This document shows, one piece after another, positions 1-64,000 of a stretch of DNA of 64,000 nt (the first letter of the stretch is position 1; the number at the start of each line of letters is the position of its first letter). The position numbers were made by a program, and so were the translations under genes. Origin of the DNA: a virus; the IMG/VR virus record IMGVR_UViG_3300007513_002727, positions 1 through 64,000 of that record. One strand, 5' to 3'. Below the pieces are notes generated by a model that did no database searches, was not told the origin of the DNA, and was given only the letters and a program-made list of their open reading frames with translations.

Positions 1-3
1 GTT

Positions 4-76
4 GGCGGTAGAGCTCGGGTAGATGAGCATCAGAATCATAAGCTGAATGCCGTAGGTGCAATTCCTGCTACCGCTA
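4..76 (+). tRNA. tRNA with CAT anticodon (Met or Ile2), non-canonical
   Basis: Acceptor GGCGGTA/TACCGCT, D stem GCTC/GAGC, anticodon stem TCAG/CTGA plus an A.G mismatch, loop ATCATAA (CAT at 37-39), T arm GTAGG-TGCAATT-CCTGC. No encoded CCA. Confidence 0.75.
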
Positions 77-127
77 CTCAAGACAATAGGCCCTATGCTT
101 TTAACACTTGGGCCTACTGATTGACAG

Positions 128-592
128 TTATACGATATTCAATAACTGTGATTCTGGTCTGCTAGGGTCTTGATATCTCATAACCTTTGCGTCAAAGTCA
201 CCTTGCTCGTACATCATTTCTTTGATGTCAATAGCATTTCTTATTGACTTTGTAGGTATGAAACTATGAACCCAAATCAAACCTTTTTGATCTCTAATTA
301 GATCTATTATACCGTCATCATAACCGTTCTTGTTCTTCTCTTTTTTGGCTATAATATGGCTAACATCTCCACCTAGATCTCTTACCTTTTTAAGGTCCTT
401 GTAGTTTGCCATTCCATAAGCATTTGGATTGGCACTTGCTCTACCCCATGCTAAAATGGGATCTTTAGGATTCCCATAAGCATAAACAATTAGACCTGTC
501 TTAGATCCATCTGCTTCTTTAGGTAGATTATCTTCATAAGATTTTCTTATAAATCCTTCTACAAGTGTTTCGCATAAATTGGATGTGTGCAT
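128..592 (-). CDS. hypothetical phage protein
   Basis: 154-aa ORF with AAGGAG SD and an early promoter at 649-676. Confidence 0.75.
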   Translation of the reverse strand: MHTSNLCETLVEGFIRKSYEDNLPKEADGSKTGLIVYAYGNPKDPILAWGRASANPNAYGMANYKDLKKVRDLGGDVSHIIAKKEKNKNGYDDGIIDLIRDQKGLIWVHSFIPTKSIRNAIDIKEMMYEQGDFDAKVMRYQDPSRPESQLLNIV

Positions 593-648
593 AATATTCT
601 CCTTTCTGACATTTTTTAAAAAAATATCAAAATTGTTTTTATAGTCTT

Positions 649-676
649 ATTATAACATATCCTGGAGATCTGTCAA
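649..676 (-). promoter_or_regulatory. sigma70-type early promoter
   Basis: TTGACA-16-TATAAT with TGn extension on the minus strand. Confidence 0.8.
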
Positions 677-1070
677 TCTTGGTAATCTGGGGTTTTTTGG
701 GGTTATTTCTTGAAATTCTCTAATAATTTGAATACAATTACCAATGGTAGGAGTAAGGTCCAAGCAAGGATTATCCATACTTCATCTAGGGTCTTAAGTG
801 GCTGGGCTCTACGGTTACTCAACGAGCCCACCACTATTCTCTGGTTGGAGGGAGGTCCGACTTGAGAATTCTGTTTACCAACCACTTGGTCTTCCTATCA
901 GTAATACTAATAATGTGAAACAGGTTGCGAATACAATTATATCAATTATCATTTGTACTTCTTTTTATTGAGTCTAACTAATGCTTCTAATTTACGATCA
1001 ATCTTACGGAAGCCATAATATAGCAATATAAAGAAACCTACCACCAATAGTCCTAAAATAGTCTTTGTCA

Positions 1071-1718
1071 TTATGGCAACTCTCTTTCTTTAATTGTTCT
1101 TAGAATGATTTTAGCATAATCTGGATTGGTACTCCAGGCGTCTAATAATGATAATAACTTATTATAATCCCAAGTGCCCTTCTTAAGCTGAATCTTTCTC
1201 TCTACTCTAAATTCTGTATAGGCTTGGTGGCTGTTAAGGATTCTTATCATATCTTTTACACTATCGCATTTCGTAGCATATTTCTTAAGGCCAAACTTCG
1301 CATCTGGTACATCCTTAGGCTTCATATGGTCTGACTCCAAGTCCCAAGTCCGTATGCCAAATAAATTATTGCCTTCTTTTGAGAAACGAGATGTTCCCCA
1401 TGCTGATTCTATACCTGCCATGGCAATTATGATAGATGTTGGTACTCTACTATGCCTATCCGTAGTGAAGTTCAGATATTCAACACATTTACCTGTCGCA
1501 TTAATGAATGAGTTGGCATTGTTGAACATAAACTCTGGTTGGACTAATCCTAACTCTAGGATCTGCTCTAAATCCTTTTTATGGAATGTTTCTTCTAATT
1601 TTTCTACCGTTTGTTTATTGGGATTACTCGTACCATACCAATATGATGCTCCTACCATGCCCATTATGATAAAGGCATATAATAACCCTAGATATAAATT
1701 TGTTAGTCCTTTTTTCAT
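1071..1718 (-). CDS. membrane-anchored glucosaminidase (GH73/Bax-like peptidoglycan hydrolase)
   Basis: N-terminal TM helix; motif AMAGIESAWGTSRFSKEGNNLFGI and W/YSTNPDYA. Confidence 0.85.
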   Translation of the reverse strand: MKKGLTNLYLGLLYAFIIMGMVGASYWYGTSNPNKQTVEKLEETFHKKDLEQILELGLVQPEFMFNNANSFINATGKCVEYLNFTTDRHSRVPTSIIIAMAGIESAWGTSRFSKEGNNLFGIRTWDLESDHMKPKDVPDAKFGLKKYATKCDSVKDMIRILNSHQAYTEFRVERKIQLKKGTWDYNKLLSLLDAWSTNPDYAKIILRTIKERELP

Positions 1719-1719
1719 T

Positions 1720-1911
1720 TTAACTCATTACCCTTTCCAGTCTGCTTAACCTATTTCTTTCACAATTTTTTAGGCCTCGTTTAATACTTTTTAATCGTTT
1801 ATATTCTGCTTCATTCTCTTCAACTGATCGTTTGGCTAACTTGTCCATTCGCAAGTCATGTCTATTCATATTAGAATACATATTCTCTCGCATCTTACCT
1901 AATCTACTCAT
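1720..1911 (-). CDS. hypothetical protein
   Basis: 63-aa ORF tightly packed in the minus-strand operon. Confidence 0.6.
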   Translation of the reverse strand: MSRLGKMRENMYSNMNRHDLRMDKLAKRSVEENEAEYKRLKSIKRGLKNCERNRLSRLERVMS

Positions 1912-3002
1912 TACAGTTTCGCTCCTGTTCTTAAGTCGTACATTTCTCTCTCAGGCTTCATGCAGGTCTGTTCTGCCAATAATTTCCATTTATCCGGAGC
2001 CATTTTCCATAAGTCTGCAATCTTTAAAACCATTCTCAAAGATATCTCTCTTAATTTGTGCTTATTGTCATATATGAATTGGATAAGCTCTTCTTCCTTT
2101 TCTTTTCCCATAGCATATTTTTCAAGCATACCTATTCCACATATTTGTCTAATTCGTAGCATTCTATCTCTCATACTATCAATCGTTAGGTCTAGATAGT
2201 GACATCTACTTTGTAATGCCGCTAGATGATCTTGTAATTTTTTAGATTTAACATTGTCAAACTTGATATTGGTAATGAAGATAACACCACCATTGAATTC
2301 AAAAGAGTTAGGCATTCCTTCTGCCATTAATGTTCTTGATTCTGTATTCCAGTGAAGTGATCTTTTAGGAGTAGTATCTAAGGCCGCTTTCAAAAGATTA
2401 AGTGCTAGGTCATCATATAAAATTGCATCACAGTCATCAAAGCAACATACACAACCTTTGTCTTTATATTCATATAATTTCTTATATAAACCTATCGCTG
2501 ACATCGCACCTTTAACCATTTCAAACTTTCTTTTTTCTCCTGCAATATCTGTGAACATATTCTGCTTCTCTAAAGCCTTTTCAACACCATAAGACTTACC
2601 AATCCCTGGAGGTCCACTTACTATCATTGCTCTAACTTTACTTGTCGCAACTGCATCAGCCATCTCATCCAGTATCGCAAATCTTGCTCCAATTCTTTCT
2701 ATCGCTTGAGCATCTGTTTCTTTAGGCTTATTAGAACCTACAGGCTTATATTTCTTTTTTAATTCATCTCTATGAGTAATATATTGTCCTTCCGGAACTA
2801 TCGTTAGGCTACTGATTCCAGGTACATTAATTCGTACCTTTTCCTTCTCGGTAAATCCTGAGAATTCTGTGACATCAACTGTGACAAATCCACCTTCTTT
2901 GCCACTTGTAAATTTTTGGTAATCTTTAAGAATAGGAAATACTCGTCCAGACATATCTTGGCTTCTGTACGAGCCTTCTTCAATTTTGATGTATTTTTTC
3001 AA
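1911..3002 (-). CDS. AAA+ P-loop ATPase
   Basis: Walker A GPPGIGKS, Walker B CFDDCD, sensor FITN, SRC arginine finger; TTG start with GGGAGG SD. Confidence 0.85.
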   Translation of the reverse strand: MKKYIKIEEGSYRSQDMSGRVFPILKDYQKFTSGKEGGFVTVDVTEFSGFTEKEKVRINVPGISSLTIVPEGQYITHRDELKKKYKPVGSNKPKETDAQAIERIGARFAILDEMADAVATSKVRAMIVSGPPGIGKSYGVEKALEKQNMFTDIAGEKRKFEMVKGAMSAIGLYKKLYEYKDKGCVCCFDDCDAILYDDLALNLLKAALDTTPKRSLHWNTESRTLMAEGMPNSFEFNGGVIFITNIKFDNVKSKKLQDHLAALQSRCHYLDLTIDSMRDRMLRIRQICGIGMLEKYAMGKEKEEELIQFIYDNKHKLREISLRMVLKIADLWKMAPDKWKLLAEQTCMKPEREMYDLRTGAKL

Positions 3003-3028
3003 TTATTTTCCTCCCTTAAACATAGTTC

Positions 3029-3056
3029 ATTATAACACAGATTGGCTATATGTCAA
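3029..3056 (-). promoter_or_regulatory. sigma70-type early promoter
   Basis: TTGACA-16-TATAAT with TGn. Confidence 0.8.
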
Positions 3057-3114
3057 CTGATCTGCGTCATTTTGGTAATTTGATTTTTTGGTAATTTGAA
3101 TAAATATGTATAGA

Positions 3115-3426
3115 ATGAAAAGCATATTTTTAACAATTATATTTCTAATGTTTTTAGGTTGTGCTTCGCAAGAAGCATCGGCTATTGAGCTAGATTTTAA
3201 ATCTGGAACTGACAGTATTGATACAAGTGTACCTTTAGGTGATAATGGTAAATGTGTAGATGAACTTAAAGAATACGATCGTCTATTAGGTATCACATCT
3301 GCTAGTGATGAAGATAAGGCATCTGCTTTATCAAAAAGAGATTTGGCTATATCAAAAAGAATGACTGGTAGACTTGAAGACTGCGAAACATTAATGCAAG
3401 AAGCGATCAATCTCATACCTGAATAA
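3115..3426 (+). CDS. putative lipoprotein or secreted protein
   Basis: Signal peptide with FLGC lipobox-like motif; TAAATA at 3101 upstream; lone plus-strand gene in the early region. Confidence 0.65.
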   Translation: MKSIFLTIIFLMFLGCASQEASAIELDFKSGTDSIDTSVPLGDNGKCVDELKEYDRLLGITSASDEDKASALSKRDLAISKRMTGRLEDCETLMQEAINLIPE

Positions 3427-3446
3427 TTAATTTCCTTTCTATTTTA

Positions 3447-3495
3447 ATGAACAGGCGAGTGAGTTGAAATGTTTTGAAAGGTCTCGCCTGTTCAT
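3447..3495. terminator. 13-bp inverted repeat between convergent genes
   Basis: ATGAACAGGCGAG...CTCGCCTGTTCAT with a 23-nt loop. Confidence 0.6.
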
Positions 3496-3503
3496 ATTCA
3501 CAT

Positions 3504-3782
3504 CTAATTAGATGAGAATTTTGATATCAGATTATACCATTGAACTTTTACCTTTGCCCAATTGGCTTTCTGAAATTCTTTAGTTTTTTCAACTTCTATG
3601 TTGAATTGGTTGCCTACCTTCCCTGGAACCAGGCTAACCTTTGTTAATAATTGGGTGACATCTTTCTTAACTAATACAGCCGATTCATTAACTTGATTTT
3701 GAATCGTATCTGCATTGGCAATTGCCTGAACCCAAATATACATCACAAAGAATAAAACTATACTCTTGATATGTTTTTTCAT
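3504..3782 (-). CDS. hypothetical secreted protein
   Basis: Signal peptide ending ANA. Confidence 0.7.
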   Translation of the reverse strand: MKKHIKSIVLFFVMYIWVQAIANADTIQNQVNESAVLVKKDVTQLLTKVSLVPGKVGNQFNIEVEKTKEFQKANWAKVKVQWYNLISKFSSN

Positions 3783-4117
3783 TGTCCCTCTATTGAAGCC
3801 GTTTGATTTTCAACAACTCTTAGGCCGGCTTCAGTTAATGCCCTTTGAATTGCTATTCGTTTACCGAATTCTGTATTTCCTTCTTCTGGTGTGTATCTAT
3901 AAGTCCAATCTGGAGAACCATCTCCATTTGTATGACCTCTAGGATACTTCTTACCATTAATTCTTATTAACCAACCTGCGACATTTACTACATCCATTTC
4001 ATCTGAATCTTTATGTCTTCTTTCATAGTAATCATCGTTAGTCCATTGAGCTTGTATCTTTAAAGGTAATCCGTTATCTGCTATTAATTTCATTCTTTCA
4101 CTTCCAACTCTTCCCAA
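3779..4117 (-). CDS. hypothetical protein
   Basis: ORF in the packed minus-strand operon; start uncertain. Confidence 0.65.
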   Translation of the reverse strand: MGRVGSERMKLIADNGLPLKIQAQWTNDDYYERRHKDSDEMDVVNVAGWLIRINGKKYPRGHTNGDGSPDWTYRYTPEEGNTEFGKRIAIQRALTEAGLRVVENQTASIEGQ

Positions 4118-4284
4118 TCTGCTTCTTCTGTTGAGTCTTGTTTTTTCTTATATTTTTTTAAGGCAGATGTGTCTCCACTACCGATTGCCTTAAAGAATTC
4201 ACTCATTGCTGACCCTTTTTCCTTCACCGTCTGACATCCGGACAGCATTATCACAGCAACTATCAATCCAAGGTATCTAATCAT
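4090..4284 (-). CDS. small lipoprotein
   Basis: Start revised to MIRYLGLIVAVIMLSGC (LSGC lipobox). Confidence 0.65.
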   Translation of the reverse strand: MIRYLGLIVAVIMLSGCQTVKEKGSAMSEFFKAIGSGDTSALKKYKKKQDSTEEADWEELEVKE

Positions 4285-4604
4285 GATATCTATCCGTAAA
4301 GTTTTTAGGCAAACCATTTGGGTCATACTGCTCATCCTTCTTACAATTATCACAAGTAATAACCATTCTAGGTTCATCACCAATCAATAAACTACCACAA
4401 GTATCACATTCCAAAGTGGCTTTATTTTCATAAAAGTCTTTAGTCCAATCGTCCATTATTTCTTTTCCTTCATTGCTATTACTTCATCAATATCATCACA
4501 AAGTTCTGGAAGATGTGTTTCAATCTTTTCAATAATTGTTTCTTTGTAAGCCTTTAATTCTTCTACTGACATATCCATTAAATCTTGTTCTCTTCCACCA
4601 GTCA

Positions 4605-4940
4605 TTATACCTTCTCCTTTAATGTATGAATTGGATCATCTTCATATGGTTCCCAATGAAGTTCATTAGTTTCTTCTAAATCATACCATTGATCTTCTAT
4701 TGCTTTATATTCTTCTATCAATTCTGATGGCTCCATATTATGAAAACCTTTAAAGCCACCCTCTAAAATATATGTTAGAGTATCATAATCACCACACTTG
4801 TAATCATAATAGATGCCGTGAATCTCAACTTGTAGACATCTTTCAGCCATTACATATGGAGTTAGTTTCATCGCTCTCTCGTCTTCATATAAATGATCTT
4901 CGTGTCTATCAAATATAATTTCTTTTAATCTAGTTCCCAT
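4605..4940 (-). CDS. hypothetical acidic protein
   Basis: AGGAG SD before MGTRLK. Confidence 0.7.
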   Translation of the reverse strand: MGTRLKEIIFDRHEDHLYEDERAMKLTPYVMAERCLQVEIHGIYYDYKCGDYDTLTYILEGGFKGFHNMEPSELIEEYKAIEDQWYDLEETNELHWEPYEDDPIHTLKEKV

Positions 4941-5389
4941 TATATCTCCTTGAAAATACCTTTCCATGGTCTTGCATCTGATCCTATTTGAAAAGGGTTT
5001 CTTTTTGTAGTAGATCCTTTTTTTCGTCCACCTTTGTTTCTATGAATTCTTCTAGGTTTTCTATTTGTAGTCATATTCTTTTTAGATGTCATTGGTCTTC
5101 ACCTTCTTCATCTTCTTCAAAAAGTTCTTCTAATTCTTTTAGAACTTTTGGATCTTCTAATTTGTCCCAATTGATTGTTTTATTAAAGCCAAAGGGATCA
5201 TTACTTGTTTTCATCTTTTTCATATTATATTCAACAAACCTAAAATGAATGGAACATAACAAAAAATCGCTATCGTTCCAGTTATCTTAGAATAAAATAA
5301 TACCCTTTTATTATCCAAAGCCGTACCAACTCCTAACAAACATACCGTTAGAACATAAAATATGGCGAAACCTGGTATTATATATTGCA

Positions 5390-5599
5390 TCATTGGTTTT
5401 CCTCCTCTTCATCTTCATCTTCATCTTCATCTTCTTCATCTTCTTCATTTAAAAAGAATTCATTACAATGTGCCATATCTGCCACATCATCTTCTGACAT
5501 ATATTTTAGACAAGCCATTATAACCATATCTTTATCTAAGATACCATCATCAACCATCTCTAAAATCTTGTTCGTTGCTTCTCTAACATTAACTGACAT
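5390..5599 (-). CDS. small highly acidic protein
   Basis: 69 aa with a poly-D/E tail encoded by GAAGAT repeats. Confidence 0.75.
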   Translation of the reverse strand: MSVNVREATNKILEMVDDGILDKDMVIMACLKYMSEDDVADMAHCNEFFLNEEDEEDEDEDEDEEEENQ

Positions 5600-6063
5600 T
5601 AAAATGGTATCTCACTTTCTTTCGTTTTAATTTTTTCATCAGATGTTTCTAATTCTTCTTTTTTCCATCTATAAGAATCAGTAGTCCAATCTGGATCTTC
5701 ATAATTTTCATAATGAATATCTTTGTCGCTATCCCAATCTTCATATGGTACACATTCTTCTATCTTTTGAACTCTAGGTTCTCTACCATATTTCTCATAA
5801 TCTATTTCTGCTTGTTGGTCCCAATTATGGTCATAGTATTTCATTTCAACTGGCTCATCACCATAGTATCCATCTTGCCATTCAATCTTTTCAATGCCAC
5901 CGTGTTCTTGTACGGCATCTTCCGCTTCTTCTTTTGAATTGGCAACCACTTCATAATCAACTTCTACATTGTAGAACTTTTTAACCTTAAATTTCTGCTT
6001 ACCGATATCCTGGTGTGGATTATCTTTTTTATATGTTCCGTTTATTATTTCTATTTTTTGCAT
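5599..6063 (-). CDS. hypothetical acidic early protein
   Basis: First gene after the promoter at 6088-6115. Confidence 0.75.
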   Translation of the reverse strand: MQKIEIINGTYKKDNPHQDIGKQKFKVKKFYNVEVDYEVVANSKEEAEDAVQEHGGIEKIEWQDGYYGDEPVEMKYYDHNWDQQAEIDYEKYGREPRVQKIEECVPYEDWDSDKDIHYENYEDPDWTTDSYRWKKEELETSDEKIKTKESEIPF

Positions 6064-6087
6064 TTCAACTTTCTCCTTTATTACTTA

Positions 6088-6115
6088 ATTTTAACATGGT
6101 TTGGTAATCTGTCAA
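6088..6115 (-). promoter_or_regulatory. sigma70-type early promoter
   Basis: TTGACA-16-TAAAAT with TGn. Confidence 0.75.
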
Positions 6116-6341
6116 CCGACTACTAATATGGCCATCCCATCATAATATGTATAGTATCTGTCGCCCATAATAGATAGACCGTACATATTATGAATAGAAC
6201 TGCCTTAAGCCCATAATCAATATATTTGTTCATTATTTTGAACTCCAATGGTCATCATAAAGTGTTTTAATCTTGCCGTCTGCTATATAATAGCCAGTCA
6301 CTTGTTTCTTCTTCTTTTTGCCTTTTACTTTTCTTGGCTTT

Positions 6342-6752
6342 TTAGTTTTTTTTGGTTTCACCATACATCCCCCTAGGACTAGGACTTGCATCTGGTCCTA
6401 GTAATTTCACCTGTTCAGCTCTAAATTTCAAAATATGACTTTCCCAATCATAAGTCCAATGTGGATTATCTCCTATTGGACAAGGTATCCATCCATCCTT
6501 TGCTGATTGTATTACTCTTCTTTCAAATGCTCCTTCGCCATTTATGCTATCCAACAATTCATTTTGATGACATAGATATAAATGAACATTCCAATTAAAG
6601 TCTGTTTCAACTTTACCTGTTCCATTTTGTCCTTTAATTAAATCATAATAGATTTTAGTATCTGGATCACCATTCCATTCTGCTTTGGCTGTATTACTAT
6701 AGACCATCATTGCTATAAATGTCACCGCCAATAGCCATTTTGTTTTATTCAT
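6342..6752 (-). CDS. hypothetical secreted protein
   Basis: Signal peptide ending AKA. Confidence 0.7.
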   Translation of the reverse strand: MNKTKWLLAVTFIAMMVYSNTAKAEWNGDPDTKIYYDLIKGQNGTGKVETDFNWNVHLYLCHQNELLDSINGEGAFERRVIQSAKDGWIPCPIGDNPHWTYDWESHILKFRAEQVKLLGPDASPSPRGMYGETKKN

Positions 6753-6890
6753 CTTTCTTTTTTCCTATTCTCTTCGCATATCCAATTATTAATTGGACGA
6801 AGTCTTCTAACTTGCCATCGTTTTTCATTAACAAGTAAATTCCATATCCTAACAAAGGTGGCATCACGAATAAAATAAAGGCGTCCATCA

Positions 6891-7043
6891 TTACTTACTA
6901 ACCACCTCTTTGATATATTTTCTACTCGCTTTTTTATATTTTTTGATTATTTTTTGACAATCTCTAATCAACACTAAAGAATAGATTGATGAGAACATAA
7001 TAACCAATAACATCACAAATGAAATTATTAATTCTTTTTCCAT
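6891..7043 (-). CDS. small membrane protein
   Basis: GGAGG SD before MEKELII; one TM segment. Confidence 0.55.
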   Translation of the reverse strand: MEKELIISFVMLLVIMFSSIYSLVLIRDCQKIIKKYKKASRKYIKEVVSK

Positions 7044-7225
7044 TAGTTTTCCTCCGCTTGTTTCATTATTGTTAAAATTCCAAAAAATAATCCTATGGCT
7101 GTGAATACTACAAAACCAATCCAATTATCGTTTATTGGAATTCCATGATGTCCACCTTCTATACAACCTACGGCAAATATCATTGATACAAAGAATATAA
7201 TTGGATAAATTATTTTCATTACCAT
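7043..7225 (-). CDS. small two-TM membrane protein
   Basis: Two hydrophobic segments; GGGAG SD. Confidence 0.6.
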   Translation of the reverse strand: MVMKIIYPIIFFVSMIFAVGCIEGGHHGIPINDNWIGFVVFTAIGLFFGILTIMKQAEEN

Positions 7226-7434
7226 AATCTCCCTTTACCTATTGACATACTATTTTCATCTTCAATAGGTTTAGTTTCATAATCAATTATTGCCAATTTG
7301 GTTTCATAATCAATTAATTGATTAAGATTATCAATAGCATTATCTTTATTGCCATTTTCAATATCTTCTTTGATTGATGTTAGGATATCAACTTTATTTG
7401 TGAATCCATTTATTTCTAATATTGGTTTTGACAT
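7219..7434 (-). CDS. hypothetical protein
   Basis: 71 aa with an internal IDYETK duplication. Confidence 0.6.
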   Translation of the reverse strand: MSKPILEINGFTNKVDILTSIKEDIENGNKDNAIDNLNQLIDYETKLAIIDYETKPIEDENSMSIGKGRLW

Positions 7435-7757
7435 TACTTGCCTTCCTTTGATTCTGCTTCTAAATTTAAAGCAATATCAATATCTGATTCTTCTTCATCT
7501 GTGAAAACAGGTGCTTCTGCATCTGCTGGAACAAAGTCAAAAGCGAATTCATCTCCAACGGCATACATATTCACGCCACCTTCTGGATTGATATTCTCCT
7601 TATAAAATGTTCTGATTTCTTTATGAACAAAGTCACAATCACTTGGCTTATCTAATACCAAATACATTGTACCATTCGTCATTTGTATTCTTTGAACTAT
7701 GCCAGATAATTCTGCTCTAACAAAGCCTTCTAATTGTTTTTCTATATTTTTTTGCAT
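7434..7757 (-). CDS. hypothetical early protein
   Basis: GGAGTTGAA SD after the promoter at 7783-7810. Confidence 0.75.
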   Translation of the reverse strand: MQKNIEKQLEGFVRAELSGIVQRIQMTNGTMYLVLDKPSDCDFVHKEIRTFYKENINPEGGVNMYAVGDEFAFDFVPADAEAPVFTDEEESDIDIALNLEAESKEGK

Positions 7758-7782
7758 ATTATTTCAACTCCTTATATATTTC

Positions 7783-7810
7783 ATTATAACATGGATGGTA
7801 ATACGGTCAA
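7783..7810 (-). promoter_or_regulatory. sigma70-type early promoter
   Basis: TTGACC-16-TATAAT; nearly identical to the promoters at 13548 and 15070. Confidence 0.8.
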
Positions 7811-7844
7811 CCTCAAATAAGCCGCATAATCATTGACTTTTTGC

Positions 7845-8051
7845 CTAATTATAATGCCCAATTGTCAACTTTTTGATAGAATCTTCCACTTCAAGAAGTC
7901 TATCTTCAACATCAGCAATCTTTTCTGCATTTTTCTTATCAAAGTATTTGAAATATGAAAGGTGATCAAGCTCTTGCTCTAGCATAATCTTTTGGCCCTC
8001 CAATTCTCTTATTCTATCCTTTGTATCCTGCGTCATTAATTTAATAGTCAT
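7845..8051 (-). CDS. small coiled-coil protein
   Basis: Heptad-like 68-aa ORF. Confidence 0.6.
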   Translation of the reverse strand: MTIKLMTQDTKDRIRELEGQKIMLEQELDHLSYFKYFDKKNAEKIADVEDRLLEVEDSIKKLTIGHYN

Positions 8052-8301
8052 AATTTATCTCTTCTACTCCTTCCATCTCGTCCTCATCTTCCCATCCGTC
8101 GGAATCGTTGTCATAAATTTTTCCGCTTCTGGCTCCACATCTTGAACACTTATCTTCTTTTTCAGTCATTGGACCGTGTTCACAACTGTCACACCACCAG
8201 TCATCGGCATGGTTTTTTTCTTCTTCCAAGTCCACATCACTTAAAATCTTATCCCATTCGTCTATCATTACCACATCCTTTCTATCTTTGGTATATTCCA
8301 T
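8041..8301 (-). CDS. acidic zinc-ribbon protein
   Basis: CDSC...CSRC motifs. Confidence 0.65.
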   Translation of the reverse strand: MEYTKDRKDVVMIDEWDKILSDVDLEEEKNHADDWWCDSCEHGPMTEKEDKCSRCGARSGKIYDNDSDGWEDEDEMEGVEEINYDY

Positions 8302-8507
8302 AAAGCATAACCAAGTCTATCTTCGTTATCTACTAGGTATCTAACTGCTTCTGTCTGTTCATTTTCTATACTCAATCCTACAAAGTTATCTATGAACCCT
8401 ACTTCTTTATCTTTAAAGAACACTGAACCAGTCTCTGGCTTTTTAGGAATAGTCCAACCGTCTTTTCTTAATTCGTTTTCCTGTTTATCGTTTAACCAAA
8501 TATCCAT
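8268..8507 (-). CDS. hypothetical protein
   Basis: ORF coupled to the ligase stop codon. Confidence 0.6.
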   Translation of the reverse strand: MDIWLNDKQENELRKDGWTIPKKPETGSVFFKDKEVGFIDNFVGLSIENEQTEAVRYLVDNEDRLGYALWNIPKIERMW

Positions 8508-9796
8508 TATAATTTCTCTCCTTTTTCAAAACCTCTAAATCTTAAAAATCTAGGAAATCTTAAACTCCATTCATTTTTAGCATTTTGATTCTGTGTTATT
8601 GCATCTGCTCTAACTTCTACAACTTGCCCAACTAATTTCTTTCTGGCTGACCAATATGTTTCTCTATCTGTATCACTTAATCCAGACCCTACATTGGTTC
8701 TAATCCACTTGCCGTCGTCTTTACCTTCAACAATAAGTGCTCCAAGTTTATCTGCATTTCTTCCTGTGCCTTCTTCTACTCCTATAACTGTTAAAGATAC
8801 TTCTATAAATGGTTTAACCTTTAACCATAATGTAGATCTTTTACATTCATAAACACCATTGATTGGTTTAACCATTATACCTTCAAAGCCTTTATCAATA
8901 CACAATTTATTATAGTCTGCGAATTGCTTCTGTCCATCTTCATCACTTAAATTCATTTTCACATACTCAACCAAATTAATGTTTGGTCCATAATTGTAAT
9001 CTTCTAATAATTGTTTTCGTTTTGTAATTGATAAACCACATTCTCCTGCTTTAAAATCTTCTAATGGTAGACAATCAAACAGATTCAATACGGCATCGTC
9101 TGTCTTTGCTCCACCTTTTCTGTGTATCTCTCTCATCAATGTTTGGAAGTCATCACTCATTACTTCACCATCAAACACCATTGACTCAGACATTTGGTCT
9201 AACATTTCATCAAATTGTTGAAGTATTTTAGGAAAGTTTGACAATTCTTTACCGTTCCTACTGAACATTTTAACTTCATCTTTATCTACATCACATATAA
9301 CCACAACTCTAACGCCATCTAACTTTGGTTCTACCATTACATCACCAACCATTTTCTTTTCGTGTTTCGCTGAATCTGTGGCTAACATACATTCAAACAC
9401 AGGAACCTGCATTGTTGAAAACTTATTGATTGTCTTATGTGTGACTCCACATCTTAAATCTTTTATTAAAATTCTTCTATACCAATCGTTCCATTCTTCC
9501 ATTTTAGATCTATTACATAAATCTTCAATCTTATCTCTCATTGAATTACCTGTAAGCCATCTTTCTTCTAATTTTTTTAGAGTGTCTAAAAATTCTGCTT
9601 CAGGTATGCCAGGTCCATCTTTTTTAGCAACTGGAACCTTTTGAACTCCAAATGTTCTAAATCCATCTAACGCCACACACACACCATCAAAGAATCTTAT
9701 GTTATCTGCGTCGCTCTCTCGCTTAATAATGGCCTCTTTTTTCAATCGGCTGTTATCAGCTTCTAATTCTTGTATTATCTTCCAAGGTTTCATCAT
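8507..9796 (-). CDS. lig: ATP-dependent DNA ligase
   Basis: Motif I EPKLDGVR, FDGE, EGIMVK, WLKVK, VGSG, SLRFPRF. Confidence 0.95.
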   Translation of the reverse strand: MMKPWKIIQELEADNSRLKKEAIIKRESDADNIRFFDGVCVALDGFRTFGVQKVPVAKKDGPGIPEAEFLDTLKKLEERWLTGNSMRDKIEDLCNRSKMEEWNDWYRRILIKDLRCGVTHKTINKFSTMQVPVFECMLATDSAKHEKKMVGDVMVEPKLDGVRVVVICDVDKDEVKMFSRNGKELSNFPKILQQFDEMLDQMSESMVFDGEVMSDDFQTLMREIHRKGGAKTDDAVLNLFDCLPLEDFKAGECGLSITKRKQLLEDYNYGPNINLVEYVKMNLSDEDGQKQFADYNKLCIDKGFEGIMVKPINGVYECKRSTLWLKVKPFIEVSLTVIGVEEGTGRNADKLGALIVEGKDDGKWIRTNVGSGLSDTDRETYWSARKKLVGQVVEVRADAITQNQNAKNEWSLRFPRFLRFRGFEKGEKL

Positions 9797-10005
9797 ACTT
9801 CTACTATCTCCACTTCAGTTTCTTTTGGTTCCATTATTCTTTTAAAAAACTCCCAAAACCATTTTTCTGCTTCTTCATCTGTCATATTACAAATTTCTTC
9901 CTTTACAAAAGATTCACAATTTAATTTTGGTTCTTCTGCATTCGCAAGATTCCAAACAAATAGATAGATTATAAAAAATATTATTATTGGTTTTTTTAAT
10001 CGCAT
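9793..10005 (-). CDS. small secreted protein
   Basis: Signal peptide ending ANA. Confidence 0.55.
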   Translation of the reverse strand: MRLKKPIIIFFIIYLFVWNLANAEEPKLNCESFVKEEICNMTDEEAEKWFWEFFKRIMEPKETEVEIVEV

Positions 10006-10586
10006 ATCATAAACCGATGGTTTCCTATTATTGCCGTTTCAATATAATATCCTGCCCAACTTGGATTGGCAATGTGGGGGTTATAATAAAATGTCGCTCC
10101 ATCTGTTGGGTCCATACTATAATCATCGTTCATTACGAATAAAGCGACATGGATTGAATCTCTCCATGCTGTCATATTTTCTGGAATTATAGTTCCATCT
10201 TTATAAGTCACCCAAAGCATATCTCTATGACCATCACACCACCAACTGAATTGGCATCTGTTTTTAATTGGATAATATTTTCTTTCACTTTTATCTAATG
10301 TTGGGTCTTTTTTTGTTTTCCAACTTTCCCTAACTGGTCCTTCATGTACTACTTCACAAACCGTATTAGGCCATCTTTTATCTTCAATTCTGTTCTGTAC
10401 GACATGAGCAACGGCAATCTTACCTATCATTGATTCGTGCCTTGCTTCAAAATATATATTTTGAGCCATACAATATAATTCATCTATATTCTGTGGAGTT
10501 CCTGTTTCAACTTCATATGACAATGCAAGGGAGGCCATAACCGCCCTTGCCGTCTGCATAACTGTTTCTAAAGAACCAGTGACCAT
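9996..10586 (-). CDS. cell wall hydrolase (SleB/Hydrolase_2 family)
   Basis: CMAQNIYFEAR, VAHVVQNR, CQFSW, DPTDGATFYY, IGNHRF. Confidence 0.9.
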   Translation of the reverse strand: MVTGSLETVMQTARAVMASLALSYEVETGTPQNIDELYCMAQNIYFEARHESMIGKIAVAHVVQNRIEDKRWPNTVCEVVHEGPVRESWKTKKDPTLDKSERKYYPIKNRCQFSWWCDGHRDMLWVTYKDGTIIPENMTAWRDSIHVALFVMNDDYSMDPTDGATFYYNPHIANPSWAGYYIETAIIGNHRFMICD

Positions 10587-10970
10587 TTAGTCTGCTCTAC
10601 TCTGCATATAACAATCAATACCATATTTTTCTAAAGCATCTGCGAAAGCATTACAGCCTTCTTCTTTGATGTCCATTGATTGAGTATGTCCATATCTGTG
10701 ACCTTTAGGCATTAGATCATAATAAGATACTCTCCAACCGCCTCCGTAGCCATTAGAACCAATATCCATTTCTTTTAGAAATTTAACCAATCTGCCTCTT
10801 GCTGGACGAATAACTATATTCGCGAATCCGCAATAAAGTGGTTCTCCGTGTTTCGCCACATATTCATCAACAGCCTTTAAACAAGCCTTTTTGGCATTGG
10901 TCCACATATCATAAGGACTAACACCTTCTGCATTAAATTTAAGTAGGTCTTTTGTTTCTGTTTTTAACAT
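10587..10970 (-). CDS. conserved hypothetical phage protein
   Basis: Start MLKTET after a GGAGTTGAA SD; CGFA...QSMDIKE...SRAD pattern. Confidence 0.75.
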   Translation of the reverse strand: MLKTETKDLLKFNAEGVSPYDMWTNAKKACLKAVDEYVAKHGEPLYCGFANIVIRPARGRLVKFLKEMDIGSNGYGGGWRVSYYDLMPKGHRYGHTQSMDIKEEGCNAFADALEKYGIDCYMQSRAD

Positions 10971-10994
10971 ATATTCAACTCCTTTTATAGTTTT

Positions 10995-11022
10995 AATATA
11001 ACATGGCATTTCATACAGTCAA
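10995..11022 (-). promoter_or_regulatory. sigma70-type early promoter of the hydrolase-ligase block
   Basis: TTGACT-16-TATATT with TGn. Confidence 0.75.
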
Positions 11023-11032
11023 CCGCCTAAAA

Positions 11033-11079
11033 CCACTATATCTTGTGTCGACTCTTTTTCTTGGCACTATATCTAGTGC
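11033..11079. promoter_or_regulatory. tandem NrdR-box-like palindromes
   Basis: CCACTATATCTTGTGT (11033) and GCACTATATCTAGTGC (11064), starts 31 bp apart, directly upstream of the -35 at 11017-11022. Confidence 0.7.
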
Positions 11080-11245
11080 CATTCAATTTTTGGTATATTT
11101 CTACCGCTTTATTTTCAGCAACGAAACCATTGGGTGCCGTCACATAAATCATATCTTTTTCCTTCTGTTTTTGATCACGAAAAACAGGTTGGGCATTTGG
11201 AAATCCATATTCCAAATCAGCGATGTCTATTTTAAATTTAGGCAA
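11036..11245 (-). CDS. hypothetical protein
   Basis: 69-aa ORF with a TTG start. Confidence 0.5.
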   Translation of the reverse strand: MPKFKIDIADLEYGFPNAQPVFRDQKQKEKDMIYVTAPNGFVAENKAVEIYQKLNGTRYSAKKKSRHKI

Positions 11246-11353
11246 TTTGTATGAATCCTATTGCCCATAAAAAAACCATCACAGGTCCTATTGTCCAAGC
11301 ACCAAACCACATAGCATCTAAAAATGATATTCCTATTGATTTTATCTTTGTCA

Positions 11354-11671
11354 TCAATCTAATAACACCATATATTCTTTTGGATAGTATTTTTGAAACC
11401 AAGCAATACCTTTCCTAACGGTTTCCCATTTAGGGTCATCACCATTATTTGGGTCTGCCAAATATTCTGCTCCTTTAATACAATCATAGACAGCAACCGC
11501 ATCTGGTTCCAACATAACCTTCTCACCTGAGAAAGGATTTTGAATTTCTTCTGGTTTGTCTAAGACTTCACATTCAAACGGTAATGGTCTTTTCTTTTCA
11601 TTACCATGTCCAACTTCATCTGAAGATTGTGAACCTCCATACATTAATGTCACTCCTGCATCTTTACTCAC
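11354..11671 (-). CDS. hypothetical phage protein
   Basis: NPFSGE...AVYDCIKG...YMVLLD pattern. Confidence 0.7.
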   Translation of the reverse strand: MSKDAGVTLMYGGSQSSDEVGHGNEKKRPLPFECEVLDKPEEIQNPFSGEKVMLEPDAVAVYDCIKGAEYLADPNNGDDPKWETVRKGIAWFQKYYPKEYMVLLD

Positions 11672-11903
11672 TATATTTCCTCTCTTCCTCTTCTATTCTA
11701 TAATTGGCCTCACCGTCCGGTGTTCTCCAAATGTTCAATATCTTAACACCTTTATCTTTGAAGTCCTTATAGAATTCTTTTAATACTTTATGGAATGGAT
11801 ATTGGAAATTGGCTTCGACAACCGTATATCCTCGAGTCATATCCTCATCTTTTAGATAGTCACCCTTCTCCTTTAAGAATCTATATCTGATATGAACTGA
11901 CAC
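11664..11903 (-). CDS. hypothetical protein
   Basis: Coupled ORF. Confidence 0.6.
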   Translation of the reverse strand: MSVHIRYRFLKEKGDYLKDEDMTRGYTVVEANFQYPFHKVLKEFYKDFKDKGVKILNIWRTPDGEANYRIEEEERKYSE

Positions 11904-12442
11904 TAGGCCGCCTTCCTTTTCTTCATTTGATCTAAAGTTCTTTCTAAGATGTCTATGTGATCTTTAATAGCATCTTCTTCTAATGGCTTGAACTCTGTGT
12001 CAATTACTTCCTTGCCATCTTCTGTGTATCTGCTTTCAACATAGAACCAACTGAACTTTGGTTTGCCCCAATAGTTCTTCTCACCAGCATCTTTCATCAG
12101 ATATACATATTGTTCACCTGAGTGGAAACCGTTTTTGATATAGTCTGCTTCGTCTTTGTAGACTCTGTATCCTGTACCTTTCTCACCTCGGTCTCTGCCA
12201 TAGTAGACATTTTGAACTTCATACATAGGATTTTCTCTATCATCAAAGTCTACCTTGTCTCCTATGATGTAATGCCATTTAGATGAGTCACCTAATTTAA
12301 TCGCTTCAGTGACTTTCTTTTTGTCTTCCCAATGCTCACAAAGGTTATATCCAAGTCCTCCTGGATAACCGTCCCAATGTTGATATGATGCTATGATCCT
12401 ACCACTCTTTTGTTTTATTCCTATTCTTGCTCTAGTCGCCAT
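11903..12442 (-). CDS. conserved phage early protein (MxTRxxIG...YxHWDGYP type)
   Basis: MATRARIG, YQHWDGYP, YYGRDRGE; C-terminal KAA. Confidence 0.8.
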   Translation of the reverse strand: MATRARIGIKQKSGRIIASYQHWDGYPGGLGYNLCEHWEDKKKVTEAIKLGDSSKWHYIIGDKVDFDDRENPMYEVQNVYYGRDRGEKGTGYRVYKDEADYIKNGFHSGEQYVYLMKDAGEKNYWGKPKFSWFYVESRYTEDGKEVIDTEFKPLEEDAIKDHIDILERTLDQMKKRKAA

Positions 12443-12831
12443 TATGCTCCTTCCATAAATTGTGATGTCAATTGTTCTCTTGGGGGTGCCTTGACATCTT
12501 TTAAATAATTTAAAGACGCCCTTGCTTCTTTCAAAGCATCATGAACGATACTTTGATGATCTTCGTCAAATATTTCTTTTTTAATTCCATCATAATCTTT
12601 ATATAAAAGTCCACCCATTGATGCATCGCCTAGTTCAACTCCTTTACAGAATACTCTCGCCGTTGCATATACCCAAACCTTCTTGCCATATGCGATATCT
12701 TGTTTAAGATGAAACATATTAAGTTTCGACGCATCATCATCAAATATTTCTTCTACATCCATTTCTTCTGGAGCGACATAACCAAACACTCTAAAAGGTC
12801 CGTAGTCTTTCTCCCATATTCTTTCTGACAT
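12442..12831 (-). CDS. hypothetical protein
   Basis: Coupled ORF with GGAGG SD. Confidence 0.7.
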   Translation of the reverse strand: MSERIWEKDYGPFRVFGYVAPEEMDVEEIFDDDASKLNMFHLKQDIAYGKKVWVYATARVFCKGVELGDASMGGLLYKDYDGIKKEIFDEDHQSIVHDALKEARASLNYLKDVKAPPREQLTSQFMEGA

Positions 12832-13136
12832 TATTTTCCTCCCGTTGCCTTGTTAAAATTCTTATTAATTAAATGTTGATCCCTAGCATCTGTAACCACG
12901 AAAGGTTTTTTGCCTTCTTCTCTTTCTGATTTACTTGGATACTCCCAAATCTTTGGGTCTTTAATAACTTTCATTCCGTGAATTTCTAAATATTCAATCA
13001 TATTCTCCACAGCCGAAAACCTATCTGTTCTACAAGGTAAACCTGTACCGTTCGCATCACAGCCTAGGTCTTGTTGGATGTCACCACCCAACTTAACCAA
13101 TCTGTCTATATCTTTTTCTGTTAAGGTATCTGACAT
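12831..13136 (-). CDS. hypothetical protein
   Basis: Coupled ORF with GGAGG SD. Confidence 0.7.
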   Translation of the reverse strand: MSDTLTEKDIDRLVKLGGDIQQDLGCDANGTGLPCRTDRFSAVENMIEYLEIHGMKVIKDPKIWEYPSKSEREEGKKPFVVTDARDQHLINKNFNKATGGK

Positions 13137-13513
13137 TAAGCAACCTCCTTAAATTCTTCAACAGCCGGTGTCCAATCAATACCATTGTCTGAATATTGCC
13201 AAGTACCTTTCATGAATAAGAATAAATGACCAACATTTTTTCTCATCTCTTCTTTATTCCAAGACAAATTTGATTCAATAACATCACCAAATCCATCAAC
13301 ATACCAATAATCATCTTTTTTGAAAGTTGGCATTAATGTAGGTGAGTCAACAAGTTTTTGAGCCATTTCCTTATCATTATATTGACTCATTAAAACTCCC
13401 GTCAATGCTTCTGGCGTAGTTTTCCAACCTGTTTCAACGGCAACGACATTTTGACTATTGTCAATATATCCAACCATTATTCCGTGTTTATTTTTATAGT
13501 CTATTTTTTGCAT
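13136..13513 (-). CDS. hypothetical early protein
   Basis: Start MQKIDY after GGAGTTGAA. Confidence 0.7.
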   Translation of the reverse strand: MQKIDYKNKHGIMVGYIDNSQNVVAVETGWKTTPEALTGVLMSQYNDKEMAQKLVDSPTLMPTFKKDDYWYVDGFGDVIESNLSWNKEEMRKNVGHLFLFMKGTWQYSDNGIDWTPAVEEFKEVA

Positions 13514-13547
13514 TTTATTTTCAACTCCTTCTTTCAACATATAATTC

Positions 13548-13575
13548 AGTATAACATGGATGGTAATACCGTCAA
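13548..13575 (-). promoter_or_regulatory. sigma70-type early promoter
   Basis: TTGACG-16-TATACT. Confidence 0.8.
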
Positions 13576-13610
13576 CCACCTATAACCTTCCATTTTATGC
13601 GACTTTTTAA

Positions 13611-13886
13611 TCATCTGTGATATAAGGCAAACCTATCTGCGAACTTTTTATGACAAAAAGCCGACGGTCTTGAATAAATTTGAACTCTTGAATCGTTTGA
13701 ATAAATTGAACCACCCCTATACTTTCTTCGAAGTGGCACTATCTTCGCAAGTCTATTTGTCATTTTATGATTTTCAATTGTATTTGGTATATCCTTTGCA
13801 AAGGCATATTCATATCCGGGTGCCTTATATTGGTTCAACCAATTCTGCATTTCTAAAGGTAAACAGAATTTGACAAGTCTATCCAT
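13611..13886 (-). CDS. hypothetical protein
   Basis: Coupled ORF. Confidence 0.6.
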   Translation of the reverse strand: MDRLVKFCLPLEMQNWLNQYKAPGYEYAFAKDIPNTIENHKMTNRLAKIVPLRRKYRGGSIYSNDSRVQIYSRPSAFCHKKFADRFALYHR

Positions 13887-14131
13887 TACTTTCCAAAATA
13901 AGGTTGATTTAAAAATTTTCCAAAATAGTCATCGTCTCTCTTACCTTTTGCTGGCCTATGACCTAAATAATTGTGACCTTCTCCAACTACTTGAGGACCA
14001 TGATCACAACTTATAACCCAACCTGCAGGTCCGTATAATACAGCCTTACCGGAATGAGTTTGACCTTGTTTATTTTGATAAAAAACTTTATCACCTTTTC
14101 TTATCTCGTCATAACATTCATCAGTCCACAT
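13886..14131 (-). CDS. small SH3-like hypothetical protein
   Basis: IRKGDKVFY...GKAV..GPAGWV. Confidence 0.6.
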   Translation of the reverse strand: MWTDECYDEIRKGDKVFYQNKQGQTHSGKAVLYGPAGWVISCDHGPQVVGEGHNYLGHRPAKGKRDDDYFGKFLNQPYFGK

Positions 14132-14768
14132 TTACTTTTTCTCCCTTTGAGTAATCTATGATTTCTTTGTTATCACCTATTCTTTCTGCTTCTAATTGAG
14201 CTTCATACTCCGCCATTGATTCTGTGATACCATACAAGTCATCTAACTCTTTACCTTCCGAAGTATTCCAAAATTTATCTGTAGACCCTTTAGGTACCGT
14301 ATCAGATATATTCCAACATTGGTCGTCTCCATTATCCCATATTCCCATAAAGTCACAGCCACCTTCATAATAGGTTGTTCTGATACTGACATTAGAATTA
14401 TTGGCTAGGAACTCTTCATAAGCACCAATTGGTGGTGCCCAAGCTGAATCAAATCCAAATGATATTTCTGATTCATCATCATTAATATAGTTTCTATCAA
14501 CGCCATAGAACTCATGAATGTCCCATTTCGTAGACCAGTTTTCTACCGCCCAGTCATACCAATTTGAATATCCATACTTCTTCATCATTGCTTTATTTTT
14601 AGAACCGTCCGCCGTCGTCTCTATTAAGCCTTCTGGCATTGGATGAAAATAATGTAAAAGACCATCTGCTTGTTTTTCGTATTTTTCGTTCTTAACAATC
14701 TTTTCAATCTTATCAATTATCTTATTAGGTCCTGTGATAGTGATATTATTATTGCACCAATTAGGCAT
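14121..14768 (-). CDS. DUF1281/Api92-like ferredoxin-fold protein
   Basis: MPNWCNN start, WYDWAVENWSTKWD, FDSAWAPP, YYEGGCDFMG. Confidence 0.8.
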   Translation of the reverse strand: MPNWCNNNITITGPNKIIDKIEKIVKNEKYEKQADGLLHYFHPMPEGLIETTADGSKNKAMMKKYGYSNWYDWAVENWSTKWDIHEFYGVDRNYINDDESEISFGFDSAWAPPIGAYEEFLANNSNVSIRTTYYEGGCDFMGIWDNGDDQCWNISDTVPKGSTDKFWNTSEGKELDDLYGITESMAEYEAQLEAERIGDNKEIIDYSKGEKVNVD

Positions 14769-15045
14769 TAATAGCCTCCTTGGATAAATGTGATCCTGGA
14801 ACATTCCATCTAGTTCCACCTAATGTTCTAACCAAAACATATTTGATTTTGATCTTCTCAACCTTCGCTTCTAAAAGTGTATTTCTACGACCTCTAAAAA
14901 ATACCGTATCACCCACCTTGAATGAATGAGCATTTATAGTATGAAGTTGGTTTCTTCTCAACTTAATAGCATCTACAACTGAATCCACTTCTGAACTCTT
15001 TAGGCTGTAAATCCCTTTTATTATTGTTTCTAGTTTTTTGTTCAT
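14761..15045 (-). CDS. KOW/SH3-like hypothetical protein
   Basis: FKVGDTVFF...KVEKIKIKYVLV...WNVPGSHL. Confidence 0.7.
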   Translation of the reverse strand: MNKKLETIIKGIYSLKSSEVDSVVDAIKLRRNQLHTINAHSFKVGDTVFFRGRRNTLLEAKVEKIKIKYVLVRTLGGTRWNVPGSHLSKEAINA

Positions 15046-15069
15046 ATATTCAACTCTCCTTTATTATTC

Positions 15070-15097
15070 ATTATAACATGGATGGTAATACCGTCAA
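15070..15097 (-). promoter_or_regulatory. sigma70-type early promoter
   Basis: TTGACG-16-TATAAT. Confidence 0.8.
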
Positions 15098-15102
15098 CCT
15101 CA

Positions 15103-15345
15103 CTATTCTACCCATATTTCTTGACTTTTTAAAGCATCTTCAATCGTTGCTCTATTAGATTTGGTATAAACATAGAAGATTGAAGAATTCATTTCTTCTC
15201 CATCTACTACGGCATCTATACCTGCATATTTTAAAGCATTTTGAATTGACGGTACGATACTTCTATCTTCGTCTAAATCCCAATCGCCTAAATCTTCTAC
15301 GGCGAAAGTATGTTTATGACTTTCAACTTGTCCTTCATAACTCAT
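15103..15345 (-). CDS. hypothetical acidic protein
   Basis: GGAGG SD. Confidence 0.65.
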   Translation of the reverse strand: MSYEGQVESHKHTFAVEDLGDWDLDEDRSIVPSIQNALKYAGIDAVVDGEEMNSSIFYVYTKSNRATIEDALKSQEIWVE

Positions 15346-15551
15346 TATTTTATTCCTCCTATTTCTAAAATTGTATCTTTAATAATTTGATGTCTTTCTT
15401 CATGTACCGATGCTCCCCAAGTACCTTCTTCGGTCTTCTCTATAACTTTCCCTGTCAATACCGCACCTTGATATATTTTTGATGCGGTACTGACCTCTTC
15501 TACTGGTGTAAGGAGCATGACTAATCCTGTTATCAATCCTGTGACATTCAT
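15345..15551 (-). CDS. hypothetical protein
   Basis: Coupled ORF. Confidence 0.55.
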   Translation of the reverse strand: MNVTGLITGLVMLLTPVEEVSTASKIYQGAVLTGKVIEKTEEGTWGASVHEERHQIIKDTILEIGGIK

Positions 15552-15672
15552 ATCAATTTCACCAATATAATAATTTGTAGAACTATAATCACAACTGGAA
15601 GGATTGTTCTAACCAATTCCATAGTGTGGTTATATTCATCTAGTTTTCTTTCTAAATAATTTCTTTTATTTT

Positions 15673-15942
15673 TCATCTAAACTTGCTTTCTAAATTTCCT
15701 AAATGGATATCTACCCAATCTTCTAATTCATCTGCGAACCCTTTATACTCTTCAAAAGTATATCCTAATTCTTCTGCTTTCTTTTTAAATCTATGAGCAA
15801 CTGATTTTGGTCCCATCAAAGCATCGTCACCATTCCATGAACATACACCTTCTGTGAAGTTTCCTAATTCATATTGCTCTATGAAATTATCATAAAGTTC
15901 TTCTAAACTTTGTTTGATTTTTTCTTTAACTATTTCTACCAT
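15673..15942 (-). CDS. hypothetical acidic protein
   Basis: GGGAG SD. Confidence 0.65.
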   Translation of the reverse strand: MVEIVKEKIKQSLEELYDNFIEQYELGNFTEGVCSWNGDDALMGPKSVAHRFKKKAEELGYTFEEYKGFADELEDWVDIHLGNLESKFR

Positions 15943-16250
15943 AATCTCCCTTGGCTAATCGACATTCCATTTTCATCATAATTCATATATTCGTCCCAAA
16001 ATTCTTCTGTCTCTTTTTCTCTTAACAGATTTGAATGTAATTGGTTCTCTTCATTTATTAAATCTAATGTTCTAAAGTCTGCCAACATATCTTCAAAAGG
16101 TATTTGGTCGTTGCTATTCCATCTAACAACTCCTTCTTTATCAATATAGGCACCTGTGTGACCATTAGTACCATTAAAATTATCTCTAATTTGGTCTTCG
16201 TTGTATCCACTACCGTTTCTATTATTGTATCCTATCATTGAATTTGACAT
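15936..16250 (-). CDS. hypothetical protein
   Basis: GVVRWNSNDQIPFEDML motif; coupled ORF. Confidence 0.7.
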   Translation of the reverse strand: MSNSMIGYNNRNGSGYNEDQIRDNFNGTNGHTGAYIDKEGVVRWNSNDQIPFEDMLADFRTLDLINEENQLHSNLLREKETEEFWDEYMNYDENGMSISQGRLW

Positions 16251-16504
16251 TAGTTTTTCTCCTTACCTGAGTACCAAGGTGATTTATAAGTGTGGTCTCC
16301 GCCAACGGCTTCAACTTCTCTCCAAGGACCTTTGATACTGAAACTATATGGATTGACCATTGCTCCAGGATTTTTAAACATTCTTTCTAAAATTCTTCTG
16401 CATTTAGACAAAGTAAACGGTCCACCATAAATTGTATAATCTTCTAAACCGTCTTCGCCCATTTCCATTTCTGTGATATAAAATTGTTTTCTATTTTTTA
16501 GCAT
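16250..16504 (-). CDS. hypothetical protein, first gene of the leftward early arm
   Basis: Start MLKNRK after GGAGTTGAA. Confidence 0.65.
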   Translation of the reverse strand: MLKNRKQFYITEMEMGEDGLEDYTIYGGPFTLSKCRRILERMFKNPGAMVNPYSFSIKGPWREVEAVGGDHTYKSPWYSGKEKN

Positions 16505-16527
16505 TTCAACTCCTTCTTTCATACTTC

Positions 16528-16555
16528 AGTATAACATAGGTCTAGTACCCGTCAA
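16528..16555 (-). promoter_or_regulatory. sigma70-type early promoter
   Basis: TTGACG-16-TATACT. Confidence 0.8.
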
Positions 16556-16645
16556 CCTGGTAAAAGAAAATAGGTGAAAATTTTGGTATATATAAAGCCG
16601 AGCAGAAAAGCCAGTAAAATAGCGACTAATTCATCAGATTGAATG

Positions 16646-16739
16646 GCACTAGATATAGTGTTGGTCTTATTTGAAGACACAAGATGTAGTGCCACACGAT
16701 TTCGTACCGGTTGACAAGATCAACTACAAGATATAGTCT
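16646..16739. promoter_or_regulatory. three NrdR-box-like palindromes
   Basis: GCACTAGATATAGTGT (16646), ACACAAGATGTAGTGC (16677, +31), CTACAAGATATAGTCT (16724); TTGACA at 16711. Confidence 0.7.
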
Positions 16740-16744
16740 TATCA

Positions 16745-16838
16745 AGTGTAATTGATGAGCTGTCATTACACTGAAATGATGATGACATATCAGCAATTCA
16801 TGTTATAATATATTATAACCAAAAAAAAGGAGTTGAAT
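16745..16838 (+). repeat. palindrome-promoter-RBS cassette, copy 1
   Basis: AGTGTAATTGATGAGCTGTCATTACACT, then ATGACA-16-TATAAT, then AAGGAGTTGAAT. Confidence 0.85.
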
Positions 16839-16840
16839 CA

Positions 16841-17035
16841 ATGCCAATCGTGTCTAAGCAATTTGTAGAGTTCTTAAATGCCCAAGTCAAATATAAGTCG
16901 TACTCTGTTCATCACAAGTATCATCGTCCCGCTTATATCAAATTTAAAACTTATGCTCAAGCCAAATCTTATTGCATAAAGCATAATTTAGATCATAGTA
17001 GTAGTTGGGTTCTAACTACTGTCAATCATTGTTAG
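16841..17035 (+). CDS. small basic hypothetical protein
   Basis: Own promoter cassette and AAGGAG SD. Confidence 0.7.
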   Translation: MPIVSKQFVEFLNAQVKYKSYSVHHKYHRPAYIKFKTYAQAKSYCIKHNLDHSSSWVLTTVNHC

Positions 17036-17061
17036 TAATCTAAACTATCAAATCTAATTTT

Positions 17062-17152
17062 CAGTGTAATTGATGAGCTATCATTACACTGGAATCATAA
17101 ATGACATATCAGCAATTCATGTTATAATATATTATACAGAAAGGAGTTGAAT
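17062..17152 (+). repeat. palindrome-promoter-RBS cassette, copy 2
   Basis: CAGTGTAATTGATGAGCTATCATTACACTG, then ATGACA-16-TATAAT, then AAGGAGTTGAAT. Confidence 0.85.
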
Positions 17153-17420
17153 GAATAAAAATGATAAAATGCTTTATCAAAAAGCATATAAGCAATTAGA
17201 AGCAAGAATCGTATCACATCTGCCATTGACTGACATGAGTCAAGCTCATATTAATACAAATTTGAATTTAAAACACTATCTTCAAACTTGTCAAAGTCAT
17301 ATTAAATATTTTATTAATGATTTGACGAAAGAGCTTAAAAGAGATACTGATCTTTCTAAAGATGATCTTAAAAAAATCGTTAAGCAATTGACGATAGATT
17401 ACATCAATACGATTACATAG
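17151..17420 (+). CDS. hypothetical helical protein
   Basis: Own promoter cassette and SD. Confidence 0.75.
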   Translation: MNKNDKMLYQKAYKQLEARIVSHLPLTDMSQAHINTNLNLKHYLQTCQSHIKYFINDLTKELKRDTDLSKDDLKKIVKQLTIDYINTIT

Positions 17421-17430
17421 AAGCGATATG

Positions 17431-17456
17431 ATAATGGGTCAGCGATGGCCCATTAT
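17431..17456. terminator. hairpin between convergent genes
   Basis: ATAATGGGTCA-GCGA-TGGCCCATTAT. Confidence 0.65.
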
Positions 17457-17479
17457 CTAAATTACCAAATATACCTAAA

Positions 17480-17668
17480 TTACCAAATTGAATCTTCTTT
17501 TGGTTTCTTATCTTTGTCAAATTGTTTTGAGTTTGGTGTGTTGTTGGCCAAGTCGTCTAAAAATTTTTCTTCTTCGATTTGATTTAATCTTCTCTCAACC
17601 GGAAACCTAATCACATTTTTAAATTGAGTAAATTTGATTTGTCTCTTCAACCAATCAATATATTTCAT
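17480..17668 (-). CDS. hypothetical protein
   Basis: 62 aa, contains NVIRFP. Confidence 0.6.
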   Translation of the reverse strand: MKYIDWLKRQIKFTQFKNVIRFPVERRLNQIEEEKFLDDLANNTPNSKQFDKDKKPKEDSIW

Positions 17669-17673
17669 ATTGA

Positions 17674-18168
17674 TTATTTTGGTTTAACAGTTTTTGATTT
17701 TAATGGTGGACGAGCACCTGTTTTCGTTCCGCCGAGTTTCGGTGCTGAACCTTTTGTTTTTTTAATCTGAACACCTTTTAATCTTTTAGCACCTGCTCCA
17801 GATCTTTTTGTGATACCTAATTTCTTTCCTGCCGTTCTGGCTTTGATTGATCTTCTCTTTCTAATCTTTGCAGACCTTTGCGGGTCAGTTTTTTGAAAAC
17901 AGGTTGATGGTTTGGCAACGATTCTGCCTTTTCTTGGACCGCTCGTACATCTAAAACCTGCCTTTGGAGCACCACCTTTCTTTCTTCTAAAAATTTGGCT
18001 CACTCCTTCTGAAATTGCAGAATGATCTGACATTTCTAAAATATTACCATCAACCATTTCTGGTACTATATCTTGTGTCAACCGAGTTGATTGACCACTA
18101 GATATTGTGGCACTAGATGTAGTGCCTTCTGAATTTTTTGGTACTACGATGAATTCTTTGATCTTCAT
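17674..18168 (-). CDS. basic putative head-internal or virion protein
   Basis: MKIKE leader, FRCTSGPRKGRIVA core, K/R-rich tail; TAAATA-N5-ATG. Confidence 0.7.
   Translation of the reverse strand: MKIKEFIVVPKNSEGTTSSATISSGQSTRLTQDIVPEMVDGNILEMSDHSAISEGVSQIFRRKKGGAPKAGFRCTSGPRKGRIVAKPSTCFQKTDPQRSAKIRKRRSIKARTAGKKLGITKRSGAGAKRLKGVQIKKTKGSAPKLGGTKTGARPPLKSKTVKPK
18063..18125. promoter_or_regulatory. three NrdR-box-like palindromes inside a CDS
   Basis: GTACTATATCTTGTGT (18063), CCACTAGATATTGTGG (18095, +32), GCACTAGATGTAGTGC (18110). Confidence 0.6.
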
Positions 18169-18197
18169 ATCGGTATTTACCTAGACAACTCTGGATA

Positions 18198-18270
18198 GAG
18201 AACTGACGAGAACTGACGAGAACTGACGAGAACTAATAGAACTAATAGAACTAAAGCAATACGAACTGAT
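18198..18270. repeat. iteron-like tandem repeat (AGAACT core, 9-10 bp period)
   Basis: GAGAACTGAC x3, GAGAACTAAT, AGAACTAAT, AGAACTAAAG, then GAACTGA. Confidence 0.9.
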
Positions 18271-18348
18271 AGTAGTAACAATATATTACAGGGTGCTACA
18301 TTTTAACAAGATCAACTTCATTGTTGTAAACGGTTAAATACAAGCACA

Positions 18349-18585
18349 ATGAAGATATTAGAAGTAATAGGAACAAAAGAAAACATAGGACCAGCACCGT
18401 CAGGTGTATGCTCTAAACCTACATCATCTTTACCAGCATCTTGGGTATCTTCTTGTAAGTCACAAGGCAAAAGAAAACGTACCGGGAACCGTGTAGCCAA
18501 GCTAGGTGGTAAGACTAAAAAGGTTGCAGGTAAACGAATCAAAGGTAAGAAATACGGTGGACCTTTGCCAGATTATTCAGAATAA
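18349..18585 (+). CDS. small basic putative head-internal protein
   Basis: MKILE leader, K/R-rich, YGGPLPDY; TAAATA-N8-ATG. Confidence 0.7.
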   Translation: MKILEVIGTKENIGPAPSGVCSKPTSSLPASWVSSCKSQGKRKRTGNRVAKLGGKTKKVAGKRIKGKKYGGPLPDYSE

Positions 18586-18604
18586 CAAGCTAAACCAAAG
18601 ACCT

Positions 18605-18626
18605 AATAGCGAGCCAATAGCGAGCC
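18605..18626. repeat. 11-bp direct tandem repeat
   Basis: AATAGCGAGCC x2. Confidence 0.85.
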
Positions 18627-18638
18627 ATAACTAGGTAT

Positions 18639-19775
18639 ATGCAAATAGGCTTTATAGGATTAGGTAAATTGGGTATGCCATGTGCAGAAGCAGTTTCAGA
18701 CAAAGGATTTAATGTGCTTGGATATGATATACTGCCTAAAACCAGTACAAAGATAGATATAAAAGATTCAATACAAGAAGTTATAGAACAATCGGATATT
18801 GTATTTGTTGCAACTCCTACTCCACATGAAGAAGGATACGATGGAAGAAATCCTACAAGTCATCTGCCACCTAAAGACTTTAACTATGATTCAGTAAAAG
18901 AAGTTTTAAAAGAATGCAACAAGTATGTTAAGAATGAACAAACACTTACATTAATATCAACAGTACTACCCGGAACAATAAGAAGAGAACTTGCTCCTAT
19001 TGTTACAAATACAAGATTGATTTATAATCCTTATCTAATTGCTATGGGTAGTGTAGGTTGGGATATGATTAATCCTGAAATGATTATTATAGGCACAATG
19101 AAAGGCAACCTCGTTACGGCCAATAGAGCAAAACATCTTTTGCATTTCTACGGAAGGATATGTGATAACAATCCTAGAATAGAATTTGGCACTTGGGAAG
19201 AAGCAGAAGCAATTAAAATATTCTACAACACTTTCATTAGCAACAAACTTGCATTAGTTAATATGATACAAGACGTTGCTGAACGTTTGGGCAACATGGA
19301 TGTTGATATAGTGACCAAAGCACTGGCAAAAAGCACTCAAAGAATTAACAGTCCTGCCTACATGAAAGCAGGTATGGGAGATGGTGGTGCTTGTCATCCG
19401 CGTGATAATATAGCACTTCGTTGGTTAGCAAAAGATATAGGATTAGGATATGACCTATTTCAAAGTATAATGACTGCACGTGAAAAACAAGCAGAAAATA
19501 TGGCAAAAGCAATATTAAAATATGGTAAAAACATATACTTTACATCAGACTCTTACAAACCTAACACAAATTTAATAGATGGATCATACTCTTTACTCGT
19601 ACAATATTACGTTAAAAAACATGGTGGAACACTAGTAAATGGTTTTGATACTCCCGTAGAAGTTATTGTAAGGGTGCATGAAACAAATAATATAACAGCA
19701 GATAATAAAACTGTTATATTTGATCCATGGAGAACATATCCAAAAGCAAATAATGTAGTTTATTATGGTAAATAA
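18639..19775 (+). CDS. ugd: UDP-glucose/GDP-mannose dehydrogenase family protein
   Basis: GFIGLGKLG Rossmann fold, ATPTP, STVLPGT, YNP, KIFYN, GDGGACHPRD catalytic Cys. Confidence 0.9.
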   Translation: MQIGFIGLGKLGMPCAEAVSDKGFNVLGYDILPKTSTKIDIKDSIQEVIEQSDIVFVATPTPHEEGYDGRNPTSHLPPKDFNYDSVKEVLKECNKYVKNEQTLTLISTVLPGTIRRELAPIVTNTRLIYNPYLIAMGSVGWDMINPEMIIIGTMKGNLVTANRAKHLLHFYGRICDNNPRIEFGTWEEAEAIKIFYNTFISNKLALVNMIQDVAERLGNMDVDIVTKALAKSTQRINSPAYMKAGMGDGGACHPRDNIALRWLAKDIGLGYDLFQSIMTAREKQAENMAKAILKYGKNIYFTSDSYKPNTNLIDGSYSLLVQYYVKKHGGTLVNGFDTPVEVIVRVHETNNITADNKTVIFDPWRTYPKANNVVYYGK

Positions 19776-19799
19776 GTACTATTATAGGAGAATTGATAT

Positions 19800-20207
19800 A
19801 TGCCAAATTCAGACAACCAAGATGGGGTATTTAATAAATTAACAAAAGAGATTAAGTACCATCACAATAAACCTGATCCAGCTGATGGGGATCCTGCAAA
19901 TGATTCAGTTGTAACACAATCCTTTGGTGGCAACATAGAAACAGCAAAATCACATTTTTTTCATGCTGATGCTTTAACTAATATGGATACAAATGGTACT
20001 CAACTAGATTATGCTATCACAGCTGATGGCAATGGCATTAAATTTACAATCGCTTTTGGTACTAAGGGTGCTGGAACTGCCGAAGCTGATGATTGGGCGG
20101 CTACATGGACAACTACTAAAGATAGTTTACTAGCGGCTAACAAATATGTAAATGTGAGAGCAGATCAATATTGGAGATCGACTGACGCTACACCTCACTT
20201 ATTTTAA
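19800..20207 (+). CDS. hypothetical protein, possibly virion-associated
   Basis: Strong AGGAG SD; A/T/D/G-rich composition. Confidence 0.75.
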   Translation: MPNSDNQDGVFNKLTKEIKYHHNKPDPADGDPANDSVVTQSFGGNIETAKSHFFHADALTNMDTNGTQLDYAITADGNGIKFTIAFGTKGAGTAEADDWAATWTTTKDSLLAANKYVNVRADQYWRSTDATPHLF

Positions 20208-20224
20208 TATAAAAAAGTTTTAAT

Positions 20225-21319
20225 ATGTTAATAGAACAATCAACATATTGTTCTTTATCCACATCTGCTTGGGACGACAGAAACAAAAAGATGTGTTGTT
20301 GGGCAAAATTACCAGAATATAAAAATTATCAAGAAATGCACAATAACAATACTGTCAAACAGTTAGTCGATGATTTACAAAACGGAATAAGAAACCCAAT
20401 ATGTAAAACTTGTTGGGCAATGGAAGACGATGGCATCTTTAGTATGAGACAACAATCGTTACAAAACGAAGGATTACCAAAAACAAACGATTTTTTACAA
20501 CAAGAACTACAAGATAAGAAATTAAAATATCTAATGTTAAATTCTGGAATACAGTGCAACTTCGCTTGTAGGACTTGCGGACCATGGAGTAGTACAGGGC
20601 ATTACAATGAATGGGCAGAGAAAAACGGGAGAGCCTGGAAAACAGACAACGTTGACTTGGAAGGATTATTAAAGCAAGACTTATCTAATGTAAAAAATAT
20701 TGAAGTACTTGGTGGAGAACCTTTTACAAATTTAGATCATTTAAAGGTTATTGACAAGTTAAAGAATTCTCAACCATATTGGTTAACTTATACAACAAAT
20801 GGGTCTGTGAGAATAAGAAAAGAAATATTAGATAAATTTACAAATTTCAAAGCAGTCAACATCTGTTTATCAATTGATGCTATAGGTAAACCTTTTGAAT
20901 ATATTAGAACTTTAGGCAAATGGGATCAAATTGTGAAAAATGTAGCAAATCTACAAGAGCAAATGAAAACATACAAACACCTAAGTATTAACGCACATAT
21001 AACTATTAGTGCTTTAAATGTATTGTATATAAACGAGTCAATCGATTGGCTTGATTCTAAAAATATTCCATTTGACTTTACATATTGTTATAACCCAAAC
21101 GAATATTCAATGAATCTTTTTAATGAAAAACAAAAACGACATATCATTAACTACCTTAAAGATAAAAAGGAAACTGCACCAATAATCAAACACATAGAAA
21201 ACTCGAAGTTTGATGAAGAGTTGTTCGAAAAATTTAAATATGCGGTTTCTTTTACAGAAAAATTTAGAAAACTTTCATTAAAAGATTATCTACCTAAACT
21301 TCACGAACTAGTAATATAA
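20225..21319 (+). CDS. radical SAM protein with N-terminal twitch/SPASM-like Cys cluster
   Basis: CNFACRTC, GGEP, TTNG, SID; N-terminal C...CC...CKTC. Confidence 0.9.
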   Translation: MLIEQSTYCSLSTSAWDDRNKKMCCWAKLPEYKNYQEMHNNNTVKQLVDDLQNGIRNPICKTCWAMEDDGIFSMRQQSLQNEGLPKTNDFLQQELQDKKLKYLMLNSGIQCNFACRTCGPWSSTGHYNEWAEKNGRAWKTDNVDLEGLLKQDLSNVKNIEVLGGEPFTNLDHLKVIDKLKNSQPYWLTYTTNGSVRIRKEILDKFTNFKAVNICLSIDAIGKPFEYIRTLGKWDQIVKNVANLQEQMKTYKHLSINAHITISALNVLYINESIDWLDSKNIPFDFTYCYNPNEYSMNLFNEKQKRHIINYLKDKKETAPIIKHIENSKFDEELFEKFKYAVSFTEKFRKLSLKDYLPKLHELVI

Positions 21320-22378
21320 TTTAAAATTAGGAATATAATCATCTATGTTTATATTTCTTCTAGTATTAATTGGTTCAAGATAATTTATTGTTTTAGAATA
21401 ATCATAATTTTCTTGTGTGTATAGTGTACTTGTAAGATATTCAAATCCTGAACCTTGTATTTGTTTTTCAAATTCTTTTTTTAAATCCAATGGTGCATTT
21501 AAAATACAAAGTTCTGCAGGTGTATGAACGTGTTGAATATACTGACCAACATATCTTTCCCTTTGCTCAAAGTATTGATACAAGTCATTAAACCATTCAA
21601 TAAAGTCTTTAATATTAAACATTGATAGTATTTGAATTGCTGTATCTATTTTTACTGTAAGGGTAGACAGCTCTGTTAGTGTTTTAATATTTTCTGTTAC
21701 CTTTTCAAAGTTACTTGGATATCTTATATAATCATTTGCTTGTCCATAAGCATCAACACTTACTGAAATGTTCACATTTTTAAAATAAGGTAGATATGAA
21801 TAAAACTTTTCTTGGACATTTGTTAAATTTGTTACAACGTTTAGATGTATGTTCTTTAGAATATTGTTATCTTTTAAAAACTGAAAATAAGTTATATATT
21901 GTTGAATTATTGAAGGCTCTCCTCCTTGTAAAGTTAAGTGTTTGAGATCGTAACTTAACTCACATATTTCATCTAACTCTTTATCTGCAATAGAAGTAAC
22001 ACTATTATTATCAGTAAATCGTCCTAGCTCTTTTGCCCACATTGAACTTCTTGATGGATCACACATGACACATTTCAAATTACAAAAATTAGATAGATCT
22101 AAATCAAGATGTTGTGGTAAATTGTTGTGTTCTAGATCTTTAAATTGTCCATTGTAAAGTTGTCTAAAACTTTGTATACCTTTATCTTCCATTTCATAAC
22201 AAGGAGTACAATCTTTAATTTTAATATTATTAGACAAATTTTGTCTAGCCTTTAATAATTTAGAATGCCATACAGTTTTTGGAGAGTCGTTATATCTTTT
22301 AAAAGAAGCACAGCACAAAGCATGACCTCTTTGTGTGTGTGAAAATTGTGCCCCTATTATACCTTGTTTGCAATACAT
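21308..22378 (-). CDS. radical SAM protein with N-terminal twitch/SPASM-like Cys cluster
   Basis: CNLKCVMC, GGEP, YIRYPS; start revised to MYCKQG (TAAATA-N5-ATG). Confidence 0.9.
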   Translation of the reverse strand: MYCKQGIIGAQFSHTQRGHALCCASFKRYNDSPKTVWHSKLLKARQNLSNNIKIKDCTPCYEMEDKGIQSFRQLYNGQFKDLEHNNLPQHLDLDLSNFCNLKCVMCDPSRSSMWAKELGRFTDNNSVTSIADKELDEICELSYDLKHLTLQGGEPSIIQQYITYFQFLKDNNILKNIHLNVVTNLTNVQEKFYSYLPYFKNVNISVSVDAYGQANDYIRYPSNFEKVTENIKTLTELSTLTVKIDTAIQILSMFNIKDFIEWFNDLYQYFEQRERYVGQYIQHVHTPAELCILNAPLDLKKEFEKQIQGSGFEYLTSTLYTQENYDYSKTINYLEPINTRRNINIDDYIPNFKLYY

Positions 22379-22397
22379 AACAGTATTTAACGGCCAC

Positions 22398-22428
22398 AAA
22401 AAAAGGGCGATATTTCTACCGCCCTTTA
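22398..22428 (-). terminator. intrinsic terminator
   Basis: AAAGGGCG...CGCCCTTT hairpin followed by a T-run on the minus strand. Confidence 0.8.
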
Positions 22429-22442
22429 AATTAAAATATTAA

Positions 22443-22814
22443 TTACGCAGAGTAATTAATAACTTTTCTGCCTGATTTTCTTAGCAATGAAATTATATTT
22501 GCTTTCATTGTTAATGCAGATGATTTAGGTGCAACACCTAAAATATTCACAGTAAAGTCTAAACCTTTAGATAACAACTTGTTAGTTGCAGTCTTTCTTG
22601 CAGTATTTTTTACTGCTAGGTTTTTAAACTTAATTTTGCCACCGTTAACTTCTCCATTTACTTTATAGTTAGAAGCCGGTTCTGCAAATACACCAATTTG
22701 CTTTGCTCTAGTTTTAAAGTTTCTAGTGTAAACAACGTATTGTGTTGAGTTTGCCATATGGTTATTTTCCTTTTTAGTATAAGGAAAAAATGTCTTTACT
22801 ATATTGCTAAACAT
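22443..22814 (-). CDS. basic hypothetical protein
   Basis: Own sigma70 promoter (22880-22908), AAGGAG SD and terminator. Confidence 0.75.
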   Translation of the reverse strand: MFSNIVKTFFPYTKKENNHMANSTQYVVYTRNFKTRAKQIGVFAEPASNYKVNGEVNGGKIKFKNLAVKNTARKTATNKLLSKGLDFTVNILGVAPKSSALTMKANIISLLRKSGRKVINYSA

Positions 22815-22879
22815 ATTTCTCCTTGGTTAATTAAAGTTGCCGGATTTTCAATCTCTGTTATCCTAACAACCATGCCACT

Positions 22880-22908
22880 ATTATAATATAAGTTGTATGA
22901 AATGTCAA
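22880..22908 (-). promoter_or_regulatory. sigma70-type promoter
   Basis: TTGACA-17-TATAAT. Confidence 0.8.
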
Positions 22909-22932
22909 CCGTATGATGCTGGTAAAGGTAAA

Positions 22933-23385
22933 CTAATTGTCTTTGATGCTTGGCACGTGGAATAGATCTATACCTTCGTCTAATAATTTCTTTGCTTCTT
23001 TCTTTGTAGCAGTGCCGTAAAACTCTTGATTTCTTTTACCTTTGTGTGCTTTACGTGCCTCTTTAGGAAACTCTTTGCCAACATTTTCAAAGTTTTTTTT
23101 AACGTGTTTCTCTAATGACTTTAATAAAGATCTTGCTCTGCCTCCCATTACCATTTGATCGCCAGTCATGTTTAAAACATTTTCTTTACCACGTTCTCTT
23201 GGAGATTTTTGATTACTCTTTTTACCAATGTTAGGAGACATAATGTCTTTACGCACTTTGGTGCTATCACACATTGGACACAGTAATTGTCCTTGTGCTA
23301 ATTGATTCTCATAATCTTCATTGCTAGGAAACCAACCCTCAAATTTTGCAGTACATTCACATATTAAAGAAAACTTTATTGACAT
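22933..23385 (-). CDS. DUF1178 family zinc-ribbon protein
   Basis: IKFSLIC..FEGWF..YENQ..G.L.CPMCDS..K.IMSP; ENVG..F..EARK.H..YG.AT. Confidence 0.85.
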   Translation of the reverse strand: MSIKFSLICECTAKFEGWFPSNEDYENQLAQGQLLCPMCDSTKVRKDIMSPNIGKKSNQKSPRERGKENVLNMTGDQMVMGGRARSLLKSLEKHVKKNFENVGKEFPKEARKAHKGKRNQEFYGTATKKEAKKLLDEGIDLFHVPSIKDN

Positions 23386-23443
23386 AATATTATTTACTAT
23401 TATACAGTTGACAACTTTTAAAGTCTACTATATTATATACATA

Positions 23444-23566
23444 ATGATATACGATAAAGGAAAACCTAAAAAAACATCGCAAGGTAAAAGAAAAAATGCT
23501 AAAAGAAGTTCAATGAATAAATCAAAGAAGAGGAGTTTTAAACCATACCGTGCCCAAGGAAGATAA
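23444..23566 (+). CDS. tiny basic protein ending YRAQGR
   Basis: 40 aa, K/R/S-rich; TTGACA promoter at 23408. Confidence 0.6.
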   Translation: MIYDKGKPKKTSQGKRKNAKRSSMNKSKKRSFKPYRAQGR

Positions 23567-23726
23567 AAATTTACAAACTAAAAAGTTAGAAGCTGAAGTT
23601 GGTAATTTACAAGTACAAAATGCAGACTATCAACAAATAGTACAAGAACTATCAGACAAATTAAAAAAGTACGAAAACAAATATGGAACAGTTTTTACGA
23701 AAGGTTCCTCAGACAATACAAAGTAG
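23550..23726 (+). CDS. small coiled-coil protein (not in the ORF track)
   Basis: GTG start; KLEAEVGNLQVQNADYQQIVQELSDKLKKY. Confidence 0.55.
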   Translation: MPKEDKNLQTKKLEAEVGNLQVQNADYQQIVQELSDKLKKYENKYGTVFTKGSSDNTK

Positions 23727-24150
23727 CATCTTTTTTAGTTCTAAACTTTAAGGTATTATAATCAACAACATAAATTCGTGTTGGACCAAATTCTTCCACA
23801 ACTTTTTCAAATTTTTCATCATACGCATGAAAGGGTTCTCTATCTGGTAGAGTAACTTTTGTTCCCCAAACCATTGGCCACCAATGCATAGGATTCCTTC
23901 CATACATCTCAGATACCCACATAGTTGGTAATGCAACTGCTAAGAAAGGAATTATTGTTAATGGTTCCATCCACCACGACAACTTATCAAAAAATATATC
24001 AATTATATGAACAAGCCCCCACCAAACTCCTACAATAACAGTCAGGATAATTCCTACTATTGCTAACCCTTCATCATCGTCTATATCAATATCGTGATGG
24101 ATTCTGTATCTATGATGTTTTTTAGGTTGTTTTTTATAACTCAAGATCAT
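23695..24150 (-). CDS. membrane protein
   Basis: Two TM segments; TAAATA-N5-ATG. Confidence 0.7.
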   Translation of the reverse strand: MILSYKKQPKKHHRYRIHHDIDIDDDEGLAIVGIILTVIVGVWWGLVHIIDIFFDKLSWWMEPLTIIPFLAVALPTMWVSEMYGRNPMHWWPMVWGTKVTLPDREPFHAYDEKFEKVVEEFGPTRIYVVDYNTLKFRTKKDATLYCLRNLS

Positions 24151-24244
24151 AAAACTATTTAATATTATGAAATAATTAATAGTACATATTTTGTTGTAAC
24201 GCTCCCAAGGAAGTTCACATCAAAAACCCCCAAATTCGATTATT

Positions 24245-25681
24245 ATGGAACTTGTCATACTAATGGCAGGTATTGTTTATGGCTTGATCATTGGCCTAAT
24301 ACCAGCCGCAGGAGCAACAACAGGACTAATCACACTATTTGGATTCATGCCCTACTTTGTAGGCGACCCGTACTTGGGTGTAATCTTTTGTGTAGCAGTT
24401 GTAGCCTCATCCACAACCGGTGATTCTTTTAGTGGTGTGCTGTTAGGCATACCTGGAGCCAACTCTGCGGCCGCAACAATGGTAGATGGGTTTCCTATGG
24501 CCAAGAATGGAGAAGCAACCAGAGCCTTGTCAGCGGCAATAACATCATCAACCTTTAATGGATTGCTCTTTGGATCACTTACATTTTTGTTCTTACCTTG
24601 GTACACGCAAGTTGTTATGTATATGGGCATACCCGAACTGTGGGCATTAGTATTATTAGCATTTGTCACTGTAGGTTTTGTTTCCACTAGGAAATATGTT
24701 AGAAGTACACTAGCTATAGTGCTAGGAATAACAATAGGACTAGTTGGTGTTGATGTAAACAATGTACCTCGTTTCACAATGGGTTGGAGATACCTTGAAG
24801 ACAGTGTACAGATACTGCCTTTTGTTGCAGGACTGTTTGCTATACCAGAACTTTGGAATGGTTGGTTCAATAGGAAAAAAACAACAACAATAAAAGCAGA
24901 ACAAGGCAGTTGGCAAGATCTAAAACAAGGAATCAAAGACACTATTAGATGTTGGAAGGATAGTATTAGAGGAGGAGCCATAGGTTCGTTTATAGGACTA
25001 CTACCTGGACTAGGTGGTGCAATGGCTGACTGGTTAGCATACGGTTCTACTGTGGCCGCTAACCCAAAAGAAAAATTTGGAGAAGGAAATGTAAGAGGCA
25101 TAGTAGGAGCAGAAGGAGCCAACAATGCACAAAAAGCCTCTTCATTTATTCCAACAGTTTTATTTGGTATTCCAGGTGCACCCTTTGCCGCGATACTGAT
25201 GGGACTATTTTTATACCTAGGTATTGACTTAGGATCTCCAGATACATTTTACGATAAAAAATTATTTGACAGCATGACTTTTGCTTTCCTTATAGGAACA
25301 ATGATAACTGCTGTTATTTGTTATGGACTGGCATATTTCGCAGGGTGGGTAACACGTATTCCATATGTGTATTACTTTCCTTTCATACTTGCTGTTATTG
25401 TTTGGGCAACCTTACAGTACACAGGCGGGTGGGAAGACCTTGCAGTACTTGTAGCATTCTCTATATTAGGATTGCTATGTAAAAAATTCCAAGTTAGCAG
25501 GCCAGCACTGTTAATTGGGTACCTGTTAAGTGACAGGATATACAATCTCACTTACCAATTAACATCACTCCATACGGTAAATGATTTAATTACAAGACCA
25601 CTCTTTATTTCTATAATGATTTGTGTTATACTTTTACTATATTGGGGAATAACAAAAAGGAGTCGATTAGACTATGCTTAA
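24245..25681 (+). CDS. tctA: tripartite tricarboxylate transporter permease TctA
   Basis: Multi-TM; GVLLGIPG..SAAATMVDGFPMA, IGLLPGLGG, AEGANNA, LFGIPG. Confidence 0.92.
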   Translation: MELVILMAGIVYGLIIGLIPAAGATTGLITLFGFMPYFVGDPYLGVIFCVAVVASSTTGDSFSGVLLGIPGANSAAATMVDGFPMAKNGEATRALSAAITSSTFNGLLFGSLTFLFLPWYTQVVMYMGIPELWALVLLAFVTVGFVSTRKYVRSTLAIVLGITIGLVGVDVNNVPRFTMGWRYLEDSVQILPFVAGLFAIPELWNGWFNRKKTTTIKAEQGSWQDLKQGIKDTIRCWKDSIRGGAIGSFIGLLPGLGGAMADWLAYGSTVAANPKEKFGEGNVRGIVGAEGANNAQKASSFIPTVLFGIPGAPFAAILMGLFLYLGIDLGSPDTFYDKKLFDSMTFAFLIGTMITAVICYGLAYFAGWVTRIPYVYYFPFILAVIVWATLQYTGGWEDLAVLVAFSILGLLCKKFQVSRPALLIGYLLSDRIYNLTYQLTSLHTVNDLITRPLFISIMICVILLLYWGITKRSRLDYA

Positions 25682-26720
25682 GAAAATAATATTGGCTTTG
25701 TTTATAATGACAACAACAGCCATGGCAGATTATAATTTAATTGTGCCACAAAAACCATCTGGTGGAACTTCTGTGTGGGCACAGATAGTTGTAGCAGAAT
25801 GGGAGAAACACTTAGGAGAAAAAATCAATTTGATTTATAAACCTGGTGCAAGAGATCAGTTGGGACCAAACGAGTTCCAAAATGAATTAAGGTTTGACGA
25901 CAAGACTATACTAGTATCACATGGTGGTAACGGTATATCGTATCTTGTTGAACCTGTTGATTACAATTATTTAGATTGGGAATCAATTGGACAGATGAAC
26001 TTGAATATCATTGTAGGTGCAAGAAACAAGGCCGATACTAAAAACGGTCCTATAAAGTTTCCATCAGGTTCTGGAATGACTCCAGAGATTATGGCAATCG
26101 TTATGTTGCTTACAGGACCAAATGGTGATCCAATTAAAACATTTGAAGACAAGATTGTTTGGGTAAAAGGAATGAAAGGGTCTGAAAGAAGACTTGCTTT
26201 TATTAGAGGTGACTTAAATGCAACCAGAGAAAACCCTGCCGCATATAAGAAACACGTGATACCTGTAATTGAAAAAGGTGATGCTTACACATGGTTCCAT
26301 CATGGACTACTTGATGTAAACACAGGACAACACGGAAAAGATCCTAACTTTACTGAACCAACATTCGAGGCTTTGTATAAAGCAACATACGGAGTAGCAC
26401 CAAGTGGTGACTTCTATGATGCATACAAACTTGTTAAGAGTTGGAGAGATGCACTGCAAAAAGCATTTTGGGTTAACAAAGGAAATCCAAACAAACAAAA
26501 ACTTGTTGATGCATTAAACAAAATGATAAATGATCTAGAATCAGTTGCCGCTATTGAGAAGAAAGTTGGCAAATACGAATGGAGAACAGGTGCTGACGGT
26601 GATGCCGCTGTGAGAACATTGAAGTCGTTTATTACACCTAAAGCACTGAAGACTTTGGTTAACTTTAAAAGAGAACAGTTAGGTTATAACACAGTCTACA
26701 AAGAGGAACTTACGCAATAA
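25674..26720 (+). CDS. tctC: tripartite tricarboxylate transporter substrate-binding protein (TctC/Bug-like)
   Basis: Signal peptide; LIVPQKPSGGT, YKPGA, AFIRGDL; follows tctA. Confidence 0.8.
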   Translation: MLKKIILALFIMTTTAMADYNLIVPQKPSGGTSVWAQIVVAEWEKHLGEKINLIYKPGARDQLGPNEFQNELRFDDKTILVSHGGNGISYLVEPVDYNYLDWESIGQMNLNIIVGARNKADTKNGPIKFPSGSGMTPEIMAIVMLLTGPNGDPIKTFEDKIVWVKGMKGSERRLAFIRGDLNATRENPAAYKKHVIPVIEKGDAYTWFHHGLLDVNTGQHGKDPNFTEPTFEALYKATYGVAPSGDFYDAYKLVKSWRDALQKAFWVNKGNPNKQKLVDALNKMINDLESVAAIEKKVGKYEWRTGADGDAAVRTLKSFITPKALKTLVNFKREQLGYNTVYKEELTQ

Positions 26721-27292
26721 TGTATATTCTTTTCACAGGAGCACCAGGATCAAAATGGAGCAGTGTGGCCAAAAACATTTATAGGTCACCTGACATTGAT
26801 CAATCTGACAGCACCAGTGAAAGGACATACAAGCACGGAAAGGTAAACCATATGGGATCATACTTTGATCCTGGAATGGAATTTGAAAACACAAAAGAAA
26901 ATTGGGATAAACCTTTCTCAGGCACAGGCAAAAGAATTATTAAATCACACACGTTTGCACACGAACTAGACGAACTAAAAACATTAGGTTATCCGATAGT
27001 AATGGTTTATAGGAATGATATTGAATCTTATAAGTGGTGGATTGATGCTGGTGGATTTGATATTACCTATCCTAATTACAGTTATTTTGAGTCTTTAGAA
27101 AAAATGTGGACTCATATACAAAACGAAAACAACGACATAATGCAGTTTATTAAAGACAATCAAAACAGAGTTATTTGTCCTGTAGACAATGTGGATCTTT
27201 GTAGAGCACTCAGTATTAGTTTTCCTGACGCCAACGGCAGGATACATAATTACGAACACAACGATATTAAAGTTTACTTGTACAAACAATGA
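26720..27292 (+). CDS. P-loop sulfotransferase/kinase-like protein
   Basis: N-terminal FTGAPGSKWS, IIKSH, MVYR. Confidence 0.55.
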   Translation: MYILFTGAPGSKWSSVAKNIYRSPDIDQSDSTSERTYKHGKVNHMGSYFDPGMEFENTKENWDKPFSGTGKRIIKSHTFAHELDELKTLGYPIVMVYRNDIESYKWWIDAGGFDITYPNYSYFESLEKMWTHIQNENNDIMQFIKDNQNRVICPVDNVDLCRALSISFPDANGRIHNYEHNDIKVYLYKQ

Positions 27293-27948
27293 ATAAAAGA
27301 ATATTTGCAGAACTACTTACACATAGTCAAAACAACCTAGACAAAATTTCACAACCTTATATCAAAGAAAAATTTGGTGTTGAAGTAAAGAGATGTAACA
27401 CCTTAGAGGAATACGCAGATGTAATTGACGATGCTTGTCTACACAAATACTTCTCCAAGTATTGGCAGAACGATATGAAGAAATGGAAGTACTCTGGACT
27501 TGCCCTAATCAACGAAGTGAATGCTTTAAAGCCAAGAGCAGTGCTTGACGTTGGCTGTGGATACAATGAGTTCAAAGGTAAGATACACAATTTAATTGGT
27601 ATAGATCCTTATAATGATTTAGCAGACCACGAAGTCGGCACACTAGGATATAGGACTGATGAAAAGTTTGATGTTATACTATGTCTTGGCTCAGTAAACT
27701 TTGGTAGCAGGGATAAGATACTTGCAGAAGTAGGCAGATGTGTAGACTTACTAGCAGACGGTGGCACTATGTTCTTCAGGGTGAACCCGGGTTTACAACA
27801 CAACAAGACTGAGGCAAAGTGGATAGAGTTCTATGCATGGAACGTACCTTTTATCATAGAATTATCAGATATTTTTAACCTAAAAATACTAGACATACGT
27901 GATGATAGCAATCAACGTAAGTATTTCATCTATAGGAAAGTAAAATAA
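27289..27948 (+). CDS. class I SAM-dependent methyltransferase
   Basis: VLDVGCG, IGIDP, FDVILCLGS. Confidence 0.85.
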   Translation: MNKRIFAELLTHSQNNLDKISQPYIKEKFGVEVKRCNTLEEYADVIDDACLHKYFSKYWQNDMKKWKYSGLALINEVNALKPRAVLDVGCGYNEFKGKIHNLIGIDPYNDLADHEVGTLGYRTDEKFDVILCLGSVNFGSRDKILAEVGRCVDLLADGGTMFFRVNPGLQHNKTEAKWIEFYAWNVPFIIELSDIFNLKILDIRDDSNQRKYFIYRKVK

Positions 27949-28006
27949 GCATTATTTCCAATAGACATTTACTATAATTCTGTTATAATATTGCTTAAAT
28001 ACCATT

Positions 28007-28306
28007 ATGCAGAAACAAACAAGAAGTATATTAGAAGAATTAAACAATGTATCCTTTACTAAAGACAAGGAAAATGTTGTAGAAAGTCGTGCATCTCATA
28101 TTTTAGACTCGGCAATACGACTTTTAACATACATTAAAGAAAATTTTGAGCCTGAAACTGCATACAAATTAGAAAAACGATTTCATTCAGCAATAAAAAA
28201 TATGGACGCATCTAAGTTTTCAAAAGGCGTTGCTCGTATTAAAGAAAACAAAGACATTAAAGAAAACGTACTTAAAATTAAAAACGGCGACTATAAAGAG
28301 GACTAA
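28007..28306 (+). CDS. conserved hypothetical phage protein
   Basis: MQKQTRSILEEL; both a sigma70 promoter (27962-27989) and TAAATA. Confidence 0.75.
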   Translation: MQKQTRSILEELNNVSFTKDKENVVESRASHILDSAIRLLTYIKENFEPETAYKLEKRFHSAIKNMDASKFSKGVARIKENKDIKENVLKIKNGDYKED

Positions 28307-28308
28307 TC

Positions 28309-29529
28309 ATGTTAATTGAAGATGTCCTATTAGAATTTAAAAGGACTCACTTAGAACATATAGAAGATATTATTATTACAGATGGATTTGAGGGTGGTAA
28401 AGCAGTGATAGAATATTTCCGAGGATTATTACTAACACTTAAAGGTACATCATCAGAAGCAGTTTCAGTATCAGTTAAATGGGATGGTGCTCCTGCTGTG
28501 GTATGTGGTACACATCCTGAAACAGGAAAGTTCTTTGTTGCAACTAAATCAGCATTTGCTCAAAATGCCAAAGTGAATTATACTAAAAACGATATTGCAA
28601 AAAATCATGGCACAGATGATTTAGGACAAAAACTTTTAAAATGTCTTGTACACTTAAAAAAAATAAACATACAAGGAGTAGTACAGGGCGACTTATTGTT
28701 CACTGATGATGATATAACAAGAAAGAATATCGGTGGCCAACCACATATAACATTTACACCTAACACAATTACATATGCAGTACTTGAAGATTCAGAGATT
28801 GGCAAAAGAATTGATGCCGCTAAAGTAGGAATTATATTTCATACAACATATAATGGCGAAACACTTGCAGACATGAGTGCATCAGCAGGTGCAGATGTAG
28901 AAGCATTTGGAGTATCGCCAGATGTATTTTTCGATAATGCAACATACAAAGATGTATCAGGTTCTGCTAAATTTACAGCAGACGAAACAGCACAATTTTA
29001 CAACAGTATTGAAAAGTTAGAAGCACTACTTAATAATATACCTCGTGACTTATCAAGTTTATTAGGACAGAACAATGACTTTGTTGGCTACTTCCAACTA
29101 TATATTAATGCAATGGTCAAGCAAGGACAACTACCAACCAATGTAAATCAATTCTTGCAAGGTTTCAAACAGTTCTATATAGATAGAATGCAACAACAAA
29201 TTGCAGGATTAAAAGCACAAAAGGCTTTAGCACTAAGACAAGACAAAATAAAAAATATGCCTGCATTTTTAAACAGAACCAAAAAGCCATTACAAGCGAT
29301 GCTAACATTTTATAAAGCAGTACAACAAATGAAAGGCTTTATACTTAAAAAAATGAATCAAGCAATGACCATAGGATCATTTGCACAAACAGATAATGGA
29401 TTAGAAGTTACAGATCCAGAAGGATTCGTTGCTGTTGACAAGGCTGGTAATGCTGTTAAACTTGTAGATAGATTAGGATTCTCAAGAAGAAACTTGACTG
29501 CTATCAAAAAATTCCAAAAAACTAATTAA
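28309..29529 (+). CDS. putative virion protein with ligase-like nucleotidyltransferase motifs (DUF6267-like)
   Basis: THLEHIED, VKWDGAPA, FFVATKS, QGDLL, PEGFV, KLVDR. Confidence 0.65.
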   Translation: MLIEDVLLEFKRTHLEHIEDIIITDGFEGGKAVIEYFRGLLLTLKGTSSEAVSVSVKWDGAPAVVCGTHPETGKFFVATKSAFAQNAKVNYTKNDIAKNHGTDDLGQKLLKCLVHLKKINIQGVVQGDLLFTDDDITRKNIGGQPHITFTPNTITYAVLEDSEIGKRIDAAKVGIIFHTTYNGETLADMSASAGADVEAFGVSPDVFFDNATYKDVSGSAKFTADETAQFYNSIEKLEALLNNIPRDLSSLLGQNNDFVGYFQLYINAMVKQGQLPTNVNQFLQGFKQFYIDRMQQQIAGLKAQKALALRQDKIKNMPAFLNRTKKPLQAMLTFYKAVQQMKGFILKKMNQAMTIGSFAQTDNGLEVTDPEGFVAVDKAGNAVKLVDRLGFSRRNLTAIKKFQKTN

Positions 29530-30573
29530 AGTTTTATTAATTTGTTCACTTAACTTTTCTTTATTAAAAAACGTATCATAATTATGTTGTCTTAAAGCAA
29601 TTGTCTGACGATATATATCGCTCCAGTCTTTTGTTTTTAAATCTTTACACAAAGAAACAATAGCATTTATTTTTTTATCTCTATCATTTTCTAAATCATA
29701 TGATTCATCAAAGTAAGAACCAAATGTTTTAAAACCCATCTCTCTTAATTTTTGTAGATACAAATAATTACCATGCACAACAAATACGTGTTGAGCTATA
29801 ATAGGTTTCCATATTTTTTCTGTCATAAAAACTTCGTAATCATTATCGTTAGTTTCAGAAACTATTGAACAAACTGTATCAACATATGGTTGTTCAGTTA
29901 TATCTTGATCCAGCCCCCACTTTGGATAGTCTTCTGGTTTTACCCATGGTAGTTCATGTTCTTGTGTTAATCTAACTGGATTATCTAATCCTAAAAAAGT
30001 ATATAAACTATTTGATAATATGTTTTCTTTTAACAATTTATTATATAATTTAACTCTATGTTCTCTTGGTTGCTTATTCAAATATAAAAAATCATTTTTC
30101 TTATACCAGTAGCTACCAAAATGATCATGAGTAAATTTAAACGTATGATTTAAATGCTTATGGTACATATAACTCCAGAACCAAGATACATCGCCAGTCC
30201 ATATATGATGAGGATAAGGTATGTCTACTTCTTTCATTTTTTCACCAGTAACAAATATTTGAGATTTTATATTATCTAACGATTCCCACGGATTAGCTAA
30301 TACAAATTTAAAACCTTGTTGATGCAAAAGTTCTAATCTATTAATTAAATCATTTTTATAACCACTATTGTCTAGAACTCTATTATTGTGTATTCTCATA
30401 TCAATAAGTGCAAACTTTCTATCGTATTGTTCTAAATCATAATTGTGTAAAGTGTAATACTCTCCTGTGTATTCAAATATTTGATCAGGTATGGAATGCG
30501 TATCAATAAACTGCTCGTATGTTTGATGAGCACCTGTTTTCATTAAATCAGTTAGAAAGAAATTACGTTGCAT
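29482..30573 (-). CDS. putative glycosyltransferase-like protein
   Basis: FLYLNKQPREHR, IVSET, FMTEKIWKPI, LREMGFKTF..FDESYD. Confidence 0.55.
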   Translation of the reverse strand: MQRNFFLTDLMKTGAHQTYEQFIDTHSIPDQIFEYTGEYYTLHNYDLEQYDRKFALIDMRIHNNRVLDNSGYKNDLINRLELLHQQGFKFVLANPWESLDNIKSQIFVTGEKMKEVDIPYPHHIWTGDVSWFWSYMYHKHLNHTFKFTHDHFGSYWYKKNDFLYLNKQPREHRVKLYNKLLKENILSNSLYTFLGLDNPVRLTQEHELPWVKPEDYPKWGLDQDITEQPYVDTVCSIVSETNDNDYEVFMTEKIWKPIIAQHVFVVHGNYLYLQKLREMGFKTFGSYFDESYDLENDRDKKINAIVSLCKDLKTKDWSDIYRQTIALRQHNYDTFFNKEKLSEQINKTLISFLEFFDSSQVSS

Positions 30574-30591
30574 ATACCTATAAATATGAGT

Positions 30592-31446
30592 ATGTTAACA
30601 CCCTTTTTACAGTATGTATCTGAAGCAAGAATAGTAAGACGACAAAGCGACCTACAAAGATATACATTTCAGGAAATTACCGAACGTATATATCTTAGTT
30701 TTCTTACACTATCACTATTAAAAAACTTTAAACAAACAGCAGGATTTGTCAAATCATATGGAACGAATACTCTATCATATGGTGAATTTACTAAAGTACG
30801 AGGCACAGCGAATGACCTTCATAATATGTTGGCAATAGTAGCAGGTGATCCAAGTGTAGTTGAAAAACTTGCAAATAAAAACCAAGCTATGGCACTAAGA
30901 CAAAGACAGAGCGTACCAGTATTAGCAATACGAAGATACCTTAGAAGTTTTAGCAAAGACTATGAATTTTTAACACAATTAGAATCAGCACTAGGTATTA
31001 ACAATATGGATTATAAAAATTTAAGAAGAGCAATTAGTGACTATCCTAGTTTAGATTCAAAAAGAAAACAATATACTGCAACAAGATTACTACAAGCACT
31101 AAAGGCTAAACTATCAGGTACTGACTTACAAAGACAAGCACAAATATTTGCTGACAAACAACATCTTGAATTAGATGATGTAGTAGATGCTGAACGAACA
31201 GTTCCAGGAAAAGAATTAACATCAAATGAACTAGTTGGATACAGATTACTAGTCGGACCAAGTAATGTTAGACGTGCTAAAATTGCCGCTGATATGATAC
31301 GTCAAGGTCGTGCAGTTCCTGCTCCTGTTATGTCTTCTTTCGCTCCTATAGTTAAAATGATCGATGATATAGTAAAAGGCGGTTACACATACGTTAGACT
31401 TGTACAATCTATTCATGACCGAGCAAAAACGAAGACCAAAAAATAG
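30592..31446 (+). CDS. hypothetical (probable virion) protein
   Basis: TATAAATA-N5-ATG; FLQYVSE-AR leader. Confidence 0.7.
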   Translation: MLTPFLQYVSEARIVRRQSDLQRYTFQEITERIYLSFLTLSLLKNFKQTAGFVKSYGTNTLSYGEFTKVRGTANDLHNMLAIVAGDPSVVEKLANKNQAMALRQRQSVPVLAIRRYLRSFSKDYEFLTQLESALGINNMDYKNLRRAISDYPSLDSKRKQYTATRLLQALKAKLSGTDLQRQAQIFADKQHLELDDVVDAERTVPGKELTSNELVGYRLLVGPSNVRRAKIAADMIRQGRAVPAPVMSSFAPIVKMIDDIVKGGYTYVRLVQSIHDRAKTKTKK

Positions 31447-31577
31447 AACTTATTGTTTTAGATGTGCCTGTGATCCACATTGTGATAAAGACTGCAAAAA
31501 TTGTGAAAAGTGTGATACTTGTGACTGTCCAAAATGTTTGCAGAGATTTGCTGTAGATAGCTGAGTAAATATAGTAC

Positions 31578-31955
31578 ATGGCAACACCAAATAACTTTAA
31601 AATAACTAATTCAATTGGAAGTACTGATAACTTTGCAGGTCCTGACGTACAATTCTTTTATATTACATTAATAACAGCAGATGGTAGTACAGTTTTAGAT
31701 GTACGTACAGAATTAGGTTACAACGAAACACTTCATAATTTACAACGAACTATTTTACAAAGAGGTACTATATTATACCAAAGAGTTGAAAACGCCGCTA
31801 CTGGTAGATTAGATATTTGTATGGAAAGACCTGGTTGGACAGCGGCAACACTTCAAACAGCAATAAGAGATATGGGTACAAGTGTTGGTACTAATACTAA
31901 AGACGTTTCTATGTCTACAGTAACCGAGACTGAACTAAAATTAGACAACTCATAA
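31578..31955 (+). CDS. small virion structural protein (paralog family)
   Basis: FAG..VQFF.I...ILQRGTIL...ATLQTAIR; TAAATA upstream. Confidence 0.65.
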   Translation: MATPNNFKITNSIGSTDNFAGPDVQFFYITLITADGSTVLDVRTELGYNETLHNLQRTILQRGTILYQRVENAATGRLDICMERPGWTAATLQTAIRDMGTSVGTNTKDVSMSTVTETELKLDNS

Positions 31956-31976
31956 TATCCTAATTAAATAACTTTA

Positions 31977-32588
31977 ATGTATCCTACAAATTATAGTTTT
32001 TGGGTGGCGTATAAACAACACCAATACAATCCTACCTTTCTCAAAGATGCTGGACCAGGTCAAGAACCACAAAGAGAAACTGCACTCAAATATGTAAAAA
32101 AATGGAATACTTGTATAGATGTTGGAAGTCAATTTGGTTTTTGGACACGACCATTACTAAAAAAATTTAAAACAGTACACTGTTTTGAACCTAATCCTTT
32201 ATTTCGTGAATGCTTTTTAAAAAATATACCATTAGATAATGTAACACTACATCCATATGGATTATCTAATAATGAACACACAGCATATCAAAGTAAAGAT
32301 GGTCAAGTATTAAGTATGAAAGAAGGGTCTGTACAATGCAAAACACTTGATAGTTTCAAATTCAGTAATGTTGATTTTATTAAAATTGATGTTGATGGTT
32401 TTGAACATCAAGTTTTAATAGGTGCAAAACAGACAATTAAAAAGTTTAATCCAGTTATAAACATCGAAATGAAAAAAATGAAAAGATCTTTAACTGTTTT
32501 TAATTGTACTAATTTTTTAAAGAAAAGAGGCTATAGAATGGCCAAACGAGTCAAATCCGACGAGGTATGGGTTAAAAAAGTAATATAA
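31977..32588 (+). CDS. FkbM-family methyltransferase
   Basis: IDVGSQFG, FEPNP, TLDS, FIKIDVDGFE. Confidence 0.9.
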   Translation: MYPTNYSFWVAYKQHQYNPTFLKDAGPGQEPQRETALKYVKKWNTCIDVGSQFGFWTRPLLKKFKTVHCFEPNPLFRECFLKNIPLDNVTLHPYGLSNNEHTAYQSKDGQVLSMKEGSVQCKTLDSFKFSNVDFIKIDVDGFEHQVLIGAKQTIKKFNPVINIEMKKMKRSLTVFNCTNFLKKRGYRMAKRVKSDEVWVKKVI

Positions 32589-32684
32589 CTACTAAATTTA
32601 CCAAACCATTTACTAAATAGAAACATACAGTCACCTGAGCGGTGACTAAAGCCAAATAATCAGAGAATATAAGGAGGATTAAAA

Positions 32685-33104
32685 ATGGCATACGACAGCA
32701 CAATACCAGCAGGCGGTCCAGGAAACTTTGTATCACCAAATCTTGCTATAGAGCATGAAGGGGTAAGAGTTGACTTTATCACTGTTGATTATATAAATGC
32801 GATGAACGGTGAGGTAACACACTCATTAGCATCGGCAAACACAGCGGGTCTTAAATTAGCTATAGAAGCAATCCAAAACCAAGGAGTAAACGTCCTAGGT
32901 TCAGGTGCTTTAGGTAATTCAAACACTGAACAAACTTACATGGTAAGAGCGGACAGTTTAGACACGATTAGTTCAACTACAACGGTAGCGGCAATCCAAA
33001 CGGCAATTAGAGGATTGGACGCCCTAACACCTGACAAAGTAACAGCAACTATATCTTCAGCAACAGCGGCTGACAGAGATATGTCTGATACTCAGGTAGC
33101 ATAA
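32685..33104 (+). CDS. small virion structural protein (paralog family)
   Basis: AAGGAGG SD; VDFITVD...AIQNQG...TYMV...AIQTAIR. Confidence 0.7.
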   Translation: MAYDSTIPAGGPGNFVSPNLAIEHEGVRVDFITVDYINAMNGEVTHSLASANTAGLKLAIEAIQNQGVNVLGSGALGNSNTEQTYMVRADSLDTISSTTTVAAIQTAIRGLDALTPDKVTATISSATAADRDMSDTQVA

Positions 33105-33131
33105 TAATATAAGTTATAGGAGGAAACTAAA

Positions 33132-33545
33132 ATGGCTTATACAGGATCAAGTGTTGCAGGTGGAGAAGGTAACGCAACTTTTCATGCAACAAGTAAATTA
33201 GATTTCTTAGGCAAAGAACTAGAAATCTTCACTGTTGACTTTGTTGACGACATGAGTGGACAAACAGCAAAAGACGCTGACCAGTACACTGCGGAACTTA
33301 CTATAAGAAATTATGGTAATATCGTAGGTGCAGGCCCACTACATAACTCAGACACAGAAAAAACTTACATTTCTGAAGGTACTGATATGTATGTTGGGTC
33401 ACCAGCAAGTGCAGGTGGAACATTCACGTTTACTGAAACAACAGCATCAAGTTCAACAGCAACCCTACAAACAGCTCTTAGAGCAGTTTCGGGACAAAAC
33501 GCATCAACAACAGCGACTAACAAGACGCTAGTAATTGGTACGTAA
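33132..33545 (+). CDS. small virion structural protein (paralog family)
   Basis: GGAGG SD; FLGKELEIFTVDF...IRNYG...TYI...TLQTALR. Confidence 0.7.
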   Translation: MAYTGSSVAGGEGNATFHATSKLDFLGKELEIFTVDFVDDMSGQTAKDADQYTAELTIRNYGNIVGAGPLHNSDTEKTYISEGTDMYVGSPASAGGTFTFTETTASSSTATLQTALRAVSGQNASTTATNKTLVIGT

Positions 33546-33566
33546 TATTAGAAGGAGGAATAAATT

Positions 33567-34109
33567 ATGCCAGCAACAAGTAACAATACAGGCATTATGT
33601 CTAGAAGACAATCTTTCAATGGTAAAGGTTTAACTTTCATTGAAATGATCTTTGATGACGAAATAGCAACAACGGCTTCTAGTCCTGACACTAAAGACAG
33701 TGCTTTTGAAATTTGCAGTGAAATCATCCAAGAAAAAGGAACTTTACTAGCAAAATCTTATTCATTAGGAAACAAATGTACTGAAAAAGATGCGGCGACG
33801 GCGGCTTCAATGACTGAAGACGAATTAATCGACGTATACACTTTCATAGTAGAGGGAACACCAGGTCAGTATAATACTGCAGACTCGGCTGGAGACATTA
33901 ACATGGATCCAGGTCAAGCAGACAGTTCTGACCCAGGCGTTATTGCAGATGCAGAAGCAGACATTGAAACAGAAATTCTAGCTAGACTTTCTGAAAACGA
34001 CTCTGCGGCATCAGTTCACGTTGACGTTAGATATCTTCCAGCAGATGGAGTTACATCAGCAGGTGAAGAAATCATATACGGTGTGAACAGTGCTAGAGTT
34101 AATGGTTAA
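33567..34109 (+). CDS. small acidic virion structural protein (paralog family)
   Basis: GGAGG SD; FNGKGLTFIEM...IIQEKGTLL...TFIVE. Confidence 0.7.
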   Translation: MPATSNNTGIMSRRQSFNGKGLTFIEMIFDDEIATTASSPDTKDSAFEICSEIIQEKGTLLAKSYSLGNKCTEKDAATAASMTEDELIDVYTFIVEGTPGQYNTADSAGDINMDPGQADSSDPGVIADAEADIETEILARLSENDSAASVHVDVRYLPADGVTSAGEEIIYGVNSARVNG

Positions 34110-34135
34110 TAATTAACTACTAGAAATTAAATTAC

Positions 34136-34170
34136 CAAAAGGGCGGATCTTTTTTAGGTTCGCCCTTTTG
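34136..34170 (+). terminator. intrinsic terminator
   Basis: CAAAAGGGCGGATCT...AGGTTCGCCCTTTTG. Confidence 0.8.
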
Positions 34171-34200
34171 TCACAATTAAATATCCAAAAGGAGTTTACA

Positions 34201-34440
34201 ATGGAAAAATTTGTAGTAGAGATATGTGTTGGAGATGAAATTGAAATTGGACGTTTTCATCTTGCTAAACAAAAAATAACAGAGATTAATTTAGACAAAT
34301 GGGGTCATCCAATAGTAACTACTACTAGTGGTAGAAAAGTTGGACTATTTGCTAAAAGATTAAAGAAATTAATACCAGAAGAAGATATAAAACGAAATAT
34401 AGCATTAGAAGATTACGTAGAAGAAGACAATAGAAAATAA
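34201..34440 (+). CDS. small SH3-like protein, paralog of 54547-54756
   Basis: AGGAG SD; VGDEIEIGRF...I.LDKWGHP. Confidence 0.7.
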   Translation: MEKFVVEICVGDEIEIGRFHLAKQKITEINLDKWGHPIVTTTSGRKVGLFAKRLKKLIPEEDIKRNIALEDYVEEDNRK

Positions 34441-35075
34441 TGCCTACACCGTTAGAAAATACTCTATCTATAATTCTAGGTCCAGAAAATTATATGAGGG
34501 AAAAAGATCCCTACATATACGATATTCCAGAATCAAACCTATGTTGGTTACATAACTGCGGATCAGCATCTAAATCTACATTAACATGGTTAAGAAGAGA
34601 CTATGGTAATATGAAAAAAATGAAGCCTGACGAATTAAAAACAAATGAAAAACCTGCTTTTGTTTTATTACATGAACCGGAGTATAGATGGTGGAATGGT
34701 GTAATAGAATGGGGAACAAATTTTGATGACTACGCATGGTTTAAAAATGAAAAAATAATGGAATGGTGGCCACACTTTGATAGATTTACACTAGCACCAT
34801 GGGAACTTATTGAACAAACTAAAGTACAACATTACATAAAAGTTAGTCCAGACTTACCTGAAAAAATGGAAAATTTTTGCAGAGAACAAAACCTAAAATT
34901 ATATGGTGAATTTCCGTATAAAAAACCTAGGTGGAGAACAGTTAAGTACATAGAGAGAATGGCAAAGGCTTTAAGGCCTGCGTTGGAAACTGAGATGAGA
35001 AGAAATCCAAAGTTAAGACAAAAGTTAGATGAGTATTTAGAAAAAGACTACGAGTATTACAATAAAGCAAAATAA
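34440..35075 (+). CDS. sulfotransferase-fold-like hypothetical protein
   Basis: Weak: GSASKST, VLLHEPEYRWWNG, YLEKDYEYY. Confidence 0.4.
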   Translation: MPTPLENTLSIILGPENYMREKDPYIYDIPESNLCWLHNCGSASKSTLTWLRRDYGNMKKMKPDELKTNEKPAFVLLHEPEYRWWNGVIEWGTNFDDYAWFKNEKIMEWWPHFDRFTLAPWELIEQTKVQHYIKVSPDLPEKMENFCREQNLKLYGEFPYKKPRWRTVKYIERMAKALRPALETEMRRNPKLRQKLDEYLEKDYEYYNKAK

Positions 35076-35545
35076 TGTACGAATTTCGTGTCCACACACT
35101 TGTTGATATAACAGATAACGGAAACTTAAAAAAAGAATTTCCTTTTAAAACAACTGGAGGTGAAGTGGTTCATGACAAAAATACTTTAACCATTGCACGA
35201 CATCAAAATTCTAACTTCAATACAATGATACAATTACTTCAAATGAGAGGTAACATTACTTGGGAGTTACCGCCTATAAGAGTAAATGAAACTCTAGGAA
35301 ATAGTGCATTTGGTACTGCTTATGAAGGCAAACACATATCATGGCACTTTACATTTTTCTCAGAACAAACAGATGTTTATGGTGAACCACAACACCCAAC
35401 CGCACAACTACTTGATGACTTTCATTTAGTACCTATATTAAATTTTTGCAAGGAAACTGCAACTTTTCCAACAGCAACTTTTATAACACAAAATTCTGAA
35501 ACAATAAACACGTACTTTTCGTACGCTGGAGAAATTAATAAATAG
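35075..35545 (+). CDS. conserved hypothetical structural protein
   Basis: TLVDIT...QNSNFNTMIQLLQMR...FG..Y.G....W.F.F. Confidence 0.65.
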   Translation: MYEFRVHTLVDITDNGNLKKEFPFKTTGGEVVHDKNTLTIARHQNSNFNTMIQLLQMRGNITWELPPIRVNETLGNSAFGTAYEGKHISWHFTFFSEQTDVYGEPQHPTAQLLDDFHLVPILNFCKETATFPTATFITQNSETINTYFSYAGEINK

Positions 35546-35587
35546 TAATGATTAAGGCAAACACAGGCAAACATAGGCAGTTAAGGC

Positions 35588-35887
35588 ATGACACAGACAG
35601 AGTACCTAGCGGTAAAAAGAGATTTATTAAATTTAAAAAAAGAATTGGAATTTATGCCAACTGAGTTAGAAAAAACAAACCTAGAAGCACACGTTGACTT
35701 ATGTAGCGAAAGATACAAAGGTCTACACGACAGATTGTCGGCGATTGAACTGCGACTAGGAAAAATGCACGATGATCAAGACAAGAATCACAAAGGTCAG
35801 ACAAAAACAATTATAGCCACAGCAGGTACAGTAGTGGCAGGATTATTATCAACAGTAGTTGTAATCCTAATGAAAATGCCTAGTTAA
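35588..35887 (+). CDS. coiled-coil protein with C-terminal TM (possible lysis or holin-like); start may be 35654
   Basis: LEAHVDLCSERY coiled coil plus TM IIATAGTVVAGLLSTVVVIL. Confidence 0.6.
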   Translation: MTQTEYLAVKRDLLNLKKELEFMPTELEKTNLEAHVDLCSERYKGLHDRLSAIELRLGKMHDDQDKNHKGQTKTIIATAGTVVAGLLSTVVVILMKMPS

Positions 35888-35919
35888 TATAACTACTTTA
35901 AACATCAATTACCAAATAT

Positions 35920-36156
35920 ATGTTCGTACAAATAGCACCCCATGTAAAAGTATTCCTTACCAACACCCAAGTTGAATTTGTTAACAAATACAAGGATAAA
36001 GAATCATTTCGTAGCACAGATTTATTACCAGAAGAAGTGGAAATTGCAAGAATACTAGGAGATAAAAGTATCTTCGTAAGAAAAAAACTTGACATTGGCA
36101 TACAATACGCTTTAAATAGACGTATTAGATTTGTACAAAATGCCATTAAAAAATAA
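35920..36156 (+). CDS. hypothetical protein
   Basis: 78 aa; A..L.DKSIFVRK. Confidence 0.65.
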   Translation: MFVQIAPHVKVFLTNTQVEFVNKYKDKESFRSTDLLPEEVEIARILGDKSIFVRKKLDIGIQYALNRRIRFVQNAIKK

Positions 36157-36643
36157 ACAAGAATTAGTAAGACAAATTGAGGCTTATGGTCTTAAAAATA
36201 AACTTGCAGAATTAGCACGTAAAGAAGTAGCAAAAAAACCATTCCGTCATTTACCCAAGCAGTTCTCTAAAGGGATCCTTATAGGAAACATAGCAATCGT
36301 ACCTAAAAAGCATACAGGCACAAGATATGTCTACGTAATAGCAGACATGATTGGGGCAAAACTACTATATGAAGATATAAACTTAAAACAAACAGCAATT
36401 CTTGTGGCACACCATTTGGCAGATAGTAAAAATCCACCTAGGGAGGTATTGGAACACGACACACATTTTGCTTCACAACTGTTTAATATAACAAGTGCTA
36501 AAGGTATGATTAAAATGGCACAAAAAGAACGTAATAATAGTATGGAAGAGATATATACACAGCGATTAGAAGATGCACACCGATTAGCCGATGAATATAA
36601 GGGTAAAATACAAGAAATATTCCAATCTACCTTTGGTGTTTAA
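36140..36643 (+). CDS. hypothetical protein
   Basis: Coupled ORF in the late block. Confidence 0.7.
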   Translation: MPLKNKQELVRQIEAYGLKNKLAELARKEVAKKPFRHLPKQFSKGILIGNIAIVPKKHTGTRYVYVIADMIGAKLLYEDINLKQTAILVAHHLADSKNPPREVLEHDTHFASQLFNITSAKGMIKMAQKERNNSMEEIYTQRLEDAHRLADEYKGKIQEIFQSTFGV

Positions 36644-36658
36644 TAACTAAATAACAAT

Positions 36659-37525
36659 ATGCAAAGCATAGAACTAACAAAACCAGTAACTACAGAGTCA
36701 TTACTATCCGAGTTTGAAAGTAGATTTAATCAAACTATGGATTTAAGCAAATTTACTAGAGAAGAGTTAGAAGATACTGCAAATAAAATTAGAACTAGAA
36801 TTCACGACATTACACAAAATGAACATTTTGGACAAGAATTAAAAAATCATGACTATCAAAAAAATCAAAGTATGTTAGATATTATTAATCAATCAATTAA
36901 AGAGTATGGGTCAGACACAGCAGAAAATCCAGTTTTAAACAAAGCAACAGCACCAATCAAAGACAAACTTAGAAAAGGACAAGCATTAAGTCCAGATGAA
37001 AGAGGAGCGGCGGCAAAACTTATGGCAAGTAAAGAAGTTAAAGAAGGCGTAGAAGAACAATCAGAATTAATTTTAGCGGCTAAAGATATGATGGACAAAG
37101 TTACAGGGTATCTAGAAGATTTAGCAACAATGAAAACTGAAAGTATGTTAGAACTTGCTGATAGAATTAGAGACGAAATGGGAGCAGAAAAGTCAGATGC
37201 TTTCTTACAAAAAGTTCAACCAGCTATTGAACAAGCAGAAGCAACACTAGGAACAACAAGACAAGAACTTGACAACGGTGTAAGAATATTGACCGGCGAA
37301 GAAGTTGCATCAGACCCTATGGGTTCTGATGATTCCATGAATATGGACGAACCAGACACAGACCTAGGAGGAGACGTAGACCTAGGAGGAGACGCTGAAA
37401 CAGATGAGTTTGGCGCTTCTGATGCAGAAGCAGGTGGAACAGAACCTGAAGGCAGAGAACAAAGAGAATCCAGAGAAGTATTTGAAACTTCAAACAGAAT
37501 CTACGGCAAACTAGCAGGGAAGTAA
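36659..37525 (+). CDS. putative prohead core or scaffold-like protein
   Basis: Acidic coiled coil, ELILAAKDMMDK, acidic low-complexity tail; TAAATA-N5-ATG. Confidence 0.55.
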   Translation: MQSIELTKPVTTESLLSEFESRFNQTMDLSKFTREELEDTANKIRTRIHDITQNEHFGQELKNHDYQKNQSMLDIINQSIKEYGSDTAENPVLNKATAPIKDKLRKGQALSPDERGAAAKLMASKEVKEGVEEQSELILAAKDMMDKVTGYLEDLATMKTESMLELADRIRDEMGAEKSDAFLQKVQPAIEQAEATLGTTRQELDNGVRILTGEEVASDPMGSDDSMNMDEPDTDLGGDVDLGGDAETDEFGASDAEAGGTEPEGREQRESREVFETSNRIYGKLAGK

Positions 37526-37529
37526 TCCC

Positions 37530-37880
37530 ATGCGATTTTTCGAATTTAAAAATAAAGATTTAGAATCAGCATTAGTTAATACCTTAATGAATATGAAAGG
37601 TGATGCTGATAAAAAAGATCAATCATCAGAAATAAGTTTTGATGCTGTTGACAATATAATGACTAACATAGGTTATCCATCATTCAATTATGATATTTTT
37701 AAACAGATGTATGACCAAGGTGAAGCACTAAAAAACATTGTCGCAGATTTTGATGAAGAAAAGATTGTAATTAAAACAGAACAAGACGCAGAAGCAGATC
37801 CAGAAATGGACTTTGATAATCAAGGTTCTACAGATAAAGTAAAGCAGATGGCCAAGTCTGCGATGAACCGAAGAAAATAG
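37530..37880 (+). CDS. putative head-associated protein
   Basis: MRFFE leader; VKQMAKSA C-terminus. Confidence 0.6.
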   Translation: MRFFEFKNKDLESALVNTLMNMKGDADKKDQSSEISFDAVDNIMTNIGYPSFNYDIFKQMYDQGEALKNIVADFDEEKIVIKTEQDAEADPEMDFDNQGSTDKVKQMAKSAMNRRK

Positions 37881-37898
37881 CAGATAACTAACATTACA

Positions 37899-38318
37899 AT
37901 GAATAATAACCTTCGGCAGGTGGATCTTGTATCAACAACGAAAGGTTTGTTGAACCTTCATCAATTTTGGAACAAACCTATTGTGGTATTCAACAGTGCA
38001 TCTTTCTGTGGCTTTACTAATCAGTTGTCCGCTTTTGAAGAACTGCACAAGACAGGCAAAGTAATACCTATTGCCCTGCCAACAAATGAATTTGGTGCCC
38101 AAGAACCTGGACACTCTCTAGAAATCAATCAACACTACTGTAAGAAATACAACGTGACATATCCAATAATGGACAAGACAGATCTAGAACATAAATTTTT
38201 TAAAACTTTTGGCATACCAGACTGGAACTTCAATAAATGGTTATTTGATTCTAAACACAATTTTGTTAAGAAGTTTAACAGTAGAACCCAACCAATGAAA
38301 ATGCTTGAATATGTCTGA
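37899..38318 (+). CDS. Cys-type glutathione peroxidase family protein
   Basis: NSASFCGFT, LPTNEFGAQEPG, WNFNKWL. Confidence 0.88.
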   Translation: MNNNLRQVDLVSTTKGLLNLHQFWNKPIVVFNSASFCGFTNQLSAFEELHKTGKVIPIALPTNEFGAQEPGHSLEINQHYCKKYNVTYPIMDKTDLEHKFFKTFGIPDWNFNKWLFDSKHNFVKKFNSRTQPMKMLEYV

Positions 38319-39579
38319 TACATTTTGCACTTATCCGTTTAAACATCTCTACATAGAAACCAATGGACGACAGAAGTTGTGTTGTATGCCTAACGAGTTC
38401 ATAGAAAAGAATGATGGATACAGACAGTACCAAATGAAGGATGGGATCTTTTCTAGTTGGAACAGCGACTACATGAAAGACACAAGGTTGAAAATGCTTA
38501 ACGGACAAAAAGTTAGTGCCTGTGAAAAATGTTACTTACTAGAATCTCATGGACAAAAAAGTTTAAGGCAAAACGGCGGACGAGGTAAGCCGGAATGGTT
38601 TAAAGATGATATAGAGTCCAATGGCACTATGAAGACCATGCCGACTGATATAGAACTGCACTTTGGAAACGTCTGCAACTTGAAATGTAGGATGTGCAGT
38701 CATTATTTCTCACACATGATCGGCAAAGAGCTGTTGGCTGTGCAACAAGATGATCCAGATTTTTTCCGTTGGATACAGGAGCAAGGAGGCAACGTTAATA
38801 ATTGGGCCACTGGAGATTTGACAGAAGTCTATGACTGGTACAAGGACAAGTCTGTATTAGAAAACACGTTTGAAGAAATATACAATCATGTACAAAGTAT
38901 AAGAGTGATTGGTGGAGAACCAACAATTATTCCTGAGTTCTGGCAGATGTTCAAATATCTCAAATCCAAGAACAGTCTCAAAGACAAGTTTATAAAAATC
39001 ACCACAAACGGTACTAACACAAATCCAAAGATGACCGAATGGTTTGCTGAAATGAAAGGTGTAGAGATTATGATAAGTCTCGACGGACTTGATCTTAGAA
39101 ACAGGTATATCAGGTACCCATCAAACTGGCAGGCAATAATGAAGAACATTAGAGAATACAAAGCAATCGCAAACCTACATCCATCTGTGAGACCATTTGT
39201 GGCACCAACGCCACAAATATTAAATGTAGATCAATTAACTGATTTCTGTATATTCTTCGAGAACGAAGAAGTCGCCGTTGGAATAAATCCAGATGTTGTC
39301 AGTCCCAAGATATGTAATTTTAATTATTTCCCAATGGAGTATAAAAAGATTGTAGTTGATAAATTGAACACTAACCTCGCAAAGGTCAAAAACAACACCA
39401 ACAGAACACACATTGAAAACACTATTAAAGTCCTACAGCAAGATTTCAATAAACAAGAAATAGATCAAAACATAAGAAACTTTGTCAAATACAACGATTA
39501 CATGGATAAGTTTAGAAACACAGATTCATGGAGAGACTTGTTACCAGAACTTGCAGAAGTTATAGAAAAAAGATTATAG
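38311..39579 (+). CDS. radical SAM protein with N-terminal twitch/SPASM-like domain
   Basis: FC.YPF...LCC...CEKC; CNLKCRMC; GGEP; TTNG; YIRYPS. Confidence 0.9.
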   Translation: MSDTFCTYPFKHLYIETNGRQKLCCMPNEFIEKNDGYRQYQMKDGIFSSWNSDYMKDTRLKMLNGQKVSACEKCYLLESHGQKSLRQNGGRGKPEWFKDDIESNGTMKTMPTDIELHFGNVCNLKCRMCSHYFSHMIGKELLAVQQDDPDFFRWIQEQGGNVNNWATGDLTEVYDWYKDKSVLENTFEEIYNHVQSIRVIGGEPTIIPEFWQMFKYLKSKNSLKDKFIKITTNGTNTNPKMTEWFAEMKGVEIMISLDGLDLRNRYIRYPSNWQAIMKNIREYKAIANLHPSVRPFVAPTPQILNVDQLTDFCIFFENEEVAVGINPDVVSPKICNFNYFPMEYKKIVVDKLNTNLAKVKNNTNRTHIENTIKVLQQDFNKQEIDQNIRNFVKYNDYMDKFRNTDSWRDLLPELAEVIEKRL

Positions 39580-40872
39580 GTCTTTAACAATATCGTATAT
39601 CTGTGGATAAACTTTCTTCCAGTTAGTACCTCTCCTACGATCTAACTCTGTCAAATAGATTTTCAGTTGTTTTTGTCTTATAAGACTAGGTTCTCTATTT
39701 TCAAACTCAATCATATTACCTTCCATAAATTTTTTATGATTTACCTTAACTGAATCTGGGTAACCATAAGAATTAGTATCAAACAACTCTATTGCTTCTT
39801 GTAATCCCCATTCGTTAATTTTTTTACCAAATATTCCAGGATACAAATAAGGCTTAGGCCCAATATCATGCTGGTTTGCTTTCATCATACTCCAATACAC
39901 AGGTCTAATCTTTGACCAGTTGTTAATCATTTTAACCATTTCAGGCATACCTGATACTGCTGTCACTGTTAATGCAGAATTTATTCCTTGTAACGTTTCT
40001 GTTTCATTTAACACATATTCAAAATTCTTTTGCAATAATGGTAAGTTAATTCCAGTACGCACATACTCTCCTGCAGGTCCCCAAGCATCACATGATGCAA
40101 TAATCTGTAGTTTATCTAATCTACCTTGCTTAACCATTTTATCTAATCTACTAACCCACATTTTATATCTATCGTGTTCTACATTATGATTACTAAAAAA
40201 GCATAAAGTTAAATCAGGCAGTTCCCTTTTCTCTAAAAACTCTATAAATCTAAATGTTTCTTTTTGTAAAAATGGTTCTCCTCCTAATACAAAAACTTTA
40301 TGTAATTTGTGTATATTATTTTCAAACCATTTAAACAATAATTCTGTATGCTCTTCTATCTTAGGATTCTTTTTCCACCATGGACTTATATCAACTCCTT
40401 CTTTATTAAAGTCTCCAAATTTTTCTTCTTCTTGTTGTATTTGTGAACTAAAATGAGCACCACAATAGATACATTTTTGATTACAAGTATTTCCCCAATA
40501 CACTTCTAATTGCCTTGGAGTAACATCAACTGCTTCTAAATCATTATCCAACTCCGGTGGAGCAGTAGTACCTTCCAAGTGTAGATGTATTTGTCTGTCA
40601 CTAGTTCCACCAGCTTCTTCAATGTGTTTACAGTGTTCACAACCACGTCCTGGCCATTCACCTTTTAACATTTTACGTCTTGCTTCTAACTTGGCCGGTA
40701 AGTTATGAAAATTTAATTCACCATTACGTATTTCTAATGGATCTCCCTGTACTCTGTGACAACTTGCACTTACTCCATCCGTAAGATATACTGTGGAATG
40801 TGTCCACTTTAACTGACATGGTAATCCTTTTTTAATAGGAAACGGTTTTGGTGGTTGCTTTGATATACCCAT
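39574..40872 (-). CDS. radical SAM protein with N-terminal Cys cluster
   Basis: PC.LKW...SCH...GCEHC; CNQKCIYC; GGEP; start revised to MGISKQ. Confidence 0.9.
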   Translation of the reverse strand: MGISKQPPKPFPIKKGLPCQLKWTHSTVYLTDGVSASCHRVQGDPLEIRNGELNFHNLPAKLEARRKMLKGEWPGRGCEHCKHIEEAGGTSDRQIHLHLEGTTAPPELDNDLEAVDVTPRQLEVYWGNTCNQKCIYCGAHFSSQIQQEEEKFGDFNKEGVDISPWWKKNPKIEEHTELLFKWFENNIHKLHKVFVLGGEPFLQKETFRFIEFLEKRELPDLTLCFFSNHNVEHDRYKMWVSRLDKMVKQGRLDKLQIIASCDAWGPAGEYVRTGINLPLLQKNFEYVLNETETLQGINSALTVTAVSGMPEMVKMINNWSKIRPVYWSMMKANQHDIGPKPYLYPGIFGKKINEWGLQEAIELFDTNSYGYPDSVKVNHKKFMEGNMIEFENREPSLIRQKQLKIYLTELDRRRGTNWKKVYPQIYDIVKDL

Positions 40873-40890
40873 TTGTATATAATTATGTAT

Positions 40891-41595
40891 ATGAAAATCT
40901 CCGAAGATGTTCTTAAAAGCAAAGGTATAGCATATATACAAAAATTTCCATACAATGAATTGTCTAAAACATCTAAAAATGGTAAAAGATATTACTCTAC
41001 TCCAGATGGTAGAACAGTACCTTCTGTGACCACAGTGTTATCTGCTACTAAAGACATGACACAATTACACGCATGGCGTAAAAGAGTTGGTGAAGCAAGA
41101 GCACAACAAATTACAACAGAGTCAGCTAACATTGGAACAGTGATGCACGGCTCATTAGAAAAACACGTAAAAGGTATTGAAAGAAAACCTGGGTCAAATC
41201 TTATACATCAAAAAGCACACGCAATGGCAAATGTTATTATTGATAATGGATTAAAAAATGTTAGTGAAGTATGGGGATCAGAAGTATCATTACACTACCC
41301 AGAATTATATGCAGGAACAACTGACTTGGTTGGTGTATATAAAGGTGAACCGGCTATAATGGATTTCAAACAAGCACGTAAATTAAAAAAGAAAGAATGG
41401 GTAGAAGATTACTATCTTCAATTGGTTGCATATTCTGAAGCACATAATAAACAATACGACACGCAAATTAAATCAGGTAGAGTCTTTATATGCACACAAA
41501 ACAACGAATTTCAAACATTTGATATAGACAACTATGACCATTGGGTAGGACAATGGTATAGTAAATTGGAACAATACTACAAGTCTATCCTTTAA
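40891..41595 (+). CDS. PD-(D/E)XK exonuclease (Cas4/MGME1-like phage exonuclease)
   Basis: PSVTTVL, GTVMH, YAGTTD, IMDFK, QLVAY; TTGCTT-17-TATAAT promoter. Confidence 0.88.
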   Translation: MKISEDVLKSKGIAYIQKFPYNELSKTSKNGKRYYSTPDGRTVPSVTTVLSATKDMTQLHAWRKRVGEARAQQITTESANIGTVMHGSLEKHVKGIERKPGSNLIHQKAHAMANVIIDNGLKNVSEVWGSEVSLHYPELYAGTTDLVGVYKGEPAIMDFKQARKLKKKEWVEDYYLQLVAYSEAHNKQYDTQIKSGRVFICTQNNEFQTFDIDNYDHWVGQWYSKLEQYYKSIL

Positions 41596-41640
41596 TAAAT
41601 AACGTTAAATGTTTAAATATATTAAAGGAATTATATAATC

Positions 41641-43251
41641 GTGCCAATAGTGAGCATCTCAAGAATTCAGCACAGACGTGGAAAAGCCACTGATCTACCG
41701 CAATTAGCGGCTGGAGAATTAGGATGGTCTATTGACGATCAAAAATTATACATAGGCAATGGCACCGTAGCCGATGGAGCTCCAGCAGTAGGCAACACAG
41801 AAATAATGACTTCTGGCAGTTCAGGATTTACAACTGCTTTATCATATGTTTATAAAGGATACTTAGGAGATTCAACACCAATAACAACTGGTGCTACTGG
41901 AGATGTTAGTAGAACATTACAAGCAACATTAGATGATCACGTTTCGGTTAAGGCATTTGGTGCTGTAGGAGATGGATCAACAGCAGATGTAGTAGCAATA
42001 CAAAGAGCACTTGATGAACTGTATTCAGAAACAGATCAAGACGACGTACGATCAAGAAGAATTTTATTTTTTCCAGCAGGAACATACAACATAGCAACTT
42101 CAATAACTATTCCACCTTATGCACATTTAGTAGGTGAAGGTCCAGGCAAAACAATTTTATATCAAGCAGGTGGAAACGCACCTGTGGCAGTTACCGAAGA
42201 TGATGACGGACAAGTATTTGGAAGTATAGGTAATAGTGGTGCAACTACTCCAACACAAATTCAAATACAAGGAATTTGTTTTAAAAATGGTGAAGCATAT
42301 GGTGGACTATCTATTGACAATGCAACTCACGTTTATCTTAAAGACTGTAAATTTCAAGGAACATATGCGGCAAGTGGTGCAGACGCATCAAATTCAAAAG
42401 GTGTTACAGTAAGAAGTACAACTGCTTTACCTTGTTCAAATATTGTATTTGATCAATGTCAATTTTCAAAATTTGCAAGACTAGTAGATATGTCTTATGA
42501 TGTAACAAGTGTAAGATTTAATAATTGTGATTTTACAATTTCTTATTATGGAGCGATGTTAGGTGAAACAATGGATGGCTCTACAAATGGATTAACTAAA
42601 GGACCAAGAAATGTTCAATTTAATTCTTCTAGTTGGAGTTCAATTGGACAACAAGCAATTTATGTTAAACCAGCCGCTGGAGCAGATTCAGGAACAGGAG
42701 CAAGAAATATTATTTCACATGGTAACTGGTTTGCATCAACAGTTGCAAATAATTTCGAAGGTGTTGGATCAATTAGAGAAGTTCCAATTATACAATTTGA
42801 CAATGATGAATGTTCTTCTGTACTAGACTTTTTTGAAAGAACAGATTTAAGAAGAGCAGATGGTAGTTCAGAATTAAATGCCGCTCCAGAATTACAAGGA
42901 ATTGGAATAACAACCAAAGCAATTAAACAAGCAACTTTAGCAAACAACACATCGTCGGCCACTACGATATACGATTTTCCAGCATTGAATGATAAGTCAC
43001 TTTTAATAAAATATAAAATAAAAAGAGGGACTACTTACAGAGTTGGCGAACTTATAATTAACGCATCAACTACCGCAGTATCATATGATGATACATTTAA
43101 TGAAAGCAATGGTTCTGTTGGAGTAACTCTTTCAGCCGCTATGGAAAGTAAAGATTCTACAGCAGGTAATGAAACAGTAGCATTACAATACACTACAACG
43201 AACACTGGTACTGATGCTACACTGGATTATCAAGTAACTATCATAGCATAA
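41641..43251 (+). CDS. tail fibre or baseplate protein with pectin-lyase-like beta-helix
   Basis: RIQHRRG..LPQLAAGELGW..LYIGNG N-terminus; VSVKAFGAVGDG..D..AIQRA..FFPAGTY. Confidence 0.8.
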   Translation: MPIVSISRIQHRRGKATDLPQLAAGELGWSIDDQKLYIGNGTVADGAPAVGNTEIMTSGSSGFTTALSYVYKGYLGDSTPITTGATGDVSRTLQATLDDHVSVKAFGAVGDGSTADVVAIQRALDELYSETDQDDVRSRRILFFPAGTYNIATSITIPPYAHLVGEGPGKTILYQAGGNAPVAVTEDDDGQVFGSIGNSGATTPTQIQIQGICFKNGEAYGGLSIDNATHVYLKDCKFQGTYAASGADASNSKGVTVRSTTALPCSNIVFDQCQFSKFARLVDMSYDVTSVRFNNCDFTISYYGAMLGETMDGSTNGLTKGPRNVQFNSSSWSSIGQQAIYVKPAAGADSGTGARNIISHGNWFASTVANNFEGVGSIREVPIIQFDNDECSSVLDFFERTDLRRADGSSELNAAPELQGIGITTKAIKQATLANNTSSATTIYDFPALNDKSLLIKYKIKRGTTYRVGELIINASTTAVSYDDTFNESNGSVGVTLSAAMESKDSTAGNETVALQYTTTNTGTDATLDYQVTIIA

Positions 43252-43367
43252 CCTGAAAACGTTGATCCTTGTCCATGGCATCATAAGTATCGTGAATATA
43301 GACACTTTGAAGAGTACTTAATCAGCTACTTAAATTCAAAGTTGTAAATAAAAATTTCATATAACCG

Positions 43368-43396
43368 GTAGACAAATTTTTTTTCATCTATATAAT
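43368..43396 (+). promoter_or_regulatory. sigma70-type promoter of nrdA
   Basis: TAGACA-17-TATAAT; a second TAAATA at 43498. Confidence 0.65.
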
Positions 43397-43541
43397 AGTA
43401 TATAATAAAATAGCAAAACGACAACCAAACTACGCACATACGGCTCATGATAAAAAGACAAAATAAAAATAAAAAACCTTGGAAAGTGAAAATACGATAA
43501 ATATGGATATACAAATCAGAGAAAAAAAATTTAAAAAATTA

Positions 43542-45935
43542 ATGACACAAACTAATTCTTCCAAAATTCAAGTAAAAAAAAGAGATGGAAGATTAGAACC
43601 TTTAGACATTAACAAAATTCATTTCGTTGTTGAAGAAGCCTGTGAAAATCTTCCAGGTGTATCAGCATCACAAATTCAAATGAATGCCAACATACAATTT
43701 TATGATGGCATGACTACAAAAGATATTCAAAATGTTTTAGTAAGATCAGCAAATGATTTAATAACTCTAGACCAACCTAACTATCAATACGCCGCGGCAA
43801 GATTACTTTCTTATGATATAAGAAAAGAAGCCCATGGACAATACGAATACATTCCGTTATTAAAATTACTTTTAAGAAATATTCGAAACAATGTTTACGA
43901 TAAAGAAATTATAGACAAGTATTCTAAAACAGAAATTAAAAAATTAAACACTTGGATAAGAAGAGACAGAGATTTAAAATTTACATATGCAGGATTAAGA
44001 CAAGTAGTAGACAAATATCTTGTACAAGATAGAAGCTCAGGACAATTATATGAAACACCACAAGATATGTATATGATGATAGCCGCAACATTGTTTGCTG
44101 ACTATCCTGAAAAAACAAGACTATCTTATGTTAAAAAATATTATGATGCAATCTCATTACACAAAATCAATATACCAACTCCAGTTATGGCAGGTGTAAG
44201 AACTCCTGTTCGTCAATTTGCGAGTTGTGTGTTGGTGGACATAGACGACACTCTACCCTCTATATTTTCTGGCGACATGGCAATTGGATTGTATGTTGCC
44301 AGAAGAGCAGGTATAGGAATTAATGCAGGACGTATTAGAGGAATTAATTCTAGAATTAGAGGTGGAGAAGTTCAACACACAGGAGTGATTCCGTTTCTAA
44401 AAAAATTCGAATCAACTGTAAGATGTTGTACACAAAACGGAGTACGTGGAGGTAACGCAACTGTCCACTTCCCAATTTGGCATCCTGAAATAGAAGACAT
44501 TCTAGTTTTAAAAAATAACAAAGGTACAGAAGATAACAGAGTAAGACGAATGGATTACTCAATACAAATTTCTAAATTGTTTTATGAAAGATTTATTAAC
44601 GATGAAGATATTAGTTTAATATCACCGCACCTTGCTCCAGGATTATATGATGCATTTGGTACAGAAGAGTTTGATGACTTATATGAAAAATATGAGGAAG
44701 ATAAAAGTATTCCAAAAAAAATTGTTAAGGCACAAGATTTATTTTTTGACCTTTTAAAAGAAAGAGCAGAGACAGGTAGAATTTATATAATGAATATAGA
44801 TCACGCAAACACACATTCAAGTTTTAAAGACAAAGTATCAATGTCAAACTTATGTCAAGAAATTACATTACCCACAACCCCTATACAACATATAGATGAT
44901 GAAAAAGGAGAAATTGCTTTATGTATTCTTTCTGCAATTAATGTTGGTGCTATAAATGATGTAAGTGAACTAGGCAACTTATGTGACGTATCAGTAAGAG
45001 CATTAGAACAAATTATTGACTATCAAAGATACCCCGTTAAAGCGGCAGAGATAAGCACTAAAGCACGAAGAAGCCTAGGCATAGGATATATAGGCTTGGC
45101 CCACTATCTAGCAAAAAATGGTGTAAAATATTCTGATCCTAAGGCTTGTGAATTAGTTGATAGACTTTCAGAAGCATTTCAATATTACCTATTAAGAACA
45201 AGTTGTGATATTGCAGAAGAAAAAGGTAAGTGTACCGCATTTGATAAAACAAAATATGCAGACGGATTGCTACCAATTGATCACTACAAAAAAGAAGTAG
45301 ATAAAATTGTACCACACAAACAAAGAATGGCGTGGGAAAGTTTAAGAAAAGATATTGCAAAATATGGATTAAGACATTCTACATTGTCAGCACAAATGCC
45401 TTCAGAAAGTTCTTCAGTTGTTAGTAATGAAACAAATGGAATTGAACCTCCAAGAGCATTACTATCCATTAAGAAAAGTAAAAAAGGTCCACTAAAACAA
45501 ATTATACCAGGTTATCCTAAACTTAAAAACGATTATACTTTATTATGGGATATGACAAGCAACGAAGGATATATTAATATTGTATCAGTAATGCAAAAAT
45601 ATTTTGATCAAGCAATATCAGGTAACTGGAGTTACAACCCTTTACAATATGAAAACAACGAGGTGCCATTATCAGTAATGGCTCAAGATATGTTAACTTC
45701 ATACAAATATGGTTGGAAAACTGTATACTATCAAAATACGTATGATTTTAAAGGCGAAGAAGAAGAGGTCCAACCAGCAGGATTAAGTGCGGTAATAGAA
45801 GATGACAACGGAGAAGACGTAGAATTACAACTATCAGATAGACAAATTGTTAACGGTCATGCTAAAGTTAATACTGGTGTAGATATTACTGCTAGTGCTA
45901 ACAACGACGAAGATTGTGACGCCTGCACAATATAA
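43542..45935 (+). CDS. nrdA: ribonucleotide reductase class Ia alpha subunit with ATP cone
   Basis: VKKRDG ATP cone, TPVMAG, ASCVL, SNLCQEI, ALCIL, MPSESSS, YYQN, C-terminal CDAC. Confidence 0.97.
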   Translation: MTQTNSSKIQVKKRDGRLEPLDINKIHFVVEEACENLPGVSASQIQMNANIQFYDGMTTKDIQNVLVRSANDLITLDQPNYQYAAARLLSYDIRKEAHGQYEYIPLLKLLLRNIRNNVYDKEIIDKYSKTEIKKLNTWIRRDRDLKFTYAGLRQVVDKYLVQDRSSGQLYETPQDMYMMIAATLFADYPEKTRLSYVKKYYDAISLHKINIPTPVMAGVRTPVRQFASCVLVDIDDTLPSIFSGDMAIGLYVARRAGIGINAGRIRGINSRIRGGEVQHTGVIPFLKKFESTVRCCTQNGVRGGNATVHFPIWHPEIEDILVLKNNKGTEDNRVRRMDYSIQISKLFYERFINDEDISLISPHLAPGLYDAFGTEEFDDLYEKYEEDKSIPKKIVKAQDLFFDLLKERAETGRIYIMNIDHANTHSSFKDKVSMSNLCQEITLPTTPIQHIDDEKGEIALCILSAINVGAINDVSELGNLCDVSVRALEQIIDYQRYPVKAAEISTKARRSLGIGYIGLAHYLAKNGVKYSDPKACELVDRLSEAFQYYLLRTSCDIAEEKGKCTAFDKTKYADGLLPIDHYKKEVDKIVPHKQRMAWESLRKDIAKYGLRHSTLSAQMPSESSSVVSNETNGIEPPRALLSIKKSKKGPLKQIIPGYPKLKNDYTLLWDMTSNEGYINIVSVMQKYFDQAISGNWSYNPLQYENNEVPLSVMAQDMLTSYKYGWKTVYYQNTYDFKGEEEEVQPAGLSAVIEDDNGEDVELQLSDRQIVNGHAKVNTGVDITASANNDEDCDACTI

Positions 45936-45950
45936 TTAAATACAACTATA

Positions 45951-47048
45951 ATGAGTAAAACTATTTTTAATCAGTCTAAGATAGACTTCACTAAACAACC
46001 AATGTTCTTTGGTGAAGATCAAAACGTACAAAGGTTTGATACCTACAAGTATCCTATATTTGATAAACTAACACAAACACAACTAGGATACTTTTGGAGA
46101 CCTGAGGAAGTATCATTACAAAAAGACAGATCAGATTACGCACAGTTCCGTCCAGAGCAAAAGCATATCTTTACATCTAATTTAAAATATCAAACACTAT
46201 TAGATAGTGTACAAGGACGTGGTCCAGTAATTGCATTTTTACCATATTGTTCACTACCAGAGTTGGAGGCTTGTATTGTTGTATGGGATTTCTTTGAAAC
46301 ACTACACTCACGTTCTTACACACATATTATTAAAAATATATATCCAAACCCAAGTGACGTACTTGATAAAATTGTAGATAACGAACAAATATTAAAAAGA
46401 GCAACATCAGTTACAAAATATTATGATGAATTTATTGAATATGCAAAACAATGGGACGTTAATGGAAAAGGATCAACAAGAGTATTAAAGAAAAAGCTAT
46501 ATCTAGCAATGGCAAATGTTAATATATTAGAAGGATTAAGATTCTATGTTTCGTTTGCTTGTACCTTTGCATTTGGTGAATTAAAACTTATGGAAGGTTC
46601 TGCTAAAATATTATCATTAATTGCACGTGATGAATCACAACACCTAGCAATTACAACACATATCATTAAAAATTGGATAAATGGTGATGACCCTGAAATG
46701 AAGCCACTTATAAAAGAATGTAAAGATGAAGTAATTAAAATGTGGAAAAATTGTATTAATGAAGAAAAACAATGGTGCAACTATCTATTCAAAGATGGAT
46801 CAATAATTGGACTTAATGAACGACTACTATCCAAATATGTAGATTTTATTGCAAATAAAAGAATGAAAGCATTAGGATTTGATCCAATATTTGATGCACC
46901 AAAACTAGATCCACTACCATGGACGCAACATTGGTTAAGTTCTAAGGGTATGCAAGTGGCTCCAATGGAAACAGAAATAGAAAGTTATATCATCGGTGGT
47001 ATCAAACACGACGTTGAAAAGGATCAATTCAGCAAATTTAAGTTATAA
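45951..47048 (+). CDS. nrdB: ribonucleotide reductase class Ia beta subunit
   Basis: FWRPEEV, LDSVQ, ETLHSRSY, EGLRFY, RDESQH, ETEIESY. Confidence 0.97.
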   Translation: MSKTIFNQSKIDFTKQPMFFGEDQNVQRFDTYKYPIFDKLTQTQLGYFWRPEEVSLQKDRSDYAQFRPEQKHIFTSNLKYQTLLDSVQGRGPVIAFLPYCSLPELEACIVVWDFFETLHSRSYTHIIKNIYPNPSDVLDKIVDNEQILKRATSVTKYYDEFIEYAKQWDVNGKGSTRVLKKKLYLAMANVNILEGLRFYVSFACTFAFGELKLMEGSAKILSLIARDESQHLAITTHIIKNWINGDDPEMKPLIKECKDEVIKMWKNCINEEKQWCNYLFKDGSIIGLNERLLSKYVDFIANKRMKALGFDPIFDAPKLDPLPWTQHWLSSKGMQVAPMETEIESYIIGGIKHDVEKDQFSKFKL

Positions 47049-47081
47049 TACGAACGGTTTTCTAAAACTATAAATACTGGT

Positions 47082-47393
47082 ATGCCAGCAATAGCAAGAT
47101 ATCTAGATCAAGAAAGAGGTCCCAAACACTGTACACAGCCAAAACGATATGGTCACGTTAGATCAGTTTTTGCTAATGGAAAAAAATTAAGTTGTCAAGG
47201 ACATATAAACACGCCAAAACATAAAATATTCGTACCAGGCGATCCGCCTAAGTGTAAAGCTCACAGTAAAAAATTAATAAGAGGTTCTCCAAATGTGTTT
47301 GCTGAAGGCTTACGAGTAGGAAGAAAAGGTGATAGAACTGGTTGTTCAAAAGTAGTAAAGGGTTCACCTAATGTATATGCAAATGGCGGGTAA
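47082..47393 (+). CDS. PAAR-like baseplate spike tip protein
   Basis: MPAIAR..D, SVFANG, GSPNVFAEG..GR.GD..C..GSPNVYANG. Confidence 0.85.
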   Translation: MPAIARYLDQERGPKHCTQPKRYGHVRSVFANGKKLSCQGHINTPKHKIFVPGDPPKCKAHSKKLIRGSPNVFAEGLRVGRKGDRTGCSKVVKGSPNVYANGG

Positions 47394-47396
47394 CAG

Positions 47397-48692
47397 ATGA
47401 CAATTAATAAAGGCTTAAAATCACTTGTAGAATCATCTCCAAACTTTTCTAATCAACATTTAGAAAATTCAATTAATGATATTAAAAGTATTGATAATGA
47501 CGATGGCTATATGTTTATATTATCTCAGTTTGCTGTGGACACAGCAATACACGACAATACAGTATTAACTCAAACACAAAAAAACGATGCACTAGAAACT
47601 TTGTATAACGCTCAACCTCATCTACAAATTGGACGTTATCTTAATGATGTAATTAGACACACATCTACTATACTTGATGGGACAATAGTTGCACTAGAAG
47701 ACCCAGATCAAAATGTTTCAGCAGACTTCTTAGAAATATTACAAACAGTCCAAAGCATACAAGATACAATACCAGACCTATATGGAGTTCCAGCAAGTGA
47801 AAAAAGCAGAGATGTAAATGATCATTTAGGAACATTAAACAACATATTTTTAGAAACTGAAGATAGTTCTAAACCTGTGTTTACAAGATTAAAAGAAACT
47901 TTACAACTTATAGAAAACGAGGCAAGAAGCATCAGTGCTCTAGCTACTGCCACAGCGGCGGTGAGATATTCAAACACACAGTTGGTTGATTTTTTAGCAA
48001 CCGTTGTGGCTGACTCTACAGACTTTCAAACAACTTTAGATAATAGGGTAAACACAGCCGCAGGTAATATGGCCAACTTACACAATCGAATAGCCGCTCT
48101 TCCAGGAGATCGAACTATACCGTCAGGATCAAACATAGCCACTATCTTGGTCGCTATTAGAGAAGAAATAAACACTCAAGTAAATTTAGAAAATTCTAAC
48201 TTGTCTGGCATTAGAACTTATGTAGGTACACTTACAGACAATAATGCATATACAGCTCTAGCAGAAGATTCTGAATTAAGAAAACTTATGGCTCGTGTAT
48301 CACGAAATGCAGATTGGCAAACTTATTTTAATGATTATGAAACTAATTCTGAAAATTCAAATCCTATATACGATATTGATACTGATTCAGATAAGGTATC
48401 TGTAATTGATAGAGTATTAGAAGAACAAGGATTACCTGATGTATTAGACCACGTGGATCTTGAAAGTGTTGCTAACAAAGCCAAAGAAGATGATAGAATT
48501 GACACAAGGAATTTTGATCACTATACAATAGAAACAATTATTACAAAATGCTGTCAACAACTAGGAATCACTACAGCAAATCGTTCAATATATAATCAAA
48601 GTGAATCATTATTAGATAATCTAAACAAACGTGATCGACAAAAAATTGCTGACGCTTTAGACTTAAACGAGTCTTCTAATACTTTAAGTTAA
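47397..48692 (+). CDS. putative baseplate or tail-associated protein
   Basis: 431 aa, acidic and helical, follows PAAR. Confidence 0.55.
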   Translation: MTINKGLKSLVESSPNFSNQHLENSINDIKSIDNDDGYMFILSQFAVDTAIHDNTVLTQTQKNDALETLYNAQPHLQIGRYLNDVIRHTSTILDGTIVALEDPDQNVSADFLEILQTVQSIQDTIPDLYGVPASEKSRDVNDHLGTLNNIFLETEDSSKPVFTRLKETLQLIENEARSISALATATAAVRYSNTQLVDFLATVVADSTDFQTTLDNRVNTAAGNMANLHNRIAALPGDRTIPSGSNIATILVAIREEINTQVNLENSNLSGIRTYVGTLTDNNAYTALAEDSELRKLMARVSRNADWQTYFNDYETNSENSNPIYDIDTDSDKVSVIDRVLEEQGLPDVLDHVDLESVANKAKEDDRIDTRNFDHYTIETIITKCCQQLGITTANRSIYNQSESLLDNLNKRDRQKIADALDLNESSNTLS

Positions 48693-48696
48693 AATT

Positions 48697-49287
48697 TTAT
48701 TCCAACAGCTCGTGAATACCGTAATATAAGAAGTAAATTGCTAGGCCAGTAAATATCCAACGACTAGCTCTCCATATTTTAGCAACTGGAATTTTTCTAA
48801 TTTGTTTTGATGCTACTAGGCCGACTATAAGCAAAGCACCCAATCCAATCACAGCACCTAATCCAATACTCATTACAGATGTACCTGCGTACATTAATGC
48901 TGTAAGAAATGCTACAATTTCTGCGCCTTCTCTAAACACGGTAAGAAATACAATTAATGCCAATGCCAATATTGGTCCATTACTTTTTAAATTAGCCTGA
49001 ATAATTTTTGTATGTTGTACTGCTCCATGACAGAACCATGCTGTCCAAAACAATAATCCAGAGGCGGCCAGTGCCGTCCATCCTTCTACTGCTTCAAAGT
49101 CGTTTGCAATGAACTGTTGAGCAAAGTATCCTAATATCACTGCACAAACAAGTGCTAATGCTGTTGATCCTAATATTGTTATTTTTTGTCTATAATTGGT
49201 TACCATTAGCCAAGCCATCTGTACTATTAGATATGCTTCTAAGCCTTCTCTAAACCAAATAAACGTAGGTGCTAATGTTCCTGTCAT
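48697..49287 (-). CDS. FTR1/EfeU-family iron permease
   Basis: Two RExxE motifs (FREGLE, FREGAE); about 6 TM segments. Confidence 0.9.
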   Translation of the reverse strand: MTGTLAPTFIWFREGLEAYLIVQMAWLMVTNYRQKITILGSTALALVCAVILGYFAQQFIANDFEAVEGWTALAASGLLFWTAWFCHGAVQHTKIIQANLKSNGPILALALIVFLTVFREGAEIVAFLTALMYAGTSVMSIGLGAVIGLGALLIVGLVASKQIRKIPVAKIWRASRWIFTGLAIYFLYYGIHELLE

Positions 49288-49361
49288 AATATTAGTATAT
49301 TGCGAATAATATGCAATCGCAAGTATTTATTTCTATTTCGGTAATCTAATTTAAATGTGAG

Positions 49362-49733
49362 TTATTTCAACTCTACAGTTCCGCCGGCTTCTTCTAACTG
49401 CTTTTTAAGTTTTTCAACTTCTTCTTTTTCAATATCTTCTTTAACTGGTTTTGGTAAATCCTCAACAAAATTCTTGGCTTCTATTAACCCTAATCCTAAT
49501 ATATCTTTAATTGCTTTTAATACTGGAATTTTTTTGTTCTCACCAAATCCTGTTAGCATAACGGTTGCAGTTGCTTTCTCTTCTGCTGGTGCTGATGCTG
49601 ATGCTTGGGCAGGTGCTGATTGTAAGTTATCTAGGTCTATGTTCCACTCTTTGGCTAGTTTTTTAGATAGGTCTAGTGCTTCTAGAACTGTAAGTTGCCC
49701 TAGTTCCTTCACTAATGTATCTATATTTGCCAT
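49362..49733 (-). CDS. rplL: 50S ribosomal protein bL12 (L7/L12)
   Basis: LTVLEA..L.K, Ala-rich hinge, KIPVLKAIK, LGLIEAK..VE..P..VKE, LEEAGGTVELK. Confidence 0.95.
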   Translation of the reverse strand: MANIDTLVKELGQLTVLEALDLSKKLAKEWNIDLDNLQSAPAQASASAPAEEKATATVMLTGFGENKKIPVLKAIKDILGLGLIEAKNFVEDLPKPVKEDIEKEEVEKLKKQLEEAGGTVELK

Positions 49734-49742
49734 TATTTGTTA

Positions 49743-49877
49743 TTATTTTTTTCGTTTACCCATGTAATGCTCAGATGGTTCGTAGTTCCATCGTTTGCCA
49801 TGATGTCCACGGATATCTGCATACCACATTCTAAGTCTTACTATAAATTTTCGAATTGCTCTATTTCTGATTGTCAC
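49743..49877 (-). CDS. small basic protein (not in the ORF track)
   Basis: GTG start; RLRMWYADIRGHHGKRWNYEPSEHYMG. Confidence 0.55.
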   Translation of the reverse strand: MTIRNRAIRKFIVRLRMWYADIRGHHGKRWNYEPSEHYMGKRKK

Positions 49878-50081
49878 TTATCTTCCTATCTTCTTTTTTC
49901 TACCAATTGGTAATTTTTGTTCTTTAACGAAAACCTCCCCTTTTTTCGTCTCCCACTCAATAGTTACCATCGGAGCCTTAGAAGATGCTTGAAACGACTT
50001 TAGAGCTTTCTTAAATGATGTTGCCTCAATTATTTTTTCTTCTGTTCCAGATATAATTTTAAATTCTCTCATTTTTGACAT
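49878..50081 (-). CDS. small basic hypothetical protein
   Basis: SFKKALK...LPIGRKK. Confidence 0.65.
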   Translation of the reverse strand: MSKMREFKIISGTEEKIIEATSFKKALKSFQASSKAPMVTIEWETKKGEVFVKEQKLPIGRKKKIGR

Positions 50082-50140
50082 AATAATTTAATGTAACATA
50101 AGATTGACTTTTTGTCAACTGTATGCTTAAATATTAATAA

Positions 50141-50433
50141 GTTTGTTGACTAATAATTAATAAGCGGACAAGACGAGAGTTCGAATCTCTCCACCTCCAC
50201 CAAATTTTGGTGGCTTATGTAATCCCTTTCGGGGGTGTTATTGGAAATCGATTGACGTCTAAACTTGTTACGAGAACTTGGACATGGTACTGACCTAACA
50301 GGCCGTTTTTAAATGCAAACAAAAGAGCATTAGGATTTGCTGACTTTACAGTTGGTATGTCTGAATTGAGATTAGCGGCGTAATAACTGTTTAATTTCTG
50401 GGGTTTGGCCCACCTCGCAACAGAACGGGCCAC
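50141..50433 (+). ncRNA. ssrA: two-piece (circularly permuted) tmRNA, alphaproteobacterial type
   Basis: The acceptor piece with T arm GAGAG-TTCGAAT-CTCTC and CACCTCC-A-CCA (ends 50202) precedes the coding piece starting GGGGGTG (50231, G3.U70 pair). Tag ORF 50315-50383 is ANKRALGFADFTVGMSELRLAA. The 3' element is TGGCCCACCT..CAACAGAA.GGGCCA. The 5' boundary is approximate. Confidence 0.92.
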
Positions 50434-50515
50434 TTCATTTAAAACAACATATAACTTATACCGTCATATAATTGATGCAACTATTGATTTAAATAATTGC
50501 GTCAAGGGGGAGGGT

Positions 50516-50827
50516 ATGTTTAAAAAGGCACAAAAACGAACAAATTATTGGTCTAAGATCAGAAAGAAGGCACCTAAAGTCCCTGATATAACTTGTCCTG
50601 ACATTGATTGGGTAGTAAATCAATTAGAAAAAGCCATAGGCAAATCAATAACACAAACACAGTTTAAAAGAATAGAAAAAAAGATGGAAAAATTAAGAAT
50701 AACAAACGAACAATTAAGAGAAAGCGGAATATACTGGCATGACGCTTGTAAAGAAACTGTTCGTGATTTACTTGGAAAGAAAAAGAACTCTGATACACCG
50801 TGGTTTTATAGGAGCTCTTTGGATTAG
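50516..50827 (+). CDS. hypothetical protein
   Basis: GGAGG SD; APKVPDITCPDID...LR..NEQLRESG.YW. Confidence 0.7.
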   Translation: MFKKAQKRTNYWSKIRKKAPKVPDITCPDIDWVVNQLEKAIGKSITQTQFKRIEKKMEKLRITNEQLRESGIYWHDACKETVRDLLGKKKNSDTPWFYRSSLD

Positions 50828-50832
50828 ATAAT

Positions 50833-51036
50833 ATGTGGAAAGTACTTGTTATATTATGTATGGTTGGGTATGATTGCTCAGCATTTCAACAAAGCCCAAT
50901 GCAGTTTTATGAAACCTATGAAGAGTGTCTTATTGTTGCTCGTCAAAAACGGGACCTCTTAATAATGAAATATGCAGAACATGGTTATTATATAACAGAA
51001 TCAAAAGCAGTTTGTGAACAACAACCAGTAACTTAA
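50833..51036 (+). CDS. small secreted Cys-containing protein
   Basis: Hydrophobic N-terminus, YETYEEC, AVC. Confidence 0.6.
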   Translation: MWKVLVILCMVGYDCSAFQQSPMQFYETYEECLIVARQKRDLLIMKYAEHGYYITESKAVCEQQPVT

Positions 51037-51228
51037 ATGAAATGGGTATTAATAATATATTTTTTTATTAGTGGTCCTAATGGTGGATGGACAGAAACAG
51101 ATAGAACTTTTTACCAAACTAAACAACAATGTATAGAATATAGAGATTTTTTCAATGCCCTTCCTAAACCTGGAACACTAATGTCTAGATGTAAAAGAGT
51201 CGATTCTGTAAGCAAATTGAATTTTTAG
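51037..51228 (+). CDS. small secreted Cys-containing protein
   Basis: MKWVLII, YQTKQQC, SRC; same pattern as the previous gene. Confidence 0.6.
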   Translation: MKWVLIIYFFISGPNGGWTETDRTFYQTKQQCIEYRDFFNALPKPGTLMSRCKRVDSVSKLNF

Positions 51229-51374
51229 TTTTTATATCTACACGCATAATAATATTTAATAGCAAGGTTGACTCTTATTAAAATTCTGTTATAATAGTTA
51301 GATAATTGGGTCATTAATGTATGCCCTAGGCACTAATGTACATTGATAGACACTTAATATAGGATTAAAATATT

Positions 51375-52460
51375 ATGAAAAGAGAAAAACGTAGACTTTT
51401 GGATATTCTACCAGAAGTGAAAACAGCACTAGCAACCTCAATCAAAGGTTGGGATGGTATTCTAAAAGGTGCTAAAAATAAACTTAAAAAAGATTTAACA
51501 GCAGGTAAGAATTTCCCACAAGGTGTACAAGCCATAGACATATCTAAAATATGGATAGACTATTCTGTACAAAGAGACATTAAACATAAACACGTAGCTA
51601 AAATTATAGAAAGATTTGATCCTCGTATAGCGATGCCAAGTGCAGGTGTTAAATTATTAAATGGTGCTGAAGATGATAGAATTTTTGTTTATGACGGGCA
51701 ACATAGATTAATGGTATGTGCTTTGTTAGATATTAAAGAAGTACAGGTATGTGTTATTGAAACATCAGAAAAAACATTTCCAGCATACGCATTTGAAGTG
51801 TGTAATGATTCGGGTATAGCAAAAGCAAGTAAAGAAGATATACACAGAACATTATTATATAGATGGGAACACGGTACTGAAGAAGAACGTGAAGATCCTA
51901 GAGTTAGAAAAGCACACAAAATACAAACTGTATTTGATGAATGTAGTATAGACTTAGAAGGACAACGTATTCGTAAAAGCGATAAACTACGAGGTTCACA
52001 AGCACACTTCTTTTCACACTTTCAATATGCACACTTTGGTTATGATGAGATTGGAATGCTAGAAATGAAAAAAGTTCTTAACGCAATTAAAACTGTTTAT
52101 GCAGATGAGGAAGAAATTGATCAAGGTTTATACATAGGACTTGTGGATATGATTAGAATTGCAAAAAGTGAACAAGAATTAGAAGACTTGCCCGAGGGTT
52201 GGATGGAAGTTGTATTAAAAGTTATTAAAAGAGCAACTGGTAATGCTAAAAACTTTACACAATGTACTCGAGAACAATGGCAACATCATAACGGAACTTC
52301 AATGGAAGGTCCTAAAGGTATGTGTAATACAATGAGAGAAGTATATAAAAAATATCACGATAAAGAAGAATATATTAATGTTCCACATCACCAAAATTGT
52401 AAAGTGGGAATTATAGATGATAACATCTGTGCAAGATTTGAGGCTATGTTAAATGGTTGA
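51375..52460 (+). CDS. ParB/sulfiredoxin-like DGQHR-domain protein
   Basis: IDYSVQRDI, FVYDGQHRL; own promoter TTGACT...TATAAT at about 51268-51295. Confidence 0.75.
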   Translation: MKREKRRLLDILPEVKTALATSIKGWDGILKGAKNKLKKDLTAGKNFPQGVQAIDISKIWIDYSVQRDIKHKHVAKIIERFDPRIAMPSAGVKLLNGAEDDRIFVYDGQHRLMVCALLDIKEVQVCVIETSEKTFPAYAFEVCNDSGIAKASKEDIHRTLLYRWEHGTEEEREDPRVRKAHKIQTVFDECSIDLEGQRIRKSDKLRGSQAHFFSHFQYAHFGYDEIGMLEMKKVLNAIKTVYADEEEIDQGLYIGLVDMIRIAKSEQELEDLPEGWMEVVLKVIKRATGNAKNFTQCTREQWQHHNGTSMEGPKGMCNTMREVYKKYHDKEEYINVPHHQNCKVGIIDDNICARFEAMLNG

Positions 52461-53031
52461 TGTTAATAAACTTAAATGGCTGGGTGAACACTTTCAATCA
52501 TTACCTAGATTTCGTAAAAAAAACAACATCTTATCTAACACCGCAAGTTTAAAATTTCTTAAAACAGAAGTTGAAAGACTTAAAGATATGTTAAGACAAA
52601 AAAGATCAAGTGACGAACGTTATGAGATTAGTAAAATATTAAATAGAACCGTTCGTAGAACACAAGATATTTGCCAAAACATTTATAGTATTCATTATTA
52701 CGAAGAATTTGAACAAGACAAACGTAGAGTAAAAGAACACGTCATACCACAAAATTTATTAATTGATGCATATTTAGAAGGACATATAACATTTGAAACT
52801 ATGTTGGGTATGCCGTTAGTAAATTTAAGCGAAGCAAGTGATCAACTAATTACAGGTAAAGGACTAGCTAAAGTAAATTCAAATTGGGTATATCCTTTTA
52901 GAAGATATAAAATAGCAGGCATACAAGAAAACATTTATACTGCGAGTGGTGTTAAAATTGATTTCGAAAATTGGAGCCTTACTGATCACTTTAAACTATA
53001 CAAAGAGATAGAACTATATGGAAAATTATAA
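52453..53031 (+). CDS. hypothetical protein with EHxxP (HNH-like) motif
   Basis: KEHVIPQN, PFRRY..AGI; overlaps the upstream gene. Confidence 0.5.
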   Translation: MVDVNKLKWLGEHFQSLPRFRKKNNILSNTASLKFLKTEVERLKDMLRQKRSSDERYEISKILNRTVRRTQDICQNIYSIHYYEEFEQDKRRVKEHVIPQNLLIDAYLEGHITFETMLGMPLVNLSEASDQLITGKGLAKVNSNWVYPFRRYKIAGIQENIYTASGVKIDFENWSLTDHFKLYKEIELYGKL

Positions 53032-53632
53032 GCAAGAAATAGAAAACATGATTGCTGTATGTAATCTTCATGCAAGAAGTTATGCAGGTGGTAAAAATAT
53101 TAGTTCAAAAGTACAAAATGCTATGCGAATGATTCCTAGACATAACTTTGTTCCACATCATCCTTATAAAGATACTCCAATGCCAATTGGACATGGTCAA
53201 ACAATTTCTCAACCTTTTATTGTAGCATATATGACAGATATGCTAGATATTGGTCTTTCACATACAGTATTAGAAATTGGTACAGGTTCAGGATACCAAG
53301 CGGCAGTACTATCTGAAGTTGCTTCAAAAGTTTATACTGTTGAAAGAATTAAAGCATTGGCGGATCAAACAAAAATACTTCTTGAACATTATAGTAATAT
53401 ACATATGAAAATAGGAAACGGATATGAAGGGTGGAATGAACACGCACCTTATGATAGAATTATTGTAACAGCCATGCCAGATTATATTCCAAAATCATTA
53501 ATTGAACAACTTAAAGACGGAGGCAAAATGATTATTCCTGTTAAAGGTAATTTAATATTAGTTACTAAAACAGGTAAAACATACACAGAGAAATCTTTAA
53601 TTGGAGTACGTTTTGTACCATTAGTAGAATGA
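53018..53632 (+). CDS. pcm: protein-L-isoaspartate O-methyltransferase
   Basis: PRHNFV, GQTISQP, VLEIGTGSGYQAA, APYDRIIVTA, VRFVPL. Confidence 0.95.
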   Translation: MENYKQEIENMIAVCNLHARSYAGGKNISSKVQNAMRMIPRHNFVPHHPYKDTPMPIGHGQTISQPFIVAYMTDMLDIGLSHTVLEIGTGSGYQAAVLSEVASKVYTVERIKALADQTKILLEHYSNIHMKIGNGYEGWNEHAPYDRIIVTAMPDYIPKSLIEQLKDGGKMIIPVKGNLILVTKTGKTYTEKSLIGVRFVPLVE

Positions 53633-54342
53633 TTGACTGGCAAAAATACGGACCTAGCTATACAGTATCGCCTGGCATTAAAAAAATTGGAGATCTTCCA
53701 ATTATTGAATTTGATGATCAAGAGGATAGATATTTAGAACTAAAGAAAAAAACTAAAGAAAATATATTTTTTGATCCAATGTTTGATAACGACAAAGATC
53801 AAAAAGTAGTTAATAAAATAAAAGAGATATTAAAAATAGAATATCCTAACAAGAACTTTAATTTTAATACATTTGAAGAAATGGGTTATGCTATACAAGA
53901 AGACATAGCAATTTTCCATCGCTCTAATAAACTAATAGCTCTTCACGTATCGTTTCCTTCAAGTTGGAAACCTAAAGACAAAATTGGATTATCATTTGCA
54001 AATATTCATGCACCAGTACCGGGTATGCAAAAGTTTTTAGAACAAGAACAAAAGTATGTAGATATGATGTGTACTGCTATTAAGCCTATTATTAGATATG
54101 TTTGGGGAGAACATTTTAATTATTTGTTAAATCCACTTGAACCTCTTAATGGAGTAAAAGTAATGCACACAGAACGACAAACGTTTGTAGGACTACCAGA
54201 AGATGATTTAGCAATTTTCTTTATTAGAAAAAAAGTTATTCCGTATAGCGATACAGATACAGAGTTTCAATTATGGTATGAGAAACAAAAACTTTCAATG
54301 TCAGAAGAGCAGAAAACATACAAATTGGTAAATGAAGTTTGA
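53629..54342 (+). CDS. DUF3445 / heme-dependent oxidative N-demethylase alpha-like protein
   Basis: IQEDIAI, FPSSW.P.DKIG.SF..IHAPVPG, ERQT..LP. Confidence 0.8.
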   Translation: MIDWQKYGPSYTVSPGIKKIGDLPIIEFDDQEDRYLELKKKTKENIFFDPMFDNDKDQKVVNKIKEILKIEYPNKNFNFNTFEEMGYAIQEDIAIFHRSNKLIALHVSFPSSWKPKDKIGLSFANIHAPVPGMQKFLEQEQKYVDMMCTAIKPIIRYVWGEHFNYLLNPLEPLNGVKVMHTERQTFVGLPEDDLAIFFIRKKVIPYSDTDTEFQLWYEKQKLSMSEEQKTYKLVNEV

Positions 54343-54550
54343 TTGTTTTTATAAGGTTACTGTAACCACGTGTGTTCCTGAGTCTATAAATTTCTTTGAA
54401 GATCAAGAAATATATCATTGGGGATATTATCCATATCATTTGGTAATCAAAGGAGTAAAAGAACTTTACAAAGAGGGTGCTGATGCTGTAGAATTAGAAA
54501 TGATAACACAAGAAGAATTTGACAAAATTATAAAACCATATACACCATGA
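54332..54550 (+). CDS. hypothetical protein
   Basis: Coupled ORF. Confidence 0.6.
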   Translation: MKFDCFYKVTVTTCVPESINFFEDQEIYHWGYYPYHLVIKGVKELYKEGADAVELEMITQEEFDKIIKPYTP

Positions 54551-54756
54551 AAGAATTTAAATTAAACATTAAAATAGGTGACAAAGTAGAAGTAGGACGA
54601 TTTCGTAATGTTACCACTAAAATTAAAGCAATCGAACTTGACAATAACGGGCAACCTGTTATAATAACAAATAAAGGTGCAAAGAAATTATTAAGTTGCA
54701 GATTGGTAAAACTATATAAAACATCAAAACAACTACTAATGGAAAAAAAGAAATGA
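54547..54756 (+). CDS. small SH3-like protein, paralog of 34201-34440
   Basis: IGDKVEVGRF...IELDNNGQP. Confidence 0.7.
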   Translation: MKEFKLNIKIGDKVEVGRFRNVTTKIKAIELDNNGQPVIITNKGAKKLLSCRLVKLYKTSKQLLMEKKK

Positions 54757-55475
54757 AACATTTAGGACACAAAGGAATAGAGGCAAACGATACACTACCA
54801 AAATATTTTGGTACAAATAATAGATTAATGACAACACTACAAAAGGTTGCTGAAAAAGATACTGCTGAATATTTTTACAATTTAGAAATACAACCAGAAT
54901 TTATTCCAAGTGCAGAGCCAGAAACATTTGCAACACTAGATGCAAGTAAGGCAAAATGCAGAGAAGAAGCATGGAAACGTGCAAACGTCGATGGGTTTGT
55001 TGCAGAGTATGGTATAGACAAAGGTAAAAGTTTTATACAATTATGTGAACTTAACAAAGATAATGAAACATTTGGCTTTGATGGATTTTTAGGATTGCCA
55101 GATGGTGTATGGCCGGGCAACATGATTCATCAAGGTGCGTTTAATTATGATGGACAAATTCCGTTTGATATCCCAAGCAATGGTACTATTACTAATGGTT
55201 GGTTTAATAAAACATTACCAAACTTTAATTATAAACAACCAGTTGCAAAATTTTTACATATTGATTGTGATGTATATTCAAGTACTGTAGACGTATTCAA
55301 TACCTTGCAAGGCAAAATTGTTCCAGGTACTGTAATTGTATTCGACGACTATTGTAATCATCCAAATTGGAGACAAGGTGAATACAAGGCTTGGCAAGAA
55401 TTTAGATCCAACAATAATATCCAATACAAATATCTTTATGTTGCTGGTATGGCCGTAGCATTAATTGTTATCTAA
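54753..55475 (+). CDS. TylF/MycF-like class I O-methyltransferase
   Basis: AEYGIDKG.S, FGFDGF.GLP, GWF..TL, LHIDCDVY.ST, IVFDDY. Confidence 0.85.
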   Translation: MKHLGHKGIEANDTLPKYFGTNNRLMTTLQKVAEKDTAEYFYNLEIQPEFIPSAEPETFATLDASKAKCREEAWKRANVDGFVAEYGIDKGKSFIQLCELNKDNETFGFDGFLGLPDGVWPGNMIHQGAFNYDGQIPFDIPSNGTITNGWFNKTLPNFNYKQPVAKFLHIDCDVYSSTVDVFNTLQGKIVPGTVIVFDDYCNHPNWRQGEYKAWQEFRSNNNIQYKYLYVAGMAVALIVI

Positions 55476-55637
55476 GTGACACTCACACACGGTTTAATAT
55501 TAGGAATTGGTGGCACAATACTTACTTTAGTTGGCTTTGGTATTGCTTTTTATACTGCTACGGCACAACAAAAAAAGAAACTACAAGATGAAGAAACTCA
55601 AAGAAAACATAAAAAATTGTATGGTAATTTTGGTTGA
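55476..55637 (+). CDS. small single-TM protein (not in the ORF track)
   Basis: GTG start; GLILGIGGTILTLVGFGIAFY followed by a basic tail. Confidence 0.5.
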   Translation: MTLTHGLILGIGGTILTLVGFGIAFYTATAQQKKKLQDEETQRKHKKLYGNFG

Positions 55638-55662
55638 CAAAATACCAAAAATATAATATAAT
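55634..55662 (+). promoter_or_regulatory. consensus sigma70 promoter
   Basis: TTGACA (55634)-17-TATAAT (55657). Confidence 0.85.
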
Positions 55663-55669
55663 GGTAACT

Positions 55670-55828
55670 ATGCAAAAGCGAGCATCGGGTTTACAAGTGC
55701 GTAGAAACTCATTTGTCAACTTCAACCATATCACCCCCTTTAGGGTAATGCATTTTAGAAGCAGAGAGGCTGGTGACAGGCTTACTGCGAGACTGCGTAA
55801 GAACTTGTTCCCGATGTTAGGCTTTTAG
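55670..55828 (+). ncRNA. structured rod-like ncRNA, candidate 6S-like RNA
   Basis: End-to-end pairing AAAAGC/GCTTTT, AGCATCGGG/CCCGATGTT, ACAAGT/ACTTGT, GCGTAG/CTGCGT, CTC/GAG, then an internal bubble and TCACC/GGTGA. GC-rich compared with the flanks. Confidence 0.55.
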
Positions 55829-55829
55829 T

Positions 55830-56315
55830 ATGAGAAAAAAATCACAAGAGTTATTAGATAATTTAAACAAAATTACTGCTAAACCAAAAATGACATTTGA
55901 AGAAAATGTTGAATCTTATACTAATAGACATTATCCTAGCACTATACACAAATTACCAACAAGTTATGACAAAGCAAAACGTTATAAAGACGAAGAAGGT
56001 GAAGAATATATTAAAATTGATAGAGTATATGGAGGACTATACGAGTGCCAACTTAGACAAAAAGATGGTACAATATATAAAGGTAAACTCTATAATAAAA
56101 AAAGATTAATTAAAAATGAGGTAGATGGTAAAAACTTTTATTCACAATGTCATATGACGTCTGATGGACGTTGGTTTGATAACTGTGGATTACCAATTGA
56201 ACCACCAAAACAAGTAGATATTGAACCTGAAGCAAAACCAGACGAAGACGACATTAAAGAACAAAAAAGAATAGCACGTGAAAGAGAACAACGAATAATA
56301 GCAGGATTAAAATGA
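55830..56315 (+). CDS. hypothetical protein
   Basis: 161 aa; T.DGRWFDNCGLP. Confidence 0.7.
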   Translation: MRKKSQELLDNLNKITAKPKMTFEENVESYTNRHYPSTIHKLPTSYDKAKRYKDEEGEEYIKIDRVYGGLYECQLRQKDGTIYKGKLYNKKRLIKNEVDGKNFYSQCHMTSDGRWFDNCGLPIEPPKQVDIEPEAKPDEDDIKEQKRIAREREQRIIAGLK

Positions 56316-56623
56316 GTTGTTTGTCTTTACTTTTTGCCTTATCAATGCACATTGGATTAGAAGGAAATTATAATAACTACCATCCACACGCACGATGTCA
56401 AAAAGATGCTTTAATTTCAGGAGTTTATTATAATAGTGAAGATAATGTATCTGCTTACATTGGTCTTGAACATAACGGATTTGAAGTTGGATTAGTTACT
56501 GGTTACAGCCAAGATGTAGTTCCTATGTTTAGATATAAAAAGAATAATTGGTTTATTGCTCCTGGATATGAAATTGACGGAACTCATGGAATTGTAATTG
56601 GATGGGCGTTTAAGTTAAAATGA
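56312..56623 (+). CDS. putative small beta-barrel outer-membrane protein
   Basis: Signal-like N-terminus, GVYYNS, GLVTGY, alternating beta pattern at the C-terminus. Confidence 0.5.
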   Translation: MSCLSLLFALSMHIGLEGNYNNYHPHARCQKDALISGVYYNSEDNVSAYIGLEHNGFEVGLVTGYSQDVVPMFRYKKNNWFIAPGYEIDGTHGIVIGWAFKLK

Positions 56624-56772
56624 ATTCATTAGCAAAACTTTTTGAACCCAGCAAAGACCGTTTAATTGGTAATGCTAAACGTATGATGGACAATGCTAAA
56701 AATCCTTGGTTTGAACAATATTGGACAAAAGTTTATGTTCATCTTTGTAAACAATACAAAAAACTCAACTAA
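56620..56772 (+). CDS. small hypothetical protein (not in the ORF track)
   Basis: 50 aa; NAKRMMDNAKNPWFEQYW. Confidence 0.55.
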   Translation: MNSLAKLFEPSKDRLIGNAKRMMDNAKNPWFEQYWTKVYVHLCKQYKKLN

Positions 56773-56780
56773 ATACCTTT

Positions 56781-56880
56781 GTAACGCCACTGTTCTAGTG
56801 ACGTCGGCAAACAAATGACCCGTTTGTACCGAAAGGGAAGACCATAGAAAAGGGCCGGGCCGTACGCGAATATCTCGCCA
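56781..56880 (+). ncRNA. candidate structured leader RNA
   Basis: GC-rich intergenic stretch after TAAATA (56770); hairpins ACG.CACT/AGTG.CGT, CGGCAAAC/GTTTG..CCG and GCGA/TCGC. Confidence 0.4.
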
Positions 56881-56963
56881 ACAATCAAATATAGTGTAGT
56901 ATGGAGAACAATATTATTGACTCCTATTGCTGATCTATGCTACACTAAAAATGGAGATATACA

Positions 56964-57776
56964 ATGGAAGTCAAAAGAAAATTAAAACCAAGCGAAATAA
57001 ATGCCAACTATAGTGCATTACCAAAAGATATTAATTCATACATCGATGAGAGTGTGATGGCCAAACAGCCAGAGATAGATCTTTGGGAGTTCATGCAGAC
57101 ACGCCCAGATCAACTGTATGAAGAATGGGCATACGAAGTAGGATCTGACACAACGACAAAATATGAGGCAAAAGCATTTACAAATCTAAACCTTAACGAA
57201 GATGATTTTTTTCAATTCATGAAAGAAAATAAACACACTTGTCAAAAAAAATACTACGAACGGAGACCATATCACAATGGTAGAAGTGAACTAACTGAAA
57301 ACTTTCCAATGAAATGTGGATACAATGCTAGAAACACAGTTGAATATAATTGGGGACTTTATGGCAATAGCAATGAACAAGTAAAAGAGTTACTAGGTAG
57401 TCGTAAAGTATGGGAAGATAAAATTGGAATAGATTACGACACTGCATTAATAAGATTATTAGCATATATGCCAGGAATGATTCTGCCATGGCACGTTGAT
57501 AACTTAGGCAACTGGTGTAGAAACTATAAACATTTGAATCCAAATATTGATACTAGAATGTGTGACTTGGGTCCTATCAAAAGATATCTTGTAATGATTA
57601 CTGATTGGCATTGGGGACACGTAATACAATTTGAAAATAGTTACTTTCCTAATTACAAAAGCGGTGATGTATTTGATTTACCTATACCACGTCCACACTG
57701 CTCTGCTAATATGGGTATGAGAATAAAACTAACTTGTAGTATAAGTGGTGCTCAAACAAAAGATTATACAAAATGA
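56964..57776 (+). CDS. 2OG-Fe(II)/cupin oxygenase (Asp/Asn-hydroxylase-like)
   Basis: PG...WHVD, WHWGH, GD, HCSAN....K. Confidence 0.7.
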   Translation: MEVKRKLKPSEINANYSALPKDINSYIDESVMAKQPEIDLWEFMQTRPDQLYEEWAYEVGSDTTTKYEAKAFTNLNLNEDDFFQFMKENKHTCQKKYYERRPYHNGRSELTENFPMKCGYNARNTVEYNWGLYGNSNEQVKELLGSRKVWEDKIGIDYDTALIRLLAYMPGMILPWHVDNLGNWCRNYKHLNPNIDTRMCDLGPIKRYLVMITDWHWGHVIQFENSYFPNYKSGDVFDLPIPRPHCSANMGMRIKLTCSISGAQTKDYTK

Positions 57777-58495
57777 AACTAAAACATCCTATTTCAGAAA
57801 CTAGGATTGACCCAAAAGTTGCTGTTCCAAAAGAAATATTAGAGCAGTATCCTTGGCATTGGGATCCAATCACAACTGATCATACAGATAACACACACTT
57901 TATGAAAAACATAGAGTTTGATTGGAAGGGTTTAGGGGATTGGGCAATAAAAAAATGCAATGAACATTTAACTCCTCAAAAATATTGGAGGTTTGATTAC
58001 GAACAAGATGCAATATATCATGCAAAAGAAAACGTAAACAATATGCCAATTAAAGAACAAGCATTTCTTGCCTTTAAAAATAACACACACTGTGAAGAAA
58101 ATAGTCAATATTTTAAAATTGCAAATGAAGAGTTTGAACATTGGCAAGAACCACTTATGGATATGTTTCCAGAACTAAAAAAAACTAAAATGGGTGTGAG
58201 TTTATTTGTTCAACCACCCGGTCACACTATGTTCACCCATGTAGACACCTACAGTAGTTTTATAAGACGTACAGGAGATACAAAAGCAGACTACACTATT
58301 TTAAGAAGATATATGGCTTTTGTTCGAGACTGGGATTTTGGGCATTTCTTTCATTATGGAAATCATTGTTTCAGTCAATGGAGAGCAGGAGACTGTTATG
58401 ATCTAGTGCCTGGAGTATATCACGGTAGTGCTAATGCAGGATTAAATCCTAAAATTACAATTCATTGGAGTGGTGAATTAAAAGATAATGGATAA
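57773..58495 (+). CDS. 2OG-Fe(II)/cupin oxygenase
   Basis: QPPG...THVD, WDFGH, WRAGD, HGSANAG..PK. Confidence 0.7.
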   Translation: MKLKHPISETRIDPKVAVPKEILEQYPWHWDPITTDHTDNTHFMKNIEFDWKGLGDWAIKKCNEHLTPQKYWRFDYEQDAIYHAKENVNNMPIKEQAFLAFKNNTHCEENSQYFKIANEEFEHWQEPLMDMFPELKKTKMGVSLFVQPPGHTMFTHVDTYSSFIRRTGDTKADYTILRRYMAFVRDWDFGHFFHYGNHCFSQWRAGDCYDLVPGVYHGSANAGLNPKITIHWSGELKDNG

Positions 58496-59102
58496 TCAAT
58501 ATTTTAAAAAATTTCTTGCAGATAGAAATATTAATTTAAATGAACATATACAAATAGAAAAACTATGTTCTTTAGACATTGATCCAAAAGCATTTGAGAA
58601 TTTTGCAAACAAACATAGAGATGAAGCCACTGTCAAATGGTATCATCCAAGACCTTTCTTAAATGCAGAAACAAATGAACAGGCCATTAACGCAAACTGG
58701 ATTGGTTATAATGAACACAACACTACTGAAACAAATTGGGGACTAGATCCTAAACACAACAAAACTTTAAAAGAAATAATTGGTAAAGAAAACTTTAATA
58801 GATTAGGAATAGATCCTAATGAAACTTTATTAAGACTGTTAGAATATATGCCTGGACACTGTTTACCATTACACTATGACGGCTTTGAAGGATTTAAAAG
58901 ATTATATGGCAAAGAAAACAGCACAAGATTTTTTGTTGCAATAAGTGATTGGGATTGGGGTCATGCATTACAAGTTCATGATAATATTATTTCTAATTGG
59001 CAACCAGGCGACACTTATATTATTCCGGCAGGTGTATGCCATGCCAGTGCAAATTTTGGCATTTCACCCAAGTACACATTGACTGTTACAGGAGTCAGAT
59101 AA
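58488..59102 (+). CDS. 2OG-Fe(II)/cupin oxygenase
   Basis: YMPG..LPLHYD, WDWGH, WQPGD, HASANFG..PK. Confidence 0.7.
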   Translation: MDNQYFKKFLADRNINLNEHIQIEKLCSLDIDPKAFENFANKHRDEATVKWYHPRPFLNAETNEQAINANWIGYNEHNTTETNWGLDPKHNKTLKEIIGKENFNRLGIDPNETLLRLLEYMPGHCLPLHYDGFEGFKRLYGKENSTRFFVAISDWDWGHALQVHDNIISNWQPGDTYIIPAGVCHASANFGISPKYTLTVTGVR

Positions 59103-60151
59103 TGATTTCAAACGTAGCAGGTGATAGATTATACAATCAAATTCACGAAAGACTTAATGATGCATATCACAAAATTCACACTTCTGGAAACTGGATTGAT
59201 GGAGAATACTGTCAAAGTGCAGAACAAAAACTGAAACAAATTACAGGAAGAAAACACGCAAGACTAATGACTTCAGCAACAAGTTCATTAATGGTTGCTT
59301 TGATATCTTGGAACATAAGAAATAAAAATGTTGCCTGTGTAAATTACAGTTATGTTGCGAGTGCAAATCAAGCCGCTCTCTTAAACAATATAGATTTATT
59401 TGACGTTGATGAAAAAGGATTAATGCAATTAGATGAAATATTTGAACATGATCTTGTAATACCTGTTTCATTGTACGGCAATACTATTAATTACGATAAT
59501 TTGAAAGTGGGTAAAGATACAAAAGTTATTGTTGATTGTGCTCAAAGTTTAGGAGCAAAGTATAAAAACAAACCTGATGGTAGTTTTGGTGATGCGGCAG
59601 TATTCAGTTTTGCAAGAAACAAACCTATAGCAACAGCAGGTACTCATGGTGCTTTGGTTTGGGATGACGACTCCTTAACAACAATTATTCATGCAGTTTC
59701 TAACAATGGCAAATTAGGTAGAGATTCCAAGATACAAGCGTACGGAATAAACGCTGTTCCTATGGAACTACAAGCGGCACAAATTGATATAGGATTAGAT
59801 CATATGGGTGAATGGCAAGTAAAAAGAAAATCAATACATCAATATTATGTAGAACAATTTAAAAATTTACCCTTAGAAATTATACACGCAAATGACTATT
59901 GTGAATCTAATTATCACAAGTTTGCTTTAAAAACAAATCAAAGAAACGATTTGTACAAACATTGTCAAAAAAATAACATACAGGCTTTATTACATTATAC
60001 AGATAATTTTAGTGATTATTTTGGTTCTACTAAAGTGTTTCCAAACACTGATGCATTTTGTAAAACTGTAATTACATTACCAAATCATAGTTGGATGACT
60101 GATGCAGAAATAGAAACAGTTGCCAATACAGTGAAAGAATTTTATATATGA
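59102..60151 (+). CDS. DegT/DnrJ/EryC1/StrS PLP-dependent sugar aminotransferase
   Basis: SATSSL, VDCAQSLG, FSFARNK (PLP Lys), LP.H..MTD.EI; start revised to MISNV. Confidence 0.9.
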   Translation: MISNVAGDRLYNQIHERLNDAYHKIHTSGNWIDGEYCQSAEQKLKQITGRKHARLMTSATSSLMVALISWNIRNKNVACVNYSYVASANQAALLNNIDLFDVDEKGLMQLDEIFEHDLVIPVSLYGNTINYDNLKVGKDTKVIVDCAQSLGAKYKNKPDGSFGDAAVFSFARNKPIATAGTHGALVWDDDSLTTIIHAVSNNGKLGRDSKIQAYGINAVPMELQAAQIDIGLDHMGEWQVKRKSIHQYYVEQFKNLPLEIIHANDYCESNYHKFALKTNQRNDLYKHCQKNNIQALLHYTDNFSDYFGSTKVFPNTDAFCKTVITLPNHSWMTDAEIETVANTVKEFYI

Positions 60152-60684
60152 AAAATATTGCAGTAATAGGACATGATGGCAAACTTGGATCTGAGTTAAT
60201 GAAACAACCAAATACGATTGCTGTTCCATGGATGTTTGAAAACGATCACCAAGTTATTGCAAAATGGTTTGATGATAATCCTGCTGTTGATACTGTTTGG
60301 CACGTTGCAAGAACTTGTAGAAAACAAGGCACAAGACGTGACCATGAAACTTTTCTAACAGAACAAAAAGGTATGCTAGACTTAATGCAAACAAGAGCAA
60401 AACATTGTAGGTTTGTTTATGCATCAAGTAAGATAGTGTATGGACTAGGAGGTGTCAGCGACAACAAAGACGAAGTATTGCCAGTGCAAAAAGTGGCAGA
60501 ACATTTTTATGATGGCAAAGTTGGCATTCATAACTGTCCTGAATGGCAAACCACAAGGCAATTAAACATAAATGAACTGGACACCAAAAGAACCATTTAC
60601 GCCTGTACAAAATTATCAAATGAACAGATAATACAAAAACATTGTTCAAACTTTAAAATTATTAGAATATGGGATATAGCATAG
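60148..60684 (+). CDS. short NAD-dependent epimerase/dehydratase-like SDR
   Basis: VIGHDGKLG, YASS..VYG, YACTK; lacks the C-terminal domain. Confidence 0.7.
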   Translation: MKNIAVIGHDGKLGSELMKQPNTIAVPWMFENDHQVIAKWFDDNPAVDTVWHVARTCRKQGTRRDHETFLTEQKGMLDLMQTRAKHCRFVYASSKIVYGLGGVSDNKDEVLPVQKVAEHFYDGKVGIHNCPEWQTTRQLNINELDTKRTIYACTKLSNEQIIQKHCSNFKIIRIWDIA

Positions 60685-61385
60685 ATTACAAAAAACTTTA
60701 CGAGCAAGTAGAAACTGTAAATGATTGGTTAGACCTTTTAAAAAATCCTAATTTTAATTGGACTGAGTGTATGTTAAGTTTGTCTAATTATAAACCAGGT
60801 GATTACAGTTTTGAAAAAATAGGCACCATAAATGGCACATGGAACTTTCAATCAGACAATTTAAAATTAAAAGCATCTGAAAGTTTAGATAATAATGAGT
60901 ATGCAGACAAATCTGAAATAGATTTTAAAAAACAATATAATTTTCATCACGGGTATAAAGAATATGAATCAAATGAATTAGCCAACTCTATTGCTAAAGC
61001 ACTAGGATTTACAGATTATAAAGCGGCTATTAATATTCAAGAACCTGGTAGTATAAAAAATCTTCATGCAGATTCTTTAAATGGATGGTTCAAAGATGTT
61101 GAAAAGTATCAGCACGTTGCATTAGATAAAAATCTTAAACAACCTAAAGGCACACAAAATTTACACCGTGTGTTTGTTGCATTAACTGATTGGAAACCAG
61201 GCTGGATGTGGCAGTTTGGAGTAGACCATTGGACTAATTGGAAAAGGGGCGACGTGGTTAATTTTGATTGGAGAAATGTACCACACTGTACAGCAAATGC
61301 AGGCTATTCACCACGTCCTATATTAAAGATTACAGGAATAAGCGAATTTATTAAAAAAAATAAACACTTTAATATTGTTATATAA
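60669..61385 (+). CDS. 2OG-Fe(II)/cupin oxygenase
   Basis: QEPG...LHAD, WKPG, WKRGD, HCTANAG..PR. Confidence 0.7.
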   Translation: MGYSIDYKKLYEQVETVNDWLDLLKNPNFNWTECMLSLSNYKPGDYSFEKIGTINGTWNFQSDNLKLKASESLDNNEYADKSEIDFKKQYNFHHGYKEYESNELANSIAKALGFTDYKAAINIQEPGSIKNLHADSLNGWFKDVEKYQHVALDKNLKQPKGTQNLHRVFVALTDWKPGWMWQFGVDHWTNWKRGDVVNFDWRNVPHCTANAGYSPRPILKITGISEFIKKNKHFNIVI

Positions 61386-61421
61386 ATACTACGGAGTCAA
61401 AAAACCTATAGGAGACAAACT

Positions 61422-62171
61422 ATGTATAAGTTCGAAACTAAAACAAACAAAGAAGGCGTTATAGAGGACGTGATCAATCACCAACCAGAAGGATACAATC
61501 CTACAACTGGTATCTATGCTTCTTCTTACATTTTCCAAGGTGACTGGGAAGATGAACTTAAGGCTCTAAACTTCACAAAGAGAGGTCTAGGTTTTAAAGA
61601 AGTTGAGAAAGTTGATGCTATGAAAGGCCAAGACACTCAATACCTTTACAACTCTTTTAGAAGTGCTGATGGTAAGGACACAACTCACGATCAGTTACAA
61701 GACTTCTGGAAAGAAGAAAATCCAGCAGATTACAAAGATACTAATTCAAAACTTTCTTCACCAAAACTAGGCGCAATTTGCGATTGGTTTCAATGTGAAA
61801 AAACTAGAATTAGAATCTTCCAACAACAACCAGGTGCTTATATGCAAATGCACACAGATTTTGATAACCAAAGAGGTACAACTCTAGGTGAAACTTTAAG
61901 AATATTTGTGCAATTGACAGATCAACCAGGTGGTGCTTGGTATAGACTTAAGACTACGGATTCAGAAGTAAGCATAAATCTACAAAAAGGTCAATTTTTG
62001 ATTTTCAATCCAGATCATACTGGACACCAAACTCAAAACCTAACTGACATTCCAAGAAATGCTTTCATGTTAGTTGTTAAAAGAAATGAATGGTTAGATT
62101 CTTTAACTAAGAACGAGACTATGACTTTTATCAATGTAAATGAACTTGCAGAGCAAAAAAAAGCAGTTTAA
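61422..62171 (+). CDS. 2OG-Fe(II)/cupin oxygenase
   Basis: QQPG...MHTD, KGQ, HQTQN....PR; own TATAAATA and AGGAG. Confidence 0.7.
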   Translation: MYKFETKTNKEGVIEDVINHQPEGYNPTTGIYASSYIFQGDWEDELKALNFTKRGLGFKEVEKVDAMKGQDTQYLYNSFRSADGKDTTHDQLQDFWKEENPADYKDTNSKLSSPKLGAICDWFQCEKTRIRIFQQQPGAYMQMHTDFDNQRGTTLGETLRIFVQLTDQPGGAWYRLKTTDSEVSINLQKGQFLIFNPDHTGHQTQNLTDIPRNAFMLVVKRNEWLDSLTKNETMTFINVNELAEQKKAV

Positions 62172-62195
62172 ACTAGTTTAAACTACTTTACTAAA

Positions 62196-62225
62196 TCGTA
62201 GCGGTGTGTTATAATACCGCTACGA
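62196..62225. terminator. 12-bp intergenic hairpin
   Basis: TCGTAGCGGTGT-GTTATA-ATACCGCTACGA. Confidence 0.55.
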
Positions 62226-62230
62226 AACTT

Positions 62231-62977
62231 ATGATTGACTCTTACACTCAACAACAATGGGATAGTATTATAACTGTCAAAGATCTATTTAGGTTTTTAG
62301 AAGATCCTAAATGTGATGTAATGCAATTATCTGACCATCTTGTTGATATTAACAAAAGTTGTTTTTGGAAAGCGGCCAACATTAATTTTAACTTTAATGT
62401 AGATGAAATTCTAAATGCCAAACCAATTATTAAACATAATGAATTATCAACACATACCATGGATGCTAATGAATATAAACGACATCAACAATACGGTTAT
62501 GGAAATGGATATGATAAAATTTTGCCAAATAAAGATACTCATGAAATTGCAAAAATACTAGGATTTGAAGACCCATACACCATAACTGTAAACAATCAAC
62601 CGCCTGGTGCATTAATGGGAAGACACGTTGACTTCTGTTCTAGTTTTCTTTATGAATATAAAGATATTGCTCCAAATATTATTAATTTAGAATATGATAA
62701 AGCATTAGGCAAACCAAAAAATTTTAAAAACATTATCAGATGTTTTGTAGCACTAGCAGACTGGCAACCTGGCCAAGTAGTAAATTTTGAACCAAACTTT
62801 TGGACACAATGGAAAAAGGGCGATGTTGTATTTTTTGATTGGCAGAATACTCCACACGCAACAATTAATGCTGGATTTCATCAAAGACCATTTATAAAAA
62901 TTACAGGCACTTTAAAAGATGATACATGGGTAATGAACGCAAAAGATACTAATGAAATTAAACAGTTTTCAATATAA
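62231..62977 (+). CDS. 2OG-Fe(II)/cupin oxygenase
   Basis: QPPG...RHVD, WQPG, WKKGD, HATINAG..QR. Confidence 0.7.
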   Translation: MIDSYTQQQWDSIITVKDLFRFLEDPKCDVMQLSDHLVDINKSCFWKAANINFNFNVDEILNAKPIIKHNELSTHTMDANEYKRHQQYGYGNGYDKILPNKDTHEIAKILGFEDPYTITVNNQPPGALMGRHVDFCSSFLYEYKDIAPNIINLEYDKALGKPKNFKNIIRCFVALADWQPGQVVNFEPNFWTQWKKGDVVFFDWQNTPHATINAGFHQRPFIKITGTLKDDTWVMNAKDTNEIKQFSI

Positions 62978-64000
62978 AGTAGGAGAACACATTACCTGTA
63001 ACAAAATTAATGCTATACTTAAAAATGAAGAAACAAAACAAGGCATTAGTTTTATTACACCTTTTGAAGATTTTGATTTTTCGCAAGAACCTACCGAATC
63101 ATTTAATGAATTATTAAAACAACAATTCAATAAACTTAGACAAAACAATAATTACATAAAATTTTATTACTCAGGTGGCATAGACAGTCATATCTTATTG
63201 GATTTTTGTTTTAAAAATAATATTATGCTGGATGAGATTATATGTCTTAAGAGTGGCTTACCAGATGCAGACTACGAAATTGATCAATACGCAATACCGT
63301 TTTTGAAAAAACATCAAAATTCAATTAAAAGTAAAATTACAATTAAAGAACTTACAATTGAAAATTATTTAGAACACTACAAAAAAACTTTACAAAACCA
63401 TCTTAATTCTAACTACAGTGCTTTTCATAACTACATCCGCTGTTTTTGGCCTTATGATTTTTATGGACAACAACATGATCCAGCAATACTTCATATTAGA
63501 GCCATGGATAAACCTACGATGGTTTACGAAAACAATAATTGGTATGTGTATTTTCTAGACGGCAATCTTGAACCACACGAGAATAATTTTCAGTTTTATA
63601 GCAACAGTCCAAACATTATTGCCAAACAATGTCATACTTTCATAAATCAAAGTAATACCAATCTAACTTATAACCAACTATGTAAAACAATGGGTGTCAA
63701 ACTAGGAGATTATAATCAACCTGTTAAACAATTATTCTTTGGAGCCACTGACAACATTATAACTTATAAAGGACGCAATATTAGATATCACCACCCAAAA
63801 GAAAAAAAAGCAATACTCTTTTGTATTGAAAATTATCCAGACATGGTTGATATGTGGATAACTTATTTGGATCAACTTAAAAATTATATTCCTTCTTATT
63901 GGTGGGAGGCAGGTGCACCTGAAATGGGCACAGTAGGAGTATTATCAAAATTCTTTTGTTTAACCAAAAAAGATATAAAAACTGTAAATGAATTGTATCC
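62952..64000 (+). CDS. PP-loop (N-type ATP pyrophosphatase, asparagine-synthase-like) protein, truncated by the window end
   Basis: MKLNSFQY...EPTESFNELL...FYYSGGIDS; appears open to the window end and is absent from the ORF track. Confidence 0.7.
   Translation, partial: MKLNSFQYKVGEHITCNKINAILKNEETKQGISFITPFEDFDFSQEPTESFNELLKQQFNKLRQNNNYIKFYYSGGIDSHILLDFCFKNNIMLDEIICLKSGLPDADYEIDQYAIPFLKKHQNSIKSKITIKELTIENYLEHYKKTLQNHLNSNYSAFHNYIRCFWPYDFYGQQHDPAILHIRAMDKPTMVYENNNWYVYFLDGNLEPHENNFQFYSNSPNIIAKQCHTFINQSNTNLTYNQLCKTMGVKLGDYNQPVKQLFFGATDNIITYKGRNIRYHHPKEKKAILFCIENYPDMVDMWITYLDQLKNYIPSYWWEAGAPEMGTVGVLSKFFCLTKKDIKTVNELY

Follow-up and report, generated by a model that had tools for sequence, protein, structure and literature searches.

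Canonical NrdR-box pairs at early promoters and within a coding sequence of a marine phage clade: candidate operators for host NrdR

In the window, i.e., the 64,000-nt stretch analyzed here (positions 1 to 64,000 of IMGVR_UViG_3300007513_002727, a 92,942-bp fragment estimated by CheckV to be 39% complete), pairs of NrdR-like boxes were found upstream of early phage promoters and in frame within a coding sequence, and conservation of the boxes extended to 52 related contigs of marine viruses. Judging from the sequence comparisons described below, they are best explained, with a probability of roughly 0.6, as cis-acting operators of the host NrdR that would place a subset of the phage promoters under dATP/ATP-dependent repression; the clade probably ties some of its genes in this way to the dATP/ATP state of the cell. 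NrdR, a bacterial repressor responding to DNA-precursor levels, has been regarded as RNR-specific, and this clade of large, uncultured, abundant marine phages keeps canonical paired operators at non-RNR genes, under selection even while they constrain a protein sequence. If NrdR indeed binds them, the phages would time their genes by a direct readout of the host dATP/ATP status, adding a new layer to phage–host regulation and extending the NrdR regulon in a natural way. A sequence-only reading of the window had ranked the boxes as an undescribed regulatory system. This was overstated, since the NrdR factor and its operator are already known, and the novelty lies in the phage, non-RNR, and in-gene setting.

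In the presence of dATP and ATP, NrdR forms a tetramer on paired boxes, and with ATP only it is off the DNA. The highly conserved positions of the box are C4, A6, A8, T9, T11, and G13 (PMC13584703). Eight NrdR-like boxes, whose coordinates were re-checked, were found to start at 11033, 11064, 16646, 16677, 16724, 18063, 18095, and 18110; the six that had been noted around the strand switch and the additional 11033/11064 pair were all located where the sequence-only reading had placed them. The six key positions were present in 8/8 boxes, with 2–4 mismatches per box to the 16-mer consensus acaCwAtATaTwGtgt. The start-to-start distance was 31 for 11033/11064 and 16646/16677, 32 for 18063/18095, 47 for 16677/16724 and 18063/18110, and 15 for 18095/18110, and the recurrence of 31/32 and 47 bp in both triplets thus held on re-measurement. 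The claimed likeness to NrdR boxes was thereby borne out for every sequence and spacing rule considered. The box features of the window were as follows.

11033..11079, no strand: NrdR-box pair, boxes 11033-11048 and 11064-11079, 15-nt linker, 6/6 key positions in each
16646..16739, no strand: four-box array with boxes at 16646, 16677, 16692 (decayed, 5/6), and 16724
18063..18125, no strand: three in-frame boxes at 18063, 18095, and 18110, codons 15-35 of the 164-aa gene
24707..24722, no strand: lone box-like 16-mer inside ORF 24245-25681, with a partner at 31/32 bp absent

Owing to the decayed box at 16692, the 16646 array can be read as two adjacent canonical pairs with linkers of 15 and 16 nt. 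Linkers measured 15 bp in 11033/11064 and 16646/16677, and 16 bp in 18063/18095 and 16692/16724, lengths that put the box centres a whole number of helix turns apart. The 11033/11064 and 16646/16677 pairs, described earlier as near-duplicates, proved to be inverted near-copies sharing a 23-nt perfect match, and their 15-nt linkers were completely different in sequence. Both in the record and in its relatives, the linker was constrained in length and free in sequence, as in the reported NrdR sites (PMC13584703).

A PWM scan with a chance estimate had been proposed as a check on the boxes. With a PWM built from the window's own boxes, a single additional site of at least 14 bits was detected in the record, namely the lone 24707 box, which is probably a chance occurrence or non-functional. 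The first-order Markov null for the PWM was wide, and a pair test was used instead, with the criterion taken from the literature only (six key positions and a start-to-start distance of 31 or 32). Three pairs were observed in the record, compared with a mean of 0.017 and a maximum of 1 in 300 dinucleotide-preserving shuffles. Since the training set of the PWM consisted of the boxes of the window itself, logo-type statistics on the relatives involve some circularity, from which the six-position and spacing tests are free.

The promoters and genes adjacent to the first two box clusters were as follows.

10995..11022, minus strand: early sigma70-type promoter of the ligase operon, TTGACT-16-TATATT with TG
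8507..10973, minus strand: operon behind the boxed promoter, consisting of phrog_22149, a SleB-type hydrolase, a 70-aa ORF, and DNA ligase
10587-10973, minus strand: phrog_22149 protein, first gene of the ligase operon
9996-10586, minus strand: SleB-type cell wall hydrolase of the ligase operon
8507-9796, minus strand: ATP-dependent DNA ligase of the ligase operon
16528..16555, minus strand: first leftward early promoter, TTGACG-16-TATACT with TG, driving a run of small early genes
16711-16740, plus strand: possible promoter GGTTGACA, its -10 overlapped by box 16724

The ligase-operon promoter belongs to the early promoter family GGTTGAC-N14-TGTTATAAT, which was represented by about 14 copies in the record. 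Among 8 leftward early promoters recovered by the promoter-pattern search, an adjacent box pair was found at 11022 only, where the pair ended 10 nt upstream of the -35 element. The 16646 array lay about 90–106 nt upstream of promoter 16555 by the promoter-pattern search and 64–90 nt from it in the comparison of box-to-promoter distances, without clear phasing. Promoter-box centres were near -53 and -85. Because the boxes thus do not overlap the core promoter, repression is an assumption rather than self-evident, and activation or another effect at the boxed promoters is possible. Among true NrdR targets, both multi-box arrays and boxes wholly upstream of -35 are known. In the Atlas, the phrog_22149 protein matched viral hypothetical clusters only, and Pfam, PHROGs, and the Atlas gave no function for the 62-aa, 64-aa, and 89-aa proteins.

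Positional conservation in related phages had likewise been suggested as a check, and boxes were found to be kept across the 52 contigs. Outside the 164-aa gene, the spacing between boxes of the 52 close relatives was 31 bp in 19 cases and 32 bp in 6, and never 29, 30, 33, or 34 bp; key positions were present in 133–138 of 138 in these PWM-selected, and hence partly circular, sites. The distance from the promoter-proximal box to TTGAC was 10 nt (9 cases), 11 nt (7 cases), or 20–21 nt (4 cases, one of them read by eye), and never 12–19 nt. Ligase-operon synteny together with the upstream box pair was retained in G001, G003, G004, G005, and L012, several diverged relatives thus having the pair ahead of this operon, while arrays of 2–3 boxes occupied the place equivalent to 16646 in G001, G003, L040, L041, and L055. 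In some relatives, one further early promoter carried boxes.

The boxes had been described as flanking the strand switch. Their clustering at this hub and the early region was confirmed. As a correction, the 18063-18125 boxes are located inside ORF 17674-18168(-) rather than between genes. At the close loci, no PWM hit fell in the 379 kb upstream of this gene, whereas its first 200 nt held 157 and the 178 kb downstream held 72; all boxes were thus found on a single side of the hub, in a stretch of about 7 kb. In 28 distant homologues, by comparison, 5 PWM hits were found in 331 kb (0.15 vs 4.0 hits per 10 kb in close relatives), and the N-terminal insertion of the 164-aa gene was absent. The more distant phrog_22149 homologues L029-L033 had no boxes, indicating that the boxes are specific to this clade. 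Members of the clade were found in seawater metagenomes from 13 studies, and the sequencing runs listed as carrying it were marine/seawater DNA metagenomes, none of them RNA. No close or distant DNA match to the region was found among GenBank phages. A distant relationship links the phage to marine T4-like phages.

The third box cluster lies within the following surroundings.

17674..18168, minus strand: gene for a 164-aa basic protein of a conserved, virus-only family, preceded by a ATAAATAC-type motif
18198..18250, no strand: tandem 10-nt repeats in the strand-switch gap

The in-gene boxes were situated 43–105 nt after the ATG, with 18063/18095 forming the canonical pair (16-nt linker) and 18110 abutting 18095; across the clade, the in-gene array comprised 2–4 boxes. 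All the close homologues (52/52) kept boxes in this gene, accounting for the above 157 hits in total. Third-codon entropy was 0.32 bit in the box codons vs 1.09 bit elsewhere (Mann–Whitney p about 1e-7). Ser-Ser was encoded as TCT-AGT in nearly all sequences, and I/L/V swaps occurred at box position 10 with the third base unchanged. The in-gene boxes are under DNA-level selection. The in-frame operator insertion would also offer a clean natural case of dual coding, in which one set of bases serves both as a transcription factor site and as the code for a peptide. A candidate internal promoter at GGTTGAC (18078-18084) in this gene was rejected, the TTGAC being missing in relatives.

On the mechanism proposed here, the NrdR reading the boxes would most likely be that of the host. 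The clade would have attached canonical pairs to a subset of its sigma70-type early promoters, namely that of the ligase operon, the first of the leftward early run, and in some relatives one further, and would also have acquired the 2–4-box array as an in-frame insertion within the 5′ portion of the small basic protein gene at the strand-switch hub. Bound NrdR would occupy roughly -45 to -90 on one fixed helix face and repress the boxed promoters, and on the in-gene array it would block transcription through the 164-aa gene. Expression of the boxed genes would then follow the dATP/ATP state from DNA entry on, and the phage nrdAB, carrying no boxes, would escape NrdR control. From the boxes we infer NrdR binding, repression upon binding, and the direction in which the signal is used during infection; base modification of the phage DNA, if present, could alter the binding. 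Nucleotide-status control had been suggested for either origin firing or the first-expressed genes, and it is the latter form that fits best, given the helical phasing to -35 and the tie to the ligase operon in relatives.

These phage sites were compared with the bacterial NrdR operators, including E. coli nrdAB, nrdHIEF, and nrdDG, S. coelicolor nrdAB and nrdRJ, L. monocytogenes nrdAB with four boxes, and S. pneumoniae nrdHEF with three boxes upstream of -35 (PMC13584703, PMC12051234, PMC9110341). They share the 16-bp partial palindrome, the six key positions, the free-sequence linker of 15–16 bp, the occurrence of more than two boxes, and a possible location wholly upstream of the core promoter. 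Unlike those operators, the phage sites are located at a ligase-containing operon and small early genes rather than at RNR genes, one array lies in frame within a coding sequence, and abutting boxes 15 bp apart, and hence 47-bp spacings, recur. According to a recent genome-wide study, RNR operons are the only ones with paired boxes in E. coli and P. aeruginosa, and a non-RNR regulon is therefore without cellular precedent. Host transcription factors are used at phage promoters, e.g., through LexA- or CRP-type sites. There, likewise, a borrowed host sensor times phage genes, while the sensor in the present phage would read dATP/ATP. Single NrdR boxes occur at topA in Pseudomonas and dnaA in Shewanella, but topA was not differentially expressed in an nrdR mutant, and most non-RNR boxes were suspected to be false positives (bioRxiv 10.1101/2025.03.28.645925). 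Like the phage sites, these NrdR-type boxes accompany genes that are related to replication and are not part of the RNR regulon; however, they are single boxes, whereas the phage has full canonical pairs that are conserved and phase-locked to promoters. In an IMG/VR-wide pair scan, whose counts are lower bounds, canonical pairs were at least 14-fold commoner than off-phase pairs among the matches listed, and in 115/116 of the loci fetched from the matches listed, the flank that was fetched lacked a class I RNR large subunit. In the literature searched, no report of NrdR boxes in a phage was encountered. NrdR proteins have been reported to bind heterologous boxes (PMC13584703), and because they accept foreign boxes, an in vitro test of the phage sites would be easy.

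The phage itself encodes the following RNR genes.

43479-45935, plus strand: nrdA, class Ia RNR with ATP-cone
45951-47048, plus strand: nrdB, 365-aa ORF, labeled from adjacency to nrdA only

In agreement with the earlier claim that none is seen there, no NrdR box was detected upstream of nrdA/nrdB, the best PWM score in 42900-43480 being 3.75 bits. As for the supply of NrdR, it is present in 77% of bacterial genomes (PMC13584703). The only hint to the host was a homologous 10-kb contig binned in a marine Verrucomicrobia MAG, which is weak binning evidence. This MAG encodes NrdR, its sole strict box pair lies on the phage-like contig itself, and no class I/II RNR large subunit was detectable in it.

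Several other readings were weighed against host-NrdR operators. As a tentative extension, the boxes might form a two-way device, in which early gating and the in-gene block are followed by titration of NrdR by ~9 boxes per phage copy, freeing both the phage genes, in step with the number of genome copies, and the host RNR. If true, this would amount to a timer coupled to replication, possibly a widespread one, for which the phage uses nothing but a dNTP sensor borrowed from the host. In a decoy reading, the core of which (titration of host NrdR and derepression of host reductases) had been put forward earlier, the array would act primarily as a sponge, the replicating 8–9 boxes titrating scarce host NrdR to derepress host RNR as a copy-number timer, with any effect on neighboring phage promoters being secondary. 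Titration would follow arithmetically from replication if NrdR binds, the boxes are near-consensus, clustered, and absent from the phage nrdAB, and one array resides in a coding region, where no promoter that it could control is obvious. A decoy, however, needs no fixed relation to promoters, yet the proximal pairs stand 10–11 or 20–21 nt before -35; the boxes also stay at the same operon across relatives and are one-sided with respect to the hub, all lying in about 7 kb on one flank and none in the 379 kb of the opposite flank. This reading is rather unlikely, a pure decoy being disfavored by the promoter phasing, which it leaves unexplained, while titration as a by-product is possible, as is a decoy role of the in-gene array.

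We also regard as unlikely that recognition of the boxes falls to a protein of the phage, whether an NrdR homologue in the missing ~60% of the genome or a convergent unrelated factor, in what would be a phage-internal circuit. The record is ~39% complete and those of the relatives 7–24%, an NrdR annotation is present in an uncultured marine podovirus, and the Zn-ribbon half of NrdR was matched in two Synechococcus phages. Nevertheless, the NCBIfam model TIGR00244 gave no match at E ≤ 1 in the record and 13 relatives' records, all fragments, and one chain-walk step from the record's right end added two contigs with no NrdR. NrdR matches were found in 21/50,697 GenBank phage records, most of them resembling host fragments, and convergence on the universal NrdR sequence and spacing rules would be hard to achieve. 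The earlier suggestion of a phage protein of the same specificity gains no support from these fragments, although such a protein may be encoded elsewhere in the genome.

It appears quite improbable that the boxes act on replication, with NrdR beside iteron-like repeats coupling the firing of a hypothetical phage origin to dNTP supply. The in-gene array is about 75–190 nt from tandem repeats of 10–12 nt, which were present in all the relatives at the same place in the strand-switch gap with a different sequence, and the region is a divergent-transcription hub. On the other hand, the remaining two operator sites (11.0 and 16.7 kb) are linked to promoters and lie at a long distance from the repeats. 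Finally, short peptide repeats (TxSSx/TQDIV) are encoded by the in-gene boxes, but an origin of the boxes by chance, from these repeats, or from AT-rich composition is already contradicted by the tests above, in that intergenic copies share the same geometry, synonymous sites do not change even where the non-key box position allows amino acid variation, pairs exceed the shuffled expectation, and distant homologues of similar composition have far fewer hits. An RNA hairpin or terminator formed by the palindromes was also rejected because non-key positions were not kept complementary (5/12 in 27/69 boxes; 7/10 in 11/69), and it would leave the 31/32 spacing unexplained; Rfam gave no match in the region 10000-19500 at E ≤ 1.

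The 164-aa protein had no Pfam or PHROG match, and its Atlas matches were viral hypothetical clusters only. No sequence homology to the T4 internal proteins was detected, the resemblance extending over ~8 residues: the protein starts with MKIKEFIV (MKITEL or MKIYEI in relatives), and the N-terminal capsid targeting sequence of T4 IPI-IPIII is MKTYQEFIAE (PMC8442874). Like the T4 internal proteins, it is small and highly basic, with a basic C-terminal half. The ATAAATAC motif upstream of its gene is late-promoter-like, and T4-type internal proteins are expressed late.

The eight NrdR-like 16-mers claimed by the sequence-only reading were all found, at 11033, 11064, 16646, 16677, 16724, 18063, 18095, and 18110, and the six highly conserved NrdR-box positions C4, A6, A8, T9, T11, and G13 (Shahid et al., PMC13584703) were present in 8/8 of them. 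Three pairs (11033/11064, 16646/16677, and 18063/18095) showed the canonical 15–16 bp linker, and since a decayed box at 16692 retaining 5/6 positions pairs with 16724, the array at 16.7 kb consists of two abutting pairs. Under the published criteria alone, three pairs were detected in the record, versus a mean of 0.017 (maximum of 1) in 300 dinucleotide shuffles. A scan of the record, after a check proposed in that reading, with a position weight matrix (PWM) trained on the window's own boxes added one site in 93 kb, namely a lone box at 24707 within an ORF. The claimed absence of boxes at nrdAB likewise held, the top PWM score upstream of nrdA and nrdB being 3.75 bits. Six of the boxes had been described as flanking the strand switch; the 18063–18125 set was located inside ORF 17674–18168(-), at codons 15–35 of the 164-aa gene.

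Strong sigma70-type promoters sharing the consensus GGTTGAC-N14-TGTTATAAT occur about 14 times in the record; in most cases AAGGAGTTGAA and ATG come next, and these are probably the phage early promoters for host RNA polymerase. These promoters and the elements around the strand switch are as follows.

676–16555 (-), 29435–54638 (+), and, in whole-record coordinates, 64042–72075 (+): GGTTGAC-N14-TGTTATAAT promoters
16745–16820 and 17063–17140: cassette present twice, each copy with a 28-nt palindrome (AGTGTAAT...ATTACACT) and a promoter of the form ATGACA-16-TGTTATAAT
18169–18348: strand-switch gap, with 10-nt tandem repeats, a conserved element, and ATAAATAC-type motifs
18169–18185 (-) and 18330–18348 (+): (T)TAAATAC motif, preceding the ATG of each divergent gene by 4–7 nt, kept in relatives
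18198–18250, and about 5870–5990 in related loci L003–L018: tandem repeats between the divergent genes

A promoter pattern search identified eight leftward early promoters between 0.7 and 16.6 kb, among which only that at 10995–11022(-) is immediately preceded by a box pair and only that at 16528–16555(-) has the array, about 90 nt upstream. The former drives an operon encoding a phrog_22149 protein, a SleB-type cell wall hydrolase, a small ORF, and a DNA ligase. In the window and its relatives, the order was box, 15–16 nt, box, short gap, GGTTGAC, N14, TGTTATAAT, ribosome-binding site, and ATG. The proximal box ended 10 nt (n = 9), 11 nt (n = 7), or 20–21 nt (n = 4, one read by eye) before TTGAC, and never 12–19 nt (n = 0), so the operator keeps one helix face relative to the -35 element. 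Many of these phased sites are homologous by descent; the +10 variants differ in sequence. The box pair ahead of the ligase-containing operon was also found in the related contigs and loci G001, G003, G004, G005, and L012, and a second pair in G005, L013, and others precedes the homologue of window gene 13136–13579, whose promoter is unboxed in the window. A more distantly related phrog_22149 gene was preceded by the promoter but lacked the boxes. The nrdA upstream region (43370–43410) carries tandem TATATAATA-type motifs in place of the early promoter type, and nrdAB thus seems to belong to another temporal class than the early-promoter genes.

A profile search with the 164-aa protein yielded 80 viral loci, comprising 52 close and 28 distant homologues. 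Positional conservation was evident, in that 52/52 close loci bore two to four boxes, at gene positions +44, +59, +91, and +106. Across these loci, the PWM matched 157 sites within the first 200 nt of the gene and 72 in 178 kb of downstream sequence, as opposed to 0 in 379 kb of upstream sequence, and neighbouring boxes outside the gene were spaced by 31 bp (n = 19) or 32 bp (n = 6), with none at 29, 30, 33, or 34 bp. Meanwhile, the distant homologues (33–42% identity) gave 5 matches in 331 kb and are devoid of the 25–45 residues that link the MKIxE start to the conserved core; the box array is therefore an in-frame insertion particular to one clade.

Codon analysis of 17 distinct sequences, whose proteins are 60–70% identical to that of the window, revealed a third-codon entropy of 0.32 bit in the box codons versus 1.09 bit elsewhere (Mann-Whitney p ~1e-7, indicative only since the sequences are related). 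The two box serines are TCT-AGT nearly throughout, while all six serine codons appear in the rest of the gene, and ACA-CAA-GAT is fixed in almost all sequences. Furthermore, exchanges among Ile, Leu, and Val occur at the first codon base, corresponding to the free box position 10, and leave the third base unchanged. These frozen synonymous sites and exchanges at the free position show that selection acts on the DNA motif, with the peptide following. The protein is basic, and its N-terminus MKIKEFIV resembles the T4 internal-protein targeting sequence MKTYQEFIAE, a likeness that we regard as a lead only.

By sequence, the sites agree with every definition of an NrdR operator except location. 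Paired boxes are confined to RNR operons in two model bacteria. NrdR is reported to bind box pairs as a tetramer when loaded with dATP plus ATP and to come off the DNA when it carries only ATP. At genuine NrdR targets, arrays of three or four boxes are known, as are boxes that lie entirely upstream of the -35. NrdR proteins accept foreign boxes (PMC13584703). The most economical reading is that host NrdR, already in the cell at infection, would repress a chosen subset of phage early promoters when dATP is sufficient and, bound to the in-gene array, would block transcription through the 164-aa gene, while the unboxed phage nrdAB would escape its control. The signal could operate as release once replication drains dATP, or as shut-off after phage RNR has raised dATP. 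The sponge proposed in the sequence-only reading, in which the boxes only titrate NrdR, leaves the promoter phasing and operon fidelity unexplained as a pure decoy; if NrdR binds, replicating genomes would nonetheless titrate it, and this may matter. A phage-encoded NrdR reading the boxes is possible but less likely, given that the search for one found none in 14 family records, all fragments, and that such genes are rare among GenBank phages. Coupling of NrdR to origin firing is speculative, its sole basis being the nearby tandem repeats, whose sequence differs among relatives.

These repeats, of 10–12 nt, occur in every relative with a unit that varies by lineage, and could be either iteron-like, marking a possible origin, or a 5' leader that evolves quickly. 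Many related contigs (L002, L004, L005, L011, L015, and others) end downstream of the 164-aa gene at a distance within about 1 kb; the repeat-rich hub seems to be a point where assemblies break. The ATAAATAC-type motifs lie a few nt ahead of both divergent start codons, and the (T)TAAATAC motif looks like T4-type late promoters; its distance of only 4–7 nt from ATG suggests very short or absent leaders. In the block 16745–17456, an insertion relative to the close relative G001, where the array directly follows a 62-aa gene, each of the two palindrome-plus-promoter units drives one short rightward ORF (64 aa and 89 aa, neither with a family). The interval from the box array to the first early promoter (window 16580–16640; G001 26830–26885, joined sequence) contains the conserved elements GAATTAGTCGCTATTTTACT and GGCTTTATATATACC, which may represent another promoter type.

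Across IMG/VR, a strict two-box pattern at canonical spacing matched more than 116 stretches (a lower bound), on contigs of 29–69% G+C, versus 8 half a turn out of phase. Among 116 fetched loci, 1/116 belongs to the clade of the window phage, and 1/116 has a large-subunit gene of class I RNR, the class looked for, within the flank that was fetched. No account of NrdR boxes in phages turned up in the literature searched. As the factor and operator type are already known, we count the phage version, well supported by sequence, as a variant of a known system.

The record spans 92,942 bp (33% G+C), the window being its first 64 kb, and its CheckV completeness of about 39% implies a full genome of probably well over 200 kb. 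Gene content points to uncultured marine large phages distantly akin to T4-like pelagiphages and cyanomyoviruses: NrdA shares about 68% identity with that of cyanophages and of a Pelagibacter phage, and a conserved 406-aa protein shares 40% identity with its counterpart in HTVC008M and cyanomyoviruses. An ATP-dependent DNA ligase is encoded together with the following genes.

50107–50474: permuted (two-piece) tmRNA gene, ARAGORN call
72714–74603 of the whole record (= L019:8714–10603): gene for a full-length DnaK (Hsp70) that shares about 66% identity with proteobacterial DnaK

Homologues of the DnaK gene are present in huge phages, e.g., Lak phages. The same DNA was detected across 13 studies of marine and seawater metagenomes. 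The marine MAG Verrucomicrobia bacterium TMED56, which encodes NrdR, includes a 10-kb contig (L034, NHDJ01000124.1) bearing an early promoter and the 164-aa gene with its boxes; this placement either hints weakly at the host or is an artefact of binning.

Follow-up and report, generated by a model that had tools for sequence, protein, structure and literature searches.

Genes and promoter at the locus

The window, by which we mean the whole stretch of DNA analysed, is 64,000 nt long (positions 1 to 64,000 of the IMG/VR virus record IMGVR_UViG_3300007513_002727), and positions below are counted in it unless another locus is named. At 55638–55829 an intergenic region separates a 53-aa ORF (55476–55637) from a 161-aa ORF on the plus strand (55830–56315), which we call the DGRWFDNCG gene after a motif of its product. 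For the segment 55634–55828 the original prediction had proposed a perfect TTGACA-17-TATAAT promoter followed by a 6S-like RNA, a decoy for RNA polymerase. The promoter is indeed there. Its -35 hexamer TTGACA (55634–55639), overlapped by the stop codon of the 53-aa ORF, and its -10 hexamer TATAAT (55657–55662), both on the plus strand, are spaced by 17 nt, and this sigma70-type promoter (55634–55662) matches the consensus at 12 of 12 positions. Two matches to TTGAC-N18-TATAAT lie in the 64-kb window, where 0.13 would be expected, and of 65 distinct homologous loci 59 have a TTGACn-16/17-TATAAT promoter at the same relative place, at a fixed distance from the RNA. Since this distance is fixed, the outer stem of the RNA (P1) should begin about 5 nt past the predicted transcript start. 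The TGGTAA motifs said to flank the promoter are both present (55622–55627 and 55662–55667), but only the second copy is kept in relatives; GGTAA after the -10 hexamer is conserved in the close group.

The promoter spacer is also conserved, in the window (55630–55650) and in L021, L026, L027, L033, L039 and L054, where it reads GGTTGAC, then 5–7 nt, then AACCAAA. Across the -35 box GGTT is repeated in inverted form as AACC; this repeat could represent an operator, or else a promoter element specific to the lineage.

The predicted RNA (55669–55826, plus strand) is marked out by its fold and by a covariance-model match, both described below. Its 5′ end (∼55669–55670) is inferred from the promoter, and its 3′ limit is taken as the end of the outer helix. 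Metatranscriptome contigs over 55632–55746, retrieved as Logan contigs from small shares of the runs, belong to 88–95% relatives; they include the -35 box and mark neither the start nor the end of the transcript. No terminator-like site, that is a compact G+C-rich hairpin with a U-run, was found in 54500–57500. The GCTTTT noted by the original prediction just before the ATG does exist, but instead of serving as the U-tract of a terminator this GCUUUU is the outer arm of P1 and lies within an A-U helix. P1 is followed by a U-run in some members, namely the window, L023 and L230, but this run is not conserved in relatives.

Fold of the RNA

The minimum-energy fold of 55665–55828 has a free energy of –52.7 kcal/mol (z = –3.5), and none of 200 shuffled sequences folds as well; for the opposite strand z is –2.1. 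The region, ∼160 nt after the promoter, has a G+C content of 42–46% against ∼30% in its flanks. The ends were expected to pair through helices of 6, 9, 6, 6 and 3 bp, and these are exactly the helices of the minimum-energy fold: AAAAGC/GCUUUU (6 bp, 55674–55679 with 55821–55826), a 9-bp helix (55681–55689 with 55810–55818), two helices of 6 bp (55693–55698 with 55803–55808, and 55699–55704 with 55793–55798) and finally CUC/GAG (3 bp, 55708–55710 with 55789–55791). The first two helices make up P1, with its 5′ arm at 55674–55689, its 3′ arm at 55810–55826, ending 3 nt ahead of the ATG, and a conserved one-by-two internal loop. The other three (6 + 6 + 3 bp) make up P2, whose 5′ arm (55693–55710) ends in the CUC that closes the junction and whose 3′ arm (55789–55808) starts with GAG, abutting the hairpin P4. 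P1 and P2 together form a long interrupted stem of ∼25 bp that pairs the two ends of the RNA.

Above this stem, where an unpaired bubble and an apical domain had been proposed, lies a three-way junction. The core of the RNA is this junction, closed by CUC/GAG and carrying two hairpins, P3 and P4; all its elements are on the plus strand. On the 5′ side, the single strand J2/3 (55711–55732) has a conserved start, AUUUG, with A-Y-U-U-(G)-Y-A-A as consensus and the first A invariant. P3 (55733–55746) consists of a 4-bp stem and a loop of 5–6 nt that ends in an invariant UA. The A/U-rich single strand J3/4 (55747–55760) is moderately conserved, with (G/U)AUG followed by an A-rich part, and leads to P4 (55761–55788), a hairpin of variable length that is stacked on GCGAG and has the loop GUGACAG in the window; in many relatives a GNRA tetraloop closes a short P4 stem. 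On the 3′ side of the junction no nucleotide separates P4 from the GAG of P2. In an alignment of 49 representatives the letters that never vary are U-C-A plus a U (5′ side) and C-G-A (3′ side), together with the UA of the P3 loop.

When every pair of columns was examined for further pairings, pseudoknots included, only group-level correlations emerged and nothing convincing. Within the conserved single strand a boxA-like (NusB/NusE) site was considered, as were a kink-turn or C/D-like GAUGA in J3/4, a hammerhead-like core and a likeness to the L11-binding region of 23S rRNA; all were dropped, as none is conserved across groups.

Conservation and covariation

Two covariance models were used to follow the RNA in other genomes. 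Model R1, built from six sequences, has a single match in the window (55663–55822, 141 bits); elsewhere it detects the RNA, full-length and once per locus, immediately upstream of the gene in 20 viral and 55 metagenome loci. Model R2 describes the core alone and finds one copy each in 68 of 100 sources, in every case directly 5′ of the gene; these are the window, 29 IMG/VR loci and 38 of 40 selected marine metagenome loci, L182 and L222 being the only two of the 40 without the RNA. According to the same search, short-form homologues of the gene lack it too.

Base pairing is maintained through extensive sequence change, and the covariation in related phages that the original prediction had called for is found. 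In 28 relatives of the window's type, whose alignment was fitted to the covariance model, 97.3% of cells are paired, and both partners have changed in 20 of 31 pairs; in P1, compensatory changes are seen at 10 of 11 pairs. None of 500 shuffles reaches the observed value, and when partners are slid by 1–3 columns they pair in 26–40%. RNAalifold run on a plain MAFFT alignment of six sequences still gives 11 compensatory pairs, and single-sequence folds of divergent members recover the same architecture. At two positions of P3, compared in 67 sequences, the pairs are AU 39, CG 22 and GC 5 at the one, and CG 33, GC 17 and AU 15 at the other. The CUC/GAG helix becomes GUC/GAC, GUC/GAU or UUC/GAA in other groups, its closing pair changing from C-G to G-C, G-U or U-A. 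The P4 pairs adjoining GAG are a conserved G-C and C-G, and a third pair that is G-C, A-U or C-G.

The same comparison bears on a 64-aa ORF that is called mechanically at 55634–55828 on the plus strand, and whose conservation would have made the helices incidental to a real small gene. Its frame is open in the window and its nearest relatives, but only there: the more distant homologues of the RNA at L023, L035, L033, L015, L171, L027 and L166 have 2–10 stops in it, and where the frame is broken, double substitutions preserve the base pairing. The ORF also starts at a TTG inside the -35 hexamer and has no match in Pfam or PHROGs. We do not regard it as a gene; that it could be one is next to impossible.

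Nucleotide searches with the RNA and with the surrounding 5.5 kb against 50,697 phage records gave no match, and among the Rfam covariance models no family matches the RNA in the window (E ≤ 10) or in 20 diverse homologous loci (E ≤ 1). The RNA is real, structured, about 155 bases long and conserved in many uncultured marine phages. We consider it a previously undescribed family. It is new by its absence from Rfam 15, and may figure among the 10,006 unnamed candidates of the structured-RNA catalogue of IMG/VR, which includes the gp20 and gp32 leaders (Fremin, Bhatt and Kyrpides 2023, PMC10690425). These candidates resemble it in coming from the same data source and in being covarying motifs ≤25 nt upstream of a phage gene; the motif is not among the examples discussed in the section consulted.

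The downstream gene and its linkage to the RNA

The 161-aa protein carries the invariant motif D-G-R-W-F-D-N-x-G (DGRWFDNCG in the window). Its relatives come from IMG/VR and marine metagenomes, with the homologous RNA ahead of them, and the family comprises at least 1137 sequence clusters in public marine metagenomes, all annotated as hypothetical; it was found in only two binned genomes. Neither Pfam nor PHROGs holds a family for the protein, and tblastn against the 50,697 phage records finds no match. PDB sequence profiles, Foldseek and VIA-align, searched for a relative or a fold, gave none, and the ESM Atlas no usable match. The structure model of the protein has a mean pLDDT of 79.6; its best structural match, to Rhs repeats, reaches a Z of 2.8, which is not meaningful, and no recognisable RNA-binding fold was found in it.

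The linkage of RNA and gene is close. In two scans of the whole of IMG/VR for patterns of the core, every true copy lay beside the DGRWFDNCG gene and none elsewhere. Between core and ATG there are mostly 27–30 nt, a nearly constant spacing; the start codon follows the RNA within about 5–25 nt, and in most members the 3′ arm of P1 ends 3–12 nt before it, inside the footprint of the ribosome. No conserved Shine-Dalgarno was found in or after P1. In one group the 3′ arm of P1 contains GGAGAG, which was rejected as such a site, as it varies and lies 11–13 nt from the ATG.

Six of the 65 loci form a subgroup in which there is no promoter: a short form of the RNA, with a closing stem of 6–10 bp and the same junction core, is packed into the space that separates the stop codon of an infA-like gene from the start of a gene of the same DGRWFDNCG family. 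A promoterless RNA in this position suits a polycistronic cis element better than a separate RNA gene. The upstream gene is a phage-encoded 72-aa homologue of IF-1 (infA), seen directly before the short RNA at L028:2686-2904 and in L005, L045, L047 and L053, and its stop codon lies in the closing stem of the RNA or ≤6 nt from it.

At L175 the RNA is directly followed by an inserted gene of another kind, whose stop codon overlaps the start codon of the usual gene (TAATG), so that control by a leader would still reach the latter via translational coupling. The insert (L175:719-1204) is a 161-aa gene resembling the paralogous oxygenase-like genes of the window.

Three homologous genes, those of L222, L182 and L038, have no RNA at all; as these include close homologues, the RNA must be dispensable for the gene. 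In L222 (Ga0255776_10018509) the gene shows 63% identity, and a promoter of the same type stands ∼40 nt before the gene start and ends 9 nt before the ATG. The mRNA of L222 would be nearly leaderless, and the RNA behaves as a module that some loci have between promoter and start codon and others lack.

The surroundings of the RNA differ between loci. In many relatives, L002–L006 and L175 among them, its promoter directly follows a gene that has an EHVIPQN motif and is partnered with a ParB-like DGQHR gene; in the window (52460–53031) six other genes stand between that gene and the promoter.

Comparison with known RNAs

6S RNAs are rods of 150–200 nt with a central bubble that sequester the sigma70 holoenzyme, and one encoded by a phage would, to our knowledge, have been without precedent. 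The RNA described here shares with 6S (SsrS, RF00013) the length of ∼150–200 nt, ends paired in a long interrupted stem and synthesis by the sigma70 holoenzyme, and 6S too can be co-transcribed with a downstream gene. The differences lie in the core, which in 6S is a two-stranded bubble between two long helices and here a three-way junction with two covarying hairpins, in the linkage to one phage gene family, with one subgroup promoterless, and in the covariance models. The search against Rfam 6S by Infernal, which had been suggested as a check, found no 6S match at E ≤ 10 in the window or at E ≤ 1 in the 20 relatives: cmscan at E ≤ 10 on 55400–56000 returned five rows at chance level, none of them 6S, and at the Rfam gathering scores the whole window contains a tmRNA and a tRNA only. 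As P4 abuts P2, an unpaired 3′ strand is missing and no two-stranded bubble can mimic an open promoter. Judged by every sequence and structure criterion examined, the RNA is not 6S.

The original prediction therefore stands in its recognition of a non-coding structured RNA from a consensus sigma70-type promoter and is not supported in reading 55634–55828 as a 6S-like decoy, having no match in Rfam, no bubble, no terminator and a promoterless subgroup in operons against it. Among the alternatives that it listed, a structured 5′ UTR fits best. An antitoxin-type RNA does not agree with the sequence: no tandem repeats were detected in 55400–56400 (minimum score 30), hence no direct repeats of the ToxI type, and the RNA is single-copy in the window.

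The put RNA of phage HK022 is another RNA that acts on RNA polymerase. It works in cis and consists of two simple stem-loops, ∼70 nt in all, upstream of terminators. Like put, our RNA lies just behind a strong early phage promoter and would be the first RNA made; in contrast to it, our RNA has a three-way junction and no terminators downstream (54500–57500).

Closer in position are the autoregulatory leaders that bind their own gene product, those of T4 gene 32 and gene 43 and of ribosomal proteins such as L10 or S15. They are structured elements of 50–150 nt that immediately precede the start codon of one particular gene, are kept with this gene through deep divergence and occur also between cistrons. 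The RNA is homologous to none of them, the ribosomal leaders being included in Rfam. The likeness to three-way-junction and orphan riboswitches consists in covarying helices, invariant junction nucleotides, a variable stem with a GNRA loop and location in a 5′ UTR; unlike them, the RNA has a very long closing stem, no expression platform that we could find and no candidate ligand.

Function of the RNA

We favour, though with no better than an even chance of being right, a new family of cis-acting 5′ leader RNAs coupled to the downstream gene. Since there is no terminator between the stem and the start codon, the RNA would be made as the 5′ leader of the mRNA: transcription from the host sigma70-type promoter would yield it as the 5′ end of the DGRWFDNCG message, on which it would act in cis. 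So much covariation together with invariant junction nucleotides nearly always means a specific binding partner, and the junction may well be the binding site for a factor. The leaders of T4 gene 32 and of ribosomal protein genes are autoregulated by their own product. By analogy, the factor would most likely be the protein that the linked gene encodes; failing that, it could be a small molecule or a protein of the host. Occupancy of the site might set the use of the start codon, which is within the ribosome footprint of P1, or the lifetime of the mRNA.

Several properties point to such a leader. The structure itself is real, judging from the z-score of the fold and the covarying helices, and it lies directly 5′ of the gene in the 29 IMG/VR and 38 of 40 selected metagenome loci, in most loci behind a promoter at fixed distance, with a near-constant spacing between core and ATG and no terminator between them. 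The infA-linked subgroup keeps the junction core where the promoter is absent, and the TAATG overlap at L175 leaves the gene within reach of the leader. It should be noted, however, that no expression platform was found (neither a terminator nor a conserved Shine-Dalgarno), that close homologues of the gene do without the RNA, that the 161-aa protein has no recognisable RNA-binding fold and that the closing stem is far longer than a typical riboswitch P1 and resembles those of stable RNAs. This last feature brings in the main rival to the leader reading, a stable non-coding RNA freed from the transcript by processing in P1–P2 or by partial termination, which would act in trans, possibly as an RNP with the 161-aa protein. 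Like 6S and Y RNAs it has paired ends, beginning ∼5 nt past the predicted start; it is G+C-rich in an A+T-rich genome, stands behind a consensus promoter and in three members has a U-run after P1; the strict linkage to the gene also fits a partnership of RNA and protein. E. coli 6S is processed from a longer transcript, so the missing terminator is not decisive. We nevertheless find a stable RNA rather unlikely, for the U-runs are not conserved, no intrinsic terminator is present and the infA-linked subgroup has only a short closing stem and no promoter of its own.

If the partner were a small molecule, the three-way junction would be an aptamer that reports the state of the host to an early phage gene. 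The invariant junction nucleotides, the variable and often GNRA-capped P4 and the covarying helices are typical of aptamers, and the constant place in the 5′ UTR agrees with a riboswitch. A P1–P2 stem of ∼25 bp is too stable to switch, though, no terminator, anti-terminator or platform sequestering a Shine-Dalgarno was found, no Rfam riboswitch matches, and the gene, being without known function, gives no hint of a ligand, all of which makes a riboswitch improbable. Even less probable, to the point that we would be surprised to see it borne out, is an action on RNA polymerase, either in trans as a 6S-like decoy of the holoenzyme or in cis as a put-like RNA that modifies the transcribing enzyme. 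The length of ∼155 nt, the paired ends and the sigma70-type early promoter do recall 6S, and at L175 the RNA has stayed next to the promoter despite the inserted gene, which is the position held by put-like elements. But besides the negative 6S searches and the missing 3′ single strand, the apical hairpins are short (4–12 bp), the RNA goes with a single gene family, and it is also seen within an operon, where it has no promoter. Beyond the reading as a passive leader, a broader proposal, which we consider less likely than not, is that of a functional RNA that works with the DGRWFDNCG protein or senses for it, whether as an early RNP, as a riboswitch for a new ligand or as a polymerase-binding RNA in cis or in trans.

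Besides correcting the 6S reading of 55634–55828, the analysis provides a defined handle on an abundant and wholly uncharacterised early function of uncultured ocean phages. The RNA is also a clean candidate for studies of riboswitches or of RNA–protein interaction.

Other features of the window

A second G+C-rich intergenic stretch (45% against ∼30%) lies at 56773–56963, before the cluster of oxygenase-like genes, and is a candidate structured RNA in its own right; it matches neither R1 nor R2. The tmRNA of the window, at 50083–50434, is a permuted (two-piece) molecule of the alphaproteobacterial type (RF04321, 80.8 bits; RF01849, 59.2 bits), which hints at the lineage of the phage's host.
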